A stretch of 64,000 bases of DNA, taken from positions 74,807 through 138,806 of the forward strand of contig JAQUUP010000002.1 of the NCBI GenBank assembly GCA_028693815.1. The letters run 5' to 3'. The notes under the pieces were generated by a model. That model was not told the origin of the DNA. It ran no database searches and was given only the letters and a program-made list of their open reading frames with translations. Shown here piece after piece: positions 1 through 64,000 of this stretch. The DNA is from Candidatus Omnitrophota bacterium. Lineage in GTDB: Bacteria > Omnitrophota > Gorgyraeia > Zapsychrales > Aceulaceae. Position numbers and translations under genes: made by a program. How positions within the stretch are numbered: the stretch's first letter is position 1; each line of letters starts with the position of its first letter.

Positions 1-5
1 CGTTT

Positions 6-36
6 AAGCCAGCTTTATTTAAAGCTGGCTTTTTAT
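6..36 (+). terminator. Hairpin aagccagcttt-attt-aaagctggctt followed by TTTTAT. Likely an intrinsic terminator of the upstream gene that lies off-window.
   Basis: Perfect 11-bp inverted repeat plus T-run, read directly. Confidence 0.5.
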
Positions 37-113
37 CGTCACCTTGTTTTTCCAAGCCCAGATGTTATACTTTCAAGAGTACACTCAAGTAAACATATAT
101 ATACTAATACTTT

Positions 114-3100
114 ATGTTCCAGATAAAAAAGAAATATAAATCACGTCTTTTTTTTAGGGCCATTTGTCTATTTGTCCTTATAGCCTTTGGGGAAAATACT
201 GTGTTCGCGCCGTATATTCCTAAAGCTAGAGCACAGAGCGTTCTGGCGCTTCCTACGGCTGGCACCATGGTGTCTTTGAGCCCAGCATTTACGCCGACCA
301 TTCTTCGTGGAATAAGAGTTTATCCTGATAATCCCCTAAAATTTGATTTCATTGTTGACGCGGGAGATGAAATAATTGAAAACGAGGAAGCTTCGACTCG
401 CCTTGCTGGGCCGCAAGGCTCACGGAGTAAATTCGCGCAGGCTGACTTGACGAAAGCTGAAGGCTTTCGTAAGTCAGGCGCTCATTTAAAAGCCGAATCA
501 GAGAAGTTAATCAAATACTTTTTAGCTGCTCTAACGATTCCTGAAGACAATCTCTGGGTTAACTTGTCTCCTCATGAACAAGATCGAATCATTCCTGATA
601 GTCTTGGTTCTACAGATATGGGCACAGACATGCTCGCTCAAGACTATATCTTAAAGCAAATCACAGCATCTCTGATATACCCAGAAGATGAACTTGGCAA
701 ACAGTTCTGGCAAGAAATCTATAAGAAAGCCTATGAAGAATATGGAACCACCAATATCCCAGTGGATACCTTTAATAAAGTTTGGATTATGCCTCAAAAG
801 GCAGAAGTGTATGTGAAAGAAGATAGGGCTTTTGTGGTGGAATCAAGGTTGAAGGTTATGCTGGAGGAAGACTACGTTGCATTAACACGCGCAAGTGAAA
901 CGTTAAGCGTGAAACGTGAAACGCAAGACTCTTCACAAGATACGCTTCACTCTTCACAGAATAAATTAGCTTCTGATGTTGTCCGTGAAATTATCATCCC
1001 AGCCCTCGAAAAAGAAGTTAACACAGGAAAAAACTTTGCTCAACTTTGTCAAATTTACAATTCTCTCATCCTAGCCTATTGGTTTAAGAACAATCTAAAA
1101 GAGTCGATTGTAAACAAAGTCTATTCTGACCAAAGCAAGATTAAGGGAGTGGACACCAAAGATGTCTCACAAGATATTTATGATCAGTATGTTGATTCTT
1201 TTAAAAAAGGCGTCTGTGACTTTATCAAGGTGGAATATGACGAATATGATCATAAGAATATTCCACGAAAATATTTTTCTGGGGGAGAAACATTCAGTAA
1301 GTTCTACATGAAAGAAGCTGTTAAGTTTACCGATGGCGATACCCCCGACGGAAAAAGAGCTGGGAGTGCGATCGGAACAGCTATTAAGAAATCAGCTTTA
1401 GTTGCTCTAGTCACATTTCAGATGCTTGGTCTTAGGCAAGATTCGAGTAGATTTGTCCTAATGACTCCGGAGCACAAATGGATGAAAGAACATTTACCTG
1501 TCCCGCTTTATAATTATTCAACTTTAAAAGATTTTATCCCAGGAAAACAATGGTTTGAATGGGTTAAAGAATATCCATCTGTAGCTCTTGATTATTACCC
1601 GGAATTAAAGGATTTTGCTTTCAAAAGACAATGGGTTAAATGGATGAAAGAATACCCGTATATAGCTCTTGATAATTATCAAGAATTAAAGGATTTTGTT
1701 TCAGAAAAACAATGGATTGAGTGGGCAAAAGAATATCCATACGCAGCTCTTGATAATCATAGAGACCTTCAAGAGCTTGATTCTTCTGATAAGTTTTTTG
1801 ATGGTTTAGCCGAACAGAACCCTATTGAGGCTTTTCAAACAAGATATAAGGCGTATGTAAATTTAACAGAAAAAGAGCTGCAGGATGAATGTAGAAAAGC
1901 TGTAGCTAGAGATTTTTTAGATTTCTTTAAGCTTCCTAATAATGAAAACAATCTTGAGCGTGCAGTAAATCTTGTTATTCATTTAGAAGATCATGTTGCT
2001 GATACAATTGTTTTTGGTCGAGGCATAAAAGTTATTAATTTAGCAAATATTGAATCTCAATTTAGCTTGGAAGAAATGGAAGCTTTTGAGATTAGCGCCA
2101 ATGTTGATTCGTCAGATATAAAATCATTTAAAGGCGGAACAGAAGAAATTATTAATCGTCTGATAGAGCGAATAGAAAAGACTCCGATTGGAGCGCTTAG
2201 AATCTTTTATAGAGGACATGCAAACAAAAAAAATTTGGGGCCAGGTAATTTTACGTATCTTCAATATAAAAGACTTGGTGATGCTCTCATAGCTCGTGGA
2301 GACGTAGAGCATGTTATGTTTTTAAATTTTAGTTGTTTTTCTTTTAATTTTATTGAAAATCTCGCAAGTTATTTACGTTCTCAAGGAGTAGCTTCTCAGG
2401 CAATGTTTTCAGATGCTGATGAAAACAGAAAAAGTTTTGGCCGTGAATCTGACTTTTTTCAATCGCTTGTACGTCACCATAAGCCCGGAACGCCTGTAAG
2501 AATGCGTGTTTTCTGGGAAGCTCGAGAGTTAAATGTTCTTAAAAAACAAAAACCAGCAATTTTCTATTCTTTTGATACAAAATATCTTAAAGAAGTAATT
2601 CCTTTGTATTTTCCAAAAGTTGATGTTGAAAAGCTTGATTTCCCATATACGAAACCAATAGGAGACCTGCTTAAAAAACCGAATATTCAAAATTCTAATA
2701 ATTTTAGGATATTAGATCAAAGCTATTATGCAATTCTCAATGGCGCAATTGCGCCTATAAAATTACACTTTAACGGCTTTGGAATGGAGAATACTTATTA
2801 TGCAACAAATTTTGATGATCCAAGAGCTTATAAAACTAAGAGTCAAGAACAAATTGATGAAGAGCAAGATTTTGCTCAAGTGCAGATAGAAAAGCGAAAA
2901 CAGAAAAGCGAGAAATATGCAAGTCAGAGAAATCAATCGATTTTTAAAAACCAAATTTCTTCATCAGCGCTGGAAACACAAACCAAGGCAGCAAGCTCAA
3001 CAATAATACCTCAGGATAGAAAATCTCAGCAAAAAAATAATTTTCCAAAACCTATTTTTGGGGCTGTGCAGAAATTAGAGGATGATAAGTGGGTCGAATG

Positions 3101-6100
3101 GATTCCTTCACCTTCTCAAATTTCTGCTGAAAATACATTTTTTGTCGAGGGGTTGTCTTTTGAGCAAGTAAAAGAAAGAATTCAAGAACTTTATAAATCG
3201 GATATTTCTAAACCGATTCTTATTGAAGGAGCTAAGGAAGGTTTGGCTTTAGGAGGAAAATTAAAAAGTTTTATTGTTAATCTTGGTGGGGTTAAGCCTT
3301 TGAGGCGCAATGTTGCCCATGGTTTTGGTGAGAATGTGCGGGATCTTGATATTATGCTTGTTCCAGGTGGAAATGGGAATCCTAAAAAGATCGTTTTGAT
3401 CGGAAGAGATGAAAAAGGTGAAATGGTAGGGCTTCCGAGAATTTTTGATCAAGAAGCCAAGCGAACTTTAAGTTTAGTTGAATCTGTATACGACTCTTTT
3501 GAGCAGGGAGATTTCTTTGTTCATACTGGATTATTTTATTCGATGATGTCTGGAAAGATTTCTCCGGGTACTCCAATGCCAGAAAAGAAAGAGGATGGAA
3601 AATATAAGACTTTAAAAAAAGATACTTTTCATTCATTTGGATCTGGGCTTGATGGGTTGGGTATTAAAATTAAAAAGAGTCAAGGAGGGGCAGTTGAATC
3701 TGTTGATTTTATTGAAGAAACAAAAAAAATGTATGGTCAAACAGCTAAGCTTGATTTTGAGAGCTTAAGAATTCTTAGCTTAAGGGATCAGAAAATATCG
3801 GAAATAGAAAAGATTATTACTGGAGTCGATAACGGAACTTTTATTATTGAAGCTGACTTGGTGATGGGATCACGGGGAAGGCCTTCCGAAAATCTTTTGA
3901 AAATGATAAAAAAAGCAGAAAAAGGCAGTGGGAATTTTAATAATGATCGTTTTGGGTTATCAGATCTTGCAGTCTTTTTAGATCTTAAAATTATTAAAGA
4001 AAAAGGAAAACAAGCAAGATATTTCTTTATTGGATATGATGCGAAAGGAAAAGAGATCACGAATTATGAGCTAGATCTTGAGGCCGGAGAGCTTAAAAGG
4101 CCTAAGAGAGATCTTAAAAAGGAGATTGATCAGAAAATTATTGATATTATTGTTAATGCTAAACCAGGAACTTATGTTGTTGAGACAGGAAGTCGCTATA
4201 TAGGTGCTAGAGATACGGTTGTTCCTTCTTTGCCAATGGCAATTAAGAATTCGCGCGATTATAAGAAATTAGAGAATGAAAAGTCGCATCATTTTAAGTC
4301 TTTAGTTTCTTTGAGAATTGAGATTGTCATCGGCAAAAAGGGTGTTATTGAATATGCTATTATTGGATACGATTCCAATGGAAAAAAGCTCGGGCGCCAT
4401 ATTTGGGATTGGGAAGATGAGATATTTTCTGGAGGAAAAGTAAATTCTTCTGAGCAGATTGTACGCTTGATCATTCCCCATCTTAAGAAAAATCCTCTCA
4501 CGATTCAGCAAGTTAAGGAAATTTCGACAACAAGGATAGAAAGAAGAATGCTTTATGACAAAGAAACGCAGATGTGGACTTTATACAGAAATGATCCCAG
4601 AGGATATGGGAGGGCAGTAAGAGGCCTTGTTAAAGAAGAAATAGAATTTAAACAGAAGCTTTCTAAGAAAATTCTTTCCAAGCTTCCATCTAATTCGTTT
4701 ACGTATAGTCAAGAGCGTATTGAGCAAGTTGTTGAAACATTACTTTTGCTTAATGGTGGTTCTTTAAGATTCCTAGTTGAAAAAGGAGTTTTGACAGAGC
4801 AAAATGTTCAAGGAATAGAGTCTTTGAGTATGAACAAAATTGGTTTTTCAAAAGAACATGGAATTCATGTTGGCCTTCAGAAATTATTAGAAGGATACAA
4901 CACTAATCTAAACAAAAAATTTGTTAAGGATGTTGGAGGCAAGAAAAAAATCATAGATCGGCTTATTGAAACGCACCTTTTCCCCGCAGACTATGTTTTA
5001 GAGCTTCACAAACGTTTTGGCAGGCTCGTCACACCGAAGGTGTTTTATGAGTCGTTTTTAAAATCAGAACCTGAGAAATGGCTTGAAGAGCAGTCCCGAT
5101 TAGAGGAAGAAAAAAGGGTAAGGCAAAAAGAGGAGCAAAGGAAGTTAAAGGAAGCAGAAAGAGCAAGGAAGGCAGAGGAAGCAGAGGAGCAAAAGAAGCT
5201 AAGGGAAGCAGAAAGAGCAAGGAAGGCAGAGGAAGCAGAGGAGCAAAAGAAGCTAAGGGAAGCAGAAAGAGCAAGGAAGGCAGAGGAGCAAAGGAAACTT
5301 AAGGAAGGAGCGAGGGCAAAGAGGGTAAACCGTGCGCAGAGAGTTTTTAGAAAAATAATAATAAAGATTTTGCAGAAATTAGAAAAAGAAGTATCCGGGA
5401 AGCCTCGCTATGAATTTAAAGAGTTATGGCAGCTTTTTGATTTTGTTCAAAGCATAGAAGAGAATCTTGAGCTTTCAGGTAATGAAGATACTCGAAACAT
5501 ATTTTTAAATAAAGCTCTTGGATATATTCCAAGTGAGAAAGATGACAGAATTGAACCACATAATTTTTATAATTCAGATTATTTTGCAGAAGAACCATTT
5601 ATGAGATCGATCGTAGAATATGCCATTAATGAATCTCCTTTTTTAATTGTTGATCAGGTTGATAGTGATCAAATGGATGTTTTGACCCAAGAAGTTGTTC
5701 AGCAGTATACAGGTTTCAGCAAGAGAGCCTTGGTTGTTTTGCCTGATGGAGAAGGCGCGATATTAAATGGTAATTCTGGTGTCTTAAAAGTTCGCAAAAG
5801 TCAAATGTATGAAGATATTGAGAGTTATTTGTCGAGAGCAGATATTGGCAACAATGGCAAAGGTTTTGATTTGATTATCATTCCTGAGGCAGAAAATATG
5901 AGCTTAGAGGAAGTATTATTTTTATCTCAGTTTTTTAAGAAAAATGGAAATGGCAATGGTAACGGTATAAGAAAAATTATTTTTATGACTAAGGACATAG
6001 CGGCTGAGAATGCAAGCGGTGAAAAAAGCGGGGTAGAATTTTTTAGGGAATATGGTATTTCTGGCAATATTGTAAAAAGAAGTTCTTCTTCTTTATCCAA

Positions 6101-6395
6101 GGAGGTAAAACAGCAAATTGGTATTCTTTTGCTTGAGTATGCAAGTACATGGCGCGGTACAGCAATTGTTGGAAAAACAGGATTTCTTTCTTTTCTAAAA
6201 GAGAAATGGGGTTGTGATTACGATCAGTTTTCAGAAATATTGGGCATTACTAAAAAACAGGCGAAGTCTTTTATTGAAAAAAAGGGTTCAGTTGGGATGA
6301 GTCCTAAAAATAGATATATTTTCTTAGAACGGTTTGGTTTTGTGGAAGATTTCGAAGATTATTTGTTAACCTCGCAAAGCCCAAAAAAGAAATAA
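114..6395 (+). CDS. Giant hypothetical protein, 2093 aa. It has an N-terminal signal/TM segment, three 27-aa tandem repeats (KQWxEWxKEYPxxALD), a charged coiled-coil repeat (EAERARKAEEAEEQKKLR x3), an NGNGNGNG tract and internal duplicated modules. No recognisable catalytic domain.
   Basis: Single uninterrupted ORF from the six-frame track. Hydrophobic N-terminus LFFRAICLFVLIAFG; repeats visible in the translation and the DNA. Confidence 0.7.
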   Translation: MFQIKKKYKSRLFFRAICLFVLIAFGENTVFAPYIPKARAQSVLALPTAGTMVSLSPAFTPTILRGIRVYPDNPLKFDFIVDAGDEIIENEEASTRLAGPQGSRSKFAQADLTKAEGFRKSGAHLKAESEKLIKYFLAALTIPEDNLWVNLSPHEQDRIIPDSLGSTDMGTDMLAQDYILKQITASLIYPEDELGKQFWQEIYKKAYEEYGTTNIPVDTFNKVWIMPQKAEVYVKEDRAFVVESRLKVMLEEDYVALTRASETLSVKRETQDSSQDTLHSSQNKLASDVVREIIIPALEKEVNTGKNFAQLCQIYNSLILAYWFKNNLKESIVNKVYSDQSKIKGVDTKDVSQDIYDQYVDSFKKGVCDFIKVEYDEYDHKNIPRKYFSGGETFSKFYMKEAVKFTDGDTPDGKRAGSAIGTAIKKSALVALVTFQMLGLRQDSSRFVLMTPEHKWMKEHLPVPLYNYSTLKDFIPGKQWFEWVKEYPSVALDYYPELKDFAFKRQWVKWMKEYPYIALDNYQELKDFVSEKQWIEWAKEYPYAALDNHRDLQELDSSDKFFDGLAEQNPIEAFQTRYKAYVNLTEKELQDECRKAVARDFLDFFKLPNNENNLERAVNLVIHLEDHVADTIVFGRGIKVINLANIESQFSLEEMEAFEISANVDSSDIKSFKGGTEEIINRLIERIEKTPIGALRIFYRGHANKKNLGPGNFTYLQYKRLGDALIARGDVEHVMFLNFSCFSFNFIENLASYLRSQGVASQAMFSDADENRKSFGRESDFFQSLVRHHKPGTPVRMRVFWEARELNVLKKQKPAIFYSFDTKYLKEVIPLYFPKVDVEKLDFPYTKPIGDLLKKPNIQNSNNFRILDQSYYAILNGAIAPIKLHFNGFGMENTYYATNFDDPRAYKTKSQEQIDEEQDFAQVQIEKRKQKSEKYASQRNQSIFKNQISSSALETQTKAASSTIIPQDRKSQQKNNFPKPIFGAVQKLEDDKWVEWIPSPSQISAENTFFVEGLSFEQVKERIQELYKSDISKPILIEGAKEGLALGGKLKSFIVNLGGVKPLRRNVAHGFGENVRDLDIMLVPGGNGNPKKIVLIGRDEKGEMVGLPRIFDQEAKRTLSLVESVYDSFEQGDFFVHTGLFYSMMSGKISPGTPMPEKKEDGKYKTLKKDTFHSFGSGLDGLGIKIKKSQGGAVESVDFIEETKKMYGQTAKLDFESLRILSLRDQKISEIEKIITGVDNGTFIIEADLVMGSRGRPSENLLKMIKKAEKGSGNFNNDRFGLSDLAVFLDLKIIKEKGKQARYFFIGYDAKGKEITNYELDLEAGELKRPKRDLKKEIDQKIIDIIVNAKPGTYVVETGSRYIGARDTVVPSLPMAIKNSRDYKKLENEKSHHFKSLVSLRIEIVIGKKGVIEYAIIGYDSNGKKLGRHIWDWEDEIFSGGKVNSSEQIVRLIIPHLKKNPLTIQQVKEISTTRIERRMLYDKETQMWTLYRNDPRGYGRAVRGLVKEEIEFKQKLSKKILSKLPSNSFTYSQERIEQVVETLLLLNGGSLRFLVEKGVLTEQNVQGIESLSMNKIGFSKEHGIHVGLQKLLEGYNTNLNKKFVKDVGGKKKIIDRLIETHLFPADYVLELHKRFGRLVTPKVFYESFLKSEPEKWLEEQSRLEEEKRVRQKEEQRKLKEAERARKAEEAEEQKKLREAERARKAEEAEEQKKLREAERARKAEEQRKLKEGARAKRVNRAQRVFRKIIIKILQKLEKEVSGKPRYEFKELWQLFDFVQSIEENLELSGNEDTRNIFLNKALGYIPSEKDDRIEPHNFYNSDYFAEEPFMRSIVEYAINESPFLIVDQVDSDQMDVLTQEVVQQYTGFSKRALVVLPDGEGAILNGNSGVLKVRKSQMYEDIESYLSRADIGNNGKGFDLIIIPEAENMSLEEVLFLSQFFKKNGNGNGNGIRKIIFMTKDIAAENASGEKSGVEFFREYGISGNIVKRSSSSLSKEVKQQIGILLLEYASTWRGTAIVGKTGFLSFLKEKWGCDYDQFSEILGITKKQAKSFIEKKGSVGMSPKNRYIFLERFGFVEDFEDYLLTSQSPKKK
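1524..1766 (+). repeat. Intragenic tandem repeat, 3 x 81 nt, encoding LKDFxxxKQWxEWxKEYPxxALDxYxE.
   Basis: Three consecutive in-frame 27-aa units inside the giant ORF. Confidence 0.8.
5151..5290 (+). repeat. Intragenic tandem repeat, 54-nt unit x about 2.6 (gaagcagaaagagcaaggaaggcagaggaagcagaggagcaaaagaagctaagg), encoding a charged coiled-coil.
   Basis: Two exact adjacent 54-nt copies plus one partial. The antisense ORF 5029..5274 is an artefact of this repeat. Confidence 0.85.
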
Positions 6396-6400
6396 AGCCT

Positions 6401-7909
6401 TTGAGCGAGGATGCCTTTAATCTCTCGATTGTGGAAAAAATAGAAATGCCAAAAGTTCTGTATAGTCAGACGGAGGATTATCCGGGAAAAGAAGACTTTT
6501 TTATGATTAACCAATCTGGACCCGATACGTATCTGCCGATCAGAGAAAGCCTCCTTTTGATTAGTCCTCAGCAAGAGACGAGTTCGTCGATATTCTTGAC
6601 AGAAAAAAAGATCAATGCGCTTAGAAAGATTTTATCTAAAGAGGATTACGGCCGCTATGGAAGAATGAAATATTTCGAAGAGAGAATTTTGCCTGATTTA
6701 GAAGATATTTTTTCTGAGGTTTCTTTGTCAAAACCTGTTTTTATGGCTATTGAAAAAAAATTAACTGAACTTGCGAGAAATAATTTTTATCGGTTTGATT
6801 GGTTGATTTATGAATTACGAGAAGAAAGAAACAGATTAAAGAATATTTCTGAAAGCGAAGTTCAAAGTTTAATGGAATTGATTTTGAGCCGGACGCCTGA
6901 TCCTTCTAGCGAAAAAGATTGTTATGGTCCGAAGTATTACGGGGAAGGCCCGAATGATGATTTATATATTTGGTATAGCGGCTCAACTCAAGAGGCTGTT
7001 GATCAACTCAAGAATCTTGAATATTCTTGGAATGGAAAAAGCGTTTTAGAGATTGCGCCTGGACAAGATGGAGAATTTATTAATTGGGTTAAAAGTCAAG
7101 GTGCTGATGCTATGGCATCTGATAAAAGTTTTCGCGGAACACGCTGGGCGCGTCAAAAATATGGTGTTGAGTCAAAAAGAGCGGATATTCTCAATCTTTC
7201 ATTGTTAGGTGATAAAAAGTTTGATGTTATTTTTGCCGCTTCTGTTTTAAATTACGTCCTTGGAGATAATTATTTAGAAAAAGGATCAAAAGAAAAAGCA
7301 GATCAACTTATTAAAAGTTTACGGAGCGTGCTTGCCTCTGGCGGACTTTTATGTTTTGCATTTTCTGATAGAGAAGAAATGGATCAAAGGCGCTATGACA
7401 ATCGTATGCCTAAGCATATTGTTGAGAGTTTTACGCAGGCAGGTTTTGAAATCATTTCGGAGTATAAAGGTGGAGAAGTTATTATTTTGAAGGATATTGG
7501 CTCTGTTGCCGATTCTATGCAGAGTGAAAAGATTTTTTCGCTGACTGCGGATGCTGTGCAGGAAAGGCCTGACGGCCAGTCACAAGCCACAAGTCGTCAG
7601 TTACAAGATACGAATGACGATATGCCAAATGCGAATGACGAACTAAAAGGTGGCATTGATTTTAATGCCCAAAGTTTTGATATTAAAACTCAGGGTGATG
7701 AGATTGATTTTGATGTTCCATTAGAGCTTCAAAATATTGATTTTAATAATATTCAAGGATTTGTGCCGGTGATTATTGATATTGTGCCGATTACAAATAT
7801 ATTTTTTGTTTTAGGATTAAATGAAGAAGATTTTGAGAATGATAAAACCCGTTGGTCTGAGCGCCAGGATATTGATTACGATAAGCCGAAAGAAGAAAGT
7901 TTGATTTAG
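6401..7909 (+). CDS. Class I SAM-dependent methyltransferase-domain protein with an acidic C-terminal tail. Begins with TTG 6 nt after the giant-gene stop; an alternative in-frame ATG lies at 6446.
   Basis: MTase motif I VLEIAPGQDG, post-I acidic residue, motif DVIFAASVLNYV. C-terminus rich in D/E/N. Confidence 0.55.
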   Translation: MSEDAFNLSIVEKIEMPKVLYSQTEDYPGKEDFFMINQSGPDTYLPIRESLLLISPQQETSSSIFLTEKKINALRKILSKEDYGRYGRMKYFEERILPDLEDIFSEVSLSKPVFMAIEKKLTELARNNFYRFDWLIYELREERNRLKNISESEVQSLMELILSRTPDPSSEKDCYGPKYYGEGPNDDLYIWYSGSTQEAVDQLKNLEYSWNGKSVLEIAPGQDGEFINWVKSQGADAMASDKSFRGTRWARQKYGVESKRADILNLSLLGDKKFDVIFAASVLNYVLGDNYLEKGSKEKADQLIKSLRSVLASGGLLCFAFSDREEMDQRRYDNRMPKHIVESFTQAGFEIISEYKGGEVIILKDIGSVADSMQSEKIFSLTADAVQERPDGQSQATSRQLQDTNDDMPNANDELKGGIDFNAQSFDIKTQGDEIDFDVPLELQNIDFNNIQGFVPVIIDIVPITNIFFVLGLNEEDFENDKTRWSERQDIDYDKPKEESLI

Positions 7910-8024
7910 AGCATAAGAAAAAAAGAAGGCGTTTGAAGAAAAAAGGTTTTTTCCCTTGCTTTTACCAACGTATTCATAGTATAAATATAATTAGTTATAA
8001 TACATTTGATTTTGAAAGGGCAAT

Positions 8025-8501
8025 ATGAAGATGACAGATCAAGTATTCGGATATCAGCTACTTTTAGATTTGTATGGGTGTAAAGAAGGGGTTTGCGACG
8101 ATCTTTCTTTGTGCTATCAGTTTTTAGATGATATTGTGGGAGCTTTAGGTATGGAAAAACAAGCTCCACCAAATATATTTCGAAGTGATGCTACCCGTTT
8201 TCCAGATAAGGCTGGCCTTTCAGGTTGGGCGCCTTTGATTGAAAGCTCGATTGTGATTCATACCTTGACTCCTAAGAATTATATTTCTGTTGATGTTTAT
8301 TGTTGTAAATCTTTTAGTCGTCAAACGGCAATAGATATGTGTAATAAGTTCTTTGTTCCAAAAAAGATCGATGAGCAGTATATCGAGAGGGGGCTGGATT
8401 ATTTTAAAACAGATACGAATTATCACACGATTACTGTTGATAAGGAGGGTGAATTTCCAAAAGTTGTTATTGAGCGAAAAGATTTAGAGGTAGGGGTTTA
8501 A
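8025..8501 (+). CDS. S-adenosylmethionine decarboxylase proenzyme-like (pyruvoyl-dependent, SpeH/class 1 type).
   Basis: LDLYGC and the self-cleavage-site-like IESSIVIHTLTP resemble the FYEC...SESHLTIHTWPE of small bacterial AdoMetDCs. Size 158 aa. Confidence 0.5.
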   Translation: MKMTDQVFGYQLLLDLYGCKEGVCDDLSLCYQFLDDIVGALGMEKQAPPNIFRSDATRFPDKAGLSGWAPLIESSIVIHTLTPKNYISVDVYCCKSFSRQTAIDMCNKFFVPKKIDEQYIERGLDYFKTDTNYHTITVDKEGEFPKVVIERKDLEVGV

Positions 8502-8521
8502 AAAATTTTTTATTAATAGTT

Positions 8522-8559
8522 GGGGCTTTGTTCTAAGAACAAAGCCCCGTTTGTTTTTT
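8522..8559 (+). terminator. Rho-independent terminator ggggctttgttc-taa-gaacaaagcccc + gtttgtttttt.
   Basis: 12-bp perfect stem followed by a T-tract. Confidence 0.8.
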
Positions 8560-8680
8560 AAAGCAAGAACATGTTAATGCGATTAAATAATTATAACGAA
8601 ACTTTTTGAATGTGATATTATAATGCATTGTTAAAGCTATTAGATTTTAAAAAGGTTCCAATTAATAAAGAGATAACGCG

Positions 8681-9745
8681 ATGACAGAATTATTTGAAAA
8701 ACAATCACAGACCGCTGGTCTTCCTCCCGGCACACTAATCCACGTTGGAGAAAAGCATCACAAAAAAACAAGAATTACAGTTATTGATTATGATTCTCAT
8801 AATTTAGAAGAAAAACAATTAAACTCTATTGAAGAAAGCTTTGCGTTTCGAGATAAACCCAGCATTACCTGGATCAATATTGATGGGCTTGAAGATTTAT
8901 CTGTTATTGAAAAGATTGATGATCATTTTGGTATTCATCCGCTTGTTTTAGAAGATATTGTCAATACGACTCAGCGACCTAAAGTTGATGATTATGAAGA
9001 TTATCTTTTTATTGTTGCTAAGATGATTTATTTTGATGAGAAAAACAAAGACCTTATTGACGAACAAGTTAGTTTTATTTTAGGCTCAAATTCTGTGATT
9101 TCTTTTCAGGAGAAGCAGGGCGATGTTTTTGATTTTATTCGTGAACGACTGCGTGCTAACAAGGGGCGTGTGCGTAAGCTAGGGTCTGATTATTTGGTAT
9201 ATTTGCTTTTAGATGCGTTGGTCGATCATTATTTTCTTGTTCTTGAGAAGCTTGGCGATAAAATAGAATTACTTGAAGATCGCATTTTAGAAAAACCAGA
9301 TGTTCATACTCCGCAAGAGATACACCAGCTCAAAAGAAAAATTATATTCCTGCGTAAGCAAATTTGGCCTATGCGAGAAGTTTTAAGCAATCTTCAGCGC
9401 AAGGATTCAAAGCTGATTAAGAAAACTAGCTTTGTTTATCTGCGAGATGTTTATGATCATACGATTCAGGTTATTGATACAATCGAGTCTTTTCGCGATA
9501 TGCTTTCTGGCCTTCATGATATTTATCTTTCTACGATTAGCAACAAAATGAATGAAATCATGAAAGTTCTTACTATTTTTGCTGCTATTTTTATTCCGCT
9601 TACTTTTATTGCTGGGATTTATGGAATGAATTTTGAATTTATGCCTGAGCTTAAATGGCCATTTGGCTATGCTTACGCGCTGGGTCTTATGCTTGTTGTG
9701 GCGCTTTCATTGTTGACTTATTTTAAACGAAATAAGTGGATTTAG
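8681..9745 (+). CDS. corA: Magnesium/cobalt transporter CorA.
   Basis: C-terminal two TM helices with the GMNFEFMPEL signature (GMN motif); length 354 aa. Confidence 0.9.
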   Translation: MTELFEKQSQTAGLPPGTLIHVGEKHHKKTRITVIDYDSHNLEEKQLNSIEESFAFRDKPSITWINIDGLEDLSVIEKIDDHFGIHPLVLEDIVNTTQRPKVDDYEDYLFIVAKMIYFDEKNKDLIDEQVSFILGSNSVISFQEKQGDVFDFIRERLRANKGRVRKLGSDYLVYLLLDALVDHYFLVLEKLGDKIELLEDRILEKPDVHTPQEIHQLKRKIIFLRKQIWPMREVLSNLQRKDSKLIKKTSFVYLRDVYDHTIQVIDTIESFRDMLSGLHDIYLSTISNKMNEIMKVLTIFAAIFIPLTFIAGIYGMNFEFMPELKWPFGYAYALGLMLVVALSLLTYFKRNKWI

Positions 9746-9811
9746 ACTGAAATTCCTATCCTTCTAATTTTTTCCTTTTAAAATATTAATATTAGTATAA
9801 AATAGATTTCT

Positions 9812-12289
9812 ATGAGTTATGATATTGAGACTATAAGACACCTTGAATCAAAGTGGCAGAAATTTTGGAAAGACAACAAAGTCTTTGAAGTTAAACAAGA
9901 TACAAAAAAACCAAAATATTATGTTCTTGAGATGTTTCCGTATCCATCGGGCAAAATCCATATGGGCCATGTTAGAAACTACACCATTGCTGATGTGATT
10001 GCCCGCATGAAAAAGATGCAAGGCTACAATGTGCTTCATCCAATTGGCTACGATGCTTTTGGTCAACCTGCCGAAAATGCTGCCATAAAACATAAAACTG
10101 ACCCTTCCAAATGGACCTATCGTTGCATTCATGAAATGCATCAAGGTTTTGAAAAGATGGGATTTTCTTACGATTGGTCGCGTGAACTTGCTACTTGTAA
10201 TCAGGATTATTATAAATGGAATCAGTGGATTTTTCTAAAGATGATGGAAAAAGGTCTTGCCTACAAAAAGGCTTCATCCGTCAATTGGTGCCCAAGTTGC
10301 GAGACAACCTTGGCTAATGAAGAGGTTATTCAGGGGCAGTGTTGGCGATGCAAGTCAGAAGTTACACAAAAAGATTTAAATCAGTGGTATTTAAAAATTA
10401 CAGATTATTCTGAAAGGCTTTTAAAGGATCTTGATACGCTAAAACAATGGCCAGAGCGTGTTGTTGCCATGCAAAAGAATTGGATTGGCAAAAGCTATGG
10501 TGTTGAGATTTATTTTAAGGTTGAAAAGACAAATGAGGTTTTGCCCGTTTTTACCACGCGTCAAGATACGATTTTTGGTGCAACGTATGTTGTTTTAGCG
10601 CCTGAGCATCCGCTTGTTTCTAAGCTTATTAAAGGGATGCCACAAGAAAAAGAAGTTTTAGCGTTTTGTGAAAAAATAGCAAAGGTGAGTAAAACGGATC
10701 GCATTTCTGGCGGCCTTAAAAAAGAAGGAATTTTTACAGGGATCTATGCGATTAATCCTGTGAATAATGAAAAGGTTCCAATTTGGATTGCGGATTATGT
10801 TTTAATGGAATACGGAACTGGTGCGATTATGGCTGTGCCGACGCATGACCAGAGAGATTTTTTGTTTGCTAAAGAACATGATTTGCCAATGCGTATTGTT
10901 ATTGAAGATCCGAAGCGAAAAGGTATTTTAGCCGATGAGCTGACTGAGGCGTACGAAGCCGAAGGTGTTTTGGTGAATTCTGAGCAATTCAATGGTATTA
11001 GCAATGTCGTGAGTTTAAAGAAAATTTCAGATTGGATGCAAGAAGAGAAAATTGGAAAGTCTGTTGTGCATTGGCGTTTGCGTGATTGGTTGATTTCTCG
11101 TCAGCGATATTGGGGCACACCGATTCCTGTTGTCTATTGCGAGAGCTGTGGTGTTGTGCCTGTGCCTGAAAAAGATCTTCCCGTTGTACTTCCTGAAGAT
11201 ATTAAAATTACAGGTGAAGGAGGAAGTCCTTTGGCTAAGAGGGATGATTTTGTAAATGTTAAGTGTCCTAAGTGTGGCAAGCCGGCTCAGCGTGAAACAG
11301 ATACCATGGCTACATTTTTTGATTCGTCTTGGTACTATCTTCGTTATTGTTCAGCGCATGATGAAAATCAAGTTTTTGATAAAAATGACGCTGATTACTG
11401 GATGCCAGTTGATCAATACATTGGTGGCATTGAGCATGCGATTTTACATCTTTTGTATTCACGGTTTTTTACTAAATTCTTTAAAGATTTAGGTCTGGTA
11501 AAATTTGATGAACCTTTTACGCGTCTTCTAACACAAGGTATGGTTTTAAAAGATGGCGAGGTGATGTCTAAGTCTAAAGGAAACACGGTTGATCCTGATT
11601 CGGTGATTGAGAAATATGGAACAGATGCGTTAAGGCTTTCGATTTTATTTGCTGCTCCGCCGGAAGATCAATTGGAATGGAATGATGGCGCGATGGAAGG
11701 ATCTTGGCGATTTTTGTCTCGTATCTGGAATTTAGTAGAAACAAAGTACGATTCGGTTGCAAAAGAGCAAGCGTTTAATGATAGCGATAAAGATTTAGAA
11801 CGAGAACGTAATAGTGTGATTAAGAAATTTACTGAAGACATTGAAAAAGGTTTTAAATTTAATACATCAATTAGCAGCATCATGATTTTACTTAATAAAA
11901 TTGATCAGCACGTTAAGGGTAAAAAAGGGGCGGATGTTGTTCAGCCTGCTGTTTTAAACAAGTCTATCGAAACAGTTGTTTTGTTATTATCTCCGATTAC
12001 GCCGCATTTGTGTGAAGAGCTTTGGAATAAAATTGGCAAGAAAGATAAAACGATTAGTGAGATTGATTGGCCGACACATGATGAAAAAGCGCTTATTGTC
12101 GACGAAGTTTTGGTTGTTGCTCAGGTTAATGGTAAGTTGCGAGGAAAATTTCAAGTGCCTGTGGATGCTGATGAGGCAACCTTGAGAGACATTATTTTAT
12201 CTGATGAAAAAATCAAAGAGTTTATCGCTGATAAGCCGATTAAGCGTTTTATTGTTGTTCCAAATAAAATTGTAAATATTGTAGTATAA
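9812..12289 (+). CDS. leuS: Leucine--tRNA ligase.
   Basis: HMGH ([15 protein letters not shown]) and KMSKS (VMSKSKGN) class I motifs; CP1 editing domain and Zn-finger Cys pairs; 825 aa. Confidence 0.97.
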
Positions 12290-12324
12290 AAGTTACAAGC
12301 GTCTTGTTACGCGTGACCTTAGTT

Positions 12325-13614
12325 ATGTCAAAATTCTACGCTGACCTTCATATTCATTCTAAATATTCCCGTGCAACCAGCAAATCATTAGACTTTGAGG
12401 CTCTCTATCTTTGGGCGCAACTAAAAGGCCTCCAGGTTGTTGGCAGCGGAGATTTCTTGCATCCGGCGTGGTTTAAGGAAATCACAACAAAACTTGAAGA
12501 AGCTGAGCCAGGGTTTTTTAAATTAAAAGAAAAGTATGCCAAAGAAATTGATAAAGACGTTCCAAAGTCTTGTCGAGGCAAGGTGCGGTTTGTTCTTTCA
12601 GTTGAAATCTCAAGCATTTATAAAAAAATGGATAAGGTGCGAAAAATCCACAACGTGGTTCTTGCGCCTCATTTAAAATCTGCAGAAAAGATTCAAAAGA
12701 AGCTTGGGGCCATTGGAAATATTTGTTCAGATGGCCGTCCGATTCTGGGTTTAGATTCGCGCGATTTGTTAGAAATAACTTTGGAAGCTGACGACAAGGC
12801 TTTTTTAGTTCCAGCGCACATTTGGACGCCGTGGTTTGCGCTGTTAGGTTCTAAAAGTGGATTTGATCGAGTTGAAGATTGTTTTGGTGATTTGACTAAG
12901 CATGTTTTTGCTCTTGAGACAGGTTTGTCGTCTGATCCTTTGATGAATTGGCGGTTAAGCCGGCTGGATGATTATGTTTTGATTTCTAATTCAGATGCGC
13001 ATTCGGCATCAAAGCTTGCGCGCGAGTCGAATATTTTTGATACAGAATTTTCTTATAATGGGATGTATAAAGCGCTTAAAGATCCAAAAGACAAAGGATT
13101 TTTAGGGACGATTGAATTTTTTCCGGAAGAAGGGAAATATCATTATGACGGACATCGGGATTGCAAGATATGTTTAACACCTAAAAAGACTATAAAAAAT
13201 AAAGGATTATGTCCTGTTTGCGGAAAATCTGTGACAGTCGGTGTTATGGCGCGGGTTGAAGAACTTGCCGACCGGAAACAAGGAGAAAAAAGCAAGCGAT
13301 GGCGCCCTTATCATAGTTTGATTCCGCTTGTCGAGGTTGTTGCTGAGGCTAGAGGCATGGGGCCAAATTCAAAAGCTGTTCAGAAAATCTTTCATGCGAT
13401 GCTTAATGCTCTTGGCGGAGAAATTTCGATTTTGTGGGATAAACCAATTAAAGATATTCAAGTTTGTGCTGGTGATGTGGTTGCTGAAGGTGTCAGCCGT
13501 ATGCGTCAAGGAAAAGTAAATATTGCACCCGGCTATGATGGAGAATATGGTGTTGTTAAGCTTTTCTCTGATGCTGAGAGAGCTAAGTTAGCCAAACAAC
13601 CATCTTTGTTCTAA
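12325..13614 (+). CDS. PHP-domain nuclease with a C-terminal Zn finger, endonuclease Q (EndoQ)-like. Start moved to the ATG at 12325.
   Basis: N-terminal ADLHIHSKYSRA PHP signature; C-terminal CPVCGKSVTVGVMARVEEL zinc ribbon; about 430 aa, as for archaeal and bacterial EndoQ. Confidence 0.45.
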   Translation: MSKFYADLHIHSKYSRATSKSLDFEALYLWAQLKGLQVVGSGDFLHPAWFKEITTKLEEAEPGFFKLKEKYAKEIDKDVPKSCRGKVRFVLSVEISSIYKKMDKVRKIHNVVLAPHLKSAEKIQKKLGAIGNICSDGRPILGLDSRDLLEITLEADDKAFLVPAHIWTPWFALLGSKSGFDRVEDCFGDLTKHVFALETGLSSDPLMNWRLSRLDDYVLISNSDAHSASKLARESNIFDTEFSYNGMYKALKDPKDKGFLGTIEFFPEEGKYHYDGHRDCKICLTPKKTIKNKGLCPVCGKSVTVGVMARVEELADRKQGEKSKRWRPYHSLIPLVEVVAEARGMGPNSKAVQKIFHAMLNALGGEISILWDKPIKDIQVCAGDVVAEGVSRMRQGKVNIAPGYDGEYGVVKLFSDAERAKLAKQPSLF

Positions 13615-13655
13615 TTTTATTCTTGTTTGATAAGATTTAATTGATCAGGTAGCGT

Positions 13656-13994
13656 ATGTTTCATCTAACAAAAGAAGAGCGACTTGTTGTTATTTATTTT
13701 GGGGCGACCCTTATTTTGGGGAGCCTTTTTTATTATGTGTTTAAGCAAAATCCAAACCTTTGGAATTTGATTAATGTGGTCGATAGCCAGAAAATTTATC
13801 CAAAGGTAGATATTAATCGAGCCGACCGCGATCAGTTGATCAAGATTCCGCAAATTGGCCCTGCCACAGCTGATCAGATTTTGGAGCATCGCAAAAACAA
13901 GACATTTGAAACGTTAGAAGAGCTTAAAGAAATAAAAGGTATCAGCGGTTCAAAGTATAAAACTATTATTCGGTATTTAAAACCACCGCCCTGA
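13656..13994 (+). CDS. comEA: Competence protein ComEA (helix-hairpin-helix DNA-binding).
   Basis: N-terminal TM, DINRADRDQLIKIPQIGPATADQIL...LKEIKGISGSKYKTI tandem HhH. Confidence 0.8.
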   Translation: MFHLTKEERLVVIYFGATLILGSLFYYVFKQNPNLWNLINVVDSQKIYPKVDINRADRDQLIKIPQIGPATADQILEHRKNKTFETLEELKEIKGISGSKYKTIIRYLKPPP

Positions 13995-13996
13995 CT

Positions 13997-15556
13997 ATGA
14001 ACCCTCGTCGACCATTCTTAAGTATGGTTATTTTCCTCAGTTTCGGTATTCTTGTCGGAGAATACATAAATATTTCATTTTATATTCTAAGCTTCTTTTG
14101 TTTGATTGGATTTTCTTTAAGTTATATTTTTCTTAAACAAACAAAAGTTTCGCTTATTTTTATTTTTGCTTCATTGTTTTTGCTTGGAGCAGCACTTGTT
14201 CAAAGTGCAAAAAGCATTGGACCCGACGACATTTCAAGTATTGTTCGATTTTATCGAAAAGATTCTGTGACGATTGAGGGTATTGTTGTTTCTGATGTTC
14301 AAGAAAAAGATTTTCATGCGACAAAAAAACTTTCATTTGAGCTTGATGTTAAACGTATCAAAAGTCCTTGGGGCTGGAAAAAGAAAAGCGGAAGAATTTT
14401 AGTCCATGTGTTCGGAGAAAGAGACATTGCTTTTGGTGATTATCTTAAAATGGAAGGAAAGATTTATCCAGCATTTAATTTTAAGACAGAGAATCGATTT
14501 TCATACAAAGAATATCTTCTGAGAAAGAAGATTCGGTGTATTTTAAGTGTAAAGAAAGCGTTGCCGGTTGATGTGATCAGAAGAAATCAAGGCAATTTTT
14601 TAAAAGCATTTTCTCTTCGCTTGAAGAAGAAGTTGTCGGGTATCTTGGATGCGAACTTTACATCGAATCAATCTGGTATTATGCACGCGATTCTTTTGGG
14701 GGATCGTCAGAATATTCCTGTACATATCCGCGAGCTTTTTATTCAGACAGGAACAGCGCATATTTTAGCGATTAGCGGTCTTCATATTGGTATTGTGGCT
14801 TTCTTGATTTTTCTTGCACTTAAAATTATTCCTTTAAAAAGAAAATGGCGATATATTTTAACAGCGGCTTTTCTTATTTTTTATTGCTTTTTGATTGGGT
14901 CTCGGCCATCAGTTGTGCGAGCAACAATTATGGCGAGTATTTTTTTGTTTAGTTTTGTTTCTGAGAGGGAATCGGATCCTATCAATGCACTGTGCTTAGC
15001 GGGTTTTGCGATATTGATTATGAATCCTCTTTATTTGTTTGATGCTGGATTTCAGTTATCTTTTGTGAGTGTTTTTTCGATTTTATGCTTGTATCCGGTT
15101 TTTTCAAAGAGTTCATGGATGTTAGAGAAATTGAGCAAGCGAAGGGTGGCAAAGTTTTTTGTTGAGTCACTGTTTGTTTCCTTAATTGTTTGGATAGGGG
15201 TTTTCGGGCTCGTTGGATATTATTTCGAAATCGTTACGCCTATTACGATTTTGGCTAATTTATTTGTAATTCCGTGTATTTCTGTTGTTATTGCTCTGGG
15301 CTTAAGTTTAATGTTTACAGGGGTTTTTGTCCCAGGTTTAAATATTTTCTTTGCGTATTGCATCAAAGTTGTTTTAAGCGTAATGGTGGCAGGCATTTAT
15401 CTTATGTCACAAATCCCGGGAGCTTATTTTGAACACTTTTCTTTTTCGTTTGGCGTGGTTGTAGCGTATTATATGGTATTTTTTGGACTTTGTTTCTTTA
15501 GAATTTTAAGAGAAAATAAGCATCCTCGCAAGATTGACAAAATTATTCAACTATGA
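13997..15556 (+). CDS. comEC: ComEC/Rec2-family DNA internalisation channel. Carries the DUF4131 and competence domains but no C-terminal MBL domain.
   Basis: Polytopic membrane protein with the AHILAISGLHIGIV motif typical of ComEC. Confidence 0.85.
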   Translation: MNPRRPFLSMVIFLSFGILVGEYINISFYILSFFCLIGFSLSYIFLKQTKVSLIFIFASLFLLGAALVQSAKSIGPDDISSIVRFYRKDSVTIEGIVVSDVQEKDFHATKKLSFELDVKRIKSPWGWKKKSGRILVHVFGERDIAFGDYLKMEGKIYPAFNFKTENRFSYKEYLLRKKIRCILSVKKALPVDVIRRNQGNFLKAFSLRLKKKLSGILDANFTSNQSGIMHAILLGDRQNIPVHIRELFIQTGTAHILAISGLHIGIVAFLIFLALKIIPLKRKWRYILTAAFLIFYCFLIGSRPSVVRATIMASIFLFSFVSERESDPINALCLAGFAILIMNPLYLFDAGFQLSFVSVFSILCLYPVFSKSSWMLEKLSKRRVAKFFVESLFVSLIVWIGVFGLVGYYFEIVTPITILANLFVIPCISVVIALGLSLMFTGVFVPGLNIFFAYCIKVVLSVMVAGIYLMSQIPGAYFEHFSFSFGVVVAYYMVFFGLCFFRILRENKHPRKIDKIIQL

Positions 15557-15569
15557 TAAAGTGGACGAC

Positions 15570-16517
15570 ATGAAAAGAATAATAATTATAACTATTACTA
15601 TTATTAGTATTTGTGCTGGAAATTGTTCTGCTTTTTGGCTTTGGACGCCAGAGACGAATAAATGGGTTAATCCAAAATATTCCGTTAAAGAAACCCCAAA
15701 AGAACAGCTAGATTACGGCTTAGAATTTCTAAATGCACAGGAATTTAAGAAGGCCATTAATGAATTTGAGAAGCTGATTAAACATTATCCGCGGGCAACG
15801 GAAGCACCAAAAGCACAATGGTATATTGGTGAATGTTTTGAAAAGTTAGATGATCCTTATAAGGCATTCCAAGAGTATCAGAAGATTATTGATATGTATC
15901 CTTTTAGTGATCTCGCTCCTGAAGTTGTTGAGCGTCAATACAAGATCGGTGAGAAAATGCTTTTGACTCCATCCAAAAATCGATTTATTTCTACTTTGAC
16001 TGGCGGGGAATACGATGTGATTGATGTTTTTCGAACGGTTATTAAAAATGCGCCATATGGCAATTATGCGCCTATTGCGCAATATAAGATTGGTTTATAT
16101 TTGGCTGAAAAAAAGATGTATTCTGAAGCACGTGATGAGCTTGAGAAGGTGATTAACGATTATCCAGATAATGAATGGGTTAAGCCTGCTCGATATCAGA
16201 TTGCTGTTGTTGATTCTGCGCGATCGCCAGGCGCTGCTTATGATCAAAGAGTGACGCAAGCGGCAGCTGAAGGATTTGAAGATTTTATTAAAACATATCC
16301 AGATGCTCAATTGTCTGAGAAAGCTCGTTCTGAAATTTCCGAGTTGCGCGAGAAAGAAGCCGAAAATAATTTTTTGACGGCTAAATTTTATCAAAAACAA
16401 AAAGATTATGAAGCTGCAAAGATCTATTATTTGTCAATTATTGACGAGTTTTCCGGAAATCAGTGGGCGATTAAGGCTTTAGAACAAATTAAAATTATTG
16501 AAGAAAAGACTAAATAG
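15570..16517 (+). CDS. bamD: Outer membrane protein assembly factor BamD-like TPR lipoprotein.
   Basis: Signal peptide then TPR repeats (YPRATEAPKAQWYIGECF...YAPIAQYKIGLYL...). Size and architecture match BamD/YfiO. Confidence 0.6.
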   Translation: MKRIIIITITIISICAGNCSAFWLWTPETNKWVNPKYSVKETPKEQLDYGLEFLNAQEFKKAINEFEKLIKHYPRATEAPKAQWYIGECFEKLDDPYKAFQEYQKIIDMYPFSDLAPEVVERQYKIGEKMLLTPSKNRFISTLTGGEYDVIDVFRTVIKNAPYGNYAPIAQYKIGLYLAEKKMYSEARDELEKVINDYPDNEWVKPARYQIAVVDSARSPGAAYDQRVTQAAAEGFEDFIKTYPDAQLSEKARSEISELREKEAENNFLTAKFYQKQKDYEAAKIYYLSIIDEFSGNQWAIKALEQIKIIEEKTK

Positions 16518-16519
16518 AA

Positions 16520-17059
16520 ATGAAAAGCTTTATAAAAATTTTTGTTATTCTTTTTGTTCCTATTTATTTTACTGGGTGTGGTTATGCTACACGGTCGTTA
16601 TCTCCAATTTTATCAGATATTCATACGATTTATATCGAACCGTTTGCGAATAATGTTGATTATGGAGCATCGCGTGGAAGTAAGAATTTGTATATTCCAA
16701 TGTTGGAAGTTAAAGTAACCAACCAAACGATTAATCAATTTGTTTATGATGGCAATCTTAAGGTTTCGAAAGAAGACCAAGCCGATGTTATTCTCAAGAG
16801 CGAACTTATTAATTATACTCGAGATGCTTTAAGGTATGATGATGATGACAACGCTGAGGAATATCGCATAACGATTATTGTTTCTTTGGTGCTTTGGGAT
16901 GTTGCGAGCAGTGAGCCTCTTTGGGTTGAGCCAAGGTTTTCAGGAGATGCAACATTCTTTGAATCAGGACCGGCTGCTCAATCTGAGAGCACAGCCGTTG
17001 ATGAGGCCGTTAAAGATCTCGCAAAGAGAATTGTTGAACGAACTGTTGAAGACTGGTAG
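16520..17059 (+). CDS. lptE: LptE-like outer-membrane lipoprotein.
   Basis: Lipobox ...FTGCGYATRS resembles LptE CGWHLR. About 180 aa. Conserved leuS...lptE-holA neighbourhood. Confidence 0.45.
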   Translation: MKSFIKIFVILFVPIYFTGCGYATRSLSPILSDIHTIYIEPFANNVDYGASRGSKNLYIPMLEVKVTNQTINQFVYDGNLKVSKEDQADVILKSELINYTRDALRYDDDDNAEEYRITIIVSLVLWDVASSEPLWVEPRFSGDATFFESGPAAQSESTAVDEAVKDLAKRIVERTVEDW

Positions 17060-17078
17060 CCGGAGTTGGTGCTAAACA

Positions 17079-17717
17079 ATGATTTATCTTCTTGTTGGTC
17101 AGAGTCCATCTAAAGAAAACAAAATTTCCGAAATAAAAACTAGCGTACTTACTTCTAAAGAATCTTTGTCTTTTGATTACGAGATATTGCATGGGCATAA
17201 GCTGAATGATGAAATTTTGAAAAAATCTCTTATCTCACTTCCTAGTGTTTCTAAAAAAAGAGTAGTACTCCTTCGTCAAGCACATGAATTAAATGCCAGA
17301 GCTAAGAAAATTATTCTTTCTTGTCAAAAGGATTGTGATAAGACAGTAGATCTTATTTTAGATGCGGATGAATGGAGCACAAAGGATAGCTTTTTAAGAA
17401 CATTAGGTAAAGCAATCACAGTTGTTAATTTTGAGCAAAAGAAAAAAGCAGATGTTTTTGAAATGACAAGGGCGATTATTTCTAATCGAAAAATTGACGC
17501 TTTAAAGTTGTTAACTCAGCTTATTGAAGAGGGAAACCATCCTCTCAAAATTATGGCACCTATCGTTTGGTCTTGGAAGAATTCAAGAAATCGAATCTCA
17601 AAAGAAAGGTTTCGCCGAGGACTTATGATGATTCAAGATGCAGACTTTTGCATTAAGCGAAGTCGTCTTAGCTCAGAATATGCTTTAGAAGTCTTAGTTG
17701 TTAAGTTGTGCTCTTAA
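17079..17717 (+). CDS. DNA polymerase III delta-subunit (HolA)-like protein, short at 212 aa.
   Basis: Position after the lptE-like gene and next to rpsT, as in many bacteria. MIYLLVGQ...N-terminal pattern. Weak. Confidence 0.3.
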   Translation: MIYLLVGQSPSKENKISEIKTSVLTSKESLSFDYEILHGHKLNDEILKKSLISLPSVSKKRVVLLRQAHELNARAKKIILSCQKDCDKTVDLILDADEWSTKDSFLRTLGKAITVVNFEQKKKADVFEMTRAIISNRKIDALKLLTQLIEEGNHPLKIMAPIVWSWKNSRNRISKERFRRGLMMIQDADFCIKRSRLSSEYALEVLVVKLCS

Positions 17718-17964
17718 GCAGTTTGCTAAATTGAGATTTTCTTCGGGCAGCTGTATTTTCTTGGATTAGATTGCGCTTGACAGACTTATCAATCTTTTTA
17801 AATACAGTGCTAAGAAGAGCTTTCGCTTCACTGACATTTTTGGACTCAACAGCCGTGCGAAAACGTTTGATGGTTTTCTTAAGGTCGGTTTTGACGTCTA
17901 AATTGTGCAAATGCTTCTTTTTAGTTAAACGTAATTCTTGGATGCCGGATCGTCTTTGTGGCAT
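17701..17964 (-). CDS. rpsT: 30S ribosomal protein S20.
   Basis: 87-aa basic protein; its ...RRKSQ...KLLKS pattern resembles the bS20 tail ...RHKANLTAQINKLA, i.e. an S20 fold. Confidence 0.85.
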   Translation of the reverse strand: MPQRRSGIQELRLTKKKHLHNLDVKTDLKKTIKRFRTAVESKNVSEAKALLSTVFKKIDKSVKRNLIQENTAARRKSQFSKLLKSTT

Positions 17965-18013
17965 AAATAATCGCTCCTTTCTTTAGGCGCCAATATAGCA
18001 GAGAGATAAACGC

Positions 18014-19585
18014 ATGTCAACTAATAAATATTCACATCACGACACCAGCAGAGGTATCCTTAAGTCAACATCGATTTTATCCTTAGGGACTTTTGGGTCG
18101 AGAGTTTTGGGGTTTGTCCGTGATGTAATTTTGGCTCGATTCCTTGGAACTGGTTTTCAGGCAGATGCTTTTTTTGTGGCATTTCGTATTCCTAATTTAT
18201 TTCGAGACGTGGTTGGTGAAGGTGGAATTAATTCTTCGGTTGTTCCTGTAATTTCGGAATATGCAGAGAAAAAAGAAAAAGAAGAATTATTGAAGTTTTT
18301 AAGCGTTGTTTTTGTGTTGGCAGCGATTGTTTTGAGCGTCATTACGATTTCAGGAATTGTTTTTGCCCCTATTATTGTGCGTGCGATTGCGCCTGGATTT
18401 GTGGTTGACAGTGAAAAGCTTAATTTAACGATTAAGTTGACGCGATTGATGTTTCCTTATTTAATTTTTATTAGCTTAACAGCGTATGGAGCAGGCATTC
18501 TTTATACATTAAGGTCTTTTGCTGTGCCGGCGTTTAGTCCGTGTCTTCTAAATATCTCAATTATAATCAGTGTTTTTGTTTCACTTAAAACAAAGATTGA
18601 CCCTGTTTTGTGCTTAGCGTTTGGTGTTTTAGTCGGTGGGATTTTGCAGCTTGCAGTGCAAGGGATTCCAATTTTTAAAAAGGGTATTCGTTTTAAGTGG
18701 CCTCGAACATTGCAGCATCCTGGCGCTAAAAAGATTGGAAAATTACTTTTACCGCGGTTATTGGGATCAGCCGTTTATCAATTAACGGTTTTTATTGATA
18801 CTTTTTGTGCGTCTTTGGCGATGATCGTTGGGGCTGGCGGAATTTCCGCGATTTATTATTCTAATCGTATTTTACAATTTCCTATGGGTCTTTTCGGTAT
18901 TGCACTTGCCTCTGCTCTTTTGCCTTCGATGTCAGGGTTTGCTGCGCGTAATGATTTTAAAGAGTTTAAACGGACATTCAATTTTGCCTTAAAAAGCATT
19001 TTATTTGTGATGTTGCCGATCAGCATATTCTTAATGTTTTTTTCTGTTCCGATCATCCGTCTGCTTTTTCAAAGGGGAGAGTTTGATATTTATTCAACAA
19101 CGATTACTTCCTCGGCGTTGCTGTTTTATTCGATCGGACTTTTTTGTTTTGCTGGAGTTAAGATTTTGGTGACATCTTTTTATTCGATTCAGGACACTAA
19201 GACGCCGGCAAAGACGGCGGGGTTCTGTTTGGTGATTAATGCGATGTTGAATTTTCTTTTGATGGGGCCTTTAAAGATTGGGGGGATTGCCCTGGCAAGC
19301 TCAATTGCAGCAACGATTAATTTTTCTATTTTGTTCTTTATTTTAAATAAACGCTTAAAGCATATTGGAGAAGGTTTCCTTGATTACGGGCTTAAAGTTC
19401 TTTTGGCGTCTATGGTGATGGGATCATTGTCATTATGGCTTTGGAATCTGGCAGATCGTATTCCAGAGATGATTCGTTTTTTTCTTGTTAGCTTCGTAAG
19501 TATTTTTGTTTTTTTCCAATCGTGCTATTTTCTAAAAATTTATCAAGCACAAAAAATAATCCAATGGATATTAAAAAAACCATAG
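18014..19585 (+). CDS. murJ: Lipid II flippase MurJ (MviN).
   Basis: N-terminus ILKSTSILSLGTFGSRVLGFVRDVILARFLGTG...ADAFFVAFRIPNLFR is the MurJ signature; 14 TM, 523 aa. Confidence 0.9.
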   Translation: MSTNKYSHHDTSRGILKSTSILSLGTFGSRVLGFVRDVILARFLGTGFQADAFFVAFRIPNLFRDVVGEGGINSSVVPVISEYAEKKEKEELLKFLSVVFVLAAIVLSVITISGIVFAPIIVRAIAPGFVVDSEKLNLTIKLTRLMFPYLIFISLTAYGAGILYTLRSFAVPAFSPCLLNISIIISVFVSLKTKIDPVLCLAFGVLVGGILQLAVQGIPIFKKGIRFKWPRTLQHPGAKKIGKLLLPRLLGSAVYQLTVFIDTFCASLAMIVGAGGISAIYYSNRILQFPMGLFGIALASALLPSMSGFAARNDFKEFKRTFNFALKSILFVMLPISIFLMFFSVPIIRLLFQRGEFDIYSTTITSSALLFYSIGLFCFAGVKILVTSFYSIQDTKTPAKTAGFCLVINAMLNFLLMGPLKIGGIALASSIAATINFSILFFILNKRLKHIGEGFLDYGLKVLLASMVMGSLSLWLWNLADRIPEMIRFFLVSFVSIFVFFQSCYFLKIYQAQKIIQWILKKP

Positions 19586-20811
19586 CACAAATTCCTCTTT
19601 CGAGCGGCGTGTACTTAATGAAATCGAAAAGAGGAGCAATCATCTATATTGGAAAAGCGGTTTGTTTACGTAAGCGCGTGCAGTCATATTTTCGAAAGAA
19701 AACGGATTCTCTTAAAACAGAAGCACTTGTTTCGGAAATTAATGACATTGATTATATTTTGACGTTAAGCGAAGCGGAAGCTTTGATTTTGGAAGCGAGC
19801 CTCGTAAAGAAATATAAGCCAAAATATAACATTGATTTAAAAGATGATAAAAGCTATCCGTTTATTCAGATGACGGATGAAGATTTCTCAAGAGTTTCGA
19901 TTGTGCGCCCGCGCCCTAAAGATGTTGGTAGAAAAATGTTTAAGATGTTTGGCCCGTACGTTAATGCTAAGTTGATTCGTGAGGCTTTGGGTGTGATCCG
20001 AAAGATTTTTCATTTTCGTACGTGTGCACATCTTCCCAAAAAAGCTTGCCTTGATTATCATATTGGCTTGTGTGATGCTCCGTGCATTAAAAATATTACA
20101 AAAACAGAATATCAAAAAATAATTCGGAATGTTTGTTTAATCTTAGAAGGAAAAAAGGAAAGCTTGTATCGTTTTCTTCGAAAAGAAATGGAGCAGGCTT
20201 CTCAAAATAAAGATTTTGAAAAAGCAGGAAAAATTCGTGATCAAATAAGAGCTATGGGCGCTTTGTATTCTGGCACGAAAGATATTAATTGCTTTAAAGA
20301 GGCAGAGCAACTTAAGCGCGTGCTTAATCTTTCTCGACGATTAGAACGTATTGAAGCATTTGATATTTCGAACACAATGGGTCAGCAGTCTGTTGGATCG
20401 ATGGTATCTTTTTTAAATGGAGTACCGGACAAAAAGAATTATCGGCGTTTTCGTATTCGTGAAACACAAGGCATTGATGATTTTAAGATGATTGCAGAAG
20501 TTGTTGGTAGGCGGTATCAGCGATTAAAAAAAGAGGCAGCTCTTTTTCCAGATTTGATTTTGATCGATGGAGGCAAAGGACAACTCTCGGCAGCTAAAGA
20601 AAAACTTGTGGAGTTGGATTTAAATATTCCTGTAATTTCTATTGCGAAAAGAAACGAAGAAATTTTTGTACCATACAAAAGAAATCCTGTGGTTCTTTCA
20701 AAGGATGCATTGGGTTTAAAGTTAATTCAGCGTATTCGAGATGAAGCGCATCGCTTTGCTGTTAATTATCATCGTTTGTTGCGATCTAAGAAGGTATTTA
20801 GTGAGAAATAA
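19564..20811 (+). CDS. uvrC: Excinuclease ABC subunit C (UvrC) with GIY-YIG, UVR and RNase H-like domains, but apparently lacking the C-terminal (HhH)2 domain at about 415 aa. Start set at ATG 19564, overlapping murJ by 22 nt.
   Basis: GVYLMKSKRGAIIYIGKAVCLRKRVQSYF (GIY-YIG); EKAGKIRDQIRAM (UVR); FDISNTMG...ILIDGGKGQ endonuclease domain. Confidence 0.8.
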   Translation: MDIKKTIAQIPLSSGVYLMKSKRGAIIYIGKAVCLRKRVQSYFRKKTDSLKTEALVSEINDIDYILTLSEAEALILEASLVKKYKPKYNIDLKDDKSYPFIQMTDEDFSRVSIVRPRPKDVGRKMFKMFGPYVNAKLIREALGVIRKIFHFRTCAHLPKKACLDYHIGLCDAPCIKNITKTEYQKIIRNVCLILEGKKESLYRFLRKEMEQASQNKDFEKAGKIRDQIRAMGALYSGTKDINCFKEAEQLKRVLNLSRRLERIEAFDISNTMGQQSVGSMVSFLNGVPDKKNYRRFRIRETQGIDDFKMIAEVVGRRYQRLKKEAALFPDLILIDGGKGQLSAAKEKLVELDLNIPVISIAKRNEEIFVPYKRNPVVLSKDALGLKLIQRIRDEAHRFAVNYHRLLRSKKVFSEK

Positions 20812-30357: not shown

Positions 30358-30519
30358 ATGAAAAAAATAATATTATTTTTATTGGGTTTATGTGTCTTGA
30401 TTGCAGGCGTTAGTTGTGTATTGTTGTTCTGGAAAGATGTGGTGATTCTTTTTAAAGGGTTAATTGGCGGAATTTTGGCTGTTGGGGGCCTTGCGATGAT
30501 GTCGGTCGCGCGGGATTGA
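30358..30519 (+). CDS. Small two-TM membrane protein of 53 aa, translationally adjacent to the CaCA gene.
   Basis: MKKIILFLLGLCVLIAGVSCVLLFWKDVVILFKGLIGGILAVGGLAMMSVARD. Stop is 1 nt before the next start. Confidence 0.5.
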   Translation: MKKIILFLLGLCVLIAGVSCVLLFWKDVVILFKGLIGGILAVGGLAMMSVARD

Positions 30520-30520
30520 T

Positions 30521-31522
30521 ATGGAAAATTTAATTATTTGGTTAAAGTTTTCTATGAGTGCAGGGCTTGTCATTTTTTCTGGGATCAAGCTAACAAAATG
30601 TGCTGACATCCTAAGTGATCGGTTTTCTATTAATAAAGCTTGGATGGGGATGATTCTTTTGGGAGCGATTACCTCACTTCCAGAGGCAACGGCAAGTATT
30701 GCATCAGCGGCAGTGATTCGTGCGCCAAACCTAGCGATTGGGAATATTGCTGGTAGTGTTAATTTTAACTTAATGATTGTTGTTTTGATGGATTTTATGT
30801 ATCATAGGGGTTCTGTTACTGGACAAATTCAAGTAAAACGAACATATGAATGGTCTGCGGTATTTTATGGAATTCTTTCTTCTATTGTTGTTATTGAAAT
30901 ATTCTTATCACCAAAGACAAATTTAATTACGTTTGGTCCAGTAAGCTTGGGAAGTATTTTGATTGTGATTTTTTATTTTCTAGGATCAAAATTTATTTTT
31001 AAGAAAAAAGTTAAAGACACCGACTCTCGTATTAAGCACGTAGTAAGCGTTCAAGACAAGATATTGATTTTTAAAATGGTTGCTGGAGCGTTAGTTGTTA
31101 TTTTTAGCGGTATTTGGCTTTCGGGCATATGTGATCAAATTTCTAGCATTACAGGGTTGGGTCAGACTTTTGTAGGAACAACATTTTTAGGTTTTGTGAC
31201 ATCGTTGCCTGAGATTGTGGTTTCTCTTTCAGCTTTAAGAATGGGCGCATTTGATTTGGCGTTTGGTAATATTTTTGGCAGCAATATGGTTAATCTTCTG
31301 ATTTTAGCAGTATCTGATTTATTTTATATTAAAGGTCCCATTTTTGCCGACGTGTCTCAAACGCATATTTTAATGATGACGTTAAGCGTTGTTTTGACAA
31401 CGATTTTAATTGTTGGGATTCGAAAGGGCGTAAAAAAGACATTTTTTGGATTTGGGTTTGATACAATATTAATGATGATTTGTTTTGCAGTTGGCATGAA
31501 ATTTTTGTATGATTTGAGATAA
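30521..31522 (+). CDS. Na+/Ca2+ (cation/Ca2+) exchanger CaCA family (YrbG-like).
   Basis: Two alpha-repeats: GNIAGSVNFNLMIV and GNIFGSNMVNLLIL; 10 TM. Confidence 0.8.
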   Translation: MENLIIWLKFSMSAGLVIFSGIKLTKCADILSDRFSINKAWMGMILLGAITSLPEATASIASAAVIRAPNLAIGNIAGSVNFNLMIVVLMDFMYHRGSVTGQIQVKRTYEWSAVFYGILSSIVVIEIFLSPKTNLITFGPVSLGSILIVIFYFLGSKFIFKKKVKDTDSRIKHVVSVQDKILIFKMVAGALVVIFSGIWLSGICDQISSITGLGQTFVGTTFLGFVTSLPEIVVSLSALRMGAFDLAFGNIFGSNMVNLLILAVSDLFYIKGPIFADVSQTHILMMTLSVVLTTILIVGIRKGVKKTFFGFGFDTILMMICFAVGMKFLYDLR

Positions 31523-31559
31523 ATTTTTTAAGATATTTTAAGTGACGGGAGAAGATTAG

Positions 31560-32165
31560 ATGAGAAAGAAGTTGAGAGGATACTTTGTTTCAGGGTTGAT
31601 TATATTCTTGCCATTATCGCTAACGATTTATTTATTGATTTTTACCTTTAGCATAGCTGATAATTTTTTAGGTAAATATATTCAACCGTATTTTGCGCGT
31701 GAATTTGGTTTTTATATTCAGGGCATTAGCATTTTAGTGTGTTTTCTTTTTATCCTTCTTATTGGATTTCTTATGACAAATTTCTTAAGTCGTAAAATTT
31801 ATCCAGTTTTAGAGGGATGGCTGGTAAGACTTCCTTTCTTTAAGCAGGTTTATCCGGCGTTTAAACAAATGGCGATTTTTTTATTTTCGCCTGAGAAAAT
31901 GGCTTTTCGTCAAGTAGTGTTGATAGAATATCCTCGCAAGGGTGTGTATTCGTATGGATTCTTAACTAATAAAGCATCTGAAAAAGTAATGGAAAAAATA
32001 CAACAAGATGTTTGTCATGTATTTATTCCAAGCGCCCCTGGTCCGTTGACAGGTTTTGTTCTTTTGGTTCCTCGTAAAGATTTGATTTATGTTGATATTA
32101 GTGTTGAGGAAGCTGTTCGGACGATTGTTTCAGGTGGTGTTGTTAATTCTATGGAAAGGAGATAG
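31560..32165 (+). CDS. DUF502-family membrane protein.
   Basis: N-terminal hairpin TM plus conserved domain; 201 aa. Confidence 0.5.
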   Translation: MRKKLRGYFVSGLIIFLPLSLTIYLLIFTFSIADNFLGKYIQPYFAREFGFYIQGISILVCFLFILLIGFLMTNFLSRKIYPVLEGWLVRLPFFKQVYPAFKQMAIFLFSPEKMAFRQVVLIEYPRKGVYSYGFLTNKASEKVMEKIQQDVCHVFIPSAPGPLTGFVLLVPRKDLIYVDISVEEAVRTIVSGGVVNSMERR

Positions 32166-32167
32166 TG

Positions 32168-32251
32168 ATGGGAAAAAGACAAAGACGTGGCAAATTAAGC
32201 TGGCGTGGCAAAAAAGCGCGACATGGAAAAAGTCCGAACAAGGGACATTAA
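32168..32251 (+). CDS. Candidate small basic peptide of 27 aa (MGKRQRRGKLSWRGKKARHGKSPNKGH) with a strong SD, 3 nt after the DUF502 stop.
   Basis: AGGAG at 7 nt upstream; 11 K/R/H out of 27 residues. Not in the ORF track (below 60 aa). Confidence 0.25.
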   Translation: MGKRQRRGKLSWRGKKARHGKSPNKGH

Positions 32252-32283
32252 GTTTTTGAAAATCTAATTTAAGGAGGAAATAA

Positions 32284-34383
32284 ATGTCAGAAAATATTTT
32301 GTTATTAGTTCCTATTTGCGGATGTTTCGCTTTGGGTGTTTCTATCTTTTTGTTTTTTTCGATTATGAAAAAAGATGAAGGAACAGATCGCATGAAAGAG
32401 ATTGCATCAGCTGTGCGTGAGGGGGCAAGTGCTTATTTGAGTCGACAATATAAAGCTGTTGGTATCTTTTTTGCAGTTGTTTTTGCTATCTTGCTTCTTT
32501 TAGCCTCAAGAGGGTATTTGGTTATTTTTGTTCCATTTGCATTTTTAACAGGTGGATTTTTATCAGGACTATCGGGTTTTTGTGGAATGAAGGTTGCAAC
32601 ATTGGCATCTGCTCGAACAGCCAATGCATGCCGCACTTCGTTAAATGGAGGTCTTCGCGTTGCATTTTCTTCAGGATGTGTTATGGGGTTTTCTGTTGTT
32701 GGATTTGGACTTTTGAATTTAACCGCATGGTATTTTTTCCTTAAATGGTATTATTCAACACATATGTTGCCAGTAGGAATTCCTGATGTTCCAACTGCAA
32801 TTACAAGTGTTATGCTAACTGTTGGTTTGGGTGCAAGCTTTTTGGCATTATTTTCCCGTGTCGGTGGAGGTATTTTTACAAAAGCAGCTGACGTTGGTGC
32901 TGATCTTGTTGGTAAGGTTGAAGTAGGCATTCCAGAAGATGATCCAAGAAATCCTGCGGTTATTGCAGATAATGTGGGCGATAATGTCGGTGATGTTGCG
33001 GGTATGGGTGCTGATCTTTTTGAATCGTATATTGGATCTATTGTCGCAGCAGCAGCATTAGGCGTTGCCGCTGGGTTAGGCTTTAAAGGAATGATTACGC
33101 CTTTGGTTATTGCGGCAATTGGGATTGTATCATCTATTATTGGGATGTTTTTTGTTCGCACAGGTGAAGACGCGTCACAAAAAGTTCTTCTTAAAGCATT
33201 GCATGCAGGTGTTAATGTGGCGTCTGCTTTAGTTTTCATATTGTCTGTTGGATTTGTTTATTTATTTTTAGGAAAAGAAAATATTGGTGTTGCAGGCGCT
33301 GTTGTGACAGGTCTTGTGGCTGGTATTTTGATTGGTCATGTGACTGAATATTTCACGTCTTCTCATTTTGCTCCAACAAAAAGAATTGCCAAAGCATCTG
33401 AGACAGGACCTGCGACTGTTATTATTGAAGGGTTGTCTGTTGGAATGATCTCAACTGCTATTCCTGTTGTGATTGTGTCAGTGGGCATTCTTTTAAGTTA
33501 TTATTTGGCTGGTCTTTATGGCATTGGAATTGCTGCTGTCGGCATGCTTAGTACACTGGGGATTACACTTGCGACAGATGCGTATGGTCCAGTTGCAGAT
33601 AATGCTGGCGGAAACGCAGAAATGGCAGGATTAGACCCTGAAGTCAGAAAGAGAACAGATGCACTTGATTCTCTTGGAAATACAACGGCAGCAACTGGAA
33701 AAGGTTTTGCCATCGGATCTGCCGCTTTAACAGCGCTTGCTTTGATCGCAACATTTAAGGAAAAAGCTGTTGTAGAAGCAGGGGCTTTGAGCATGCCAGA
33801 TTTTGGATTGAATTTAGATTTGATGGATCCAAAAGTATTGGTTGGTGTTTTTATAGGGGTTACGATGCCGTATATTTTTTCAGCATTAACCATGAGCGCT
33901 GTTGGTCGTGCGGCAGGACAAGTTGTTGTTGAAGTTCGACGCCAATTTAAAGAAATTGTAGGTATTATGGAAGGAACTGGAAAACCAGATTATGCAAGTT
34001 GTGTAGATATCGTAACAACATCAGCTTTAAAGGAAATGGTTTTGCCAGCGATGCTCGCGATTTTAACCCCGATTGTTCTTGGTCTTTTGTTGGGAGTTAA
34101 TAGTTTGGGCGGGCTTCTAATGGGCGCAACAGCATCTGGATTTGTTTTAGCTGTTATGATGGCAAATTCTGGAGGTGCTTGGGATAATGCTAAGAAATAT
34201 ATTGAAGAAGGTAATTTTGGTGGAAAAGGATCAGCTTGTCATAAGGCAACGGTTACAGGAGACACGGTCGGTGATCCTTTTAAGGATACATCTGGACCAA
34301 GTATTAATATTCTTATTAAATTGATGTCTATGGTTTCGATTGTACTTGTTGCTTTTATTATTCAAAATACACTTTGTAAATAA
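32284..34383 (+). CDS. hppA: Membrane-bound proton/sodium-translocating pyrophosphatase.
   Basis: [21 protein letters not shown], GGxWDNAKK and other H+-PPase signatures; 699 aa. Confidence 0.95.
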
Positions 34384-34461
34384 AGATATCATTTTGTTTT
34401 TTGTGATAATATAAATGATAAAATAGGTAATTGAAGGAAGTTTTTTCTTTGTTTTTATATT

Positions 34462-35997
34462 ATGATTAATAAAGAAAATCAATTGAGTCAACCTCATCAT
34501 CCGCGTCCGCAGTGGCGGACGCGGATGGGATTTATTCTAGCGGCGCTGGGATCTGCTGTTGGTCTTGGAAATATTTGGCGGTTTTCGTATCTTTGTTATA
34601 AGAATGGAGGAGGCGCATTTTTAATTCCTTATGTGATTGCGCTTTTTGTTGTTGGTATTCCTTTGATGATTCTAGAGCTTGGGTTGGGTCACAAAATGCG
34701 CGGCTCAACGCCGATGTGTTTTGCTAAAGTAGATCGTCATTGGGAGTGGGCTGGCTGGTGGGCTGCGAATTGTGCGATGTTTGGCATTATGGTGTATTAT
34801 GCGGTTATTATTGCTTGGTGTGTTAGCTATGTCTTTTTTTCTTTTCATTTGTCTTGGGGTGCAGACCCGAATGATTTCTTTTTTAATCAATATTTGCAGG
34901 TGAGTCAAAGTCCTGGAAGTATTGGGGATATTCGAACGCCGATTCTTTTTTCCTTGAGTGCGGTTTGGTTTTTAAGCTGGGGCATTGTATTCTTTGGTGT
35001 TCAAAAAGGGGTGGAGCGCGCCAATAAAATTTTTATGCCGTTGTTGTTTGCTCTTATTTTGATTTTGGTGGCTTGGAGCGTAAATTTAAAGGGAGCGGCG
35101 ATTGGAATTGAGAAATATTTAAAACCAGATTTTTCTCTTTTATCTAAGCCTCAGATTTGGATTGATGCTTTTTCTCAGATATTTTTTACTTTGTCTTTGG
35201 GTTTTGGTATTATGATGACATATGCGTCGTATTTGCCGCGCAAGGCAAATATTATTAAAGATGCGCTTATTATTAGCGTTGGCAATTGCTTGTTTTCATT
35301 TATTTCTGGATTTGCCGTTTTTGGTGTTTTAGGTTATATGTCATTTAAGACAGGGCTTCCTGTTGGTGAAGTGGTCAAGGAATCGATTGGGCTTGCGTTT
35401 GTGACTTATCCTCAGGCCATTAGTTTGATGCCGGGATTTGCTAATATCTTTGGTGTTTTGTTTTTTGGGATGTTGGTCGTCGCTGGGCTATCGAGTGCGA
35501 TTTCTTTAGTTGAGGCATTTACATCGGCAGTTATTGATAAATTTCATTATCCGCGTAAAGTAATTGTGTCGGTTGTGTGTACGGTGGGATTCTTCGGAAG
35601 TATGATTTTTTCAACTAAGGCAGGGATTTATTGGGTCGATATTGTTGATCATTTTATTACACATTATGGGCTTGTTGTAATTGGCATTATTGAATGTCTT
35701 TTAGTGGGATGGATCTTAAAATCACAGAAATTACGTGACCATATTAATCATGTGACACAAAAAAGCTTAAGCCCGACTTGGGATGTGTGCGTGCGTTTTG
35801 TTACGCCTTTGGTGTTGGGAATTTTGTTGATTAATGATTTAGTCAAAGAAGTTGCTCAGCCTTATGGTGGATATTCGTGGATGGCGATCATTTTAATTGG
35901 GCGTGACTGGCTTTTGGCGGCACTGATTGTATCTTTGTTTGTGGCGGCAAGGTCTTGGAAGCGAGATTTTGAAGTGGCTGAAAATATTGAGAAATAA
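34462..35997 (+). CDS. Sodium-dependent transporter, SNF/NSS family.
   Basis: GLGNIWRFSYLCYKNGGGAFLIPY signature; 12 TM. Confidence 0.9.
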   Translation: MINKENQLSQPHHPRPQWRTRMGFILAALGSAVGLGNIWRFSYLCYKNGGGAFLIPYVIALFVVGIPLMILELGLGHKMRGSTPMCFAKVDRHWEWAGWWAANCAMFGIMVYYAVIIAWCVSYVFFSFHLSWGADPNDFFFNQYLQVSQSPGSIGDIRTPILFSLSAVWFLSWGIVFFGVQKGVERANKIFMPLLFALILILVAWSVNLKGAAIGIEKYLKPDFSLLSKPQIWIDAFSQIFFTLSLGFGIMMTYASYLPRKANIIKDALIISVGNCLFSFISGFAVFGVLGYMSFKTGLPVGEVVKESIGLAFVTYPQAISLMPGFANIFGVLFFGMLVVAGLSSAISLVEAFTSAVIDKFHYPRKVIVSVVCTVGFFGSMIFSTKAGIYWVDIVDHFITHYGLVVIGIIECLLVGWILKSQKLRDHINHVTQKSLSPTWDVCVRFVTPLVLGILLINDLVKEVAQPYGGYSWMAIILIGRDWLLAALIVSLFVAARSWKRDFEVAENIEK

Positions 35998-36024
35998 GAT
36001 TAATTTTAAATGGGGGGGGATGGC

Positions 36025-36423
36025 ATGTTTTATTTGCGGCAAAGAAAATCTTTATGGGTCGTGCTTGTGCTTATTTTTTCGTTGACAGCAGGCGGTTGTG
36101 TTTATGCCGTCGTCGGTGGGCTCGGGGCGTTGGGCGGTTATGCGATTAGCCCAGATACTGTCGAAGGAGATTCTGAGCTTGATTATGATACGATTTGGGA
36201 TTCGGCTGTTGAGATTGTTGGCGTTATGGGCCTTATTCAGACTAAGGATTATAAACTTGGAACGATTAAAGCAATAGTGAATGGGGCAGCGGTTACGATT
36301 GATATTGCACAAATTTCTTCATTAGAAGTTCGTTTACGTGTTAAGGCTCGAAAAAATATGCTTCCTAATATTGGAATTGCTCAGGATGTTTTTGTGAAGA
36401 TTAAAAATCGTGCAAGGCAATAA
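36025..36423 (+). CDS. Small lipoprotein, hypothetical.
   Basis: Signal peptide with lipobox LTAGGC. Confidence 0.45.
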   Translation: MFYLRQRKSLWVVLVLIFSLTAGGCVYAVVGGLGALGGYAISPDTVEGDSELDYDTIWDSAVEIVGVMGLIQTKDYKLGTIKAIVNGAAVTIDIAQISSLEVRLRVKARKNMLPNIGIAQDVFVKIKNRARQ

Positions 36424-36465
36424 AAGTTGGCTAAGAAGATATCAGATGATATACGTTGAAACCCG

Positions 36466-36493
36466 TTGACAACTCGAATAACTTTGATACAAT
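36466..36493 (+). promoter_or_regulatory. Sigma70-type promoter TTGACA-16-TACAAT, upstream of tRNA-Phe.
   Basis: Consensus hexamers about 30 nt before the tRNA. Confidence 0.6.
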
Positions 36494-36524
36494 GGGATTT
36501 TTAAATATAAAAAAATTGATTTAT

Positions 36525-36597
36525 GCCGAGATAGCTCAGTTGGTAGAGCGAAGGCCTGAAAAGCCTTGCGTCGACGGTTCAATTCCGCCTCTCGGCA
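36525..36597 (+). tRNA. tRNA-Phe (GAA).
   Basis: Manual cloverleaf: acceptor gccgaga/tctcggc, D-arm gctc-agttggta-gagc, anticodon stem aaggc/gcctt with loop ctGAAaa, T-loop ttcaatt. Confidence 0.85.
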
Positions 36598-36703
36598 CTT
36601 TTTATTTTATAGCCACTCGAAACATCGTAAAAAATTCCGTTATTCTATTTTCTGTTTTTAAGTATTTTTTTTGGAGTTTCTATTTTAGAAAGCCAAGATA
36701 TTG

Positions 36704-36743
36704 GTGCTTTTGCTAGTTTTCCTAAGGGGACTAGCACTTTTTC
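36704..36743 (+). terminator. Hairpin plus T-run after tRNA-Phe.
   Basis: gtgc..tgctagt / actagcac followed by ctttttc. Confidence 0.45.
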
Positions 36744-36864
36744 TTGATTGGGATTTTAAGGAAAGTGAGTGTGGCGCAAGTTTTTCTCAAAAAAGCATTA
36801 AGGTAAACTTGCTGGCGCCCCTAAAGGGACTGGCAATTTTGCTTGATTTGATATTAAGGTAATT

Positions 36865-36937
<73 letters not shown>

Positions 36938-36971
36938 CTTCTTGTTTTCTTTCTTTAAAATTTTTTAAGTG

Positions 36972-37112
36972 AAAGAAAAAAGAAGACCCTCGAACAGCTT
37001 TTAAAAATGTTTGAGCGATTCGGGGGCGAGAAGGAAGCTGAGCTTTTTGTCTAGGCTAAAGAAAAAAGAAGACCCTCGAACAGTTTGTCAAAATATTTAA
37101 GCGATTCGGGGG
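36972..37112 (+). repeat. Two 55-nt direct repeats (aaagaaaaaagaagaccctcgaacag...gagcgattcggggg) with an 86-nt period. Each contains an 8-bp stem ccctcgaa/ttcggggg.
   Basis: Copies at 36972..37026 and 37058..37112, with a further gagggtctttt pairing at 37148. Confidence 0.7.
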
Positions 37113-37168
37113 AAAAAGAAATCAAGGCTCTTGCCTGCGATTGGAAAGAGGGTCTTTTAGAAAGTTAA

Positions 37169-38902
37169 ATGATAAGAAGACAATATTTTTCTCATTTTTT
37201 CTCCCGTACACCTGTTCAAATCTTTATCCTTCTTAGTTTTGGTTTTTTTCTTTACTCATTTATGCTGTCTGCTCCATTTAAGGTGTTGGACGATCAGATT
37301 TCTATTTTAGACAACACTCAAATTCAAAGTTTAAGAAATATCCCGGCTATCTTTAAAACTTCTTTCTTTGGCGCTAATCGATATTATCGCCCTCTTGTTA
37401 CCCTTAGTTTTGCTCTTAATTATCGCTGGTTTGGATTTAATCCATTCTTTTTTAATTTAACAAATTTATTCCTGCATTTGTTGGTTTCTTTGCTTGTCTT
37501 TAAATCTGTTAGTCTTATTCTGAAAAACAAGGTTTTAGGGTTTTTGACAGCGCTTCTTTTTGTCATTCATCCGATCAACGCCGAGGCTGTATCGTACATC
37601 GCAGGCCGATCAATTTTATTATGTGCTTTTTTTGAATGGTCGAGTTTTATTTTGTATTGTCTTTTTAGAGAAAAGAAAAAGATTGTGTATTATGCTTTAT
37701 CTTTGTTTTGTTTTTGTTTAGCTCTTTTGAGCAAGGAATCTTCTGTGATGTTGCCATTTGTTTTGTTGGCATATGAGTTTTTTATAAAGAATTTCGTTCG
37801 AAGAGATATTTTAAAATTGGTTAAAAATATTTCTCCATTTTTTGTTCTACTAGTAACTTATGCCATTATTAGGAAAATTCTTGGCATAGTAGCAATTCCA
37901 CACGGATTTATGCTTAAAGATATTCTTTTAGGAATAGCAACATTTTTAACATCTATTTTTGGGTATCTTCGTATTTTTATTTTTCCGTACGATTTGTATT
38001 TTGATCGAATTTTTCCTTTGGAAAAAAGTTTTTTTAGTGGTTCTATTTTAGGAGTTGTCCTTATCGCTTGTGTGTGCTTGTTTATTCTAATCAAGTTGCG
38101 TAAGCACATTAAAAAAGAAATGTTGTTTTTTTTAGTTTTTTTGGTGTTTACACTTTTTCCTGTTTCACAAATTATTCCTCTTCGCTTGCAACCAGGATAT
38201 ATTATTTTTCCGAATCACTTTTGGTATGTTCCTTCTGTTGGAATTTTTGCACTCTTTGTAATTGTAAGTGTTTTCGTATACAAAAGAATCTCACCGATTA
38301 TTTTTAGAATAATGATCATTCTTTGGTTTGTTCTTTTGTCAGTGACCACAATTCAAGAAAATATTTATGCGACAAATGAAGAAGCTGTTATTGGTAAAAT
38401 TCTTTTTTATCAGCCTTCTCATGTGCGGGCTCATACGATTATGGGTCTAAAAAGGGCAGAAGAAGAAAATTTTAAGGAGGCCGAGTATCATTTTGAAGAA
38501 GCGCTTAAAGCTGATCCTTTTAATGCAAGAGCGCGTATAAGCCTTGGAAAAGCGTTGGTTGATCAAGGTCAATATTGGCAAGGGATTAGCCAGTATGATC
38601 AGGTTGTTGGTGCAGAGAATTTAGAGAAGACGCTCAACGAAAACAAAACTAAAGTCTATGAAATTTTGCAAAATAAATATGAGCAGATGCTTAAAAGTGA
38701 TCCAGAAAATCCATCTATTTATTATAGCCTTGGGGTTGTGTATTCTGAAAAAGAAGAGTTTTTAAAGGCTATTTCGCTTTATCAAAAAACACTTTTGCTT
38801 GATCCTAGTTTTGATAATGCTCGACAGAATTTATGCTATGGTTATCATATGTTGGGAGAAGGAAAAAAAGCACAAGAATGTCTGGAAGGCAAGCTTCCTT
38901 AA
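37169..38902 (+). CDS. Polytopic membrane protein with C-terminal TPR repeats, a likely GT-C-fold glycosyltransferase (PMT/ArnT-like).
   Basis: About 11 TM; early periplasmic-loop DD motif (FKVLDDQISIL); C-terminal TPRs (...AEYHFEEALKADPFNARA...YYSLGVVY...). Confidence 0.4.
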   Translation: MIRRQYFSHFFSRTPVQIFILLSFGFFLYSFMLSAPFKVLDDQISILDNTQIQSLRNIPAIFKTSFFGANRYYRPLVTLSFALNYRWFGFNPFFFNLTNLFLHLLVSLLVFKSVSLILKNKVLGFLTALLFVIHPINAEAVSYIAGRSILLCAFFEWSSFILYCLFREKKKIVYYALSLFCFCLALLSKESSVMLPFVLLAYEFFIKNFVRRDILKLVKNISPFFVLLVTYAIIRKILGIVAIPHGFMLKDILLGIATFLTSIFGYLRIFIFPYDLYFDRIFPLEKSFFSGSILGVVLIACVCLFILIKLRKHIKKEMLFFLVFLVFTLFPVSQIIPLRLQPGYIIFPNHFWYVPSVGIFALFVIVSVFVYKRISPIIFRIMIILWFVLLSVTTIQENIYATNEEAVIGKILFYQPSHVRAHTIMGLKRAEEENFKEAEYHFEEALKADPFNARARISLGKALVDQGQYWQGISQYDQVVGAENLEKTLNENKTKVYEILQNKYEQMLKSDPENPSIYYSLGVVYSEKEEFLKAISLYQKTLLLDPSFDNARQNLCYGYHMLGEGKKAQECLEGKLP

Positions 38903-39000
38903 AAGAAGAGCTGAAAGGTTTGTTTAAGCGAAAACTAATGTTATAATAAGCTGATTTTTAACGCTAAAAAAGCAATAAGTGATATTGATAAAACAAGAAT

Positions 39001-40263
39001 ATGATTGAGAATTTTAAAAATAAAAACTTTCTTTTTCTTTGGTTAGGACAAATCATTTCTCAGTTTGGAGATCGGATTAACCAAATGGCCTTGATTGGTC
39101 TTGTTGCTGGACGCATGCCTGGATCAACATTTGAGTTGGCGAAGTTGTTGTCCTTTACAATTATCCCTGTTTTTGTGGTTGGTCCAATTGCTGGCGTTTA
39201 TGTTGATCGATGGGACAGGCGTACAACGCTTTTTGTTTGTGATTTTGTTCGAGGACTTCTTGTCTTAACGATTCCAACTATTCTTATTTTTCAGAGTTCA
39301 ATGGTTCCTATTTATTTTGTTGTTTTTCTCATTTTTTGTTTAAGCCGTTTTTATGTTCCAGCTAAGATGTCAATTGTTCCTGATTTGGTTGCTAAAAAAA
39401 CATTATTGTCTGCTAATTCGCTTGTTTCGATTACAGGCATGATTGCTTTTGTCTTAGGGTGTGCGTTTGGTGGATATTTAGTCGAGAAAACAGGAGCAAG
39501 AGGGGGTTTCTTTTGGGATGCGGCAACATTTTTTACATCGGGCACTCTCGTTTTTCTCATTAATACAAAAATGAATATTCATCTTGATCGAAGAAAAATT
39601 ATTGATACGTCTAAAGAAATGATTAGCAAGATTAAAAAATCTGTTTTTGCTGATATTAAAGAAGGTTTTGTCTATCTTGTTAATCATAAAGAAATTCGTT
39701 TTGTGGTTAATATGATGTTTATTCTGATGGCAGCAGCTGGTGCGGTTTATGTGGTCATTATTGTTTTTGTTCAAGAGGCTTTTCAGAGTATTACTAAAGA
39801 TCTTGGGTTTTTGGCGGTTATTTTAGGTGTTGGATTATTTTGTGGATCAGTTTTGTATGGGCGATTTGGGAAAAAGTTTTCGCGTTTTAAGGTCATTTTT
39901 ACGTGTTTGATTCTTGGTGGCTTAATGATGACGGTTTTTGCTCTGGTTGTTCAAAAAATTCCTGTATTGTTTCTTGGCTCTGCTTTAGCTTTTTTGCTTG
40001 GATTAATTGTTGGCCCAATCTTTATTGCCTCGAATACTATTGTTCATGACTTAAGTAAGGATGAGATGAGAGGGAGGGTGTTTAGTTCACTCGAGTTTGT
40101 TATGCATTTAGGATTTTTGTTAGCTATGTTCATAAGTTCTTGGCTGTCTGACAAGATGAACGTTGCCAATTATAAAATTTTAATGGGGGTTGGCATTATC
40201 TTTTCTTTAGTCGGGGTTATTAGCTTAATATATTATAATCGTAATAAGAGTAGGATTGCATAA
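39001..40263 (+). CDS. MFS transporter (efflux type).
   Basis: FLFLWLGQIISQFGDRINQMAL...12 TM; 420 aa. Confidence 0.8.
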   Translation: MIENFKNKNFLFLWLGQIISQFGDRINQMALIGLVAGRMPGSTFELAKLLSFTIIPVFVVGPIAGVYVDRWDRRTTLFVCDFVRGLLVLTIPTILIFQSSMVPIYFVVFLIFCLSRFYVPAKMSIVPDLVAKKTLLSANSLVSITGMIAFVLGCAFGGYLVEKTGARGGFFWDAATFFTSGTLVFLINTKMNIHLDRRKIIDTSKEMISKIKKSVFADIKEGFVYLVNHKEIRFVVNMMFILMAAAGAVYVVIIVFVQEAFQSITKDLGFLAVILGVGLFCGSVLYGRFGKKFSRFKVIFTCLILGGLMMTVFALVVQKIPVLFLGSALAFLLGLIVGPIFIASNTIVHDLSKDEMRGRVFSSLEFVMHLGFLLAMFISSWLSDKMNVANYKILMGVGIIFSLVGVISLIYYNRNKSRIA

Positions 40264-40280
40264 GGAGGCGTAAAATTAGT

Positions 40281-40880
40281 ATGAAAAACTTTGCAGTCTT
40301 AGTAAGTGGTAATGGTTCGAATCTTCAAGCGATTATTGATGCGTTAGGCAAGAAAAAGATTAATGCAAAGCTTAATGTTGTTGTTTCGGATAATAGAAAT
40401 GCCTTTGCGCTAAAGCGTGCACTTAAGGCAGGGATCGCAACAGTTGTTGTCGATCCAAAGGCTTTTAAAAACCGAAAAGAAATGGACAAGGCTATTATAA
40501 AAGAGCTTAAAAGTTTTGGTGTTGATTTTGTTGTTTTGGCAGGATATATGCGTATTTTAAGCCCTTATTTTGTTAAGGCATACAAAAAAAAGATTCTTAA
40601 TATCCATCCAGCGCTTCTTCCTTTATTTAAGGGTGCTCATGCGATTAAAGATGCGTTTGATTCAGGCGTAAAGAAAACAGGCGTCACTGTTCATTTTGTT
40701 GATGAAAAAGTAGATCATGGGCCGATTATCGCGCAAGAGTCTATTTGCATTAAAAAAGGCGAGAGCCTAAAAAGCCTAGAGGCGCGTATTCACAAGGTCG
40801 AACATAAGCTTTATCCTAAAGTGATTCAATTATTCATTGATAAGAAATTGAAAATTGTTGAACGCAAAGTAAAAGAATAG
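40281..40880 (+). CDS. purN: Phosphoribosylglycinamide formyltransferase.
   Basis: MKNFAVLVSGNGSNLQAIID...NIHPALLP...HFVDEKVDHGPII. Confidence 0.9.
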   Translation: MKNFAVLVSGNGSNLQAIIDALGKKKINAKLNVVVSDNRNAFALKRALKAGIATVVVDPKAFKNRKEMDKAIIKELKSFGVDFVVLAGYMRILSPYFVKAYKKKILNIHPALLPLFKGAHAIKDAFDSGVKKTGVTVHFVDEKVDHGPIIAQESICIKKGESLKSLEARIHKVEHKLYPKVIQLFIDKKLKIVERKVKE

Positions 40881-40945
40881 TATTTTTCCACATCGTTTCA
40901 CAAAGCTAAGACCTATTTAATTCAACACTAAGAAAGAATTTCTTT

Positions 40946-43528
40946 ATGATTTTTAAAAAAATATTTTTTATATTCATTTTCTCGAGCATTTTTGCAGTTA
41001 CGGCTCAGGGCTCTTCAGGTAAGCCTGAAAAACATGTTCTTAAAAACGGGCTAACGGTTTTGATTCAAGAGTTTGACTCTAGTCCGTCGGTTTGCTTGTA
41101 TGCTTTAGTCAAAACAGGGTCTGCTAGCGAAGGGCAATTTTTAGGAAGCGGCGTAACGCATTTTATGGAGCATATGATTTTTAAAGGGACACCATCTCGC
41201 TTGCCGGGAAGAATTTCGCAGGAAGTTCAGGGTGCCGGAGGCTCTATCAATGCATCAACGGGTCGGGATTACACAATTTTTACTATTCAAGTTCCTGCTG
41301 ACCGCTTTGAGACTGGCCTTGATGTTCTTTCTGATATGTTGATGCACGCAGTGATTGATGAAGAAGAATTTAGGAAAGAAAAAGATGTGGTTTTGTCTGA
41401 GCTAAATATGTATGAAGATTCGCCAGATTTTATTGTTTCTCGCATGATGCTCCAAGCCCTTTATAAAAAGCATCCATATCGTCATCCGATTATTGGGTAT
41501 AGGGATGTCTTAAAAAACCTTCAGCAGAAAGATATGGTTCAGTATTATCAAAAACATTATGCGCCTAATAATATTGTTCTTTCTGTTGTTGGAAATATAC
41601 AGTCTGCTGCTGCACTTGAAAAAGTCAAAAGTGCTTTTGTTGATTTTAAGCGGCAGCCAGAAATAGCAAGGAATCTGCCCAAAGAGCCAGAGCAACTTTT
41701 TGCACGTTATTCTAAGGGAGAATATCAGACCGATTTAACGCGTATTGATATGGCATTTCCGACAGCGAGCTTGTTAAGTGAAGATGTTTTTGCTTTAGAT
41801 ATTTTAGTCTCTGCTTTAGGGGTAGGAGAGAGTAGTCGACTTTATCTTGATTTATTTAAACAAAAGAACCTGGTTTATTCTATTTCTGCGAATCATTATA
41901 CGCTTGTTGATTCAGGAATTCTTGAGATTGAAGCGAAATGTGATTATAAAAATAAAGACGCTGTTGTTGAAAATATTCGTCTGGAAATTGAACGGATTAG
42001 GCGCTTTGGTATTCGCGCAGATGAGCTTAAAAGAATAAAAAAGAAAATTAAGAGTGATTATTATTTAGATCATCAAAGCGCGCCAGCGCTGGCTTTTAGC
42101 TTGGCGTACGATGAAGGCATGGCGGATGATTATCATTTCTCGCAGCATTATCTAGATCGCATTGAGAAGCTAACTCAAAAAGATATCAAAGAAGTTGCTC
42201 AAAAGTATTTAGATCCAGAAAAGGAAAATCTTGCTATTTTAGCGCCGTTAAATTCAGGCGAATCAGTCTTGGTTAAAGACGAGTTAAGAACTGAAATGCC
42301 CGCAATTAAAGAAGTTGTTTTAGCTAATGGCTTAAGGATTTTTGTTAAGGAGGATCATCGGTTTCCTGTTGTTTCCATGAATGCATTTTTTGAAGGTGGA
42401 CAGTTTTTTGATTCTCAAAGTCTTTCCGGAATTTGCTATTTAACGTCAAAGCTTTTGAACAAGGGCACAAAGAAACGCACGGCTAGTGATATTTCTCAAG
42501 AGTTAGAAGCTCAAGGGATTCGACTTGATACTTTTTGCGATAAAAATATTTTGGGTTTAAGCTTTGAATGCTTGTCACAGGATTTTAGTGTAGGCTTAAA
42601 TCTAGCAAAAGATATTTTGTTTAATCCGACTTTTTCAGAGGACGAACTACAGCAACAAAAAGATGTTGTTGTCTCAGAGATAAAGGCAAAGAAGGATAAT
42701 ATTTTTTATTTAGCTTCAAAAGAACTTAAAGAAATTCTTTTTAAGGGTCACCCATTTCAGAATGAAACAGAAGGAAGTTTTGAATCTATTAAAAAGATAA
42801 CCCGTTTGGATATTGAAGGATTTTATCAAAATCTTCGTGCGCCATCACGCATGGTTGTTACTGTTTTTGGGGATATTCGTGAGGACGAAGCTATTCAGAT
42901 GGTTAAAAAAACTTTTGGCACACTTTTAGAGAATAAAAGCGAGTTGCCGCAGCACACAGTTGAGAGCGTTGCAGCCAAGACTGTTAAAAACGTGACGTTT
43001 GATAAAAATCAGGCGATTGTGCTTATGGGTTTTCAGGGCGTGGGAGCAAGTTATCCGGATCGCTGGGGAATCAATGCTCTGTCAGCTTTGATTGGTTCTT
43101 TTAATGGAAAGATGTTTCATGATATTCGTGATGAATATGGTTGGGCTTATTCTTTGGGAGGTCGCTCGGTAGAATTTAAGGACACAGGATTTATTTATTT
43201 TTATGTTTTAACTGACCAGCAGCATGTGCGTAAAGCTCAACAAGAAATGGAAGGCATTATTCTTTCAATTCAAGAGGGATCTGTAACCCCAGAGGAGCTA
43301 GATAAGATCAAAAATCATCTTAAGGAAACATATCAAGCGCAGCTTGAAACAAATCGAGCATTAAGTTCTCGTGTAGCTGTAGATGAAATTTATGGACTAG
43401 GGTTTGATAATTTTAGGAAGCATGAAAAGCTTATTGATCAGATTACCCTTAAAGATATTCAGCGTTTGGCAAAAGAATATTTGGATTTAAATCGGGCTGT
43501 TATTATTCTGGGTAATGCCAAAGAGTGA
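40946..43528 (+). CDS. Tandem M16-family (pitrilysin/insulinase) zinc peptidase, secreted.
   Basis: Signal peptide; HFMEHMIFKGT (HxxEH inverzincin motif); duplicated M16 halves; 860 aa. Confidence 0.85.
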   Translation: MIFKKIFFIFIFSSIFAVTAQGSSGKPEKHVLKNGLTVLIQEFDSSPSVCLYALVKTGSASEGQFLGSGVTHFMEHMIFKGTPSRLPGRISQEVQGAGGSINASTGRDYTIFTIQVPADRFETGLDVLSDMLMHAVIDEEEFRKEKDVVLSELNMYEDSPDFIVSRMMLQALYKKHPYRHPIIGYRDVLKNLQQKDMVQYYQKHYAPNNIVLSVVGNIQSAAALEKVKSAFVDFKRQPEIARNLPKEPEQLFARYSKGEYQTDLTRIDMAFPTASLLSEDVFALDILVSALGVGESSRLYLDLFKQKNLVYSISANHYTLVDSGILEIEAKCDYKNKDAVVENIRLEIERIRRFGIRADELKRIKKKIKSDYYLDHQSAPALAFSLAYDEGMADDYHFSQHYLDRIEKLTQKDIKEVAQKYLDPEKENLAILAPLNSGESVLVKDELRTEMPAIKEVVLANGLRIFVKEDHRFPVVSMNAFFEGGQFFDSQSLSGICYLTSKLLNKGTKKRTASDISQELEAQGIRLDTFCDKNILGLSFECLSQDFSVGLNLAKDILFNPTFSEDELQQQKDVVVSEIKAKKDNIFYLASKELKEILFKGHPFQNETEGSFESIKKITRLDIEGFYQNLRAPSRMVVTVFGDIREDEAIQMVKKTFGTLLENKSELPQHTVESVAAKTVKNVTFDKNQAIVLMGFQGVGASYPDRWGINALSALIGSFNGKMFHDIRDEYGWAYSLGGRSVEFKDTGFIYFYVLTDQQHVRKAQQEMEGIILSIQEGSVTPEELDKIKNHLKETYQAQLETNRALSSRVAVDEIYGLGFDNFRKHEKLIDQITLKDIQRLAKEYLDLNRAVIILGNAKE

Positions 43529-43569
43529 TTTTAAAAGGAATTGTCTTAATTTTTTAAAAAAGGATAGTA

Positions 43570-44007
43570 ATGAATGAATATTTAAAAGCTGCGATCGAAC
43601 AGGCAAAAATAGGATTACAAGAAGGTGGCATTCCTATTGGGTCTGTCATTGTTCACAATAATAAGATTATTGGTCGAGGACATAATCGACGGGTTCAAAA
43701 ACAAAGTGCGATTTTGCATGCAGAAATGGATGCTCTAGAAAATGCCGGGCGTCTTTCGGCGTCGATTTATAAAGAATGCATGCTTTACACGACTCTTTCG
43801 CCATGCGCGATGTGTTCGGGCGCGGTTATTCTTTATAAAATTCCACATGTTGTAATTGGGGAAAACAAGACCTTTATGGGAGAAGAAGAGTTTTTGAAAT
43901 CTCGAGGAGTTTCGGTTGAAGTTTTGCAAGACAAGGAATGCATTTCTTTGATGGAGAATTTTATTCAAAATAACGCAAAACTTTGGAATGAAGATATTGG
44001 AGTCTAG
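43570..44007 (+). CDS. CDA-fold nucleoside/tRNA adenosine deaminase (TadA-like or guanine/cytosine deaminase-like).
   Basis: HAEMDALE...SPCAMCSGA zinc-binding motifs; 145 aa. Confidence 0.7.
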   Translation: MNEYLKAAIEQAKIGLQEGGIPIGSVIVHNNKIIGRGHNRRVQKQSAILHAEMDALENAGRLSASIYKECMLYTTLSPCAMCSGAVILYKIPHVVIGENKTFMGEEEFLKSRGVSVEVLQDKECISLMENFIQNNAKLWNEDIGV

Positions 44008-44013
44008 GACGTC

Positions 44014-44238
44014 ATGGAGCGTAATCTTGGCGAACAGCCGATAAAAGAAATATTAGATACGCATGGTCTAAAGTCCCATGACCTTGTGGTTGCCTCGAAA
44101 GGTGAAATTACACATAAGATGGTTGTTCGTGCTTCGAAAGGCCGATGGCTAACGCCATCGACGAGAAAAAAGGTCTTAAAGGCTCTCAATGAAGCTTGCC
44201 AAGAGAAATTTGAACTTATTCATCTTTTTAATTATTAA
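44014..44238 (+). CDS. Hypothetical small protein of 74 aa.
   Basis: ORF only; no recognised motif. Confidence 0.3.
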   Translation: MERNLGEQPIKEILDTHGLKSHDLVVASKGEITHKMVVRASKGRWLTPSTRKKVLKALNEACQEKFELIHLFNY

Positions 44239-44302
44239 TTTTATTCTTTGTAGATTTTAATCTGATTGGAAATATTTTATAAAACAGAGGGGCTTAAAGT
44301 TT

Positions 44303-45199
44303 ATGAAAAAGGTAATTTTCTTTATTATTTTTCTTATTTTATTTTTACGTTCCTCAGCAGCTGAAGAGCGTAAAAACATCCTACTTATTTTTATTGGACA
44401 AAATGTTGAAAGTATTAATGCGTATGTTAGCGATGTTGGTCATGTTCCCGATGGTTTTATGGCATACACATCTATCCAAAATCTTGAAGGGCTTGATTCT
44501 CCTTCTAATGTTGGATCTGGAGTTCAATACGCACAAGCGTTAATTGATCAATATCCCCATGCCCAGATTCAGATTGGATTTTATATCGTAGGAGCATTAA
44601 GAGAAATTTTAGATGAAAAATATGATAAAAATATTTCTAAGTTAGCGAGTTGGTTTAAAAAGAATTCAAAAACGAAGTTTTATTTACGTATTGGATATGA
44701 ATTTGATAATCCAGAAAATCATTATGAGCCGTTAGCGTATATTCAAGCTTATCGATATATTGTTAATCGCTTAAGGAAACTAGGCGTTAACAATGTATTG
44801 TATGTCTGGCATTCATATGGTGGTTTTGTAACTGGGGATGTTGAACGTTGGTATCCTGGCGACGATTATGTGGATTGGGTTGGCATCTCATTTTTTGATG
44901 CTTTTAGTCAGGGCAACATGAGGCGCATTGTAAATATTGCACAAAAACACAATAAACCTGTGATGATCGCTGAGGCAACGCCACTAGGGGTAGGTGTCGA
45001 GCAAGGTGAAAAATCATGGAAGTTTTGGTATCAGCGCTTGTTTGATTTTGTTGATCAGAATAATATTGCAATGATCTGCTACATCAATTGGGATTGGGAG
45101 AAAATTCCTATGTTCAAAGGTCAGGGATGGGGAAACGGCCAGATTCAAGATAATGAAATAATTAAAAATAAGTGGTTGGATAAAATTTTTGAGAAATAA
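44303..45199 (+). CDS. Secreted protein, possibly a TIM-barrel glycoside hydrolase (GH26/GH113-like).
   Basis: Signal peptide; YEFDNPEN and MIAEATP motifs that could hold catalytic glutamates. Weak. Confidence 0.3.
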   Translation: MKKVIFFIIFLILFLRSSAAEERKNILLIFIGQNVESINAYVSDVGHVPDGFMAYTSIQNLEGLDSPSNVGSGVQYAQALIDQYPHAQIQIGFYIVGALREILDEKYDKNISKLASWFKKNSKTKFYLRIGYEFDNPENHYEPLAYIQAYRYIVNRLRKLGVNNVLYVWHSYGGFVTGDVERWYPGDDYVDWVGISFFDAFSQGNMRRIVNIAQKHNKPVMIAEATPLGVGVEQGEKSWKFWYQRLFDFVDQNNIAMICYINWDWEKIPMFKGQGWGNGQIQDNEIIKNKWLDKIFEK

Positions 45200-45348
45200 T
45201 TTAAAAAAAGCAGAGAAGTTTATCAAACCAAAAATGATTTAAGGCAAAGATAAATAAATATAATAAAGTTAATCTTGTGTCTATTTATTTATTTTTAATG
45301 TTATAATATTTTTAACAAAATATTGATAATTATTAACTAAGACCCTCT

Positions 45349-46512
45349 ATGCATGATTTTATTTTTGATTTAAGTGTTGTTTTAGTAGGCACCGGGATTC
45401 TGTCAATCTTAGCGGTTCTTTTGCGTCAGCCGATCATTGTAGGTTATATTCTCTGTGGGGTTATCCTTGGTCCCTGGGGATTAGGGCTTATCAAAGAAGT
45501 CAACTTTATTCAGGCTATATCCCATTTAGGCATCACACTTCTTTTGTTTTTAGCAGGTCTTTGTTTGCACCCTCAACATTTATTCAAACTTTTTAAGCGT
45601 ACAGGAGTTGTTACCATTACCAACTGCGCGCTGTCTTTTTTGATAGCATTTTTATTTTCGTTTTTTATGAGATTTTCTTTTACCGATAGCGTCTGGATTG
45701 GAATTGCGTTAATGTTTTCCAGCACGATTCTCACGGTTAAACTTCTTCCGACGACAAAGTTGCATCAAGAGAGAATTGGGGCGGTGTGCATTAGTATTTT
45801 GATTTTTCAAGATTTGATTGCTGTTGGGGCTTTAGCATTCTTGCGTGGGACGTATAATCAAAGTCTTGCGATTGAGAACACCGGATGGCTTTTGTTTAAG
45901 CTTGTTTTGTTGATTGCTGCTGCATTTTTGTTTGAACGTTTTGCTTTGCGTAAAACATTAAAGAAAATTGATCATTTGCACGAAGCGATTTTTATAACTG
46001 GGTTAGCCTGGTGTTTTGGAGTCGCTGCGATCTCTAATCGCATGGGGCTTTTTTATGAGACAGGTGCCTTTTTTGCTGGAGTGGCATTAGCCCAACATCC
46101 TATTGCTCGATTTATTGCTGATAAATTAAGACCTTTGCGTGATTTTTTTCTTGTGTTATTTTTCTTTGCTTTAGGTGCAGAATTTAATCTATCGATTATT
46201 TCGAAACTTTTTATTCCGGCGTTTATTCTCGCGTTTGTCTTTATTATTTCTAAACCGTATATTTTTAAAAGAATGCTGATGCTTTCAGGAGAACAAAAGT
46301 CTTTTGCAACCGAAGCCGGCATTCGCTTAGGTCAATTGAGCGAGTTTTCTCTTCTGGTGTCGCTTTTAGCATTGAGCATTCACCATATCAGCATAGAAGC
46401 TTCCCAATTCATTCAGCTTGTCACCATCATCACTTTTGTTGTCTCAAGTTATTACGTTGTTTATCGGTATAAAACACCGATCGGCACAACACAAAAAATG
46501 TTTAAAGACTAA
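45349..46512 (+). CDS. Cation:proton antiporter (CPA1/CPA2 family).
   Basis: Na_H_Exchanger-type N-terminus ...LRQPIIVGYILCGVILGPWGLGLI...; 12 TM, no KTN domain. Confidence 0.75.
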   Translation: MHDFIFDLSVVLVGTGILSILAVLLRQPIIVGYILCGVILGPWGLGLIKEVNFIQAISHLGITLLLFLAGLCLHPQHLFKLFKRTGVVTITNCALSFLIAFLFSFFMRFSFTDSVWIGIALMFSSTILTVKLLPTTKLHQERIGAVCISILIFQDLIAVGALAFLRGTYNQSLAIENTGWLLFKLVLLIAAAFLFERFALRKTLKKIDHLHEAIFITGLAWCFGVAAISNRMGLFYETGAFFAGVALAQHPIARFIADKLRPLRDFFLVLFFFALGAEFNLSIISKLFIPAFILAFVFIISKPYIFKRMLMLSGEQKSFATEAGIRLGQLSEFSLLVSLLALSIHHISIEASQFIQLVTIITFVVSSYYVVYRYKTPIGTTQKMFKD

Positions 46513-46548
46513 TAGGGTTATTGTTCAAAATTTTCAAAATATTTTTAT

Positions 46549-46597
46549 TTGACAAATGGGTCTGCTTGTTCTATACTTGGTAATGATAATCATTATC
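46549..46597 (+). promoter_or_regulatory. Sigma70 promoter TTGACA-17-TATACT immediately followed by a near-consensus Fur box (AATGATAATCATTATC, 46582..46597).
   Basis: Matches the classical 19-bp Fur box GATAATGATAATCATTATC at 16 of 16 overlapping positions. Confidence 0.75.
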
Positions 46598-46614
46598 AAT
46601 AAGGAGGATATTTT

Positions 46615-47073
46615 ATGCGGGGCCAAAGTGAAGGATGCTGGCGAGGACGATTTCAAGGCGGAGGGTTTCGCTTTACAAGGCCAAGGGAATTTATTCTAGA
46701 TGTTCTTGCTAAGGCAAAGGGACATTTGAGCGCAGAAGATATTTTTTTGTTGGTTCATAAGACATATCCAAACATAGGGCTAACAACCGTATATCGCAAT
46801 TTAGAGCTTTTAGTTGAAATGGGAGCGGTGACCAGGCTTCATTTTGGAAATGGTAAGGCGAGTTATGAGCTTTTAAGGGGAGGAAAAAACGAACACCACC
46901 ATCATTTGGTCTGTCGAAAATGCTCTAAGATTATTGATTATGCAGATTTTATGGACGAAGAAAAAGAATTTTTACAAAAGGTTGAAAAAGGATTAAGTCA
47001 AAAATATAAATTTGAAATTCAAGACCATACCATTCACTTTCATGGTCTTTGTGAGAAATGCCAGATAGGATGA
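46615..47073 (+). CDS. fur: Fur-family metalloregulator (Fur/Zur/PerR).
   Basis: RFTRPREFILDVL winged helix; HHHLVCRKCSKII...HGLCEKCQ metal sites. Confidence 0.85.
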   Translation: MRGQSEGCWRGRFQGGGFRFTRPREFILDVLAKAKGHLSAEDIFLLVHKTYPNIGLTTVYRNLELLVEMGAVTRLHFGNGKASYELLRGGKNEHHHHLVCRKCSKIIDYADFMDEEKEFLQKVEKGLSQKYKFEIQDHTIHFHGLCEKCQIG

Positions 47074-47140
47074 TTACAGAAACCCCTAAGTCGCTTTAAA
47101 AGCGCTTTTGGGGTAAAGTTAAAAAATTGAAACAGTAAAA

Positions 47141-47219
47141 CCCTTAACGTTACACGTTAAGGGTAAATTCTCACGTATGATTTACGGAATATTAGTGACG
47201 TAAATCATGTGTTCATTAG
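47141..47219 (+). promoter_or_regulatory. Leader element copy C1. Hairpin cccttaacg-ttaca-cgttaaggg, then GGGTAAATTC, then hairpin tcacgtatgatttacg...cgtaaatcatgtg, then TTCATTAG.
   Basis: Read directly. A degenerate GGGGTAAAGTT lies at 47110. Confidence 0.55.
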
Positions 47220-47312
47220 CTCCGACGCACTTCGGGCGCGGAGTAAATTCGCAGCTCTAAGTTACGTTCACTAGCGTTCCGTAACTTAACTGCTCATTTA
47301 AAGGAGGGTAAA
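47220..47312 (+). promoter_or_regulatory. Leader element copy C2. Hairpin ctccgacgc...ggcgcggag, then GGAGTAAATTC, then hairpin gcagctctaagttacg...gtaacttaactgc, then TCATTTAAAGGAGGG, then ATG.
   Basis: Read directly. The most canonical copy. Confidence 0.6.
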
Positions 47313-47657
47313 ATGCCAGCAAGAGACGGAAGTGGCCCACAAGGAATGGGGCAAATGACAGGATGGGGAATGGGAAATTGTGTTGTCGAAAATCCAAATA
47401 ATGTGCAAATGAGGCAGCCTCAGGGCGTGATGGGTAGGGGCACTGGGTCTGGCCGAGGCCTTGGAAGAGGCCTTGGAAGAGGCCTTGGAAGAGGCCTTGG
47501 AAGAGGGCTTGGTTTAGGTCGAGGTTTTGCTTGGAGAGCTCAGCAACCTCAAGGCAATGTGTCTGTTTCAGGTGTTGAGGATTTAAAGCAGCAGGCTAAA
47601 ATATTAGAGCAAGAGCTTGCTTTTGTAAAAAAGCAAATTCAGGATTCGAATCAATAG
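47313..47657 (+). CDS. DUF5320-like small protein. N-terminus MPARDGSGPQGMGQMTGWGMGNC, a (GRGL)n repeat, and a C-terminal coiled coil.
   Basis: Recalled DUF5320 N-terminal pattern MPRGDGTGPxGxGPMTGRG and typical neighbours (Nitro_FeMo-Co, MinD-ferredoxin). From memory only. Confidence 0.45.
   Translation: MPARDGSGPQGMGQMTGWGMGNCVVENPNNVQMRQPQGVMGRGTGSGRGLGRGLGRGLGRGLGRGLGLGRGFAWRAQQPQGNVSVSGVEDLKQQAKILEQELAFVKKQIQDSNQ
47457..47515 (+). repeat. 12-nt tandem repeat (gccttggaagag) x about 5, encoding GRGLGRGLGRGLGRGLGRGL.
   Basis: Exact tandem DNA copies inside the CDS. Confidence 0.85.
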
Positions 47658-47684
47658 TTAACAAATCTTTAAAAGGAGAGTGTA

Positions 47685-48068
47685 TTGAGAGTTGCAATAT
47701 CAACAGAAGGAGATCGTGTTTCTCCTCATTTTGGACGTTGTCCTAGCTTTACTTTAGTTGAAATTAAAGACAATGAGTTGGTTAGTCAGGAGTCTATTGA
47801 AAATCCAGGTCATCATCCAGGTTTTTTGCCTGAATTTCTTGGAAACAAAGGTGTTAATTGTATTATTGCTGGAGGCATGGGGCAAAGGGCTCGTGAGCTT
47901 TTTTTAGCAAAGAATATAAAGCCAATTTTAGGCGTTGATCTTTCTATTGAAAAAACAATTGAAGGATTCTTGCAAAATAGCCTTGAAAGCGATGATAGTC
48001 CTTGTATTCCTCGCTCTGGGAAGGGTTATGGTCTCGATAAAACAGAATGTGATCACGCGGATGAATAA
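47685..48068 (+). CDS. Nitro_FeMo-Co (NifX/NafY/NifB C-terminal-domain-like) protein with a Cys-containing C-terminal extension. TTG start.
   Basis: MRVAISTEGDRVSPHFGRCPSFTLVEI...GVNCIIAGGMGQRARELF. Confidence 0.7.
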   Translation: MRVAISTEGDRVSPHFGRCPSFTLVEIKDNELVSQESIENPGHHPGFLPEFLGNKGVNCIIAGGMGQRARELFLAKNIKPILGVDLSIEKTIEGFLQNSLESDDSPCIPRSGKGYGLDKTECDHADE

Positions 48069-48105
48069 AAGATAAAAATTTAAGGATTTCGATATGTATG
48101 CGCGT

Positions 48106-48192
48106 GGGATAAATTCATATAGGTTGATTTGACGTTCGTCGTTGAGAATTTTAGTCACCTCGTAAGTCAGATATTTATTTAAGGAGAGAATT
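48106..48192 (+). promoter_or_regulatory. Leader element copy D (most degenerate). GGGATAAATTC, then an imperfect hairpin ending ...cgtaagtcagatat, then TTATTTAAGGAGAG.
   Basis: Read directly. Confidence 0.45.
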
Positions 48193-48555
48193 ATGAAAGT
48201 TTGCGTAACATCACAAGGGGTAAGCTTAGAATCAGCTGTTGATCCAAGATTTGGGCGTGCACAATATTTTCTTATTGTGGATACTGATTCATTAGAATTT
48301 GAAGTGCTTGAGAATGCTAATGCTGCTGGCACTGGAGGGGTTGGCGTTTTATCTGGAAGACTGATGGCAGATAAAGGTGTTGAATGTGTTTTGACAGGAA
48401 ATATTGGTCCTAATGCGAGCGAGACTTTGAATGCTGCTGGGATCAAGTTTTGTCTAGGTGCCACAGGCTCTGTTAAAGAGGCTGTTGAGAAATACAAAGA
48501 AGGTAATTTTTCTATTACGCAAGATCCTAATGTTGAATCAAAATCTGGAGCTTAA
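48193..48555 (+). CDS. Nitro_FeMo-Co (NifX-like) domain protein.
   Basis: MKVCVTSQG...DPRFGRAQYFLIVD...GVECVLTGNIGPNASETLNAAGIKF. Confidence 0.75.
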   Translation: MKVCVTSQGVSLESAVDPRFGRAQYFLIVDTDSLEFEVLENANAAGTGGVGVLSGRLMADKGVECVLTGNIGPNASETLNAAGIKFCLGATGSVKEAVEKYKEGNFSITQDPNVESKSGA

Positions 48556-48556
48556 A

Positions 48557-49177
48557 GTGAGTGTTGCTACAAAAGATTTAATACAAGATTTCTTAAAGAG
48601 AAGCAAAATTTATGAGCGTTTTGGATACGATATTATTAAAGAGCGTGATTTGATTATTTCTAAGACTGAACCTATTGGTAAAAAAATCCTGGAAGTTGGC
48701 ACTGGCAAAGGATATTTTACGATGGCTTTAGCTGCACAGGGATATCATTTTACCAGTGTTGACATTTCTCTTGAGGAGCAGGAGTTTGCCAAAGACAATC
48801 TTAAGGCTCTTGGGCTTACGCGAAAAGTTAAATTTGGTATTGAGGATGCTTGCAATTTTACTTTTGATCCTAAAAGTTTTGATTGCATTTTTTGCATCAA
48901 TACTTTCCATCATATTAAAAGTTGTTTTGATGTGACGAGTGAATTTGTCCGCCTGTGTAAAGAAAACGGAAAAATTGTTATTAGTGATTTTAATGAAACG
49001 GGCTTGAAGGTTGTTTCTGATATTCATAAAAAAGAAGGGAATATTCACAAGGCTTTTGATGTTCCATGGATTGAAATGAAAAGATTTTTTAATCGAGCAG
49101 GATTTAAAGTTCAAATGATAAGCACTAAAAATCAAAAAACTTTGGTTGCAACAAAAGAGACAGGAAGAAAATCGTGA
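48557..49177 (+). CDS. Class I SAM-dependent methyltransferase. Start set at GTG 48557, 2 nt after the upstream stop, with GGAG at -9 to -6.
   Basis: ILEVGTGKGYFTMALAAQGYHFTSVDIS (motif I), DCIFCINTFHH (motif II-like). Confidence 0.7.
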   Translation: MSVATKDLIQDFLKRSKIYERFGYDIIKERDLIISKTEPIGKKILEVGTGKGYFTMALAAQGYHFTSVDISLEEQEFAKDNLKALGLTRKVKFGIEDACNFTFDPKSFDCIFCINTFHHIKSCFDVTSEFVRLCKENGKIVISDFNETGLKVVSDIHKKEGNIHKAFDVPWIEMKRFFNRAGFKVQMISTKNQKTLVATKETGRKS

Positions 49178-50013
49178 TTGTTTCAATTGCAAGTGGCAAA
49201 GGGGGAACAGGCAAAACGACGGTGGCAACAAATCTTGCTTCTGTCTTAGGAATTTCTTGCCAGCTTTTAGATTGTGATGTTGAAGAGCCAAATGCACATC
49301 TTTTTTTAGATCCTGTTATAAATCAGGAAAATAAGGTTTTTACTCTTGTTCCTAAAGTTGATGCTGAAAAATGCAAGTTGTGCGGAAGGTGTCAAGAGGT
49401 GTGTGCCTATAATGCGATTGCTGTTTTCGGTAAGAAGCATCTTGTTTTTTCTGCTTTGTGTCATGGTTGCGGAGCTTGTCAATATTTTTGTCCTCATAAG
49501 GCGATTAGTGAAGAGAAAAAAGAAATAGGAATTGTTCAAAAGGGGACAAAGAATCACCTTGAGATTATTACGGGTAAGATGAAAATAGGGGAGGCCATGG
49601 CTCCGCCGGTTATCAGAGAAGTAAAAAAATATATTAAAAAAGATTTCATAACGATTATTGATGCCCCTCCAGGAACAAGTTGTCCTGTGATTGAGTCTGT
49701 AAAAGGAAGCGATTATTCAGTTTTGGTTACAGAGCCAACGCCGTTTGGATTAAACGATTTAAAGCTTGGCGTTGAAGTTTTGCGCAAATTAAAGATTCCG
49801 TTTGGCGTTATTATTAATCGGTTTGATTTAGGAAACGATAAGACGATTCAGTATTGCGAAAATCAAGATATCGATATTTTAATGAAAATTCCTTTTGATA
49901 GGGAAATTGCTAGAGTTTATTCGAAAGGTTCGCTGATTATCGACGAGATTCCATCATATCGACAGAAGTTTTTAGAATTGTGGGAAAGTATTAAAATAAA
50001 GGCGAGAAAATGA
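49174..50013 (+). CDS. MinD/ParA-superfamily P-loop ATPase with an inserted 2x[4Fe-4S] ferredoxin domain (COG1149-type).
   Basis: SGKGGTGKTT Walker A; CKLCGRCQEVC and CHGCGACQYFC clusters. Confidence 0.8.
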   Translation: MIVSIASGKGGTGKTTVATNLASVLGISCQLLDCDVEEPNAHLFLDPVINQENKVFTLVPKVDAEKCKLCGRCQEVCAYNAIAVFGKKHLVFSALCHGCGACQYFCPHKAISEEKKEIGIVQKGTKNHLEIITGKMKIGEAMAPPVIREVKKYIKKDFITIIDAPPGTSCPVIESVKGSDYSVLVTEPTPFGLNDLKLGVEVLRKLKIPFGVIINRFDLGNDKTIQYCENQDIDILMKIPFDREIARVYSKGSLIIDEIPSYRQKFLELWESIKIKARK

Positions 50014-50891
50014 AGCAAATTTTAATCATTAGTGGAAAAGGCGGAACAGGAAAGACAGTCGTGACTGCTGCTTTTGCCTCGTTAGCTGAGAATAAAATTC
50101 TGGTTGATTGTGATGTTGATGCTGCTAATTTGCATTTGATATTAAATCCTGAAAGTCAGGAAGTTCATGAGTTTAGAAGCGGAAAGACTGCTTTTATTAG
50201 CAAGGATCAATGCTGTTCGTGTGGGTTATGTCAAAGTTTATGCCGTTTTGAGGCGATCAAAAAAGATACTTTGAGTGATAAATTTCTTATTGATTCTGTT
50301 TCCTGTGAAGGATGTGGTTTTTGTGCGTTGGCTTGTCCATCTGGTGCTATTGAAATGAAAGAAAATTTGTCGGGTCAATGGTTTGTTTCCAATACTCGTT
50401 TTGGTTTATTTGTTCATGCCAAGCTTGGAATCGCTGAAGAAAATTCTGGAAAGCTTGTTGCAACGGTTAAGCAAAAAGCAAAAGAATTGGCCAAGAAGAA
50501 TAATGTGGATTGGATTATTGTTGATGGTTCTCCCGGAATAGGTTGCCCGGTGATCGCTTCTTTGTCTGATGTTGATTGCGCAATTATTGTTTCTGAGCCT
50601 ACGGTTTCAGGGATTCATGATGCTAAAAGGGTTATGGAGGTTGCAGATCATTTTAAGGTTCCAGTAAAAATGATTATTAATAAGTTTGATTTAAATGAAG
50701 ACATGACAAAGAAGATTGAAATGTTTTCTTTAGAATCAAATATTGAGGTTATTGGAAAAATTCCTTTTGACAAAAGAATTGTTGAATCTGTTTCGCAGGG
50801 AAAAACAGTGATTGAGAATGGTAATCAAGATTTAATAAAGTGCTTTTCTGAAATTTGGGAGAGAGTAAAAAAGGGATTTTTTGCTTTATAA
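50010..50891 (+). CDS. Second MinD/ParA-type ATPase with an inserted 4Fe-4S ferredoxin domain (paralogue of 49174..50013).
   Basis: SGKGGTGKTV; CCSCGLCQSLC and CEGCGFCALAC. 4-nt overlap with the upstream gene. Confidence 0.8.
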   Translation: MKQILIISGKGGTGKTVVTAAFASLAENKILVDCDVDAANLHLILNPESQEVHEFRSGKTAFISKDQCCSCGLCQSLCRFEAIKKDTLSDKFLIDSVSCEGCGFCALACPSGAIEMKENLSGQWFVSNTRFGLFVHAKLGIAEENSGKLVATVKQKAKELAKKNNVDWIIVDGSPGIGCPVIASLSDVDCAIIVSEPTVSGIHDAKRVMEVADHFKVPVKMIINKFDLNEDMTKKIEMFSLESNIEVIGKIPFDKRIVESVSQGKTVIENGNQDLIKCFSEIWERVKKGFFAL

Positions 50892-50902
50892 GAGGTGGTG
50901 TT

Positions 50903-51091
50903 ATGAAGAAAGAAAAGAAAGCAAATAGTTTAAAGATCAAACAAGCTTATGGTGTTGGCCCGTCGGATGATTGTGATTGTAAAATATGTGTTTTTACAAA
51001 ATCACATGCTCCGGGAGATAGCTATGATGTAAAAAAATGCCCAAAGTATAATATTGAGAAAAACAAGAATGATACTCAGTCAAACAATTAA
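50903..51091 (+). CDS. Small Cys-rich protein (62 aa; CDCKIC...C).
   Basis: ORF with SD GAGGTGG upstream. No recognisable family. Confidence 0.35.
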   Translation: MKKEKKANSLKIKQAYGVGPSDDCDCKICVFTKSHAPGDSYDVKKCPKYNIEKNKNDTQSNN

Positions 51092-51821
51092 AAAGATTTA
51101 CAAGAATCTTTATGATCTTAAATTTCTAGATCAAAATATAAAGATTTGCGCAAAGGTTTTGTCGCCGCAAGAAGCGATTGGAAATCCTGAAAAATACGAT
51201 TTTCCATTGTTTAAAGGAAAAGAAAGAATTGTTGAGGCAAATTTTCGTGGATGCTTGGGCCATGCTTTTACAGACATGCACGGCGGTTTTGAAGGAAGCT
51301 TAAAAGAAATTCTTGAAATGCCTTCTAATAATAATTATCGTAGGGCTTTGCAAGTGGCAACCATTAATGCGTTGTGCCGATTTTTAGGGGAGACCCATAA
51401 TACGGTTCATTGTCGTGACGAAGAGCCTCAGCAATGCGCCGAGGAATCGGTGTTATTAATTAAGAAAGAATATCCGCGGGTAAGAAAGATTTGTTTTGTT
51501 GGTTTTCAGCCCGCTTTTGTGGATGCATTTTCCAAGCAATATGATCTTAAAGTTTTAGATTTAGATCAAGACAATATAGGAAAAGTTTTTTTTGGTCAGA
51601 AAATATTAGACGGAAACAAGGATTTGATTTCATCGTTGGATTGGGCAGACCTTGTTTTGGCAACAGGTTCAACAGTTGTTAACGCAACGATTGATTCTAT
51701 TTTAGAGGCTAAAGATAAGAAAAAGGTTATTTTTTATGGTGTGACCATCGCTGGCGTTGCGGCAATGATGCAGCTAAACCGTTTGTGTTTCGCCAAGGAG
51801 AATAAATGTTGTTGTTTTTAA
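51069..51821 (+). CDS. DUF364-like Rossmann-fold protein (putative metal-chelation/cofactor family).
   Basis: Recalled pattern of PF04016 proteins, including the C-terminal ADLVLATGSTVVNATIDSIL. ATG 51069 preferred over the TTG at 51054. Confidence 0.4.
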   Translation: MILSQTIKKIYKNLYDLKFLDQNIKICAKVLSPQEAIGNPEKYDFPLFKGKERIVEANFRGCLGHAFTDMHGGFEGSLKEILEMPSNNNYRRALQVATINALCRFLGETHNTVHCRDEEPQQCAEESVLLIKKEYPRVRKICFVGFQPAFVDAFSKQYDLKVLDLDQDNIGKVFFGQKILDGNKDLISSLDWADLVLATGSTVVNATIDSILEAKDKKKVIFYGVTIAGVAAMMQLNRLCFAKENKCCCF

Positions 51822-52591
51822 GTGTTTTTTTAATTGCTCTTATTTTCTCGATGTTTGGTTTAGGGGGCGGGCTTTTTTATATGCCGGTGTTTATGTTTTT
51901 CTTAGGAGATCCTGTTCAAGCGGCATTCTTAAGCTTTTTGTGTATTTTTGTCACTGCGGGATCTTCAGCTATACAGTATTTGAAATTTAAAAAGATTGAT
52001 TGGAAGCTCGTTGTTTTCTTGGGATTCCCACTTATTGCTATGGTTTTTGTATCCGGTTTTATGATCGGACTTGTAAACCCGGGACAAACTAAATTTATTT
52101 TAGGCTTAACGCTTATTTTAGCTGGACTTTCGTTGTGCTTTCCTGTTGGGACGTTAAATACGCTTAGCGCTTTTTCGAGGTATTTTCATAAGAAAATTCC
52201 TTTAGAGAAATCGAATTTTGATCCGCTTACAATATCTCCTTTGGCGGCTTTCGTTGGATTTTTTTGCGGTCTTTCCGGGGTAGCCGGGGGTGTTTTTGAA
52301 GTGCCGATGATGATTGGGCTTTTACGGGTTTCGCCTCATATGGCGGTAGGAACATCCTCTATGATTGTTTTTTTGTCAGGTCTGCTGGGGTTTGTTAGCC
52401 GTATATCGGCTGTCACGGCAGAACATTTGCTTGATTTTTCAACTGTCATCGGTGTTTTAGCGTGTGTTTTTATTGGCGCACAAATCGGGCCTGCTGTTTC
52501 TGTAGGAATCGATAAAAAAATATTTAAAAGAATATGCGGTGTTTTTATTCTTCTTATAGGATTGTGCTATATATTTAAGATTATTTTTTAA
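51806..52591 (+). CDS. TauE/SafE (TSUP) family membrane exporter.
   Basis: Two 4-TM repeats with the GLGGGLFYMPV and GVAGGVFEVPM motifs. Confidence 0.7.
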   Translation: MLLFLSVFLIALIFSMFGLGGGLFYMPVFMFFLGDPVQAAFLSFLCIFVTAGSSAIQYLKFKKIDWKLVVFLGFPLIAMVFVSGFMIGLVNPGQTKFILGLTLILAGLSLCFPVGTLNTLSAFSRYFHKKIPLEKSNFDPLTISPLAAFVGFFCGLSGVAGGVFEVPMMIGLLRVSPHMAVGTSSMIVFLSGLLGFVSRISAVTAEHLLDFSTVIGVLACVFIGAQIGPAVSVGIDKKIFKRICGVFILLIGLCYIFKIIF

Positions 52592-52600
52592 GGAGCTTAG

Positions 52601-53488
52601 ATGCTGACATACAAAGAATGCGTTCCGTGTTTTATTCGGCAAATCGATGAAGCCGCTTATCTTGTGACAAAAGACAAGGCAATACAAGAACAAATTATTA
52701 AAGAGGCCAGAGGTTTGATTGAGAGCATTGATTTTTCTATGCCGCCACCTCAAATGGCTCAAAATATTTATCGAATGATCGAAAGGAAAATGGGCCGTCA
52801 AGATCCTTATTATCAAATTAAAAAGAAAAGCAATGCCATGGCGTTATCTCTTTACTCAAGGCTAAAAGAAAAGGTCAAAAAATCTTCTGATCGGCTTTTA
52901 ACAGCTTTAGAGATTGCCATATCTGGAAATATTATTGATTATGGGGCAAAAAATTCTTTAGACATTGAAAAAGAAATTGATAATCTTTTTACAAAAGATT
53001 TTTCTGATGAGGATAAAATAGTTTTTCAGTATGAGAAATTTAAAAGTGATCTAGCGGAAACAGATGAAATTCTTTATTTGGCTGATAATGCGGGAGAGGT
53101 GGTTTTTGATAGGATTTTAATTGAAGAGCTATCGAAGACAAAGAAAATAACATATGTTGTTCGAGAAAAGCCGATTATTAATGATGCTTTGATAGAGGAC
53201 GCACTGGAATGCGGCATTGATAAAATTGCTAAAGTGATTTCAAGTGGATCAGATGCGCCTGGAACAATTTTAGGTGAGTGTGATCCTCAATTTGTTGATA
53301 TGTTCAATAAATCTAATTTAATTATAAGTAAAGGTCAGGGAAACTATGAAACGCTTAGTGCATTAGAGAGTCACTTGATTTATTTTCTTTTTAAAGCTAA
53401 GTGCCCTGTTGTGGCAAGAAATGCTGGTGTTTCTGTTGGGAATATTGTTTTAATGAGTTCTTTTTGTCAGATGAGGGCGAAGGCTTAA
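52601..53488 (+). CDS. DUF89 (ARMT1-like) metal-dependent damage-control phosphatase family.
   Basis: N-terminal CVPCF (CxPC) motif and LADNAGEVVFD. Confidence 0.55.
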   Translation: MLTYKECVPCFIRQIDEAAYLVTKDKAIQEQIIKEARGLIESIDFSMPPPQMAQNIYRMIERKMGRQDPYYQIKKKSNAMALSLYSRLKEKVKKSSDRLLTALEIAISGNIIDYGAKNSLDIEKEIDNLFTKDFSDEDKIVFQYEKFKSDLAETDEILYLADNAGEVVFDRILIEELSKTKKITYVVREKPIINDALIEDALECGIDKIAKVISSGSDAPGTILGECDPQFVDMFNKSNLIISKGQGNYETLSALESHLIYFLFKAKCPVVARNAGVSVGNIVLMSSFCQMRAKA

Positions 53489-53489
53489 C

Positions 53490-53681
53490 ATGAATAAAAT
53501 CGTAATTATTGATGAAGAAAATTGTATTGGTTGCTCTGCTTGCGTTGATTTGTGCCTGGAGAAAATACTTTATTTAGATAAAGATTCGGGCAAATGCAAA
53601 GTCATTGATGAAAACAAATGCGACAAACTTGCTGGTTGTCAGAATGTGTGTCCAACAAAAGCGATTAAGATATGCAAATAA
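53490..53681 (+). CDS. 2x[4Fe-4S] ferredoxin.
   Basis: CIGCSACVDLC ... CDKLAGCQNVCP. Confidence 0.75.
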   Translation: MNKIVIIDEENCIGCSACVDLCLEKILYLDKDSGKCKVIDENKCDKLAGCQNVCPTKAIKICK

Positions 53682-54385
53682 GAATTCTTTTTGATAATCA
53701 AAGTATTAATTCTAGTTTTCAGTCGGGCTTGGGATTTTCTTGTCTTTTAGGGGATGATGTATTGTTTGATACGGGTGCAGATGGTTTGAGTCTAGAAAGA
53801 AATATTCAGGCCTTTGGTGTTGATGTTTCTTTGATCAAACATATTGTTATTTCGCATGACCATTGGGATCATATTGGAGGGCTTTGGTGGGTTTTGGAAA
53901 AAATAGAAAACGCCACTGTTTATATCTGCCCTGGTTTTTCACATGAATTCATTAACAAACTTGAGTCTACCAACGCTAATATTGTTGAGTGTGTGAGTCC
54001 TTTGCCAATTACAGATCGCATTTGGACGACCGGGCAGATAGAGGGGCGATACAAAGATCAGGCTATTTTTGAGCAGTCTATTGTTTTAAGGGGAAATCAA
54101 AATATTAGCGTTGTTACCGGATGTGCCCATCCAGGCATTGTTGAAATCTTAAGGGAGATAAAAAGTTCATTTCCAAAAGATTCGATCGATTTTGTTTTGG
54201 GTGGTTTTCACCTTTTGCACCATTTCAAAAATGATATTAATGTCATTATAAAAGAATTTCAAGCCCTCGACGTTAAGCGTGCTGGTCCAGCTCATTGCAC
54301 GGGAGGATCCGCGCAGAATCTTTTTAAAGAATCCTATCAGGAAAACTGCCTCGATCTTAGAGCGGGTAGCAGAATAGCCGTCTAA
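53672..54385 (+). CDS. MBL-fold metallo-hydrolase.
   Basis: HDHWDHIGG (HxHxDH) motif. Confidence 0.7.
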   Translation: MQIRILFDNQSINSSFQSGLGFSCLLGDDVLFDTGADGLSLERNIQAFGVDVSLIKHIVISHDHWDHIGGLWWVLEKIENATVYICPGFSHEFINKLESTNANIVECVSPLPITDRIWTTGQIEGRYKDQAIFEQSIVLRGNQNISVVTGCAHPGIVEILREIKSSFPKDSIDFVLGGFHLLHHFKNDINVIIKEFQALDVKRAGPAHCTGGSAQNLFKESYQENCLDLRAGSRIAV

Positions 54386-54404
54386 CCATTCAAAAATCGT
54401 TTTA

Positions 54405-54468
54405 TTGACAAAAAAATTTTTTTTGTTAGAATACTCAAGATACTAATTGAGTATTCTTGAGTATTATT
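54405..54468 (+). promoter_or_regulatory. Sigma70 promoter TTGACA-16-TAGAAT overlapping a 10-bp inverted repeat AGAATACTCA-N9-TGAGTATTCT, with a third half-site TGAGTATTAT. Likely the TetR autoregulatory operator.
   Basis: Perfect palindrome arms at 54429..54438 and 54448..54457. Confidence 0.7.
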
Positions 54469-54488
54469 AAGAAAGGAGTGTTTTTCTC

Positions 54489-55064
54489 ATGAATAAGAAT
54501 ACAATAAAGCAAAAAGTTTTAGATGCTGCCAAAGCGCGCATGATTCGATTTGGATATCGAAAAACATCTATGGATGAAATCGCATCAGATTTAAAAATGA
54601 GCAAGAACACAATCTATAAGTTTTTTCAAAGCAAGGCTGAAATTGCCCAAAATCTTTTTGTCCGGCTAAAAGAAAGTATTAACCTCGAGCAAACCGCGAT
54701 CGAGCAAAAAGAAAAAGACCCTCTAAGGATTATTGCGGCCAATACGTTATTTTTGCAGGAATCTTTGTCTCCTTGGTTTGATCATTTCTTGCTGGATATC
54801 AAAAGCGAGCTGCCAACGCTTTGGTCAGATTTTGTTACGTTTCGAACAGAGAAGATTATGGATGTTGAAAAGCTGATTAAAAAGGGGATTAAAAAGAAAG
54901 AATTTCGAAGTGTTAACACTGCCATCGCGGTGCGTGCTTATTTGGGAGCCATTAACAGTATTATTAATCCTGAGTTTTTATCCAGCGATAAGATTTCCTT
55001 TAAAGAAGCCTTGGAAAGCGTTTTGGATATTTGGTCTAAAGGGATTCTCGCTGTTAAAAAATAA
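54489..55064 (+). CDS. TetR/AcrR-family transcriptional regulator.
   Basis: N-terminal HTH RFGYRKTSMDEIASDLKMSKNTIYKFFQSK. Confidence 0.85.
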   Translation: MNKNTIKQKVLDAAKARMIRFGYRKTSMDEIASDLKMSKNTIYKFFQSKAEIAQNLFVRLKESINLEQTAIEQKEKDPLRIIAANTLFLQESLSPWFDHFLLDIKSELPTLWSDFVTFRTEKIMDVEKLIKKGIKKKEFRSVNTAIAVRAYLGAINSIINPEFLSSDKISFKEALESVLDIWSKGILAVKK

Positions 55065-55094
55065 ATAATTAAAAAAATAAATGAGGAGGTTTTT

Positions 55095-56561
55095 ATGAAG
55101 GCGTTATTTTTAACACCCAATTTAGGATCATGGGCCACCCATGGGCATCATGTGGCCCCTAATCAAATGCACGCGCATTGGGCGGCTTATGCCAGAGAAA
55201 AAGGAACCATTGTCCCTGAAGTTTTGGACTGCAAAGCCCTTGAGATTTCTTTTGATCAGATGCTTGATACCGTTAAACAAAAGAATCCGCAGGTTGTTGT
55301 TTTAGGGGACATTCTTCATTCTTATGGAGGGTTTGCGGTTCAGAAATATTTTAATGATTCGGCTAAAGCGATTAAAGCGATGCTCCCGAATGTCGTGATT
55401 GTTGTTGGCGGACTTTGGTATTCTTATCTTAGCAAAGAAACGCTAATCAAGAATCCGGCTATTGATTTTGTTGTGATGGGCGAAGGGGAGATTACTTTTA
55501 ATGAACTAATGGATGCGTTAAATCAAAAAAAGACATCATTTGATAGCATTTCAGGACTTGCAAGCCGTAAAGGTGATGAAGTTGTTTTCGGTCCGATTCG
55601 AGAATTAATTAAAGACTTGGATGTTTTGCCGCTTCCGGCCTATGATTTGTTTCCTATGGATAAATATATAGGACACACCTATTGGAAGCCTTTTGTTGAA
55701 ATTGTTACCTCGCGTGGATGCACTCATGGATGCACGTTTTGCTATGAATGGAGTGAGCATGATCCTAGAGCGCTTAAACATTTTAATCGATGGCGTGCAA
55801 AATCTGCAAAGCGTGTTATTGAAGAGGTAGAATTACTTGAGAAAAAGTTTGGCGCTAAGGTCATGGTGATTCAGGAAGATAATTTTAATCTTAATCCTAC
55901 GCGTGTGCGTGAATTCTGCGAAGAAAAGATTAAAAGAAATTTAGACATGAAATGGGTCTCCTTAGGTTGTGCCAGTGATTGGGTGCGTTTGGAAAAAGAT
56001 ATTCCTTTAATGAAAAAAGCAGGAATGTTTATGGCGGTATTTGGCATTGAGGTTGCCAGTGATGATGAGTTGCGTAAGCTCGATAAAGGGATTTCTGTTT
56101 ATCAGATTTACAAAACAATCGAGATTTTACGAAAAAACGATATTGCTATCGTTGGCGATATTATGATCGGGTTTGATTATGATACGGAAGCCATTATCAA
56201 AAAACGCTTTGAGTTTGCTGATCAGGTTGATCCTGACGTGATGTGGGTCGGATATTTAACGCCTCCTCCTGGGTCTCCTATTTGGGCAGACGGCATTAAA
56301 AGAGGATGGATTGATCCTGATAATCTTGATATGCTTCAATGGGATTTTCTTCATCCTGTTATTCCAACAGATCATCTAAGCATTGAAGATTTAGGACGAT
56401 TGGGCGCATGGGGTATGAGAGAGTTTTATTCGAAGCCTGGACGCATTCAAAGAATCTTAATGAGTGATTTTGATGAACTAGCCAAATTGTGCTTTAAAGA
56501 TGTTATGGCAGGAATCTCTAAGTGGGAAAATGCCGCGACCAAGGGAGAAAAACATGTTTAA
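55095..56561 (+). CDS. B12-binding-domain radical SAM enzyme.
   Basis: N-terminal B12-binding Rossmann fold; CTHGCTFCYEW (CxxxCxxC). Confidence 0.85.
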   Translation: MKALFLTPNLGSWATHGHHVAPNQMHAHWAAYAREKGTIVPEVLDCKALEISFDQMLDTVKQKNPQVVVLGDILHSYGGFAVQKYFNDSAKAIKAMLPNVVIVVGGLWYSYLSKETLIKNPAIDFVVMGEGEITFNELMDALNQKKTSFDSISGLASRKGDEVVFGPIRELIKDLDVLPLPAYDLFPMDKYIGHTYWKPFVEIVTSRGCTHGCTFCYEWSEHDPRALKHFNRWRAKSAKRVIEEVELLEKKFGAKVMVIQEDNFNLNPTRVREFCEEKIKRNLDMKWVSLGCASDWVRLEKDIPLMKKAGMFMAVFGIEVASDDELRKLDKGISVYQIYKTIEILRKNDIAIVGDIMIGFDYDTEAIIKKRFEFADQVDPDVMWVGYLTPPPGSPIWADGIKRGWIDPDNLDMLQWDFLHPVIPTDHLSIEDLGRLGAWGMREFYSKPGRIQRILMSDFDELAKLCFKDVMAGISKWENAATKGEKHV

Positions 56562-56566
56562 TTTTC

Positions 56567-57547
56567 TTAGTTTTGATCTTGGGAGTTGTCTGGTTTTGTG
56601 TTTTTCATTAAATCTGAAAAATCAATGGTGATGATTTTTCCTGCGGAGGCAGGTTTTTCTTTTGGAAGCGTGCTTTGAATTGCATTGATTTGTTTTTTTG
56701 AGAATGTGATTTCGCTATTTGCGCGCAAATCAGTAAGCACTACAGAAGAGAAGTCTTCAAAACCGTAGGCATGAATGGTTTTGACAACAGCGTCTAGAAT
56801 CTCGTCAGCAACATTTTTGTCTGGCGGAAAATCGCTATTTTGAAATTTAAAATTAATGCGCGTTGTTACTTGCTTAGCAATAAAATCTTTGATGTCAATA
56901 TCTTTGTATTCGATGTGCGTGCCTTTAGCGTCACCTTTAATTGCTTCATCGCCAGATGGTTCAGTTTGGATGCGAAGGGTGTATTCGTCTGGAGGAAGTG
57001 CTCCTGCCTGATATTTCTTAAGGTCTTCAGTATAAAATGTTGTCGTAGTTTTAAGCCCATCTTTAATATTGGCAACAACAAGAACAATAAATTTTGGCGG
57101 ATTTTCAGCCTTAAAGAATACGCGCGAAATAGCTGTGGTGACATTTCGATATTTAGTATTAAATTCTTTAGAATATTGTGTAGACATGCCATTGCCGGAA
57201 GAAAGTTTTGTGGCTTCAACGATGTCGTATTCGATTTTCAAATCGTTATTGTCAAAAATACTATCAATGTATTGAAGAGTGTATTTTTTCTTTACAGGCT
57301 TTGTTGATTTTTTGCCACCTGCAATAGAATAAAGAGGATTCTCGTCTGGAACATAAATCCAGAATGTATCGCCTGTCCAGGTTATAACAGAAGAAAGATC
57401 ATAATCGTTTTCTAAAATTTGCTCGATTTTTTCTTTAGCCTCGATTCGGGAGAGAGGCTGTTCTTCCTTTTTGGAAGAACAGCCCATCAAGCCTGCTAAC
57501 CAGAAAACAATTAATATCCAACAAAATTTCTTTGAGTATTTTGTCAT
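56567..57547 (-). CDS. Lipoprotein, hypothetical.
   Basis: Signal peptide with lipobox LMGC. Confidence 0.6.
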   Translation of the reverse strand: MTKYSKKFCWILIVFWLAGLMGCSSKKEEQPLSRIEAKEKIEQILENDYDLSSVITWTGDTFWIYVPDENPLYSIAGGKKSTKPVKKKYTLQYIDSIFDNNDLKIEYDIVEATKLSSGNGMSTQYSKEFNTKYRNVTTAISRVFFKAENPPKFIVLVVANIKDGLKTTTTFYTEDLKKYQAGALPPDEYTLRIQTEPSGDEAIKGDAKGTHIEYKDIDIKDFIAKQVTTRINFKFQNSDFPPDKNVADEILDAVVKTIHAYGFEDFSSVVLTDLRANSEITFSKKQINAIQSTLPKEKPASAGKIITIDFSDLMKNTKPDNSQDQN

Positions 57548-57550
57548 ATT

Positions 57551-59236
57551 TTATTTTTGTGCCTGACTTCGCGATAACGGTGTTATGCCAAATTTCTTAA
57601 AGATATCTTCGATTTCGTCGTATTCAAGTTCTTCTTTTTTCAGAAGTTCTTGAGCAAATGTTTCAAGAAGATCAATTTTATCTTTAAGAAGATCGGTTAC
57701 TTCATTTAAGCAGCTGTGCAGTATTTCTTGAGTGTCATTGTCCAAAACTTCTTTAGTTTTTTCACTAATTAGAGATTGGCTATAAGGGGTAACCAGAGAG
57801 TGAAAGTCTCCAATAAGACCGGTTTTGCCCATGCCAAGCTGCCAAACCATATAATGAGCATAGCGCATGGCAGTATCAAAATCGCTTCCTTGTCCTCCGC
57901 CAACACCACTTGAGGTTGTGCCAAATTTTAGTTTTTCAGCAACATAGCTTGCGATGCTTACTTTTATATTAGCCATTAGATGATCTTTGTTGCTACTGTG
58001 TAGTTCTTCTGATGGTCTATGAGAAACAAAGCCAAGAGCTCCTTTGTGAGGGATAATGGTTGCTTTGATAACATCGTCGGTTGGATGAAGCATGTAGGCA
58101 ATGACCGCGTGTCCGGCTTCATGATATGCGGTCCAAATTTTTTCTTTTTCTGTTAATGTGATATTTGATTTTAGACCAAAAGTGATTCTGTCATATGCTT
58201 CAGACAAATCTTTCATGGAAACTTTACGCAAACCATCCCGGATCGAGATGATGCTAGCTTCACGAATCATATTTTCAATATCGGATGGAGAAAACCATAA
58301 AGCTTTGCGTGCTAAGATTCCAGGATTAACTGTATCATCAGAGTCTACTTTTTTTAGATAGAATTTAAAAAGTTCTTCACGTTCTTTCAGGTTTGGACGC
58401 GTGACGTGGATTTTTCGGTCAAATCGTCCTGCGCGCATAATGGCTGAATCAAGTTCGTTTTCTGCAACGTTTGTCGCGGCAATAACGACAATATTATTTT
58501 CTTGTTGTCGTAAACCATCAAGTTCGGTTAAGAATTGGTTGATGGTCGCATTCATAGACATTGTTCCACCGAATCCTCTATCTGCTTGGCGAGGACGGGC
58601 AAAAGAATCAATCTCGTCAATAAAAATAATACATCCGCCTTCTAATTTAGCAAGAGCACGTGCCTGTTTAAAAAGCGATTTCATACGTGAGACGCCTTGT
58701 CCGACAAAAATTCCAACAAATTCACTTCCAACGGCTGGAATAAAGGGAAGGCCACATTCGGTGGCAATGGCTTTGGCCAGATATGTTTTTCCGCATCCAG
58801 GAGGCCCGAGCATCATGGTTCCTTTGACGATTTTTCCTCCAATAGCCGTGACCATGGAACGGTCCTTAAGAAGCTTTACGATTTCCCATGCTTCCTTTTT
58901 GGCGCCTTCCATTCCAATGACTTCGTCCCATTTGACATTGACTTTAGCTTTTTCAATCTTTGTATCAAAAAGCTTGCTAAAACCGCCTTGCATCATGTAG
59001 TATTGCATCCCCATCATGATGGGCATGGTAATCATGTATACGATGACAAACATTGGAAGCATGATAGCCATTTGGCCAGCGATTTGTCTTTGGCTAAAAG
59101 ATTCAAGCTGATTAAAGCTGCTGGCCGCATAATAGATAAAAAATCCTGCAGCGATTACCGCGGTGGCCGTGAGAGCCATAACCAGAATTTTGACCCAATT
59201 AATTTTCATAAAAATAATAAATCTTTTCATCTTCAT
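57551..59236 (-). CDS. ftsH: ATP-dependent zinc metalloprotease FtsH-like (AAA+ plus M41).
   Basis: 2 TM; Walker A GPPGCGKTYLAKAIA; Walker B IIFIDEIDS; HEAGHAV zinc site. Confidence 0.8.
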   Translation of the reverse strand: MKMKRFIIFMKINWVKILVMALTATAVIAAGFFIYYAASSFNQLESFSQRQIAGQMAIMLPMFVIVYMITMPIMMGMQYYMMQGGFSKLFDTKIEKAKVNVKWDEVIGMEGAKKEAWEIVKLLKDRSMVTAIGGKIVKGTMMLGPPGCGKTYLAKAIATECGLPFIPAVGSEFVGIFVGQGVSRMKSLFKQARALAKLEGGCIIFIDEIDSFARPRQADRGFGGTMSMNATINQFLTELDGLRQQENNIVVIAATNVAENELDSAIMRAGRFDRKIHVTRPNLKEREELFKFYLKKVDSDDTVNPGILARKALWFSPSDIENMIREASIISIRDGLRKVSMKDLSEAYDRITFGLKSNITLTEKEKIWTAYHEAGHAVIAYMLHPTDDVIKATIIPHKGALGFVSHRPSEELHSSNKDHLMANIKVSIASYVAEKLKFGTTSSGVGGGQGSDFDTAMRYAHYMVWQLGMGKTGLIGDFHSLVTPYSQSLISEKTKEVLDNDTQEILHSCLNEVTDLLKDKIDLLETFAQELLKKEELEYDEIEDIFKKFGITPLSRSQAQK

Positions 59237-59455
59237 AAGAATAATTCCCCACTTAATAAGTGTTTGATTTGTGATAGATCTCTCTATGCACTTGAATAAA
59301 AGGATATCACATCATTTCTCTTAAGTCAATTGAAGAGCCCAACTTACAATATCTTTAAAAGGATCGATTTGATAGCTCTTGACTTCAAAATTGATTTATG
59401 ATAATGTTCTTAGACATTTAATAGAAATCAAAGCTCAATAATACGAGCTAGTTAA

Positions 59456-60760
<1,305 letters not shown>

Positions 60761-60811
60761 AAAAAGGACCAAAGGAATAAAGGACTAGAGTGGCAAAGGT
60801 TTTTATTTTTT

Positions 60812-60851
60812 TAATCTTTAATCCTGTAATCCTCTAACCCTTTAATCCTTT
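60812..60851 (+). repeat. 8-nt tandem repeat TAATCCTN x5, immediately upstream of the ftsB-like start.
   Basis: ttaatctt taatcctg taatcctc taaccctt taatcctt. Confidence 0.7.
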
Positions 60852-60860
60852 TTCAGAATT

Positions 60861-61124
60861 ATGTTCAAAAACGCCATTTTATTATTTATTTTCGCTCTTT
60901 CGATACTTGTTATTTTTTTGCCATCTTACCAAAAGATGCAAGAGCTGAAAAATAGAAATTTGCAGTATCAAGGACAGATTGAAGATTTGGAAGAAAAAAA
61001 GGCTCGTTTGACCGAAGAGCTTAGACGCCTTAATGATGATCCAGAGTATTTAGAAAAAGTGGGTCGAGAAGAAATGGGTCTTATTCGTAAAGGCGAAACA
61101 GTTTATAGAGTTGTGCCAGAATAA
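60861..61124 (+). CDS. ftsB: Septum formation initiator FtsB/DivIC-family protein.
   Basis: N-terminal TM, coiled coil, C-terminal GREEMGLIRKGETVYRV. Conserved position downstream of eno. Confidence 0.6.
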   Translation: MFKNAILLFIFALSILVIFLPSYQKMQELKNRNLQYQGQIEDLEEKKARLTEELRRLNDDPEYLEKVGREEMGLIRKGETVYRVVPE

Positions 61125-61394
61125 AATTAGTATCTAGCATTCTGTATTTAGTGTATAGTATTTAAATGAAGTCAAAATTTATAGAGTGTAAATGATATAA
61201 ATTTTATAACTGAATTCATCTCGTGCCTGAAGGATGTCGAGGTCGAATAAAATTGTTCTTTATAAAAATTTGGTGGATAAAGGAGAAGTGCGTTGGGCTA
61301 ATTTTCGAATTTTCGAGAAAATTGTCTAAGCGTTTTCCTTAATATTCCATCGAGAAGAAACGCGGGGTAGAGCAGCCCGGTAGCTCGTCAGGCT

Positions 61395-62028
61395 CAATAA
61401 TGGATACAAAGCTCAAATCAGACATTGCAGAATCTGCGGTTATTTTGAAGCTCCTCGAAAAAGGGTTTAATGTTCTAAAGCCTTTTGGTGATCGTCTTGC
61501 CTATGATCTTGCTATAGATCAAGAAGGACGATTAATTCGCATTCAAGTTAAAAGTGCATGGTATAGCAAAGATAAGAAAATGCATTTAGTGGATGCAAGG
61601 AGAACAAAAACAAACCGACGCAAAATGATTCGAAAGAAATATTCGAATCAAGATTTTGATTTTGCAATAATCTATCTTAGCGATAAGCAGGTTTTTTATA
61701 TTATGCCTGTAGAGGTTTTTAATAACTATGCTAGTAGCATTAGTTTTGTCGAGGAAGGTAAGCGGCAACGACCTCCAAAGTCAGCTAAATTTAGAGAGAG
61801 ATGGGATTTGTTGTCCTTTTGTGGGCTGCTAGTCCAGTAATGGATTAGTGAAACCTGTCAAATTCGGTGAAACCTTAACTGGCAATACCGAGCCAAGCCT
61901 AGCAGGAATGCTAGGAAGGTGTAGAGACTAGATGGCAGGCATCCTAACTCATCGAGAAGGATGAAGGTATAGTCCAGACCACAAACCTTGACCTAATGTT
62001 AGGGGCGGCGAAAGCCGTAGTTGGCAAG
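61395..62028 (+). mobile_element. Group I self-splicing intron (IC3-like) in the anticodon loop of tRNA-fMet, carrying an ORF.
   Basis: 3' part 61853..62028 contains GUCAAAUUCGGUGAAACCUUAA, CCGAGCCAAGC and GAAGGUGUAGAGACUAGAUGGCAGGCAUCCUAA, near-identical to the core P3-P7 strings of the Azoarcus tRNA-Ile and Anabaena tRNA-Leu introns. Ends in G; upstream exon ends in U. Confidence 0.85.
61400..61840 (+). CDS. Intron-encoded ORF of 146 aa, a putative PD-(D/E)xK homing endonuclease (I-Ssp6803I-like).
   Basis: YDLAID ... RIQVKS nuclease-like motifs. Same host gene as the PD-(D/E)xK homing endonuclease of the cyanobacterial tRNA-fMet intron. Starts 5 nt inside the intron. Confidence 0.55.
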   Translation: MDTKLKSDIAESAVILKLLEKGFNVLKPFGDRLAYDLAIDQEGRLIRIQVKSAWYSKDKKMHLVDARRTKTNRRKMIRKKYSNQDFDFAIIYLSDKQVFYIMPVEVFNNYASSISFVEEGKRQRPPKSAKFRERWDLLSFCGLLVQ

Positions 62029-62075
62029 CATAACCTGAAGGTCGCTGGTTCAAATCCAGTCCCCGCAACCATGTC

Positions 62076-62108
62076 AAAAAGGGTCACCCAAAAGGGTGAC
62101 CCTTTTTG
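62076..62108. terminator. Bidirectional intrinsic terminator aaaaa-gggtcaccc-aaaa-gggtgaccc-ttttt.
   Basis: Perfect 9-bp stem flanked by an A-run and a T-run. Confidence 0.8.
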
Positions 62109-62204
62109 TACATAATTGAGGATGATTTGAACCTCGGCGACCGACACTGTGCCAATAGGCACAGAGAGGAAGTGCCGGGCCAATAGGGCCGGCTTCAAAT
62201 CCAG

Positions 62205-62327
62205 AATAAGTTAGAATAAGTTAAATAAGTTAGACCGTTTCTACTTAATAAGTTAGACCGTTTCTACTTTACCCCTAGCCTTATATTAATAAGTTAGACC
62301 GTTTCTACTTTACCCCTAGCCTTATAT
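62205..62327 (+). repeat. Iteron-like direct repeats. AATAAGTTAG x3 at about 10-nt period, then three copies of AATAAGTTAGACCGTTTCTACTT, the last two extended to a 41-nt unit (...TACCCCTAGCCTTATAT).
   Basis: Copies at 62205, 62215, 62224; 62224..62246, 62247..62287, 62288..62327. Confidence 0.8.
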
Positions 62328-62353
62328 AAACTTACATTAGAAGTGTCCTGTTA

Positions 62354-62382
62354 TTGACACATTCTTTTTCCTCATCTAAAAT
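62354..62382 (+). promoter_or_regulatory. Sigma70 promoter TTGACA-17-TAAAAT placing the TSS at or near the ATG at 62389, so a probable leaderless mRNA. No SD present.
   Basis: Hexamers and spacing read directly. Sequence between the -10 and the ATG is aTACCTCC, which is anti-SD-like. Confidence 0.5.
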
Positions 62383-62388
62383 ACCTCC

Positions 62389-63387
62389 ATGCCCAAGACG
62401 CAAATAATACCTCAAACCTACAAAACCCTCCTAACCCATTTACAAAAACAGCTTAAAATTTCCCAGAATAGTTTCGAGCGACAATTGGTCATTACTTATT
62501 GGAATATCGGCAAAGGCATTGATGTTTATCTAAAAAAGAATCCTCAAAATTATCTCACCGCGCTTACGTGTAAGCTTTCCAAAGATTTGAATATTCACCA
62601 GCGTACTCTTCAGCAGTGCCATCAACTTTTTAGTGTGTTTCCATCGCTTGATTTTAAAATACCGATTAGCTGGTCGCATTACAGGGCTTTGTTGTCTTTA
62701 GACTCTGATAAAAAAAGAGCGTACTGGCAAAAGCGCATTGTTAAAGAAGATATTAATTTTAAAGAATTGCTCGGATTTTTAAAACAAGATAAGCTTGATT
62801 CCAAAACACCTAAAGGCAAATTGGCAAAACCTGTGCGAGGAGTTTTGTATCATTATCGGCTAATGAAAGTCAGCTATGTGGATAAGAGAAAAGCCAGCAT
62901 TGTTGTTGATTGCGGATTTGAGAATCGCATTGTCCCGCCCAAGCATGATGGGCTGCTTGAGAACAAGCGCATTATTGTTTCTTTTAAGGAAAATGATTAC
63001 TACAGGATAAAATACACCAAAGATGTTTTAAAAGATAATCTTTATACTTTTAAGGCGCATGTTGAAAGAGTTGTTGACGGCGATACGCTTGTGTGCAATG
63101 TGGATTGCGGATTTGGGATCTGGTCAAGACAGAAGCTTCGCCTAAAAGGCATCGATGCGCCGGAAATGGATACTGTTATGGGCGTGAAAGCAAAAAGCTT
63201 TGTCGAAGATGTTTTAAGGAATTGTGTTTTTATTATTGTCAAAACATCGAAGTCAGATAAATACGATCGTTATCTCGCGGATATATTTTTTAAGGAAGGC
63301 GAGAGCGATGCAGGCGCTGTAGCAAAGGATGGCGAGTATTTAAATCAGCTCTTGATGGATAAGGGTTTGGCAGAAATTTATAGGTGA
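62389..63387 (+). CDS. Fusion nuclease: DUF1016 (YhcG-type) N-terminal domain plus a duplicated staphylococcal-nuclease (SNase/thermonuclease)-like C-terminal domain.
   Basis: N-terminal QLVITYWNIGKGI (the DUF1016 LVxxYWxIGxxI pattern); C-terminal VVDGDTLVCNVDCGFGIWSRQKLRLKGIDAPE ... DRYLADIF (the SNase DGDT...R...GIDAPE pattern). Confidence 0.55.
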   Translation: MPKTQIIPQTYKTLLTHLQKQLKISQNSFERQLVITYWNIGKGIDVYLKKNPQNYLTALTCKLSKDLNIHQRTLQQCHQLFSVFPSLDFKIPISWSHYRALLSLDSDKKRAYWQKRIVKEDINFKELLGFLKQDKLDSKTPKGKLAKPVRGVLYHYRLMKVSYVDKRKASIVVDCGFENRIVPPKHDGLLENKRIIVSFKENDYYRIKYTKDVLKDNLYTFKAHVERVVDGDTLVCNVDCGFGIWSRQKLRLKGIDAPEMDTVMGVKAKSFVEDVLRNCVFIIVKTSKSDKYDRYLADIFFKEGESDAGAVAKDGEYLNQLLMDKGLAEIYR

Positions 63388-63468
63388 TTTCTTGGGTTTT
63401 TGGCAGAATAAAGAATAAATTTTGTAGAAAAGAAAGGGACAGCCCCTAAAAAGGGACAGAGAGGTAGT

Positions 63469-63536
63469 AGTGGTGTCCCCAAACGGGGACTGTCCCCTTT
63501 TTCGTGGTGTCCCCAAACGGGGACTGTCCCCTTTTT
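63469..63536. terminator. Tandemly duplicated 34-nt intrinsic terminator (gtggtgtccccaaacggggactgtcccctttttc x2).
   Basis: Stem ggggac/gtcccc plus T-run, present as an exact duplicate. Confidence 0.65.
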
Positions 63537-63676
63537 CTTTTTCTTTTTTTCTTTTCCTGCTGACGTTTCTGCGAGATTCCGTGCTCATTGGAGATCGCTA
63601 CCCATGCCATTTTTTAATTCTAAAAGATTTTCTCAAAGTTTTTTGCTATGCTAAAATGTTGAAAAAGGAGAAGGTG

Positions 63677-64000
63677 ATGAAAAAACTGTATTTGTTGTTA
63701 TTTGCGTGTATTTTTATAATTGGCTGTGCGACAAATATGCCTATTGAAAATTATCTATCCGTTAAGAATATTAAGAAGTTCTTAGAAGAGGACATAAAAA
63801 TTAATGAAAGCACAGACGAGGATGTGCGGAAACTATTTGGGGACCCGCAGATTATATCTCGATATGAAGCTTCAAGCGTCGAGAGTGAATTGTCAAAGCT
63901 TCCTTTGCTTGACCAGTTAACAAAGACATTAAAAACTAATGTTGCCCCAGCAACAACTTGGACTTATATTGAGCCGCTTCATGAAAAAAGCGTTCAGGCA
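63677..64000 (+). CDS. Lipoprotein, hypothetical (5' partial; continues beyond the window).
   Basis: Signal peptide with lipobox IIGC. No stop before the window end. Confidence 0.5.
   Translation, partial: MKKLYLLLFACIFIIGCATNMPIENYLSVKNIKKFLEEDIKINESTDEDVRKLFGDPQIISRYEASSVESELSKLPLLDQLTKTLKTNVAPATTWTYIEPLHEKSVQA

Follow-up and report, generated by a model that had tools for sequence, protein, structure and literature searches.

Gene organization of the locus

Two adjacent open reading frames are located on the forward strand near the start of the stretch of DNA that was analysed here (64,000 nucleotides, hereafter the window), and all features described below lie on the same strand. ORF1 (positions 114-6395, ATG start, 2093 aa) carries the head and most of the cargo, and ORF2 (6401-7909, TTG start, 502 aa) the C-terminal part, of what is probably a single split gene. 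Both frames are as described in the initial annotation, which had also placed ORF2 immediately after ORF1; the TTG start stands, whereas the spacing between the ORF1 stop codon and the TTG is five bases rather than 6 nt. A terminator-like hairpin followed by a T-run (6-31; 11-bp stem with 5 G-C pairs, tail TTTATCGTCA) closes the upstream gene and marks the start of the transcription unit. No strong terminator was found between ORF1 and ORF2, and the first strong downstream terminator (8521-8549; 13-bp stem with 7 G-C pairs, T-run) lies past a speD-like gene (8025-8501).

NCBI annotates two proteins, P0001 and P0121, which come from the same assembly as the window and are not independent of it. 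P0001 is 100% identical to MDD3374293.1 of a Candidatus Omnitrophica MAG, in agreement with the Omnitrophota-like source proposed from the letters of the DNA. Long ORFs of poorly understood function, which had been named as a hallmark of such lineages, are indeed a documented trait of Omnitrophota (PMC10066038; bioRxiv 10.1101/2023.11.21.568195). ORF1 itself is a real, repeat-rich giant ORF that opens with a signal peptide, which the NCBI start at V30 removes. P0121, the NCBI version of ORF2, has 492 aa and begins at a GTG codon instead of the TTG.

Signal peptide, N-module and palindromic cassette

The first 41 residues of ORF1 (114-236) form a Sec-type signal peptide composed of a basic n-region (KKKYKSR), a hydrophobic core and an ARA|Q motif. 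The hydrophobic segment (aa 12-30) has a Kyte-Doolittle value of 1.76, and the basic n-region and A-x-A|Q motif are common to all homologs, which bears out the signal or transmembrane N-terminus noted initially. An N-terminus of the same kind is found in 107 of 116 family members. The signal peptide is followed by a family N-module (aa ~42-437; 237-1424) with the motifs LPxxGxMVxLSPxFxPxxLRGI, WVNLSP, AQDYxLKQ and PRKYFSGG. No relatives of this ~400-aa module were found in Pfam, NCBIfam or PDB, and its fold has no structural relative.

A loop of the N-module contains, in frame, a GC-rich palindromic cassette of 108 nt or 36 codons (393-500), encoding the peptide ...SRSKFAQADLTKAEGFRKSGAHLK.... 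The GC content of the cassette is 0.54 versus 0.36 for ORF1, and its DNA fold has a z of -4.28, with none of 200 shuffles as stable. P0002 shares the cassette, and P0011, P0016 and P0027 have it at another site; one copy was detected at the DNA level, in locus L004. Rickettsia palindromic elements are in-frame palindromic insertions in protein-coding genes. The cassette resembles them in its length (~100 nt, a multiple of three), palindromic nature, in-frame position in a tolerant loop and recurrence at different sites in different genes, but it belongs to another phylum, has another sequence and is known from only five protein-level copies and one DNA copy, all within the family N-module.

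Cargo modules of ORF1

The cargo of the restored gene consists, in order, of 27-aa repeats, a clan-CD domain, a triplicated module, a coiled coil, a junction module and a methyltransferase. It opens with three helical 27-aa repeats (LKDFxxxxQWxxWxKEYPxxALDxxxE; aa 471-551; 1524-1766), which start at aa 471, 498 and 525 with an exact period of 27 (z = 14.6 and 19.6 against shuffles). They lie upstream of the peptidase module, as in P0003, where a related repeat forms a long array. A triplicated module of ~110-130 aa with an xxYxxIGYDxxGKxx motif is found further downstream (aa ~1078-1450; 3345-4463) and has no Pfam match. Its two clearest copies are ~111-aa modules with YFFIGYDAKGKEI at aa 1303 and YAIIGYDSNGKKL at aa 1414 (z = 8.6), and a third, weaker copy lies upstream at ~aa 1078 (z = 5.6). 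Three 18-aa charged units rich in E, K and R (EEQ(R/K)KL(K/R)EAERARKAEEA; aa 1673-1726; 5130-5291) are predicted to form a coiled coil. They give only weak low-complexity matches in Pfam, and the spurious NCBI name "MAP7 domain-containing" probably stems from them. A low-complexity linker, NGNGNGNG, begins at aa 1944 (5943-5966). The exact-period repeats, duplicated modules, triplicated charged unit and NG repeat listed in the initial annotation were thus all recovered.

The statement that ORF1 lacks a recognisable enzymatic domain holds for Pfam and NCBIfam but not at the level of structure. The segment aa 556-880 (1779-2753) is predicted to adopt a legumain/GPI8-like clan-CD (caspase/hemoglobinase) cysteine-peptidase fold with an invariant His/Cys pair, the putative catalytic residues being His702 (2217-2219) and Cys741 (2334-2336). 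The module has no Pfam match even at E <= 5, and its PDB sequence-profile matches to C13 enzymes are below threshold (E 0.18-1.4). It differs from legumain and GPI-anchor transamidase (C13, clan CD) in its low sequence identity (8-13%), the lack of a Pfam Peptidase_C13 match and its location within a giant bacterial protein. Only 7 of 119 family members carry it.

Methyltransferase and C-module of ORF2

ORF2 contains a methyltransferase module (aa ~63-370; 6587-7510) made up of a helical extension and a class I SAM-MTase fold, followed by a family C-module and an acidic tail. Pfam Methyltransf_11 matches aa 216-319 (7046-7357) with 29.8 bits (cut-off 21.2, E 9.4e-7), in keeping with the domain and tail first assigned to this frame. 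The closest relative of ORF2, P0122 (5096 aa), carries the module at residues 4697-5007 with 66% identity, and it is also found inside P0123 (2799 aa, two copies) and P0124 (5395 aa). The C-module (GGIDFNAQSFDIKTQGDEIDFDVPLELQNIDFNNIQGFVPVIIDIVPITNIFFVLGL; 7640-7849; HMM E 7.3e-28) is the sole copy in the window and is followed by the acidic tail, which extends to nt 7906. This module of ~60 aa (GGIDFN...GFxPVIINIxPV) has a proline-containing hydrophobic core with a Kyte-Doolittle value of 2.17 and occurs in 110 of 120 family proteins. An exhaustive search returned 690 matches, mostly to the C-module; in the long proteins among them the C-module match is at the C-terminus.

A probable frameshift at the ORF1/ORF2 junction

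Taken together, ORF1 and ORF2 most likely represent one ancestral gene for an exported modular protein of the family type, split by a -1 frameshift; the restored product has ~2,598 aa. The evidence comes from P0148, an intact relative of 3,824 aa that begins with the N-module and ends with the C-module and is the only homolog spanning the junction. The tail of ORF1 alone matches P0148 residues 457-561 (E 7e-28) and the head of ORF2 alone matches residues 562-615 (E 3e-9), so that the two matches adjoin at 561|562. When the junction is restored, a single gapless HSP with 49% identity (E 4e-41) is obtained, and the gene for P0148, as read in locus L080, is continuous at this site. The junction-spanning module (6072-6541; restored residues 1987-2143) is collinear with P0148 457-615 and, on reading, resembles a helix-turn-helix motif (GFLSFLKEKWGCDYDQFSEILGITKKQAKSF).

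A switch-point scan against P0148 (peak 378-379) places the frameshift, which amounts to the loss of one base compared with the intact homolog, at about nt 6337-6361. The FGF-to-LAK spacing is 29 nt in the window versus 30 nt in the P0148 gene, and the restored reading across the junction is ...FGFVEDFE-LFVNLAKPKKEIKPLSEDAF.... The interval contains no N, no homopolymer longer than 3 and no slippery heptamer. ORF2 sits in the -1 frame, which is open already from nt 6314, and the two frames therefore overlap by 82 nt; the last ~10-17 codons of ORF1 before the stop lie outside the ancestral frame. The initial annotation had named frameshifts, as seen in long reads, among the findings that would overturn its single giant ORF, and a frameshift is what the locus contains.

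The module content points in the same direction. Only a single N-module and a single C-module are present in the window, the former in ORF1 and the latter in ORF2; ORF1 has no C-module. Both modules occur in a single ORF in 110 of 120 family proteins and at 66 of 76 loci with a visible gene end. The lesion is recent or artefactual, because the ORF2 frame is stop-free for 532 codons (against 6-11 stops per 100 codons in the off-frames) and the housekeeping genes in the window are full length. It is either an assembly or consensus error, in which case the real gene is intact, or a genuine, very recent mutation. As assembled, ORF1 would give a tail-less protein of head and cargo, and ORF2 would lack both a signal peptide and an evident start signal.

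The Omnitrophota family

In its layout, the restored protein follows the pattern that is standard in a very large Omnitrophota family, which seems not to have been described before: a Sec-type signal peptide, a conserved N-module of ~400 aa, hypervariable modular cargo, a conserved C-module of ~60 aa and an acidic tail. At least 2,943 protein clusters belong to the family. In GTDB species representatives, its pattern was matched more than 600 times and at least 582 loci were confirmed, and nearly all named records among the family matches are from Omnitrophota. The source MAG contributes at least 7 paralogs to the top 120 matches. The members seen span 1.2-5.4 kaa, and the paralogs carry many different enzymes.

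Alternative readings

A doubtful alternative accepts the same restored gene but gives its product another topology, in which the signal peptide and a second hydrophobic segment past the N-module keep the N-module alone outside the membrane and the cargo forms a cytoplasm-facing, membrane-anchored multi-enzyme protein. SAM-, ATP- and NAD-dependent cargo is hard to reconcile with action outside a cytoplasm, and the cargo needs cytoplasmic cofactors, SAM in this protein and ATP, NAD and CoA in the paralogs. The second hydrophobic segment is found within 110 aa past PRKYFSGG in 30 of 116 members (26%), whose cargo might be turned towards the cytoplasm of the producer; in ORF1, a weak form of it, KKSALVALVTFQMLGL, corresponds to the second segment of P0006. 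Many long Omnitrophota proteins have also been read as membrane-anchored with cytoplasmic domains (bioRxiv 10.64898/2026.06.07.730766). However, the ORF1 segment stays below both hydropathy thresholds that were applied, and 75 of 116 members lack any hydrophobic segment between the N- and C-modules; in members with the segment, an A-x-A-Q-like motif comes after it that is reminiscent of a second cleavage site. This topology also leaves the conserved C-module unexplained.

It is unlikely that the two frames are genuine genes that arose by natural fission, with ORF2 encoding a separate methyltransferase that modifies or partners the ORF1 protein, as first suggested; ORF2 is better read as the end of one ancestral gene, to which it contributes the C-terminal cargo and the tail. 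Two ORFs are present as assembled and annotated, and the second is intact over its whole frame. Family genes are broken elsewhere, by in-frame stops in L055 and L063 and as a clean pair in L029, where an N-module gene and a C-module gene are separated by a 150-nt spacer with an SD-like sequence (the second gene has, by reading, a receiver-like N-terminus and then the C-module); a tolerated two-protein state is therefore possible. Against fission stands the gapless collinearity of P0148 across the junction. The ORF2 frame matches P0148 already upstream of the ORF1 stop, and the 5' end of ORF2 is therefore a truncated module and not a gene start. No SD-like sequence was found ahead of the TTG, for which NCBI selected another start, and ORF2 has no signal peptide, although C-module proteins otherwise have a signal-peptide-like N-terminus (107 of 116). 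In relatives, moreover, the methyltransferase module is internal to giant proteins.

A non-enzymatic, adhesin-type giant surface protein, in which the repeats and coiled coil are the functional parts, is improbable. The repeats, coiled coil and signal peptide are present, and some giant Omnitrophota ORFs have been proposed to function in adhesion (PMC10066038). However, no adhesin, dockerin, discoidin, Ig-like or other binding domain was found in Pfam or NCBIfam, lenient thresholds included, so that the known adhesin families raised initially do not explain the ORF. The predicted clan-CD fold with its conserved dyad, the methyltransferase and the diverse enzymes of the paralogs also argue against a purely structural role.

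Programmed -1 frameshifting occurs at heptamers such as A_AAA_AAG in dnaX and IS3 elements, and one copy (6383-6389) lies in the correct phase two codons before the ORF1 stop, within the overlap; heptamers of this kind occur only 15 times in 19,150 codons (P about 0.02 for the window), and a shift here would give an open fusion (...DYLLTSQSPKKEIKPLSED...), yielding a tail-less 2093-aa product and a 2598-aa product with the methyltransferase and C-module. This reading is very improbable and was rejected: the sequence downstream of the heptamer forms no stimulatory RNA structure (z 0.53; 145 of 200 shuffles fold equally well), no SD-like element lies upstream of the heptamer, ordinary genes of the window contain 14 further in-phase copies, and, decisively, the P0148 homology switches frame 25-50 nt upstream of it (379 vs 345-351), in an interval without a slippery heptamer, so that the 0-frame peptide YLLTSQSPKK is not a conserved reading.

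Relation to known systems and proposed function

The gene restored by correction of the frameshift can be compared with the long multi-enzyme or "Archaeovorin"-type proteins of Omnitrophota, whose lengths start at 10,000 aa and reach 147,155 aa (West-Roberts et al., bioRxiv 10.1101/2023.11.21.568195; bioRxiv 10.64898/2026.06.07.730766). In these papers, the methyltransferase PF08241 is the first entry of the largest Pfam module (137 proteins), and peptidase domains of types C39 and S8 are proposed to cleave the polyprotein. The family shares with these proteins the phylum, the signal peptide, an N-terminal region in which no domain is identifiable, a row of many unrelated enzyme domains on one polypeptide and few annotatable domains overall. 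It differs in length (~2.6 kaa for the restored protein and 1.2-5.4 kaa for the members seen, vs at least 10,000 aa) and in having a clan-CD peptidase here instead of C39 and S8. Neither paper mentions the N-module or the C-module, and the family motif strings were not found in the relevant literature searched.

MARTX and large clostridial toxins are modular proteins that deliver effectors and contain an internal autoprocessing domain of clan CD (family C80). The family is like them by analogy only, in that exchangeable effector modules lie between conserved ends and could be freed by a clan-CD cysteine peptidase within the protein. Cargo proteins of Type IX secretion have an N-terminal signal peptide and a conserved C-terminal sorting domain, and are processed by the clan-CD sortase PorU. 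Like the family, they combine a signal peptide with cargo that is highly variable and a short C-terminal module that is conserved, occur as many paralogs per genome and have an associated clan-CD enzyme, but they lack the conserved N-module. ORF2 did not match the C-terminal sorting-domain models of NCBIfam and Pfam, and no T9SS genes were identified here.

The architecture suggests an exported modular effector or surface protein in which head and tail serve for targeting, and the published readings of long Omnitrophota proteins (bioRxiv 10.1101/2023.11.21.568195; 10.64898/2026.06.07.730766) are compatible with export and an effector role, which is also favoured by the 75 of 116 members that lack a hydrophobic segment between N-module and C-module. 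The protein would cross the cytoplasmic membrane by the Sec pathway, and the head and tail would be family-wide handles for a later step, for example anchoring in the envelope or at the surface, or transfer to a host or prey cell. The modules of the cargo would act as effectors, and the clan-CD domain may be involved in processing of the polyprotein or of other family members.

Relationship of ORF1 and ORF2

Two open reading frames, the giant ORF1 (114-6395, + strand, ATG start, 2093 aa) and ORF2 (6401-7909, + strand, TTG start, 502 aa, in the -1 frame relative to ORF1), very probably constitute one gene with the architecture of a protein family in which a head (signal peptide and N-module of about 400 aa) and a tail (C-module) enclose variable cargo modules. 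The window contains exactly one N-module, within ORF1, and exactly one C-module, within ORF2; as assembled, head and tail lie in two different frames and not in one polypeptide. Head and tail were found within one ORF in 66 of the 76 control loci whose gene end is visible. The ORF2 frame is free of stops from nt 6314 and overlaps the end of ORF1 by 82 nt.

An intact family member of 3,824 aa (P0148), which opens with the N-module and closes with the C-module, was identified by local BLAST against the proteins from the exhaustive search and is the sole junction-spanning homolog found. Residues 1987-2143 of the restored protein, in which ORF1 and ORF2 are joined across the frameshift, align with P0148 in a single gapless HSP over the junction (49% identity, E 4e-41). 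Taken by themselves, the end of ORF1 matches P0148 residues 457-561 (E 7e-28) and the start of ORF2 matches residues 562-615 (E 3e-9). Because the two parts are collinear with the intact P0148, the ancestral gene was continuous. ORF2 had been read in the initial annotation as a separate methyltransferase protein; the collinearity across the junction identifies it as the broken-off end of the ORF1 gene. The methyltransferase module of ORF2 was found by exhaustive HMMER search to be internal or terminal in giant proteins. For example, P0122 (5,096 aa) shows 66% identity to the module at residues 4697-5007, followed by a C-module, P0123 (2,799 aa) contains two copies, and P0124 (5,395 aa) also carries a module of this type.

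ORF1 matches, with 100% identity, the NCBI protein MDD3374293.1 of a Candidatus Omnitrophica MAG, which is labelled 'MAP7 domain-containing protein', and the NCBI record of ORF2 is named 'methyltransferase domain-containing protein'. ORF1 has zero matches in Pfam or NCBIfam. The MAP7 family model is unmatched, and the whole ORF1 protein is without any Pfam family at E <= 0.1; at lenient Pfam thresholds, only charged low-complexity regions match. Judged from its sequence, the MAP7 name appears to derive from the charged low-complexity repeat. The two entries would be parts of one frameshifted gene, the first of them with a mis-called start at V30, which cuts off the signal peptide common to all homologs, and with an overlooked putative clan-CD peptidase domain.

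Head and tail modules and their distribution

Homology search with ORF1 yielded at least 2,943 protein clusters, nearly all of which cover just 18-20% of the query. The shared part is ORF1 residues 1-400 in all of the 119 best-matching homologs out of the 2,943, whose lengths range from 1,200 to 3,600 aa. Pfam domains in the cargo of the homologs include methyltransferases, PEP-utilising enzymes, enolase, PGK, GAPDH, phosphoglucomutase, kinases, glycosyltransferases, GNAT, HAD and others.

The signal peptide (ORF1 aa 1-41, + strand) stands just before the N-module and comprises a basic n-region, a hydrophobic core (Kyte-Doolittle 1.76) and an A-x-A|Q motif (ARA|Q); a similar N-terminus is present in 107 of 116 family members. 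The N-module of ORF1 (HMM E 2.7e-185) contains the motifs WVNLSP, AQDYxLKQ and PRKYFSGG, and comparison with 78 homologs gave 50-85% identity and 43 invariant columns; no relative of its fold is known. The C-module, of about 60 aa, is located at the protein end in 110 of 120 family proteins and is followed by a short, often acidic tail. Its consensus is GGIDLNxxxLDLQIKRDGxGxPLPxxxQPIxxMxIxGFxPVIINIxPVxNLPxLLGL; ORF2 encodes it at nt 7640-7849, with an HMM E of 7.3e-28. Behind the N-module, 30 of 116 members have another segment that resembles a signal peptide, with basic residues, a hydrophobic stretch of about 15-22 residues and often an A-x-A-Q-like motif, among them P0002, P0003, P0004, P0006, P0007, P0009, P0022, P0027, P0037, P0044 and others; the head is thus bounded by two similar hydrophobic elements in these proteins. 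A weak counterpart in ORF1 is KKSALVALVTFQMLGL (aa ~417-441, window ~1362-1436).

More than 600 pattern matches were obtained among GTDB species representatives, of which at least 582 were confirmed, and the named records are nearly all Omnitrophota. Genomes carry several family loci each, and the genes often form tandems or clusters; the 79 loci, each up to 21 kb long, together contain 97 N-modules. At least seven paralogs from the source MAG are among the top 120 matches. One genome supplies up to five of the best 79 loci, and two loci, L011 and L020, lie about 10 kb apart on one contig, CAZYOA010000005.1. Neither the N-module nor the C-module has a Pfam or NCBIfam entry. The modules are unmentioned in the Omnitrophota literature searched, where no relevant paper contains the motifs as literal strings. 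The family-wide head-and-tail signature and the embedded C13-like domain are, as far as could be checked, both undescribed so far.

Position and nature of the frameshift

Frameshifts within the reading frame had been considered in the initial annotation, and one of the one-base-deletion type is present at 6337-6361. The 3' end of ORF1 reads ...CCA AAA AAG AAA TAA. The switch-point scan against P0148 has its maximum (378-379) at nt 6337-6361, as against 345-351 at the heptamer A_AAA_AAG (6383-6389), and the distance from the conserved FGF to the conserved LAK is 29 nt in the window and 30 nt in P0148; the lesion is therefore a frameshift of the one-base-deletion type. Upstream of the A-run, the ORF2 frame reads LFVNLAKPKK, P0148 (gene in locus L080) reads IFFGLAKPKK and the ORF1 frame reads YLLTSQSPKK. 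The restored reading over the junction would be ...ERFGFVEDFE.LFVNLAKPKKEIKPLSEDAF..., and a truncated ORF1 product would end in ...DYLLTSQSPKKK. The segment 6337-6361 is free of slippery heptamers, of N and of homopolymers longer than 3. The lesion is recent or artefactual, because the ORF2 frame is open over 532 codons, where off-frames have 6-11 stops per 100 codons, and the housekeeping genes for LeuRS, MurJ and SecA in the window are full length. Either the consensus is wrong at this point or the mutation is of very recent date.

A programmed -1 frameshift of the dnaX or IS3 type at the heptamer was considered and rejected. The heptamer lies in -1 phase, two codons ahead of the ORF1 stop and inside the overlap, and in-phase heptamers are rare in the window (15 per 19,150 codons, P about 0.02); the 14 others are all in ordinary genes. 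Homology to P0148 switches frame upstream of the heptamer, at 6337-6361, and the ORF1 0-frame is not the conserved reading up to the heptamer (379 vs 345-351 against P0148). Neither a stimulatory RNA structure downstream (fold z 0.53) nor an SD-like sequence upstream was detected. Other split family loci lend no support to recoding, as all three frame-changing splits (L016, L032 and L070) are located at N runs, that is, at scaffold gaps. A sequencing error at the A6 homopolymer was also dismissed, since the lesion is upstream of the run, P0148 has A6 there too, in frame, and the housekeeping genes are intact.

Three family loci are split without a scaffold gap: L029 (1073-6133), L055 (2412-7232) and L063 (6089-9664). 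L029 consists of two genes separated by a 150-nt spacer with an SD-like sequence, the second of which has a receiver-domain-like start, by reading, and a C-module end. L055 contains one in-frame TAA, and L063 contains two stops close together. Family genes may tolerate fission or often decay.

Modules of the restored protein

The restored protein of about 2,598 aa, encoded on the + strand, contains only two strongly hydrophobic segments, namely the signal peptide and the C-module core. All features described in the initial annotation were recovered; the internal repeats were assessed by pairwise alignment against shuffled sequences. The N-terminal hydrophobic segment is present at aa 12-30 of ORF1. 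The three helical 27-aa repeats (aa 471-551) start at aa 471, 498 and 525 with a period of exactly 27 (z 14.6 and 19.6 vs shuffles). The duplicated modules, of about 111 aa each (z 8.6), have a third, weaker copy upstream (z 5.6), giving a triplicated module at aa ~1078-1450. The charged coiled coil (aa 1673-1726) consists of three 18-aa units, and the NG linker (aa 1944-1951) is the NGNGNGNG run at aa 1944. The acidic tail of ORF2 was likewise confirmed; with the C-module it occupies ORF2 aa ~414-502.

One loop of the N-module contains an in-frame insertion (393-500, + strand), a GC-rich, near-perfect palindrome of 108 nt (36 codons; DNA fold z -4.28) with a GC content of 0.54 vs 0.36 for ORF1. 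The cassette peptide, KFAQADLT...RKSGAHLK, recurs at the identical site in P0002 and at another site in P0011, P0016 and P0027, and one DNA copy was found, with 86% identity, in L004 (625-688) of Ca. Aceula lacicola. The cassette resembles the in-frame palindromic elements of Rickettsia. Further short cassettes are seen in variable loops of different paralogs, namely SETLSVKRETQDSSQDTLHSS, SGQRIADSN.KDLNAKRSTL and EKSKEDRREKIEDRK.

No enzymatic domain had been recognised in ORF1, and Pfam and NCBIfam are blank for it; aa 556-880 nevertheless form a clan-CD peptidase-like module with a conserved His/Cys dyad. The structure model of this module has the caspase/hemoglobinase alpha/beta fold. H702 and C741, which are 39 residues apart and invariant in 8/8 sequences, follow model strands E140-146 and E179-185 and align to GHGG/IDTC of GPI8 and NHGG/EAC of legumain. 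The PDB profile matches are weak (E 0.18-1.4), and no curated Peptidase_C13, C14, C11 or CHAT family matched in Pfam at E <= 5. The model fold and the dyad suggest a putative C13-like clan-CD cysteine peptidase.

The junction-spanning module (restored aa 1987-2143), defined by the P0148 HSP, is helix-turn-helix-like by reading. The methyltransferase module (ORF2 aa ~63-370), as initially annotated, matches Methyltransf_11 (PF08241) at 29.8 bits against a threshold of 21.2. The position of SAM-binding motif I (canonical GxGxG) reads LEIAPGQDG in ORF2, P0122 and P0123, a conserved and atypical form. On the Pfam match, the module is a predicted class I SAM-dependent methyltransferase.

When six segments of the cargo and the peptidase module were compared with Pfam at lenient thresholds, only noise came back, and none of the 79 family loci matched the cargo in tblastn. 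The searches made detected no relative of the cargo at aa 880-1986. Word-indexed homology searches with the cargo returned the self-match alone each time; these negatives are unreliable because each search missed another, 100% identical protein. As a rule, short Ser-rich linkers lie between the cargo modules (ISSSAL at aa 949, RSSSSL at aa 1990 and ETSSSIF at ORF2 aa ~60), with the equivalents SSSP, ASSS and VSSPV in relatives (P0122, P0124 and P0016), and may be flexible joints or processing sites.

Other features of the window

A SpeD-like (AdoMet-decarboxylase) gene adjoins the 3' side of ORF2 (8025-8501, + strand). It has promoter-like sites of its own at 7962-8001, and a strong terminator follows at 8521-8549. 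The encoded protein scores 57.2, below the NCBIfam equivalog cut-off of 75.65. Neofunctionalised SpeD homologs are reportedly the topic of a published paper.

The uvrC ORF (19522-20811, + strand) encodes 429 aa against a 574-position model, with two matching stretches, the best of which covers model positions 2-228; the ORF seems to lack the usual C-terminal region. It is followed by a short MGMT-family gene (~20812-21109, + strand) with the active-site motif PCHRV, which is broken by an in-frame TAG at 20882-20884 (reading around the stop: ...IPFGQTRSY*WVAEKIGKPKAARAVG...). This is a second disrupted gene in the window, with a substitution-type stop.

A complete group I intron (61805-62004, + strand; Rfam 70.9 bits) adjoins a 146-aa ORF (61400-61840). 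The segment 3' of the intron (~62035-62070) reads as a tRNA 3' half (T-arm GGTTCAAATCC and acceptor), where ARAGORN called no tRNA. A tRNA gene interrupted by an intron is a possible reading of the site, either with a homing-endonuclease ORF or without one.

Relation to known systems and proposed function

The locus is a small, frameshifted member of the long modular Omnitrophota proteins. Archaeovorin-type giants have tens of thousands of residues and many transmembrane helices, whereas the restored protein has about 2,598 aa and two strongly hydrophobic segments. Models for the T9SS CTD, PEP-CTERM, autotransporters and RTX sorting or adhesins in Pfam and NCBIfam were unmatched by ORF1, ORF2 or their segments, and no standard adhesin domain was found in either ORF in these databases. 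The defining tests fail at this locus for a MAP7 protein, for an adhesin, for substrates of T9SS, RTX or autotransporter type and for a recoding site, and each of these readings was rejected.

The basic n-region, hydrophobic core and A-x-A|Q motif suggest that the protein would leave by the Sec pathway. No additional hydrophobic segment is present ahead of the C-module in 75 of 116 members, so the cargo of those members should exit the cytoplasm. The two to three conserved prolines in the C-module core, and the lack of basic residues after it, are more in keeping with an element for sorting or assembly than with an anchor that spans the membrane. Head and tail may act as handles that target interchangeable effector modules, and processing of the polyprotein, or of other proteins in the family, may be the task of the clan-CD domain. 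This reading is compatible with the literature, in which long Omnitrophota proteins are seen as exported or membrane-associated and as effectors of host-dependent cells (bioRxiv 10.1101/2023.11.21.568195; 10.64898/2026.06.07.730766). The main difficulty for export is that SAM-, ATP- and NAD-dependent cargo requires cytoplasm; the cargo either works inside another cell or, among the members that have a second hydrophobic segment after the N-module (26%), faces the producer's cytoplasm. The mechanism of head and tail targeting, effector cargo and clan-CD processing is tentative and somewhat doubtful; the explanation as a whole, with gene architecture and functional mechanism combined, is considered likely.

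A bolder reading, which is considered unlikely, is that head and tail form a new Omnitrophota-specific sorting or delivery system. Hundreds to thousands of different enzymes that depend on cofactors (methyltransferases, kinases, glycolytic and sugar-nucleotide enzymes) would be its cargo, exported presumably to the surface or the interior of host or prey cells. The embedded legumain/GPI-transamidase-like domains would then provide a processing or transpeptidase step, and the gene described here would be one of the cargo genes, broken recently.

In the family signature, head and tail are constant and the enzyme cargo between them is freely exchanged; the signature is abundant and absent from Pfam and NCBIfam. 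The short conserved tail and the defined head are concrete handles for studying where the long multi-enzyme proteins of Omnitrophota, which are host-dependent nanobacteria, act and how they get there.

Follow-up and report, generated by a model that had tools for sequence, protein, structure and literature searches.

A Fur-headed gene cluster with an orange-protein-type core in an uncultured Omnitrophota bacterium: a candidate system for trafficking or repair of Fe-S or metal-sulfide clusters

Introduction

The window analysed here, a stretch of 64,000 nt, carries a dense series of genes for putative metal-cluster proteins. A sequence-only reading had described them as 15 tightly packed genes in one or two operons and had offered two candidate functions, the handling of an Fe-S-derived cofactor or a radical-SAM/B12-dependent methylation pathway. 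Which of these genes belong together, what controls them and what might they do? All genes reported here are from the genome of an uncultured Omnitrophota bacterium, and they form two units side by side, not a single module.

Methods

Families were assigned with Pfam-A at scores above the gathering threshold. Neighbourhoods were counted over 80 genomic loci with COG1149 as the anchor. The computational results cover the gene families, both transcription units, the Fur box, the cross-phylum arrangement, the genes added in relatives and two gene fusions.

Results and discussion

Two transcription units

Only two strong promoters occur in the region, one upstream of fur and one upstream of tetR (Table 1). 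Unit 1 (46549-54385) has the order fur, DUF5320, two NifX-like PF02579 genes, methyltransferase, two MinD-ferredoxin ATPases, small Cys protein, DUF364, TauE, DUF89, ferredoxin and MBL hydrolase. It probably constitutes a single operon, as part of an explanation that we hold, taken as a whole, with moderate confidence. The tight packing described earlier was confirmed: stops and starts abut or overlap at 48555/48557, 49174/49177 (GTGA overlap), 50010/50013 (ATGA overlap) and 53672/53681, and likewise at 51806/51821 and 53488/53490. Since each long ORF between 114 and 56561 lies on the plus strand, the common direction alone is uninformative on operons. Terminator-like sites in the region showed no excess (9 found versus 7.6 ± 2.5 by shuffling).

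Table 1 Features of the two units, with positions in the window
Feature	Position	Strand	Evidence
Sigma-70 promoter TTGACA-17-TATACT, then perfect 7-1-7 Fur box TGATAATCATTATCA	46549..46598	+	promoter 11/12 positions
Fur-family regulator, first gene of unit 1	46615..47073	+	PF01475, 112 bits
Structured spacer, 239 nt	47074..47312	+	fold z = -6.0, alignment and consensus fold
DUF5320 protein	47313..47657	+	56.7 bits
PF02579 protein 1 (NifX1), stand-alone homologue of the MrpORP C-terminal 'Di-Nase' domain	47685..48068	+	NF041136 E 7e-28, model positions 265-365
PF02579 protein 2 (NifX2), orange-protein/MTH1175 type, acidic	48193..48555	+	MTH1175 E 7.6e-20
Class-I SAM-dependent methyltransferase, 206 aa	48557..49177	+	67.7 bits
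COG1149 MinD-type P-loop ATPase, paralogue a, inserted 2x[4Fe-4S] ferredoxin domain (Orp3/Orp4-like)	49174..50013	+	
COG1149 MinD-type P-loop ATPase, paralogue b, inserted ferredoxin domain	50010..50891	+	
Small Cys-rich protein (CxCxxC...C)	50903..51091	+	no family match
DUF364 (PF04016) protein	51069..51821	+	42.6 bits
TauE/SafE-family anion permease	51806..52591	+	135.6 bits
DUF89/ARMT1-type metal-dependent phosphatase	52601..53488	+	ARMT1/DUF89 246 bits
Small ferredoxin, 63 aa	53490..53681	+	Fer4
MBL-fold hydrolase, TM1679/7dck type, last unit 1 gene	53672..54385	+	Lactamase_B
Sigma-70 promoter TTGACA-16-TAGAAT, extended -10 TG	54405..54457	+	
TetR-family regulator, unit 2	54489..55064	+	TetR_N
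B12-binding radical SAM enzyme, unit 2	55095..56561	+	B12-binding and Radical_SAM

Unit 2 (54405-56561) is a self-regulated neighbour pair, tetR and the B12-radical SAM gene, with a function unrelated to unit 1. A perfect inverted repeat of 11 bp, AGAATACTCAA-N8-TTGAGTATTCT, overlaps its promoter and is probably the TetR operator. The enzyme is conserved across Omnitrophota (75-91% identity), and the pair recurs among unrelated neighbours in three other Omnitrophota genomes, in one of them 400 kb away from the Fur-led cluster. In the relatives L089 and L006, neither gene lies between the MBL gene and its downstream gene. The pair does not belong to the module, and the methylation pathway proposed for the latter therefore falls.

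The gene set itself was recovered, although the earlier list comprises 14 genes and reaches 15 only when fur is included. Every family assignment was reproduced by HMM searches, the small Cys-rich ORF being without a family. The suggestion of one or two operons resolved into two units, and the genes from fur to MBL co-occur in related genomes. In L006, L089-L091, L094-L097, L110 and L172, DUF364, TauE, DUF89 and MBL stay with the Fur, NifX and ATPase genes despite a shuffled order; TetR and the B12-radical SAM enzyme are not part of this conservation.

The Fur-family regulator and the leader

The Fur box TGATAATCATTATCA (46584-46598) sits just downstream of the -10 hexamer, 17 nt upstream of the fur start codon, and is the sole perfect match within the window. 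This layout of promoter and box is kept in L002/L003/L005 and L006-L008, and 13 further loci have Fur-box-like palindromes upstream of fur. The regulator belongs to a distinct cluster-associated subfamily. Its orthologues (47-78% identity) stand at the front of this cluster in several phyla, and all four look-ups starting from this subfamily led to a cluster head (Omnitrophota, WOR-3, Spirochaetes and one further contig), with FeoAB closing the cluster in one case. Clusters led by fur in this way are present in Omnitrophota, WOR-3, Spirochaetes, Atribacteria, Aminicenantes, Clostridia and Chloroflexota, and fur is the immediately upstream first gene in 12 of the 80 COG1149-anchored loci. Fur is tied to the cluster much more closely than had been guessed: its gene opens the operon, downstream of a perfect Fur box, and members of its subfamily lead similar clusters in several phyla. 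A second Fur paralogue occurs nearby in two relatives, once adjoining ferritin; this is a specialisation that does not reveal the signal.

A leader or repeat motif (hairpin, GTAAATTCG, hairpin, GCTCATTTAAAGGAGG) occurs three times in the spacer following fur, once in full and twice in degenerate form, and a further degenerate copy at 48090-48192 precedes the second NifX gene (48193). The leader previously noted before two members is real, upstream of DUF5320 and of the second NifX gene, but not specific to the cluster. Unrelated genes have it in front of them as well, including the response regulator gene at 28436 and the sites at 0.4 kb and 30.3 kb. The motif matched no Rfam family and is absent upstream of DUF5320 and of the second NifX gene in relatives, where fur and DUF5320 are separated by 13-20 nt. 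As a leader or repeat, it belongs to the genome at large and does not mark the cluster. In this genome, the 239-nt spacer could attenuate or uncouple transcription downstream of fur.

The ORP-type core and its neighbours

The two PF02579 carriers are acidic (pI 4.6-5.1), score 75.3 and 83.7 bits with the Nitro_FeMo-Co model and have their closest structural matches among the non-nif members MTH1175, TM1290, TM1816 and ORP. NifX1 contains the motifs SPHFGRCP, NPGHHPGFLP and CDH, here compared with those in PMC6345978. Over its full length, NifX2 aligns with the D. gigas ORP structure 2wfb (E 5.5e-18). Both ATPases combine a CbiA/ParA P-loop domain, with a deviant Walker A, and an inserted 2x CxxCxxCxxxC ferredoxin. 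On these sequence features, the core of unit 1 matches the cluster of the Desulfovibrio orange-protein (ORP) complex. ORP complex formation and cluster transfer by MrpORP were described before (PMC6345978), and cluster-binding behaviour of the PF02579 domain is reported in the literature. The statement that these families were known only as uncharacterised accessories was overstated: the ORP cluster is published, PF02579 includes IssA and MrpORP, DUF89 proteins are phosphatases and one DUF364 enzyme has been characterised.

Two such ATPases occur in 76/80 COG1149-anchored loci and PF02579 in 70/80; Mrp/NBP35 (31/80), IscU (25/80) and a small radical SAM gene (14/80) are less frequent. The same operon takes in NifU_N/IscU, Mrp/NBP35 (PF10609, E 1e-96; within the operon in L090 and L091), DsrE, a radical SAM protein and a DnaJ-domain protein in relatives, and other additions are FeoAB or, inside some operons, peroxiredoxin, rubrerythrin and a pyridine-nucleotide disulfide oxidoreductase. 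An Mrp/NBP35 P-loop gene, IscU and a sulfur donor are all missing from the window, and therefore the operon alone cannot build clusters from scratch.

The DUF5320 protein consists of an N-terminal MPxxDGxGPxGxGxMTGxGxGxC motif, a middle part of 60 aa with 18 Gly, 9 Arg, five GRGL repeats and a pI of 12, and a C-terminal amphipathic helix. Its tail has two aromatic residues only, whereas homologues contain many Trp, Tyr and Phe residues. A natural PF02579-DUF5320 fusion in L061 (43.9 bits), with a weaker one in L030, links DUF5320 with the NifX-like carriers and is reminiscent of the thioferrate store IssA, a PF02579 protein whose cationic Gly-rich tail accompanies binding of anionic thioferrate (PMC5524996).

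The methyltransferase starts at GTG 48557, giving the 206 aa found in relatives, and shares its position with Omnitrophota relatives. DUF364 starts at ATG 51069 (MILSQTIKK, conserved in L089 and L091), so that its first 23 nt lie within the small Cys gene (50903-51091); in L006 both are fused as one protein. TauE lies directly downstream of DUF364 in L006, L089-L091, L093-L096 and L157. The DUF89 protein scores 190 bits with the equivalog model, under the cut-off of 440. Outside Omnitrophota this accessory block is rare, with DUF364 in none and TauE in three of the 80 COG1149-anchored loci; the MBL hydrolase recurs in 18.

Proposed function

We propose, with the moderate confidence given above, that unit 1 encodes a stress-derepressed system that traffics or repairs Fe-S or metal-sulfide clusters and is induced by iron limitation, possibly also by oxidants. 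The Fe-S- or metal-linked role considered plausible earlier gains from the Fur box, the Fur-led arrangement across phyla and the ORP-type core. The signal that induces the operon, what cargo is carried, how the ATPases cycle and what DUF5320 and the accessory block do are all inferred, as follows. The metal-bound Fur-family repressor, the first product of its own operon, would hold the operon off via the Fur box until ferrous iron drops or, possibly, an oxidant hits the sensor. The ATPase paralogues, like Orp3/Orp4, would then act as an ATP-driven, Fe-S-containing pair that cooperates with the two small acidic carriers, one resembling the orange protein and the other the cluster-binding domain of MrpORP. 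These may hold an anionic metal-sulfide cluster or precursor noncovalently, as NifX, NafY, ORP and IssA do, with DUF5320 as their partner through its cationic Gly/Arg tail and coiled coil. Under stress, Fe-S-type clusters would in this way be delivered, salvaged or rebuilt. The methyltransferase, small Cys protein, DUF364, TauE, DUF89, ferredoxin and MBL hydrolase make up a lineage-specific accessory set, probably for a small molecule or anion.

Alternative explanations

The same machine could serve a peroxide or oxygen-stress regulon, in which a PerR-like regulator inactivated by metal-catalysed oxidation lets the operon repair oxidant-damaged Fe-S clusters in a strict anaerobe. All cluster-associated regulators, including this one, have Asp at what we take to be the position separating PerR (Asp) from classical Fur (Glu). 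Together with the peroxiredoxin, rubrerythrin and pyridine-nucleotide disulfide oxidoreductase genes inside some relatives' operons, this residue means that the signal may be an oxidant and not iron. However, the closest PDB and NCBIfam matches of the regulator favour Fur (107 and 134 bits) over PerR (66 and 77 bits), the operator half-site, by comparison with published consensus sequences, is presumably of the Bacillus Fur and not the PerR type, and FeoAB ends the operon in one relative. We regard this alternative as rather unlikely. An IssA-like two-part iron-sulfur store, in which PF02579 nucleates an anionic polymer (e.g. thioferrate), the DUF5320 Gly/Arg repeats wrap it in trans, the coiled coil builds particles and the ATPases load and unload them, is unlikely as well and somewhat less probable. 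IssA unites the same chemical architecture in a single chain (PMC5524996), PF02579-DUF5320 fusions occur naturally, the composition of the DUF5320 middle part and its aromatic-rich homologues would suit a store, and the operon is tied to a dedicated Fur paralogue. Against this, with a Fur box covering its promoter the operon should be expressed at low iron, the wrong direction for a store, and IssA is made when iron and sulfide are plentiful; the DUF5320 tail here is poor in aromatic residues, and IscU, Mrp and FeoAB in relatives suit trafficking better.

Handling of Mo or W thiometallates, with the ORP-type carrier binding Mo-Cu-S or W-S species and DUF364 and TauE moving or processing an oxyanion, appears improbable. 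The Desulfovibrio orange protein binds [S2MoS2CuS2MoS2]3- (PMC6345978), and a Methanococcus DUF364 gene lies within modABC and shows cofitness with nifH (bioRxiv 10.1101/2024.03.05.583561). Yet Fur-family control and the IscU, Mrp and FeoAB neighbours indicate iron, genes for pterin or for Mo or W transport are absent from the Omnitrophota clusters examined, and ABC systems adjoining distant DUF364 relatives use binding proteins of the NMT1 type (NitT/TauT family) and not of the ModA type. Highly improbable is the synthesis and export of a SAM-derived small metal chelator, or another B12/radical-SAM methylation, by DUF364, methyltransferase, B12-radical SAM enzyme and TauE together. The sole characterised DUF364 enzyme cyclises 4''-methyl-SAM from a B12-radical SAM enzyme, both families co-occur in Streptomyces clusters (PMC12930334), and a metallophore would fit Fur control and an adjoining permease. 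But the B12-radical SAM gene belongs to the separate, TetR-controlled pair found in unrelated contexts and, in one genome, 400 kb off, L089 and L006 keep DUF364 without it, and NRPS, opine or nicotianamine-type genes are missing. We give equally little credit to a role in cell division or positioning with the MinD-like ATPases as spatial regulators: lost orp expression causes shape defects in D. vulgaris, where MrpORP locates at one cell pole (PMC6345978), and the regulon is labelled 'cell division' in PMC4641369, but the ATPases bear Fe-S domains, the neighbours in the 80 loci are genes of Fe-S biogenesis and not of division, and control is by Fur.

Comparison with known systems

The trafficking or repair system proposed here can be compared with the ORP cluster of D. 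vulgaris Hildenborough (orp1 DVU2107-2109, orp2 DVU2103-2105; Fievet 2011, Pardoux 2019). Both have two MinD-type ATPase paralogues that carry a 2x[4Fe-4S] ferredoxin domain as an insertion, as well as a single-domain orange-protein-type PF02579 carrier and a second PF02579 protein, and both are compact and confined to anaerobes. In contrast to the two divergent D. vulgaris operons, which depend on sigma-54, an enhancer-binding protein and IHF, unit 1 is co-directional and uses a Fur-family repressor and a sigma-70 promoter. It further lacks the Mrp/NBP35 P-loop gene, of which just the PF02579 half is represented, by a separate protein, and adds DUF5320 as the first structural gene, the methyltransferase, DUF364, TauE, DUF89, ferredoxin and MBL hydrolase. 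For the Desulfovibrio complex a role in cell division was once proposed, and the orange protein there binds a Mo-Cu and not an Fe-S cluster.

Like MrpORP, one of the Mrp/NBP35/ApbC Fe-S carrier ATPases, NifX1 has the PF02579 'Di-Nase' domain, with 2.5 of the 3 published motifs; the first Cys of CxHFGHCE is Ser in NifX1, and the cluster here contains no Mrp/NBP35 P-loop gene. With Pyrococcus furiosus IssA, unit 1 shares the PF02579/IPR003731 domain and a cationic Gly-rich disordered segment fit for anionic iron-sulfide. Here, however, that segment is on a separate protein, DUF5320, which also has a coiled coil and, at its N terminus, a conserved Cys motif; the ends of the PF02579 proteins are acidic, and the Fur box predicts low-iron expression, whereas IssA is induced by sulfur and abundant iron. 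NifX, NafY and the C-terminal domain of NifB belong to the same fold family, PF02579, and the nitrogenase carriers bind complex anionic Fe-S cofactors noncovalently, but no nitrogenase or nifEN/nifB genes are close by. Although its proteins are non-homologous, and unit 1 has no SufBCD scaffold or cysteine desulfurase, the closest functional parallel, by analogy only, is the suf operon of E. coli, a set of cluster-handling genes controlled by Fur and OxyR and switched on upon iron starvation and oxidative stress.

Organization of the gene cluster

The genes from fur to the B12-radical SAM gene fall into two units (Table). A promoter consensus scan of positions 46400-56800 returned two matches at 11/12 and no others that high. 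Terminator-like sites showed no excess over shuffled sequence, and since all long ORFs from 114 to 56561 lie on the + strand, common direction is no evidence for an operon in this window. The sequence-only reading had proposed a single 15-gene metallocluster module, transcribed as one or two operons. Each of its family calls was reproduced by Pfam-A above the gathering score, with extra detail from NCBIfam, and the gene junctions do abut or overlap as claimed. Its list contains 14 genes, or 15 if fur is included. Two units were found, and a single module including tetR and the B12-radical SAM gene was not upheld; overall, the observation holds and its interpretation is correct in part only. 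The start codons of the methyltransferase and DUF364 genes were corrected relative to the earlier gene calls.

Coordinates of the features discussed, as positions in the window (cluster genes on the + strand)
Feature	Position	Detail
Unit 1	46549-54385	fur through MBL gene
Promoter 1	46549-46577	TTGACA-17-TATACT, 11/12; before Fur box, ribosome-binding site and fur
Fur box	46584-46598	TGATAATCATTATCA (pattern TGATAATnATTATCA), perfect 7-1-7, directly 3' of promoter 1
fur	46615-47073	
NifX1 gene	47685-48068	PF02579
NifX2 gene	48193-48555	PF02579
Methyltransferase start	48557	GTG
COG1149 ATPase genes	49174-50013, 50010-50891	adjacent, ATGA overlap
DUF364 start	51069	ATG, overlapping the small Cys gene
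Unit 2	54405-56561	tetR and B12-radical SAM gene
Promoter 2	54405-54432	TTGACA-16-TAGAAT, 11/12; before tetR
Leader motif copies	398-500, 28300-28438, 30237-30362, 47136-47315, 48090-48195	
Fur-box-like site	45324-45338	TGATAATTATTAACT, two mismatches; 11 nt before Na+/H+ exchanger start (45349)
Giant ORF	114-6395	2093 aa
tRNA-Thr	36865-36938	
Direct repeats	36961-37112	two of 66 nt, 85% identical, directly after tRNA-Thr
Group I intron	61805-62004 (to ~62072)	Rfam match, 70.9 bits
Tandem duplication	62222-62326	non-coding, exact; 41-nt unit x2 (TTAATAAGTTAGACCGTTTCTACTTTACCCCTAGCCTTATA)
Tandem duplication	63470-63537	non-coding, exact; 34-nt unit x2 with hairpin, then T-run (GTGGTGTCCCCAAACGGGGACTGTCCCCTTTTTC)

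The tetR/B12-radical SAM pair, previously counted within the module, has its own promoter, overlapped by a perfect 11-bp inverted repeat as expected of a (putative) TetR operator. The pair occurs in the window and in the relative L091; L089 and L006 lack it at this position. In three other genomes (L169-L171) the B12-radical SAM gene keeps tetR just upstream among unrelated neighbours, and in one of these it is 400 kb distant from the Fur-led cluster. The protein combines an N-terminal B12-binding domain with a radical SAM core CxxxCxxC (CTHGCTFC), the architecture of class B radical SAM enzymes. It reached no NCBIfam equivalog, the best models, BchE (195 bits vs a cut-off of 481) and HpnJ, remaining far below their cut-offs. 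Its identity of 75-91% across dozens of Omnitrophota clusters is far above the conservation of the ORP-type genes. The pair is a predicted separate unit, kept together across Omnitrophota; the B12-radical SAM gene is removed as a false lead for the module and is itself a highly conserved, TetR-guarded gene of this phylum.

The Fur-family gene and the leader motif

The Fur box before fur is the sole perfect match in the window, and the close relatives L002-L008 likewise have this promoter and Fur box ahead of fur. Among 80 COG1149-anchored genome loci, fur is immediately upstream and co-directional in 12, with gaps of 4-333 nt; these belong to MAGs labelled Omnitrophota, Planctomycetia, Clostridia, Atribacteria, Dehalococcoidales, Anaerolineales and Aminicenantales, and in most of them a palindrome resembling a Fur box lies 20-40 nt ahead of the fur gene. 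In a reverse search from Fur homologues, all four look-ups headed a DUF5320-PF02579-PF02579 cluster (Omnitrophota, WOR-3, Spirochaetes and one further contig), and one of the four clusters has FeoAB at its end. In the relative L175 the operon extends further, through HypA and a DnaJ-domain gene to FeoAB (16602-18471). Just upstream of the window fur, a Fur-box-like site also precedes the Na+/H+ exchanger gene (Table).

From fur stop to DUF5320 start, L002-L008 have 13-20 nt and the window has 239 nt, which marks the window spacer as an insertion. It is structured (fold z = -6) and consists of copies of a leader or repeat motif laid out as a GC-rich hairpin, GG(A/G)GTAAATTCG, a second hairpin, GCTCATTTAAAGGAGG and the start codon. 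The motif has a conserved closing helix (UAAAU/AUUUA) and compensatory changes in 6 of 18 predicted pairs. An Rfam search of the motif gave no family at the gathering score, nor at E up to 5. The motif was rejected as a cluster-specific signal, being found also before unrelated genes and absent at these positions in relatives. One copy lies inside the annotated 5' end of the giant ORF, the true start of which may therefore lie downstream; this ORF has internal 81-nt and 27/54-nt repeats, and its first 629 residues are without Pfam match. At the other end of the window, the sequence just 3' of the group I intron (ggtcgctggttcaaatccagtccccgcaacca) resembles a tRNA T-arm and 3' end, so that the intron probably splits a tRNA gene; ARAGORN gave no tRNA call.

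Distribution and neighbourhood of the core genes

A gene-neighbourhood analysis, proposed along with the sequence-only reading, revealed conserved co-occurrence of the unit 1 genes across relatives. The nearest COG1149 loci were Omnitrophota MAGs (59-63% identity). Two COG1149 genes were present in 76 of the 80 loci and PF02579 in 70, followed by Mrp/NBP35 (31), IscU-like (25), MBL (18), small radical SAM (14), DUF89 (13), methyltransferase (12), disulfide oxidoreductase (10) and TauE (3) genes; DUF364 and B12-radical SAM genes occurred in none. Loci were classified by single-sequence phmmer, with key calls checked with Pfam, in replacement of iterated HMMs that had become cross-contaminated: the Fdx model took in ATPase inserts, while fusions and MrpORP led the models for NifX and DUF5320 to take in each other's members. 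Owing to this contamination the DUF5320 counts of the classification are lower bounds; counting by motif gave 25 of 80 loci. Additional genes confirmed by Pfam in Omnitrophota relatives encode PF10609 (E 1e-96), NifU_N, DsrE, Radical_SAM, Pyr_redox_2 and DnaJ proteins, and L006 has a peroxiredoxin and a rubrerythrin as well. Such neighbours belong with the biogenesis of Fe-S clusters and the handling of sulfur and oxidants.

The accessory genes of unit 1 were followed through 80 metagenome loci anchored on DUF364. The window protein scored 42.6 bits for DUF364 (PF04016; gathering cut-off 23), with its N-terminal DUF4213 part below threshold (17.2 vs 23.5), and the DUF89 protein scored 246 bits (PF01937; cut-off 25) without reaching an equivalog model. 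In the nine closest loci (55-77% identity) DUF364 occurs together with TauE, DUF89, MBL, Fur, PF02579 and ATPase genes, in differing order in L094-L097; L110 (45% identity) and L172 have the same gene company. Synteny of L089 with the window extends to either flank, with GH26 and Na/H exchanger genes upstream and a 326-aa gene and FtsH downstream. Remoter DUF364 relatives adjoin NitT/TauT-type ABC importers, IscU-like genes and MBL genes instead. One DUF364 enzyme is a 4''-methyl-SAM cyclase (PMC12930334), and a DUF364 gene lies inside modABC in a methanogen (bioRxiv 10.1101/2024.03.05.583561); both are leads and assign no role to the window protein. A literature search on 7DCK, TM1679 and COG1237 yielded nothing for the MBL subfamily.

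A frameshift or pseudogene at DUF364 was ruled out: DUF364, with its conserved ATG start, and the small Cys gene overlap as two separate genes and are fused in L006 only. A MamO assignment for the TauE protein was likewise rejected (NCBIfam E 3.7e-6 vs a cut-off of 800 bits), the match reflecting the common TauE domain alone, with no magnetosome evidence. Four relatives carry a small P-loop protein gene (AAA_21/SMC_N-like, ~185 aa) between DUF89 and ferredoxin (L089, 10180-10743; L091, 12431-12994; L095, 16882-17430; L006, 17487-17966); it is absent from the window, where the two genes are 1 nt apart.

The ORP-type core and DUF5320

NifX2 is a single-domain PF02579 orange protein of the Orp8 type and matches MTH1175, TM1290 and the D. 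gigas orange protein 2wfb (E 5.5e-18, full length). For NifX1 the match is to the C-terminal PF02579 domain of MrpORP (NF041136, E 7e-28). The published motifs of that domain are CxHFGHCE, TPPPHxPGxxP and CDH (PMC6345978); NifX1 has SPHFGRCP and NPGHHPGFLP as variants of the first two, plus CDH. The paralogous COG1149 MinD-type ATPases each contain the deviant Walker A SGKGGTGKT and two CxxCxxCxxxC motifs with eight invariant ferredoxin Cys, and as predicted proteins correspond to Orp3 and Orp4. Two further Cys are invariant in an alignment with relatives, in DCDV near Walker A and in CPV behind the switch region. Both might serve to hold a NifH- or Nbp35-like cluster bridging a dimer.

The DUF5320 family is built of three parts: an N-terminal motif ending in a near-invariant Cys, Gly/Arg/aromatic repeats and a C-terminal amphipathic helix. 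The middle 60 residues of the window protein contain 18 Gly and 9 Arg (pI 12); the PF02579 proteins lie on the acidic side, at pI 5.1 and 4.6. At locus L061, PF02579 (E 1e-26) is fused to the repeat-and-helix part of DUF5320 (43.9 bits, above gathering score); a similar, weaker fusion occurs at L030. Among cultivable organisms, DUF5320 genes occur in Halothermothrix orenii, Caloranaerobacter ferrireducens, Thermanaerosceptrum fracticalcis and Neomoorella humiferrea.

Proposed function and regulation

We consider it reasonably likely that unit 1 encodes a Fur-family-controlled, stress-induced ORP-type system for Fe-S or metal-sulfide clusters. The regulator has the PF01475 domain, two CxxC pairs and the His-rich regulatory site of Fur, and its best matches are Fur proteins. 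Its identity to cluster-associated counterparts in other phyla is 47-78%, but only 38% to B. subtilis Fur and 27% to PerR. At the position eight residues beyond the leading Cys of the first CxxC, which separates Fur (Glu) from PerR (Asp), the window protein and five orthologues have an Asp. By that rule the protein would not be a Fur in the strict sense, and a PerR-like signal is a live alternative for the cluster regulator. The cluster Fur paralogues carry a PerR-like Asp, yet are Fur-like overall and have a Fur-type putative operator. That a second Fur paralogue adjoins cluster fur, just upstream, in two relatives (L172, 7564-8677, beside a ferritin gene; L175, 8281-8721) shows the cluster Fur to be a specialised paralogue. 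In the alignment of these cluster paralogues, the N terminus has a conserved extension, CWRGRFxGxGYRFT, and a further segment, DFMDEEKEFL, is inserted.

Whichever signal the regulator senses, the role of the core itself has a live alternative, by analogy with Pyrococcus IssA, in which unit 1 would serve as a store or buffer. IssA unites a PF02579 domain and a cationic Gly-rich tail in one chain and binds anionic thioferrate (PMC5524996). This parallel, the fusions and the opposite charges support DUF5320 as a partner of the PF02579 carriers; the tail is absent from both window PF02579 proteins. In an extended version, which we regard as unlikely, DUF5320 and the ORP-type PF02579 proteins would form a split IssA-like holder of anionic iron-sulfide, charged and discharged by the ATPase pair and switched by the Fur paralogue, as a widespread, so far unrecognised Fe-S buffering and delivery system of anaerobes; the orange-protein complex would then gain a function in Fe-S economy in place of cell division.

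The uptake, storage and delivery of Fe-S clusters in strict anaerobes are still poorly understood, and the orange-protein complex, conserved across anaerobes, has lacked an agreed function since 2011. For the ORP-type system favoured here there are three leads: in at least seven phyla a dedicated Fur-family gene heads the operon of the same core, which would be the direct target of its product; relatives carry IscU, Mrp/NBP35, DsrE and FeoAB within the same operon; and some genomes encode DUF5320 fused to the carrier domain, an architecture recalling the thioferrate store IssA. In place of a vague "unknown accessory cluster", these leads offer specific testable claims. Neither the cross-phylum Fur linkage nor the PF02579-DUF5320 fusion was found in the literature searched: a search combining Fur with NifX-like terms gave nothing relevant, DUF5320 was mentioned in unrelated work only, and COG1149 and related terms led mainly to the IssA paper.

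Comparison with known systems

In D. vulgaris, Orp3, Orp4, Orp5, Orp8 and Orp9 form a complex, MrpORP passes Fe-S clusters to Orp3/Orp4, and the Desulfovibrio orange protein binds a Mo-Cu-S cluster (PMC6345978); the orp operons are sigma-54-dependent (PMC4641369, PMC3897727). The window resembles this cluster in both ATPases and in the orange-protein-type PF02579 carrier. In contrast, it has no Mrp P-loop gene: of MrpORP (Orp9), a fusion of an Mrp/NBP35 P-loop with PF02579, the window has the PF02579 half alone (NifX1), and an Mrp query against the window returned only the two COG1149 genes. The relatives L090 and L091 have an Mrp gene. Instead of sigma-54 promoters and an enhancer-binding protein between divergent operons, the unit runs in one direction from a sigma-70-type promoter, with a Fur-family gene first. 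The core matches, the missing Mrp gene and the Fur head together indicate an ORP-type cluster without Mrp P-loop and differently regulated, a variant of a kind already known. Compared with IssA, the window shares the N-terminal PF02579/IPR003731 globular domain, whereas the cationic Gly-/aromatic-rich C-terminal tail is not on the same chain: the tail-like segment resides on the separate DUF5320 protein, and fused forms are known from other genomes.

Follow-up and report, generated by a model that had tools for sequence, protein, structure and literature searches.

Homing endonucleases of the I-Ssp6803I type cleave the intron-less tRNA-fMet gene and act as tetramers, and theirs is, to our knowledge, the sole family of PD-(D/E)xK homing endonucleases with a solved structure. 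The pair made up of the Synechocystis sp. PCC 6803 tRNA-fMet intron and I-Ssp6803I was reportedly described by Biniszkiewicz et al. in 1994, Bonocora and Shub in 2001 and Zhao et al. in 2007 (PDB 2OST). In this founding case the intron measures 655 nt and its open reading frame (ORF) 150 aa (PMC1995217). A 2012 review placed close homologues 'generally in cyanobacteria' (PMC3384342), and a superfamily survey of the same year described a patchy distribution that hints at horizontal transfer (PMC3424549). In the survey of 4,934 complete genomes by Nakagawa et al. (2026), tRNA-fMet 33/34 figures as a well-characterised insertion site, with ORF-less IC3 introns tabulated at this site in Bacteroidota, Desulfobacterota, Nitrospirota and one Omnitrophota genome, and with PF11645 genes within tRNA-fMet introns in two cyanobacteria only (PMC13011429). 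The authors concluded that endonuclease-encoding tRNA introns are very rare, that horizontal transfer is infrequent and that the mobility of tRNA introns is limited (PMC13011429). A related concept is 'collaborative homing', in which a free-standing endonuclease and an ORF-less intron converge on one site (reviewed by Hausner et al. 2014, PMC3984707).

Here we describe a split tRNA-fMet gene in a 64-kb stretch of DNA (the window) from a Candidatus Omnitrophota metagenome-assembled genome (MAG), a host that is, as an earlier note on this DNA had surmised, a non-cyanobacterial diderm. The gene very probably carries a mobile, or very recently mobile, self-splicing IC3 intron with an I-Ssp6803I-family endonuclease gene in its P1 loop. 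By every feature tested, the element belongs with the Synechocystis intron and I-Ssp6803I: the host gene (tRNA-fMet), the 33/34 site (PMC13011429) and the PF11645 family are the same, and the sizes are close (634 versus 655 nt for the intron and 146 versus 150 aa for the ORF; PMC1995217). By contrast, the host belongs to Omnitrophota rather than Cyanobacteria. Our literature search found no description of an endonuclease-bearing tRNA-fMet intron in Omnitrophota. This is a known type of element in a new host, not a new kind of element.

A split initiator tRNA gene

The tRNA-fMet gene occupies positions 61361-62071 of the window and, like all features described below, lies on the plus strand. 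Its 5' exon (61361..61394; CGCGGGGTAGAGCAGCCCGGTAGCTCGTCAGGCT) comprises tRNA positions 1-33, including C1, A11:U24, the 5' strand of the anticodon stem, C32 and U33, and its 3' exon (62029..62071; CATAACCTGAAGGTCGCTGGTTCAAATCCAGTCCCCGCAACCA) comprises positions 34-76, including the anticodon CAU, the T arm, A72 and an encoded CCA. Between them lies an intron of 634 nt (61395..62028, starting CAAUAAUG). Both the intron and the 3' exon start with CA, which formally allows the junction to shift by 1-2 bases; we place it at U33/C34 because no other placement leaves a U as the last base of the 5' exon and a G (62028) as the last base of the intron. The same two termini recur among 55 homologous introns, with a final G in all 55 and an initial C in 53. 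Upon ligation, the exons are called by ARAGORN as tRNA-Met(cat) and their minimum-energy fold is a cloverleaf, in which C1 lies opposite A72, A11 pairs with U24 and the anticodon is CAU. The earlier note had argued for an initiator tRNA from C1-A72 and A11:U24, interrupted between U33 and C34 by a 634-nt insert that follows an exon U and terminates in G, and our reading of the sequence agrees with it on each of these points.

Three consecutive G:C pairs (29-31:39-41) are typical of the anticodon stem of bacterial initiator tRNAs. In the window gene, G30:C40 and G31:C39 are present and the 29:41 pair is A:U, a nuance absent from the earlier note. The A29:U41 pair is also found in the intron-less alleles of relatives and at many Omnitrophota loci, and is thus best regarded as a trait of the lineage and not as damage to the window copy.

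The split gene was called neither by ARAGORN nor by the Rfam tRNA model. Both searches of the 64-kb window returned tRNA-Phe and tRNA-Thr only (near 36.5 kb), and hence no second tRNA-fMet within it, as the earlier note had also reported. The further step taken in the note, that splicing would be essential, reaches beyond these 64 kb.

On the 5' side, a conserved region (61250..61360) that probably contains a promoter was delineated by alignment with relatives: from 61250 onward it aligns with two loci that carry the intron (L102 and L103), positions 61295-61400 match the region upstream of the intron-less tRNA-fMet genes of relatives at 86%, and approximately 100 nt 5' of the tRNA are conserved with relatives. 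A scan for sigma-70 consensus sites 5' of the tRNA yielded no convincing site, the number of matches being no higher than chance. An upstream promoter for the tRNA unit is probable, inferred rather than located. On the 3' side, an intrinsic terminator (62075..62108) begins 4 nt after the CCA. It consists of two perfectly complementary 15-nt arms around a 4-nt loop, with a run of Ts behind them; this hairpin was missed by the terminator scan and caught by the inverted-repeat search, and a permissive Rfam search of 62060-62420 gave sub-threshold matches to the terminator hairpin only.

Given that the source is a metagenome-assembled genome, an intron from a foreign organism might have been joined to the window tRNA during assembly. 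We regard such a chimera as scarcely credible, since the insert is bounded exactly by the two exon halves, synteny with relatives holds on the upstream side as far as the exon, and independent assemblies of over 55 other genomes or metagenomes show the same layout.

A group I intron supported by covariation

The insert matches the Rfam group I intron model RF00028 (Intron_gpI) at 61805-62004, over the full model (1-253), with a score of 70.9 bits (E 5.7e-16) against a gathering score of 50 bits. The core strings from which the earlier note had proposed such an intron (GTCAAATTCGGTGAAACC, CCGAGCCAAGC and GAAGGTGTAGAGACTAGATGGCA) are all present, and a P1-P9 fold can be built around them. We placed the helices by eye and by comparison with the Rfam model, and then tested them on relatives.

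P1 is formed by the exon bases G30, G31, C32 and U33 together with C+1 and A+2 of the intron (61391..61396), which pair with the internal guide sequence UGGGCU (61822..61827), so that the 5' splice site follows U61394 (that is, U33) and the splice-site wobble is U61394.G61824. This wobble is invariant in 55 of 55 introns, and the adjacent pairs are maintained through GC/GU changes. P2 (61829..61848) is an 8-bp hairpin closed by a GUAA tetraloop, the loop being GNRA in the relatives read; each of its pairs shows compensatory changes across the 55 introns. The catalytic core (61854..61974), on which the Rfam alignment agrees, runs from P3 to P8 and comprises P3 (61854-59/61934-39), P4 (61863-69/61886-92), a short P5 of 2 bp (61873-74/61881-82), P6 with P6a (61893-61919), P7 (61926-30/61970-74) and P8 (61940-61963). 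P3, P6a and P8 display compensatory changes, and P4, P6 and P7 are nearly invariant. The P9 domain (61979..62024) has a closing helix with a 1-nt bulge (61979-82/62020-24) and two hairpins, P9a (61986-62004) and P9b (62005-62018, with a GAAA loop), and compensatory changes occur in P9, P9a and P9b. The minimum-energy fold of a mini-intron from which the ORF was deleted recovered most of the helices, P9a and P9b among them.

For the test on relatives, a MAFFT alignment was made of 55 homologous introns, each represented by a composite sequence in which the exon tail and intron start are joined to the segment running from the guide sequence to the 3' exon; the composites were anchored on the P3/J3-4/P4 motif. 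Standard pairing in P1-P9 was observed in 96.3% of cells (62 pairs x 55 sequences), and 38 of the 62 proposed pairs show changes on both sides. When the 3' partner was slid by 1-3 columns, pairing fell to 29-46%, for a helix set that includes P8a and has an observed value of 94.2%. Under shuffling of partners within columns, pairing averaged 82.2% and never exceeded 83.2%, with none of 500 shuffles matching the observed value. The signal is borne by P2, P3, P6a, P8 and P9; P4, P6 and P7 barely vary and so speak neither for nor against the proposed fold.

A similar architecture is presumably that of the IC3 ribozyme in the tRNA-Ile of Azoarcus sp. BH72, which we take to share with the window intron its small size, near-identical core strings and GNRA-capped P2 and P9 hairpins. 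It is assumed to differ in its host tRNA and insertion position and in holding no ORF, and the P5 of the window copy is much shorter. By sequence comparison, the window intron is assigned to subgroup IC3, its core being 76.6% identical to that of an intron classed as IC3 by Nakagawa et al. (2026), namely the ORF-less intron of the Omnitrophota genome GCF_004102945.1, which shares the phylum, gene, site and subgroup (PMC13011429). That intron is 252 nt long and lacks an endonuclease gene, its P1 loop comprising only about 3 nt, whereas the window intron has a 441-nt ORF at the same place.

The unusually short P5 and the bulged P9, along with a view confined to 64 kb of the genome, leave some room for a dead relic, in which the intron can no longer splice and the cell relies on an undamaged initiator tRNA gene at another locus. 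This is very improbable in our estimation: all helices of the window copy are fully paired, its RF00028 score is no outlier among its relatives, which score 53.6-81 bits, both exons are undamaged and differ little from alleles that look functional, and the short P5 string 'CCTTAACTGG' is shared with other copies, such as that at locus L023.

An endonuclease gene in the P1 loop

The ORF (61400..61840, 146 aa) starts 5 nt inside the intron, as the earlier note had it, and sits in the P1 loop. Toward its 3' end it shares approximately 19 nt with RNA helices, namely with the internal guide sequence and the 5' strand of P2, and its stop codon UAA (61838-61840) falls within the P2 tetraloop. The suggestion that its PD-(D/E)xK-like product echoes I-Ssp6803I proved sound: the protein belongs to the I-Ssp6803I / PDDEXK_5 family, matching Pfam PF11645 (E 9e-44, profile positions 1-137 of 138) and chain A of the I-Ssp6803I structure (PDB 2OST; E 1e-44), with 50.7% identity over 138 residues without gaps. 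A search of NCBIfam gave no model matching the ORF. The identical protein is deposited at NCBI as MDD3374349.1, under the name 'group I intron-associated PD-(D/E)XK endonuclease' [Candidatus Omnitrophota bacterium], and the neighbouring enolase is MDD3374347.1 on the same 146-kb contig; the family of the ORF is thus already recognised in annotation. Among the residues that do not vary across 18 homologues, the window protein included, are E11, D31, D36, Q49 and K51, which are aligned in 2OST as well. We take them to be residues of the nuclease-core motif, with assumed catalytic roles.

Compared with its three closest homologues, the ORF has dN/dS values of 0.05, 0.11 and 0.07, which indicates purifying selection. 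This bears on the idea that the intron splices but that the ORF no longer encodes a homing endonuclease, being either inactive or devoted to another role, for example as an aid to RNA folding. Truncated ORFs do exist in some relatives (L045, L050 and L074), and the overlap with the guide sequence and P2 means that the ORF is partly constrained by the RNA. Set against this, the low dN/dS extends over the whole ORF, only the last 19 nt or so of which overlap RNA helices, all family-invariant residues are retained at 51% identity to the characterised enzyme, and empty target sites are present in relatives. We therefore consider loss of the homing function improbable and treat the ORF as a gene for a homing endonuclease.

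The predicted target of its product is the sequence of the uninterrupted tRNA-fMet gene, GCTCGTCAGGCTCATAACCTGAAGGTC; the Synechocystis-type target site reads TCGGGCTCATAACCCGA. The Synechocystis anticodon stem has G29:C41 where the window gene has A29:U41, so that the preferred site of the window enzyme probably differs at two symmetric positions.

Filled and empty sites among relatives

Sixteen contigs of relatives were retrieved through the adjacent enolase. They share with the window the gene order radical-SAM protein, hypothetical protein, FtsH-like protease, enolase and DivIC, and the syntenic relatives are 81% identical to it in DNA over 4.8 kb, with synteny stopping directly 3' of the tRNA. 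At the position corresponding to the window gene, ARAGORN called an uninterrupted tRNA-Met(cat) in 14 of the 16 contigs, the other two ending before or within the tRNA. Around the insertion point, all 14 intron-less contigs match the exon junction of the window exactly. The 5' half of one type of allele (L086-L095) is identical to the window 5' exon at 34 of 34 positions, and that of a second type (L096) differs by one D-loop base. The 3' half of the intron-less alleles agrees with the window 3' exon at 40 of 43 positions, the three differences all being in the T arm, far from the junction. The uninterrupted syntenic tRNA-fMet, exemplified by the L086 allele (GGTAGCTCGTCAGGCTCATAACCTGAAGGTCGC), is an empty homing site.

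Other relatives (L102-L107) contain both the intron and the endonuclease gene. The closest homologues of the endonuclease by identity (P0002 at 88%, P0003 at 84% and P0005 at 75%) all reside inside the same type of intron, and that of P0005, on the contig of L106, likewise lies downstream of enolase and DivIC. Filled and empty sites thus coexist among related contigs, which amounts to a patchy presence within one clade. By parsimony, gain of the intron in the window lineage is more economical than repeated precise loss. The intron-less relatives being only about 81% identical in DNA, neither gain nor loss need be recent.

Distribution across phyla

Homologues of the endonuclease form 533 clusters in the protein database, and relatives are encoded in 378 genomes (one genome per species scanned), mostly non-cyanobacterial. 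Among the best 80 loci, 57 show a layout like that of the window, in which the start codon lies 2-22 nt beyond the end of the tRNA-fMet 5' half and an intron of 621-695 nt is followed by the 3' half. The hosts of these 57 are mostly Omnitrophota, the others being assigned to Deltaproteobacteria/Desulfobacterota, Bacteroidota, Margulisiibacteriota, Melainabacteria and Patescibacteria; the phyla given for loci other than the window are MAG labels, in which binning errors are possible. Nakagawa et al. report tRNA-Arg(UCU) introns with PD-(D/E)xK genes, and we considered whether the Bacteroidota loci were of this kind; their exon halves are those of tRNA-fMet.

The earlier note had held tRNA introns of this class to be rare outside cyanobacteria and had derived lateral spread from that rarity. 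The rarity does not stand, in view of the 378 genomes, the 57 of the best 80 loci and the table of Nakagawa et al. (PMC13011429); lateral spread or mobility is better supported on other grounds, by the intron-less syntenic alleles. The nearest neighbours of each endonuclease are mostly from the same phylum, and cross-phylum pairs reach 75-80% identity in some cases and exceed 90% in none. By sequence comparison, this pattern fits old or occasional transfer across phyla rather than a recent sweep.

Alternatively, the intron and its endonuclease gene could be ancestral to the Omnitrophota clade and vertically inherited, with the intron-less alleles arising by precise loss. In keeping with this, the enolase-DivIC-tRNA-fMet arrangement with intron and endonuclease recurs in the more distant relative L106, endonuclease relatedness mostly tracks host phylum with no cross-phylum pair above approximately 80% identity, and the ORF-less and decayed-ORF versions are what degeneration and loss would predict. 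Yet two separate intron-less sub-lineages (the L086 and L096 types) would each require a perfectly precise deletion, an intact endonuclease under purifying selection is hard to keep without ongoing homing into empty sites, and cross-phylum neighbours at 75-80% identity are as near as within-phylum ones. Purely vertical descent therefore seems rather unlikely to us, though it deserves serious consideration, and a mobile or very recently mobile intron is the reading we retain.

A phage vector or phage origin of the window copy was also considered and set aside: relatives occur on five viral contigs, none of which has the intron, the closest being 59% identical.

A model for splicing and homing

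We infer splicing, DNA cleavage, the promoter and the mode of ORF translation from sequence features, and on the reading of the element as a mobile intron the following sequence of events can be envisioned. A single transcription unit would extend from the conserved upstream region through the tRNA gene, intron included, to the terminator 4 nt after the CCA. In the precursor RNA, exon bases G30-U33 and intron bases C+1/A+2 would pair with UGGGCU (61822-61827) across a 425-nt loop that contains the ORF. The U33.G61824 wobble would mark the 5' splice site, where an external guanosine would attack; G62028 would then enter the P7 site, and ligation of the exons would yield a normal tRNA-fMet. The endonuclease may be translated either from the unspliced RNA or from the excised intron. 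The ATG is not preceded by a strong Shine-Dalgarno sequence, the sole element of this kind presumably being the AGG of the anticodon stem, and folding of the ribozyme and translation would compete on the same molecule. By homology, the endonuclease would cut intron-less tRNA-fMet genes around the anticodon loop, and repair of the break would install a copy of the intron, endonuclease gene included, in the allele that was cut. As the intron splits the target site, the carrier would be immune to its own enzyme.

Implications for intron mobility in uncultured lineages

In the MAG data, intact copies that evolve under purifying selection number in the dozens, most of them in Omnitrophota; together with the empty syntenic sites, they point to ongoing homing. 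This picture contrasts with the conclusion of limited mobility drawn from complete genomes only (PMC13011429). A broader proposition can be formulated, that endonuclease-bearing tRNA-fMet introns are common and actively homing in Omnitrophota and occur in at least seven other phylum-level groups, with a three-state series of endonucleases documenting the assembly of composite introns by collaborative homing followed by invasion. We hold this proposition to be evenly balanced between acceptance and rejection; if true, common and actively homing introns would contradict the conclusion of rarity and infrequent horizontal transfer reached from complete genomes.

At 19 related loci, a free-standing endonuclease of the same family lies beside a tRNA-fMet gene with an ORF-less intron, and such free-standing enzymes are also found beside an uninterrupted phage tRNA-Met. 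The three states of the series are thus an enzyme gene by an uninterrupted phage tRNA-Met, one directly downstream of a tRNA-fMet whose intron is ORF-less, and one inside the P1 loop of the intron. The arrangement at the 19 loci is that of collaborative homing (PMC3984707), known so far from protein-coding genes of phages and not from bacterial tRNA genes. The 19 loci would represent the proposed precursor state, and the window, with the gene inside the intron, the composite end state. Beyond the window, uncultured phyla hold numerous intact copies, alongside empty sites in relatives and free-standing enzymes by tRNA-Met genes, a pattern of moderate interest. The natural pair of filled and empty sites provides a ready substrate for testing a second member of the I-Ssp6803I family.

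Split initiator tRNA genes of the window type escape standard tRNA finders. Omnitrophota MAGs may thus seem to lack tRNA-fMet, since ARAGORN misses the gene when it is split in this way.

Free-standing endonucleases beside ORF-less introns

Among the best 80 loci encoding relatives of the window endonuclease, 19 carry a free-standing endonuclease of the I-Ssp6803I family (L002, L014, L020, L025, L027, L034, L044, L048, L056, L057, L059, L064, L066, L067, L068, L070, L071, L072 and L078; the endonuclease match begins at position 1501 in every one) downstream of a tRNA-fMet gene that is itself interrupted by an ORF-less intron of about 200–360 nt. Rfam confirmed 14 of the 16 such introns tested. 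The free-standing gene starts 55–1200 nt beyond the tRNA 3′ end, with a terminator hairpin between the two in all eight loci read, and in L002 it has a clear ribosome-binding site (AAAGGAG). Two cultured species, Arcicella rosea and A. gelida, are among the hosts, as is one cyanobacterium. This arrangement looks like the precursor state of ‘collaborative homing’, in which a free-standing endonuclease and an ORF-less intron converge on one site; the window, with its gene inside the intron, represents the composite state. One of these loci, L072 (993–2002), contains a partial duplication of the target sequence flanking the free-standing gene: its tRNA-fMet is interrupted by a 217-nt intron (5′ half at 993–1029, 3′ half starting at 1247), and beyond the endonuclease gene (1501–1905) the tRNA 3′ half occurs a second time, at 1960.

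Viral homologues

Free-standing homologues with 50–59% identity also occur in three IMG/VR viral contigs (L081, 1501–2000; L082, 1501–1995; L083, 1501–1997), in each case with an uninterrupted tRNA-Met(CAT) immediately downstream of the homologue's end, and in L083 the site lies within an array of eight tRNA genes. Alterations in the anticodon stems of these viral tRNAs might confer resistance to cleavage; L081 and L082, for instance, read GTGACGCT-CAT-AACGTTA here.

Length and integrity of the intronic ORF

Many relatives (L003, L008, L010, L022, L023, L033, L049 and others) have an endonuclease ORF of 160–188 codons that extends deep into the ribozyme core, its stop codon merely 56–150 nt upstream of the 3′ splice site; the overlap between coding sequence and catalytic RNA is far greater there than in the window. 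Three otherwise complete introns contain a truncated ORF, starting at 1501 in each and running 31 (L045), 109 (L050) and 53 (L074) codons up to the first stop. These truncations are consistent with gene decay following fixation, and some may instead be sequencing or assembly frameshifts.

Initiator tRNA and its downstream region

An anticodon stem with three G:C pairs in a row is usually regarded as a hallmark of bacterial initiator tRNAs. In the window lineage (window 61387–61391 and 62034–62038) and in many other Omnitrophota, covering most loci from that phylum, the initiator tRNA carries A29:U41, in many cases together with A28, and therefore only two consecutive G:C pairs.

Synteny with relatives ends directly after the tRNA-fMet terminator (window 62109–62400), and in two relatives with an uninterrupted tRNA-fMet (L096 and L097, 7837–8272) a phage-type integrase lies 2.6 kb downstream of the same tRNA-fMet. 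The window here holds 41-nt direct repeats (62222–62326; two perfect, a third partial) and two short T-arm-like fragments, one (62124–62133) the reverse complement of GGTTCAAATC and the other (62191–62204) identical to 62046–62059 at 12 of 14 positions. The region may be an integration hot spot bearing att-site remnants. A near-consensus promoter-like site (62354–62382; 11/12 matches) lies ahead of a 332-aa ORF in this variable region (62389–63387, + strand), which has a DUF1016 N-terminal domain (E = 2e-9) and a staphylococcal-nuclease-like domain (E = 5e-8).

Follow-up and report, generated by a model that had tools for sequence, protein, structure and literature searches.

The window considered here, meaning the whole stretch of DNA that was analysed, is 64,000 nt of the forward strand of Candidatus Omnitrophota bacterium (assembly GCA_028693815.1, contig JAQUUP010000002.1, positions 74,807-138,806), and the piece under study covers 62,205-63,387 of it. 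The source belongs to the GTDB lineage Bacteria; Omnitrophota; Gorgyraeia; Zapsychrales; Aceulaceae. The locus consists of a split tRNA gene, a spacer with a repeat array, a promoter and a single nuclease gene with its own terminators:

61361..62071, + strand: tRNA-fMet gene split by a group I intron (Rfam Intron_gpI, 70.9 bits)
61361-61394, + strand: 5' exon of the tRNA-fMet
61395-62028, + strand: the intron, with probable boundaries placed by the U / omega-G rule
61400-61840: intron ORF, a PD-(D/E)XK homing endonuclease (Pfam PDDEXK_5, 9e-44; PADLOC HEase, 3e-49)
62029-62071, + strand: 3' exon of the tRNA-fMet, with CCA encoded
62075..62108, no strand assigned: bidirectional intrinsic terminator hairpin 3' of the tRNA, a perfect 15-bp stem between an A run and a T run
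62147-62164 and 62174-62193, + strand: two G+C-rich hairpins with AATA loops, terminator-like modules read from the sequence
62194..62204, + strand: TTCAAATCCAG, which exactly repeats the T-loop segment of the tRNA-fMet (62049-62059) and abuts the first repeat
62203..62327, + strand: nested array of perfect direct repeats, with three units of ~10 nt (AGAATAAGTT), one of 23 nt (AATAAGTTAGACCGTTTCTACTT) and two of 41 nt
62354..62382, + strand: sigma-70-type promoter, -35 TTGACA at 62354-62359, 17-nt spacer, -10 TAAAAT at 62377-62382
62389..62829, + strand: residues 1-147 of the nuclease, a helical DUF1016_N domain with a ParB/KorB/Spo0J-type HTH fold and a WSHYR motif
62830..63030, + strand: residues 148-214, a small beta domain that duplicates, in truncated form, the SNase barrel's N-terminal half
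63031..63387, + strand: residues 215-332 and stop codon, a complete staphylococcal-nuclease (thermonuclease) domain
63435..63537, + strand: terminator region of the nuclease gene, a hairpin at 63435-63447 followed by a tandem duplication

The exons of the tRNA-fMet match the intron-less tRNA-fMet genes of two relatives (L085 and L086); ARAGORN missed the intron-split gene. At the other end of the locus, the terminator region contains two perfect tandem copies of a 34-nt unit (63470-63503 and 63504-63537), both with a GGGGAC-T-GTCCCC hairpin and then a T run. Modules similar to the hairpins at 62147..62193 recur 3' of the nuclease gene. A direct repeat linking the two sides, 62154-62173 and 63449-63468 (17 of 20 positions match), was considered as a pair of cassette ends and was judged to be a likeness between terminator-like modules instead. 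A lipoprotein gene lies further 3', at 63677.

The nuclease gene (62389-63387, + strand) encodes a 332-aa protein, NCBI MDD3374350.1. Pfam DUF1016_N (PF17761) matches residues 26-129 with an E value of 2.3e-9 (37.9 bits against a cut-off of 32.8), and SNase (PF00565) matches residues 249-331 above its gathering score (E 5.2e-8). PADLOC PDC-S02 models also match the N-terminal domain, down to 2e-14, whereas for PD-(D/E)xK domains Pfam gives no match at E <= 1 and it finds no ParBc domain in the protein. The AlphaFold model of the protein has a pLDDT of 90.7. The N-terminal domain has an HTH-containing helical fold of the ParB/KorB type, and residues 215-332 fold as an SNase OB-barrel.

The preliminary description had proposed a fusion of DUF1016 to a duplicated staphylococcal nuclease domain. 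The fusion is real, but the duplication yields one full catalytic SNase and a second, truncated copy that is non-catalytic. The half-copy (residues 148-214) aligns to the SNase domain (215-332) with an hhalign probability of 96% (E 6e-9), and a DNA repeat, D10, connects the two. Strands are predicted for this middle domain, which lacks both the DGDT and the R..D.PE catalytic motifs. In the C-terminal domain, by contrast with the half-copy, all the SNase catalytic residues are present on alignment: D230, D232, R251, D256, E259 and R294 correspond to D19, D21, R35, D40, E43 and R87 of the SNase profile, and among 30 homologues the catalytic and Ca2+-ligand residues are either invariant or at least 90% conserved. 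In SNase, D21 and D40 are the Ca2+ ligands, T41 contributes through its backbone, and R35, E43 and R87 are catalytic. Judged by this alignment, the C-terminal SNase retains every Ca2+-binding and catalytic residue. We describe a cytoplasmic protein of three domains, namely a putative DNA-binding HTH domain, a dead half-SNase and a complete SNase.

The protein belongs to a large family. With each 50%-identity cluster represented once, matches at E <= 1e-30 number at least 1,117; the best 150 of these 1,117 match over essentially the full profile, with lengths of 287-395 aa, and 230 homologues have the same architecture. Most of the clusters are from Omnitrophota, and the others include Latescibacterota, Margulisbacteria, Gammaproteobacteria and Leptospira, with Leptospira plasmids among them. 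In GTDB species genomes, the family occupies at least 380 places. Our literature search found no paper describing a DUF1016_N-SNase protein.

Several features suggest that the gene moves between genomes. Of the genomes behind the top 80 loci, at least 14 hold two to four paralogues, and three copies lie on one Leptospira weilii plasmid. Paralogues resemble each other at the DNA level only from ~40-90 nt ahead of the start codon to 2-80 nt past the stop. Each of the four closest homologues (75-63% identity) sits in a different genomic context, and we found no neighbour family that recurs in 80 related loci. In two pairs of related MAGs, the gene is less alike than its neighbours (84.5% versus 93-94%, and 73-83% versus 88%). 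Within the protein, pairwise identity averages 29% in both the N-terminal and the middle domain and 52% in the SNase domain, so that the half predicted to bind DNA appears to change faster than the SNase half. From this pattern we infer a family that is large, uncharacterised, often multi-copy, stand-alone and horizontally mobile.

Terminal direct or inverted repeats flanking the gene are not found family-wide (median z 0.2); the strong cases of transposon-like ends were REP-like repeats (L035) or, as we judged, a 7-nt simple-sequence run (L037). Phage records and IMG/VR contigs contain the SNase domain alone and no full-length member, and we rejected a phage origin of the full-length protein. 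Among the closest relatives, we found no empty-site pair in which the gene is present and absent at one site.

The gene is preceded by an unusual expression layout. Its promoter agrees with the consensus at 11 of 12 positions, more closely than any other candidate in the region, and 6 nt separate the end of the -10 element from the ATG at 62389, with no SD before the ATG. Because an in-frame TAA sits inside the -10 element, a longer ORF is ruled out. The transcription start predicted from this spacing is the A of the ATG (62389), and the mRNA is thus probably leaderless. As had been described, then, a TTGACA-17-TAAAAT promoter fires at the start codon by prediction and no SD is present; what the comparison adds is that the geometry is kept in all four of the closest homologues (L082, L001, L083 and L084) and enriched across the family. 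A -10 hexamer ending 6-7 nt before the start codon precedes 22 of 83 family genes versus 6 of 649 neighbouring genes (p = 2e-17), and none of these 22 has an SD motif. The layout recurs across several phyla of the family, although the signature is found in only about a quarter to a third of its members, and among the 54 genes of the window this gene is the sole case. When a degenerate promoter pattern was searched for, the organism of L082 was the only one recovered. Taken together, these counts indicate that the leaderless layout is a trait of the family. The same cannot be said of the anti-SD-like CCTCC pointed out earlier between the -10 element and the ATG: it is present, but the four closest homologues do not share it, and it is incidental.

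With its near-consensus sigma-70 promoter and its own terminators, the gene is a self-contained cassette whose transcripts would start at the ATG. Such a leaderless cassette might allow expression after transfer into hosts with differing ribosome-binding habits.

Upstream of the promoter lies the repeat array, and three ~10-mers, a 23-nt unit and two 41-nt units are indeed there as first reported. AATAAGTTAGA is present at 62205, 62224, 62247 and 62288, and a copy with a single mismatch is at 62215. Periodicity of 10 nt extends over 62203-62234, the 23-nt unit occupies 62224-62246 and is found in three copies in the array, and the perfect 41-nt units occupy 62245-62285 and 62286-62326. All units share one left boundary. 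The 15-mer AGACCGTTTCTACTT has three occurrences, all in the array and nowhere else in the 64 kb, and three matches were reached in 0 of 100 shuffles. The array has no single-strand structure (z = -0.49), and its unit has no further copy in the window and 0 matches in JGI metagenome contigs. It resembles the gene 3' end in the closest homologue at 26 of 33 positions.

These repeats had been interpreted as iterons or as a regulator-binding array. One version of that idea is that the gene's own ParB/KorB-type HTH domain binds the array, either as an operator through which the strong promoter is autoregulated or as iterons on which the protein nucleates in the manner of ParB/KorB. The AAGTTAGA core occurs five times, beginning at relative positions 0, 10, 19, 42 and 83, near multiples of the helical turn and thus roughly in helical phase, and the 23-nt unit, AAGTTAGA-CCGTT-TCTACTTT, reads as an imperfect inverted repeat in which 6 of 8 arm positions match. 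The phasing and the imperfect palindrome therefore leave room for binding by the HTH domain, whose fold matches that of domains recognising palindromic operators. For a nuclease gene, a promoter so close to consensus would also suggest a need for repression, and phased direct repeats lie just upstream of the gene at a few other loci (L043, 11 nt x 3; L073, 23 nt x 2.2).

The wider comparison argues against this version. The array is not present upstream of the four closest homologues, at 75, 67, 63 and 63% identity. A TRF scan of 80 family loci found no upstream arrays above background: tandem repeats precede 6 of 80 family genes versus 25 of 314 controls (p = 1), which rules out iterons as a family trait. 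Palindromic operators are likewise not enriched in family promoters over controls (mean best arm 5.7 versus 5.8 nt, p = 0.81). The best analogue, at L027 (22 nt x 5.6), comes from a REP-like genome repeat, and no Rep-type protein is encoded in 60.0-64.0 kb. The copies here are 100% identical, which fits a recent duplication, and the phasing would arise by chance in ~5% of cases by a rough estimate. We thus regard binding of the array by the gene's own product as unlikely. The array looks like a recent, local, nested tandem duplication and no conserved cis-element of the family, and by itself it is apparently of no importance. It lies in a variable spacer that starts at the 3' end of the tRNA-fMet.

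The variability of this spacer is evident from the relatives. Four of them (L085, L086, L088 and L089) are collinear with the window up to 62071, where the tRNA ends, and the DNA beyond differs in each. The gene is absent from the corresponding site in the nearest relatives. At the same tRNA, L086 has an island with an excisionase-like HTH_17 protein, a tyrosine integrase, AbiEi/AbiEii, RadC and HsdR; no attR of this island was seen within the L086 DNA covered. Because synteny stops at the tRNA 3' end and this integrase island lies there, we place the gene in a variable hot spot. The position beside a tRNA had been taken as a sign of a small integrated element, but a tRNA lies close by at only 1 of 60 related loci scanned, which rules out tRNA linkage as a family property. 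By this comparison, the region 3' of the tRNA-fMet is a hot spot of integration and variation, and the tRNA linkage would belong to the site and not to the gene family.

The same evidence could mean that a larger tRNA-fMet island carries the gene as cargo at its edge, with an integrase and the far att site beyond the window and with the repeats and the T-loop fragment as recombination scars. The synteny break exactly at the tRNA 3' end in four relatives, the L086 island and the single fixed left boundary of all the repeat units are consistent with this, as is the T-loop copy that abuts the array: TTCAAATCCAG has two copies in the 64 kb against a chance expectation of 0.08, and the copy at 62194..62204 may be an att-type recombination remnant. 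However, this second copy is not followed by a tRNA 3' end, unlike in a classical attR, and we found no integrase in the 1.9 kb that separates the tRNA from the window end, which comes ~600 nt after the gene; no clear att site is visible before that end either. Family members elsewhere are neither tRNA-linked nor beside integrases, and the cassette, which has a promoter and terminators of its own, recurs alone. Membership in a larger island is thus possible, if doubtful.

On balance, we lean towards a stand-alone, mobile DUF1016_N-SNase nuclease, expressed from a leaderless cassette and lodged, together with repeats that are not conserved, in a tRNA-fMet hot spot. As for what the protein does, its domains are best read as those of a Ca2+-dependent nuclease that is directed to DNA and would be the counterpart of YhcG/DUF1016 with SNase as effector. 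The fast-diverging HTH half would place the protein on DNA, and the conserved SNase half would cut once Ca2+ is available. We conjecture that host DNA is spared through low cytoplasmic Ca2+. No immunity or methyltransferase partner accompanies the gene. The likely role would be in genome conflict, that is, defence against foreign DNA or selfish maintenance. The PDC-S02 match of the N-terminal domain points to kinship with a defence-candidate family, and an enrichment of DUF1016 genes next to type I restriction-modification and BREX loci has been described (PMC9881135). Recognisable genes of defence or mobile elements (ORF6N, Cas3, AbiEi, ResIII) make up only ~7% of the immediate neighbours, a share that is weak for a defence-island gene. 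In the Leptospira plasmid copies, which adjoin RHS toxins, the D40 Ca2+ ligand is lost; therefore, nuclease function is not required of all members.

Some neighbours could be taken to indicate a different role, that of a housekeeping repair or recombination nuclease recruited to damaged or structured DNA. The neighbours include a DinB-type polymerase and UvdE in L083 and MutS in L073, and LexA and PIF1 helicase each occur twice among 144 neighbours; strong conservation of the catalytic core would also fit such a role. A housekeeping gene is hard to reconcile, however, with a complete lack of conserved synteny, a copy number of 1-4 with divergent paralogues, closest homologues in unrelated contexts, and a patchy distribution across phyla that extends to Leptospira plasmids beside RHS toxins. 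We consider this role distinctly unlikely.

We also weighed the suggestion of an addiction cassette, in which an antitoxin or antisense RNA encoded next door would restrain a nuclease toxin. A strong promoter driving a non-specific nuclease domain would suit a toxin, and leaderless mRNAs are known for some stress-linked genes. Yet no small partner ORF lies on either side of the gene, no partner gene recurs in the 80 related loci, and Rfam gives no match above its gathering score in 62100-64000. This makes a toxin-antitoxin arrangement extremely improbable.

In one further reading, the family would be a new class of autonomous, selfish or homing-type SNase genes, targeted by the HTH domain and carried as a minimal, host-independent leaderless cassette, that spread into intergenic DNA through their own cleavage and host repair. 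The nested repeats, with their one fixed left boundary beside the T-loop fragment, would then be repair scars left by repeated cleavage and insertion here. We rate this as highly unlikely for the family.

If the reading as a genome-conflict nuclease holds, a family of more than 1,100 clusters couples the DNA-binding module of YhcG/DUF1016, a defence candidate, to a Ca2+-dependent SNase effector. It would be a concrete case of nuclease-domain swapping and would suggest an intracellular nuclease that may be gated by Ca2+. A leaderless promoter found across the family is unusual, and is a candidate 'plug-and-play' expression solution for genes that move horizontally. Experiments are feasible because members occur in culturable Leptospira, such as Leptospira fluminis SCS5 (L069), and include the plasmid copies beside RHS toxins.

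The catalytic domain has well-known relatives. Classical staphylococcal nuclease, or thermonuclease (PF00565), is a secreted, single-domain enzyme, whereas the protein here has an HTH domain, a degenerate half-duplicate and no signal peptide, and it is therefore expected to act intracellularly on bound DNA. Phage-encoded SNase-like endonucleases (PHROG 452) are, with PF00565, among the closest known systems. The ParB nuclease of the RP4/RK2 par multimer-resolution region is an SNase homologue that is intracellular, Ca2+-dependent and encoded on a mobile replicon. RP4 ParB is without a DUF1016_N/HTH domain and works in the parCBA operon beside a resolvase; the gene here has neither a resolvase nor operon partners.

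The N-terminal half invites comparison with the ParB/Spo0J/KorB/SopB proteins, with which it shares the HTH DNA-binding fold. Unlike ParB, the protein has no N-terminal CTPase/ParB-box, no ParB/KorB-type C-terminal dimerisation domain and no ParA partner; no ParA-like neighbour was found here or in related loci, and we identified no parS-like site for it.

FokI and I-TevI follow the same logic, pairing a nuclease with a separable module for DNA binding, and free-standing homing endonuclease genes are likewise stand-alone, with their own promoter and terminator, between unrelated genes. The folds of FokI and I-TevI differ from those here, and the gene has no methyltransferase partner; we found for it no target site, no presence/absence polymorphism with defined ends and no terminal repeats. 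We read the likeness as one of logic only, not of membership.

A close counterpart is YhcG/DUF1016 itself (PF17761 plus PF06250 YhcG_C; PDC-S02). The N-terminal domains are homologous, including the WSHYR motif, and both are single-gene modules of ~330-350 aa that join a DNA-binding domain to a nuclease. Both are patchily distributed and are found on mobile elements and in variable regions (PMC4316617, PMC9881135). YhcG is itself experimentally uncharacterised, so it has no mechanism to lend. In place of its C-terminal PD-(D/E)xK domain, the protein here has a half-SNase and a full SNase, with another fold, metal and chemistry. Because PD-(D/E)xK is absent and residues 215-332 are an SNase domain, we consider this protein a domain-swapped relative of YhcG and not a member of the YhcG family.

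The 332-codon nuclease gene at 62389-63387 encodes a protein (NCBI MDD3374350.1, 'thermonuclease family protein', from a Candidatus Omnitrophota MAG) in which two Pfam domains score above their curated cut-offs, DUF1016_N at residues 26-129 (2.3e-9) and SNase at residues 249-331 (5.2e-8). Its AlphaFold model, with 30 homologues as input, is confident (mean pLDDT 90.7). In profile alignments to SNase chains, the segments VVDGDT, LRLKGIDAPE and DKYDRYLADIF align to IDGDT, RLLLVDTPE and DKYGRGLAYIY, and therefore D232 and D256 correspond to the SNase Ca2+ ligands D21 and D40; R251, E259 and R294 likewise align to the catalytic residues R35, E43 and R87. Across the 30 homologues these Ca2+-binding and catalytic positions are either invariant or at least 90% conserved, and the fusion nuclease proposed in the preliminary description is borne out.

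That description had also proposed a duplicated SNase-like domain in place of the PD-(D/E)xK core. There is indeed no PD-(D/E)xK domain in the protein, but only one SNase copy is full and catalytic. The other, residues 148-214, is a small beta domain that hhalign pairs by profile with the first half of SNase (probability 96%, E 6e-9); with neither the DGDT motif nor those of the catalytic loop, it is a truncated, non-catalytic half-copy. Profile comparison shows a three-domain architecture in which the SNase active site is intact. The protein is expected to be cytoplasmic because its N-terminus, as read from the sequence, is not hydrophobic.

Our searches establish the size and spread of this family. 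A word-indexed search returned 230 homologues, and among the matches listed nearly all are about 290-390 aa long with DUF1016_N, SNase or both in precomputed Pfam annotation. An HMM run against the full set of 1.84 billion cluster representatives found 1,117 at E <= 1e-30, the best 150 of which align across essentially the full profile. At least 380 places were confirmed when one genome from each GTDB species was scanned. Carriers are mostly Omnitrophota, and many matches are labelled 'uncultured Planctomycetales'; others belong to Latescibacterota, Margulisbacteria, Elusimicrobiota, Leptospiraceae (including the isolate Leptospira fluminis SCS5) and some Gammaproteobacteria MAGs. At least 14 of the genomes represented in the top 80 loci carry two to four divergent paralogues, with four copies each in two Gammaproteobacteria MAGs. 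In phage records and IMG/VR contigs we found no full-length member, only the SNase domain by itself at about 40% identity. PHROG 452 'endonuclease' matches at 5e-29. Full-length members do occur in 24 Leptospira plasmid records. The L. weilii plasmid pD13 (NZ_CP040845.1) carries three near-identical 332-aa copies about 8.5 kb apart (22153-23151, 30523-31521 and 39274-40272), each followed after about 420 nt by a gene for an RHS-repeat core toxin, with small ORFs beyond it; in these copies a W replaces the D40 Ca2+ ligand.

The distribution of the family is stand-alone, multi-copy and context-free. When 558 neighbouring ORFs from 80 loci were clustered, no protein family occurred at more than five loci and none was fixed in position, which argues against the addiction cassette suggested earlier. 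Of the 171 Pfam families represented among the 144 immediate neighbours, none has more than three members; defence and mobile-element genes are a minority (ORF6N/PDC-S05 three times, Cas3 two to three times, AbiEi twice, ResIII three times), and a few neighbours are repair genes, including LexA and PIF1. Of 60 loci scanned, only one has a tRNA within a few hundred nucleotides. The contexts of the four closest homologues (75, 67, 63 and 63% identity) are all unrelated and include glyoxalase, DinB/UvdE, spermine-synthase-like and outer-membrane efflux genes. DNA similarity among paralogues and close orthologues extends from about 40-90 nt before the start codon to 2-80 nt past the stop, and family-wide the gene has no flanking terminal repeats, either direct or inverted (median z about 0.2); the exceptions checked were a REP-like element (L035) and a simple repeat (L037). 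No repeats, operators, partners or tRNA linkage are conserved in the family.

The putative DNA-binding half is evolving more quickly than the nuclease half, with mean pairwise identities of 29% in the N-terminal domain, 29% in the middle domain and 52% in SNase. The gene is less conserved than its flanking genes in the related MAG pairs L018/L029 and L062/L080 (84.5% versus 93-94% and 73-83% versus 88% DNA identity). These pairs also show 1.4-3.3 kb indels just downstream of the family gene. Many family genes lie within 70-600 nt of where a contig stops, even when that contig is 20-160 kb long, with the end on the 5' side (L040, L041, L029, L014, L057, L053, L060, L007, L067 and L080) or on the 3' side (L003, L012 and L081); the distance is 69 nt on the 139-kb contig of L040 and 107 nt on the 162-kb contig of L041. 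Assemblies seem to break beside the gene, possibly owing to paralogous copies or adjacent repeats.

The features around the gene are as follows.

59489-60760, enolase
60861-61124, FtsB/DivIC
61361-61394, tRNA-fMet 5' exon
61395-62028, group I intron of 634 nt, splitting the tRNA-fMet anticodon loop (Rfam Intron_gpI, 70.9 bits)
61400-61840, intron-borne PD-(D/E)XK homing-endonuclease ORF of the I-Ssp6803I type (Pfam PDDEXK_5, 9e-44)
62029-62071, tRNA-fMet 3' exon
62075-62108, bidirectional terminator hairpin with a perfect 15-bp stem
62147-62193, two G+C-rich hairpins
62203-62327, direct-repeat array
62354-62359, -35 element TTGACA
62377-62382, -10 element TAAAAT, after a 17-nt spacer
63470-63537, 34-nt terminator unit, perfectly duplicated

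The repeats, promoter and gene of the preliminary description were confirmed from the sequence at the coordinates given there. The intron-split tRNA-fMet (61361-62071) was not called in an ARAGORN run. Comparison of its 3' flank with the nearest relatives, found via FtsB, shows that the window is collinear with them from 52 kb onwards (84% identity in L085, 70% in L086, 67% in L088 and L089) and that the match stops exactly at the tRNA-fMet 3' end, 62,071. Since the tRNA-fMet of L085 and L086 has no intron, the intron and its endonuclease are a recent gain in this Omnitrophota lineage. The DNA 3' of the tRNA differs in every genome: a lipoprotein gene follows in L085, PqiA in L088 and L089, and in L086 an island (8360-16261) encoding a 345-aa unknown protein, an excisionase-like HTH_17 protein, a tyrosine integrase, AbiEi/AbiEii, RadC and type I HsdR, with no far att repeat within the L086 sequence examined. 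This flank is thus a variable hot spot, and the position of the nuclease gene in it is not ancestral. The next gene, an unannotatable lipoprotein, lies in the 600 nt between the nuclease gene and the window end, and up to that end we found no integrase or right end of an insertion.

The promoter at 62354-62382 matches 11 of 12 consensus positions, the top match in the region, and its -10 element ends 6 nt before the ATG at 62389. A longer ORF is excluded by an in-frame TAA within that element, and homologues share the start at 'MP'. The predicted leaderless promoter proposed earlier recurs in all four closest homologues (L082, L001, L083 and L084) as TTGACA/TTGACC-17-TAnAAT ending 6-7 nt before the start codon. 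With the signature defined as a -10 hexamer with at least 5/6 matches ending at that distance, it is found in 22 of 83 family genes versus six of 649 other ORFs of the same loci (odds ratio 39, Fisher p = 2e-17), in Omnitrophota, Gammaproteobacteria and Margulisbacteria. In 20 of the 22 genes the spacing is exactly 6 nt, and an SD-like motif precedes none of the 22, compared to 24 of the remaining 61 family genes. Only the nuclease gene among 54 window genes bears the signature. These counts show leaderless promoter geometry to be a family-wide trait. The pyrimidine-rich ACCTCC between the -10 element and the ATG is replaced in relatives by GTTTTC, ATTTGC or ATCTCT(T); it is not conserved, and therefore the earlier 'anti-SD' remark is incidental. 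Family promoter regions show no enrichment of palindromes. In two orthologues (L008 830-856 and L011 5963-5985), a perfect 9-11-bp palindrome, ATATATTGCAC-N5-GTGCAATATAT, covers the stretch from -35 to -10 in the leaderless promoter and looks like an operator.

The array at 62203-62327 contains AATAAGTTAGA at 62205, 62224, 62247 and 62288, a further copy with one mismatch at 62215, one 23-nt unit and two perfect 41-nt units. The units are nested with a common left boundary, in the order A, A, A-B, A-B-C, A-B-C, with the core copies spaced approximately in helical phase. Three copies of the 15-mer AGACCGTTTCTACTT lie in the array and none in the rest of the window (three matches in 0 of 100 shuffles). 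Directly 5' of the array, TTCAAATCCAG (62194-62204) is an exact copy of the tRNA-fMet T-loop segment 62049-62059; these are its only two copies in 64 kb, 145 nt apart, with 0.08 expected. The second copy, which no tRNA 3' end follows, may be an att-type recombination remnant. The unit TATATTAATAAGTTAGACCGTTTCTACTTTAC (62281-62313) resembles, at 26 of 33 positions, the final codons, stop and 3' flank of the gene for the closest homologue, L082 (2785-2817), from another genome, a likeness of borderline significance (score 29; best of 500 shuffles 28).

The idea that these repeats are functional iterons finds no support in the family. None of the closest homologues has an array, and upstream tandem repeats (TRF score >= 40, period >= 9, within 200 nt) are no more frequent in family genes (6/80) than in control genes with intergenic upstream DNA (25/314, p = 1). 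The most similar array (L027 3617-3737, 22 nt x 5.6, just upstream of the promoter) is an amplified part of a REP-like palindrome that also flanks other genes. REP-like palindromes, GGTGGGCAATGCCCACCCTAC and CTGGATACCGGC..GCCGGTATGACG, flank the family gene in the Gammaproteobacteria MAGs with four paralogues (L027 3617-3737; L035 ~5720-5930 and 7120-7180). We found neither single-strand structure in the array nor a match to it among JGI metagenome contigs. We read it as a recent nested tandem duplication within a recombination-prone spacer; binding by the HTH domain of the protein is possible. The terminator unit 3' of the gene (GTGGTGTCCCCAAACGGGGACTGTCCCCTTTTTC) is, like the array, a local duplication, tandem and perfectly identical.

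Taken together, the fusion nuclease, the predicted leaderless promoter and the non-ancestral position are supported, whereas the functional iterons and addiction cassette are not. The gene family with its leaderless hallmark is worth pursuing experimentally; the array itself probably is not. We rejected membership in YhcG, whose defining PD-(D/E)xK domain the protein lacks. It fits best as a YhcG-type module coupled to an SNase effector, a fusion for which we found no describing paper. DUF1016 genes are enriched beside restriction-modification and BREX loci and are found on mobile elements (PMC9881135, PMC4316617). We infer a role in genome conflict from these settings, the homology of the N-terminal domain to YhcG/DUF1016 (PADLOC PDC-S02) and the fast-diverging targeting half. 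A leaderless cassette would make expression independent of the host, and Ca2+ dependence would keep the enzyme latent in the cytoplasm. The HTH half would target DNA, which the SNase half would then cut, the same logic of targeting and cutting as in FokI and I-TevI.
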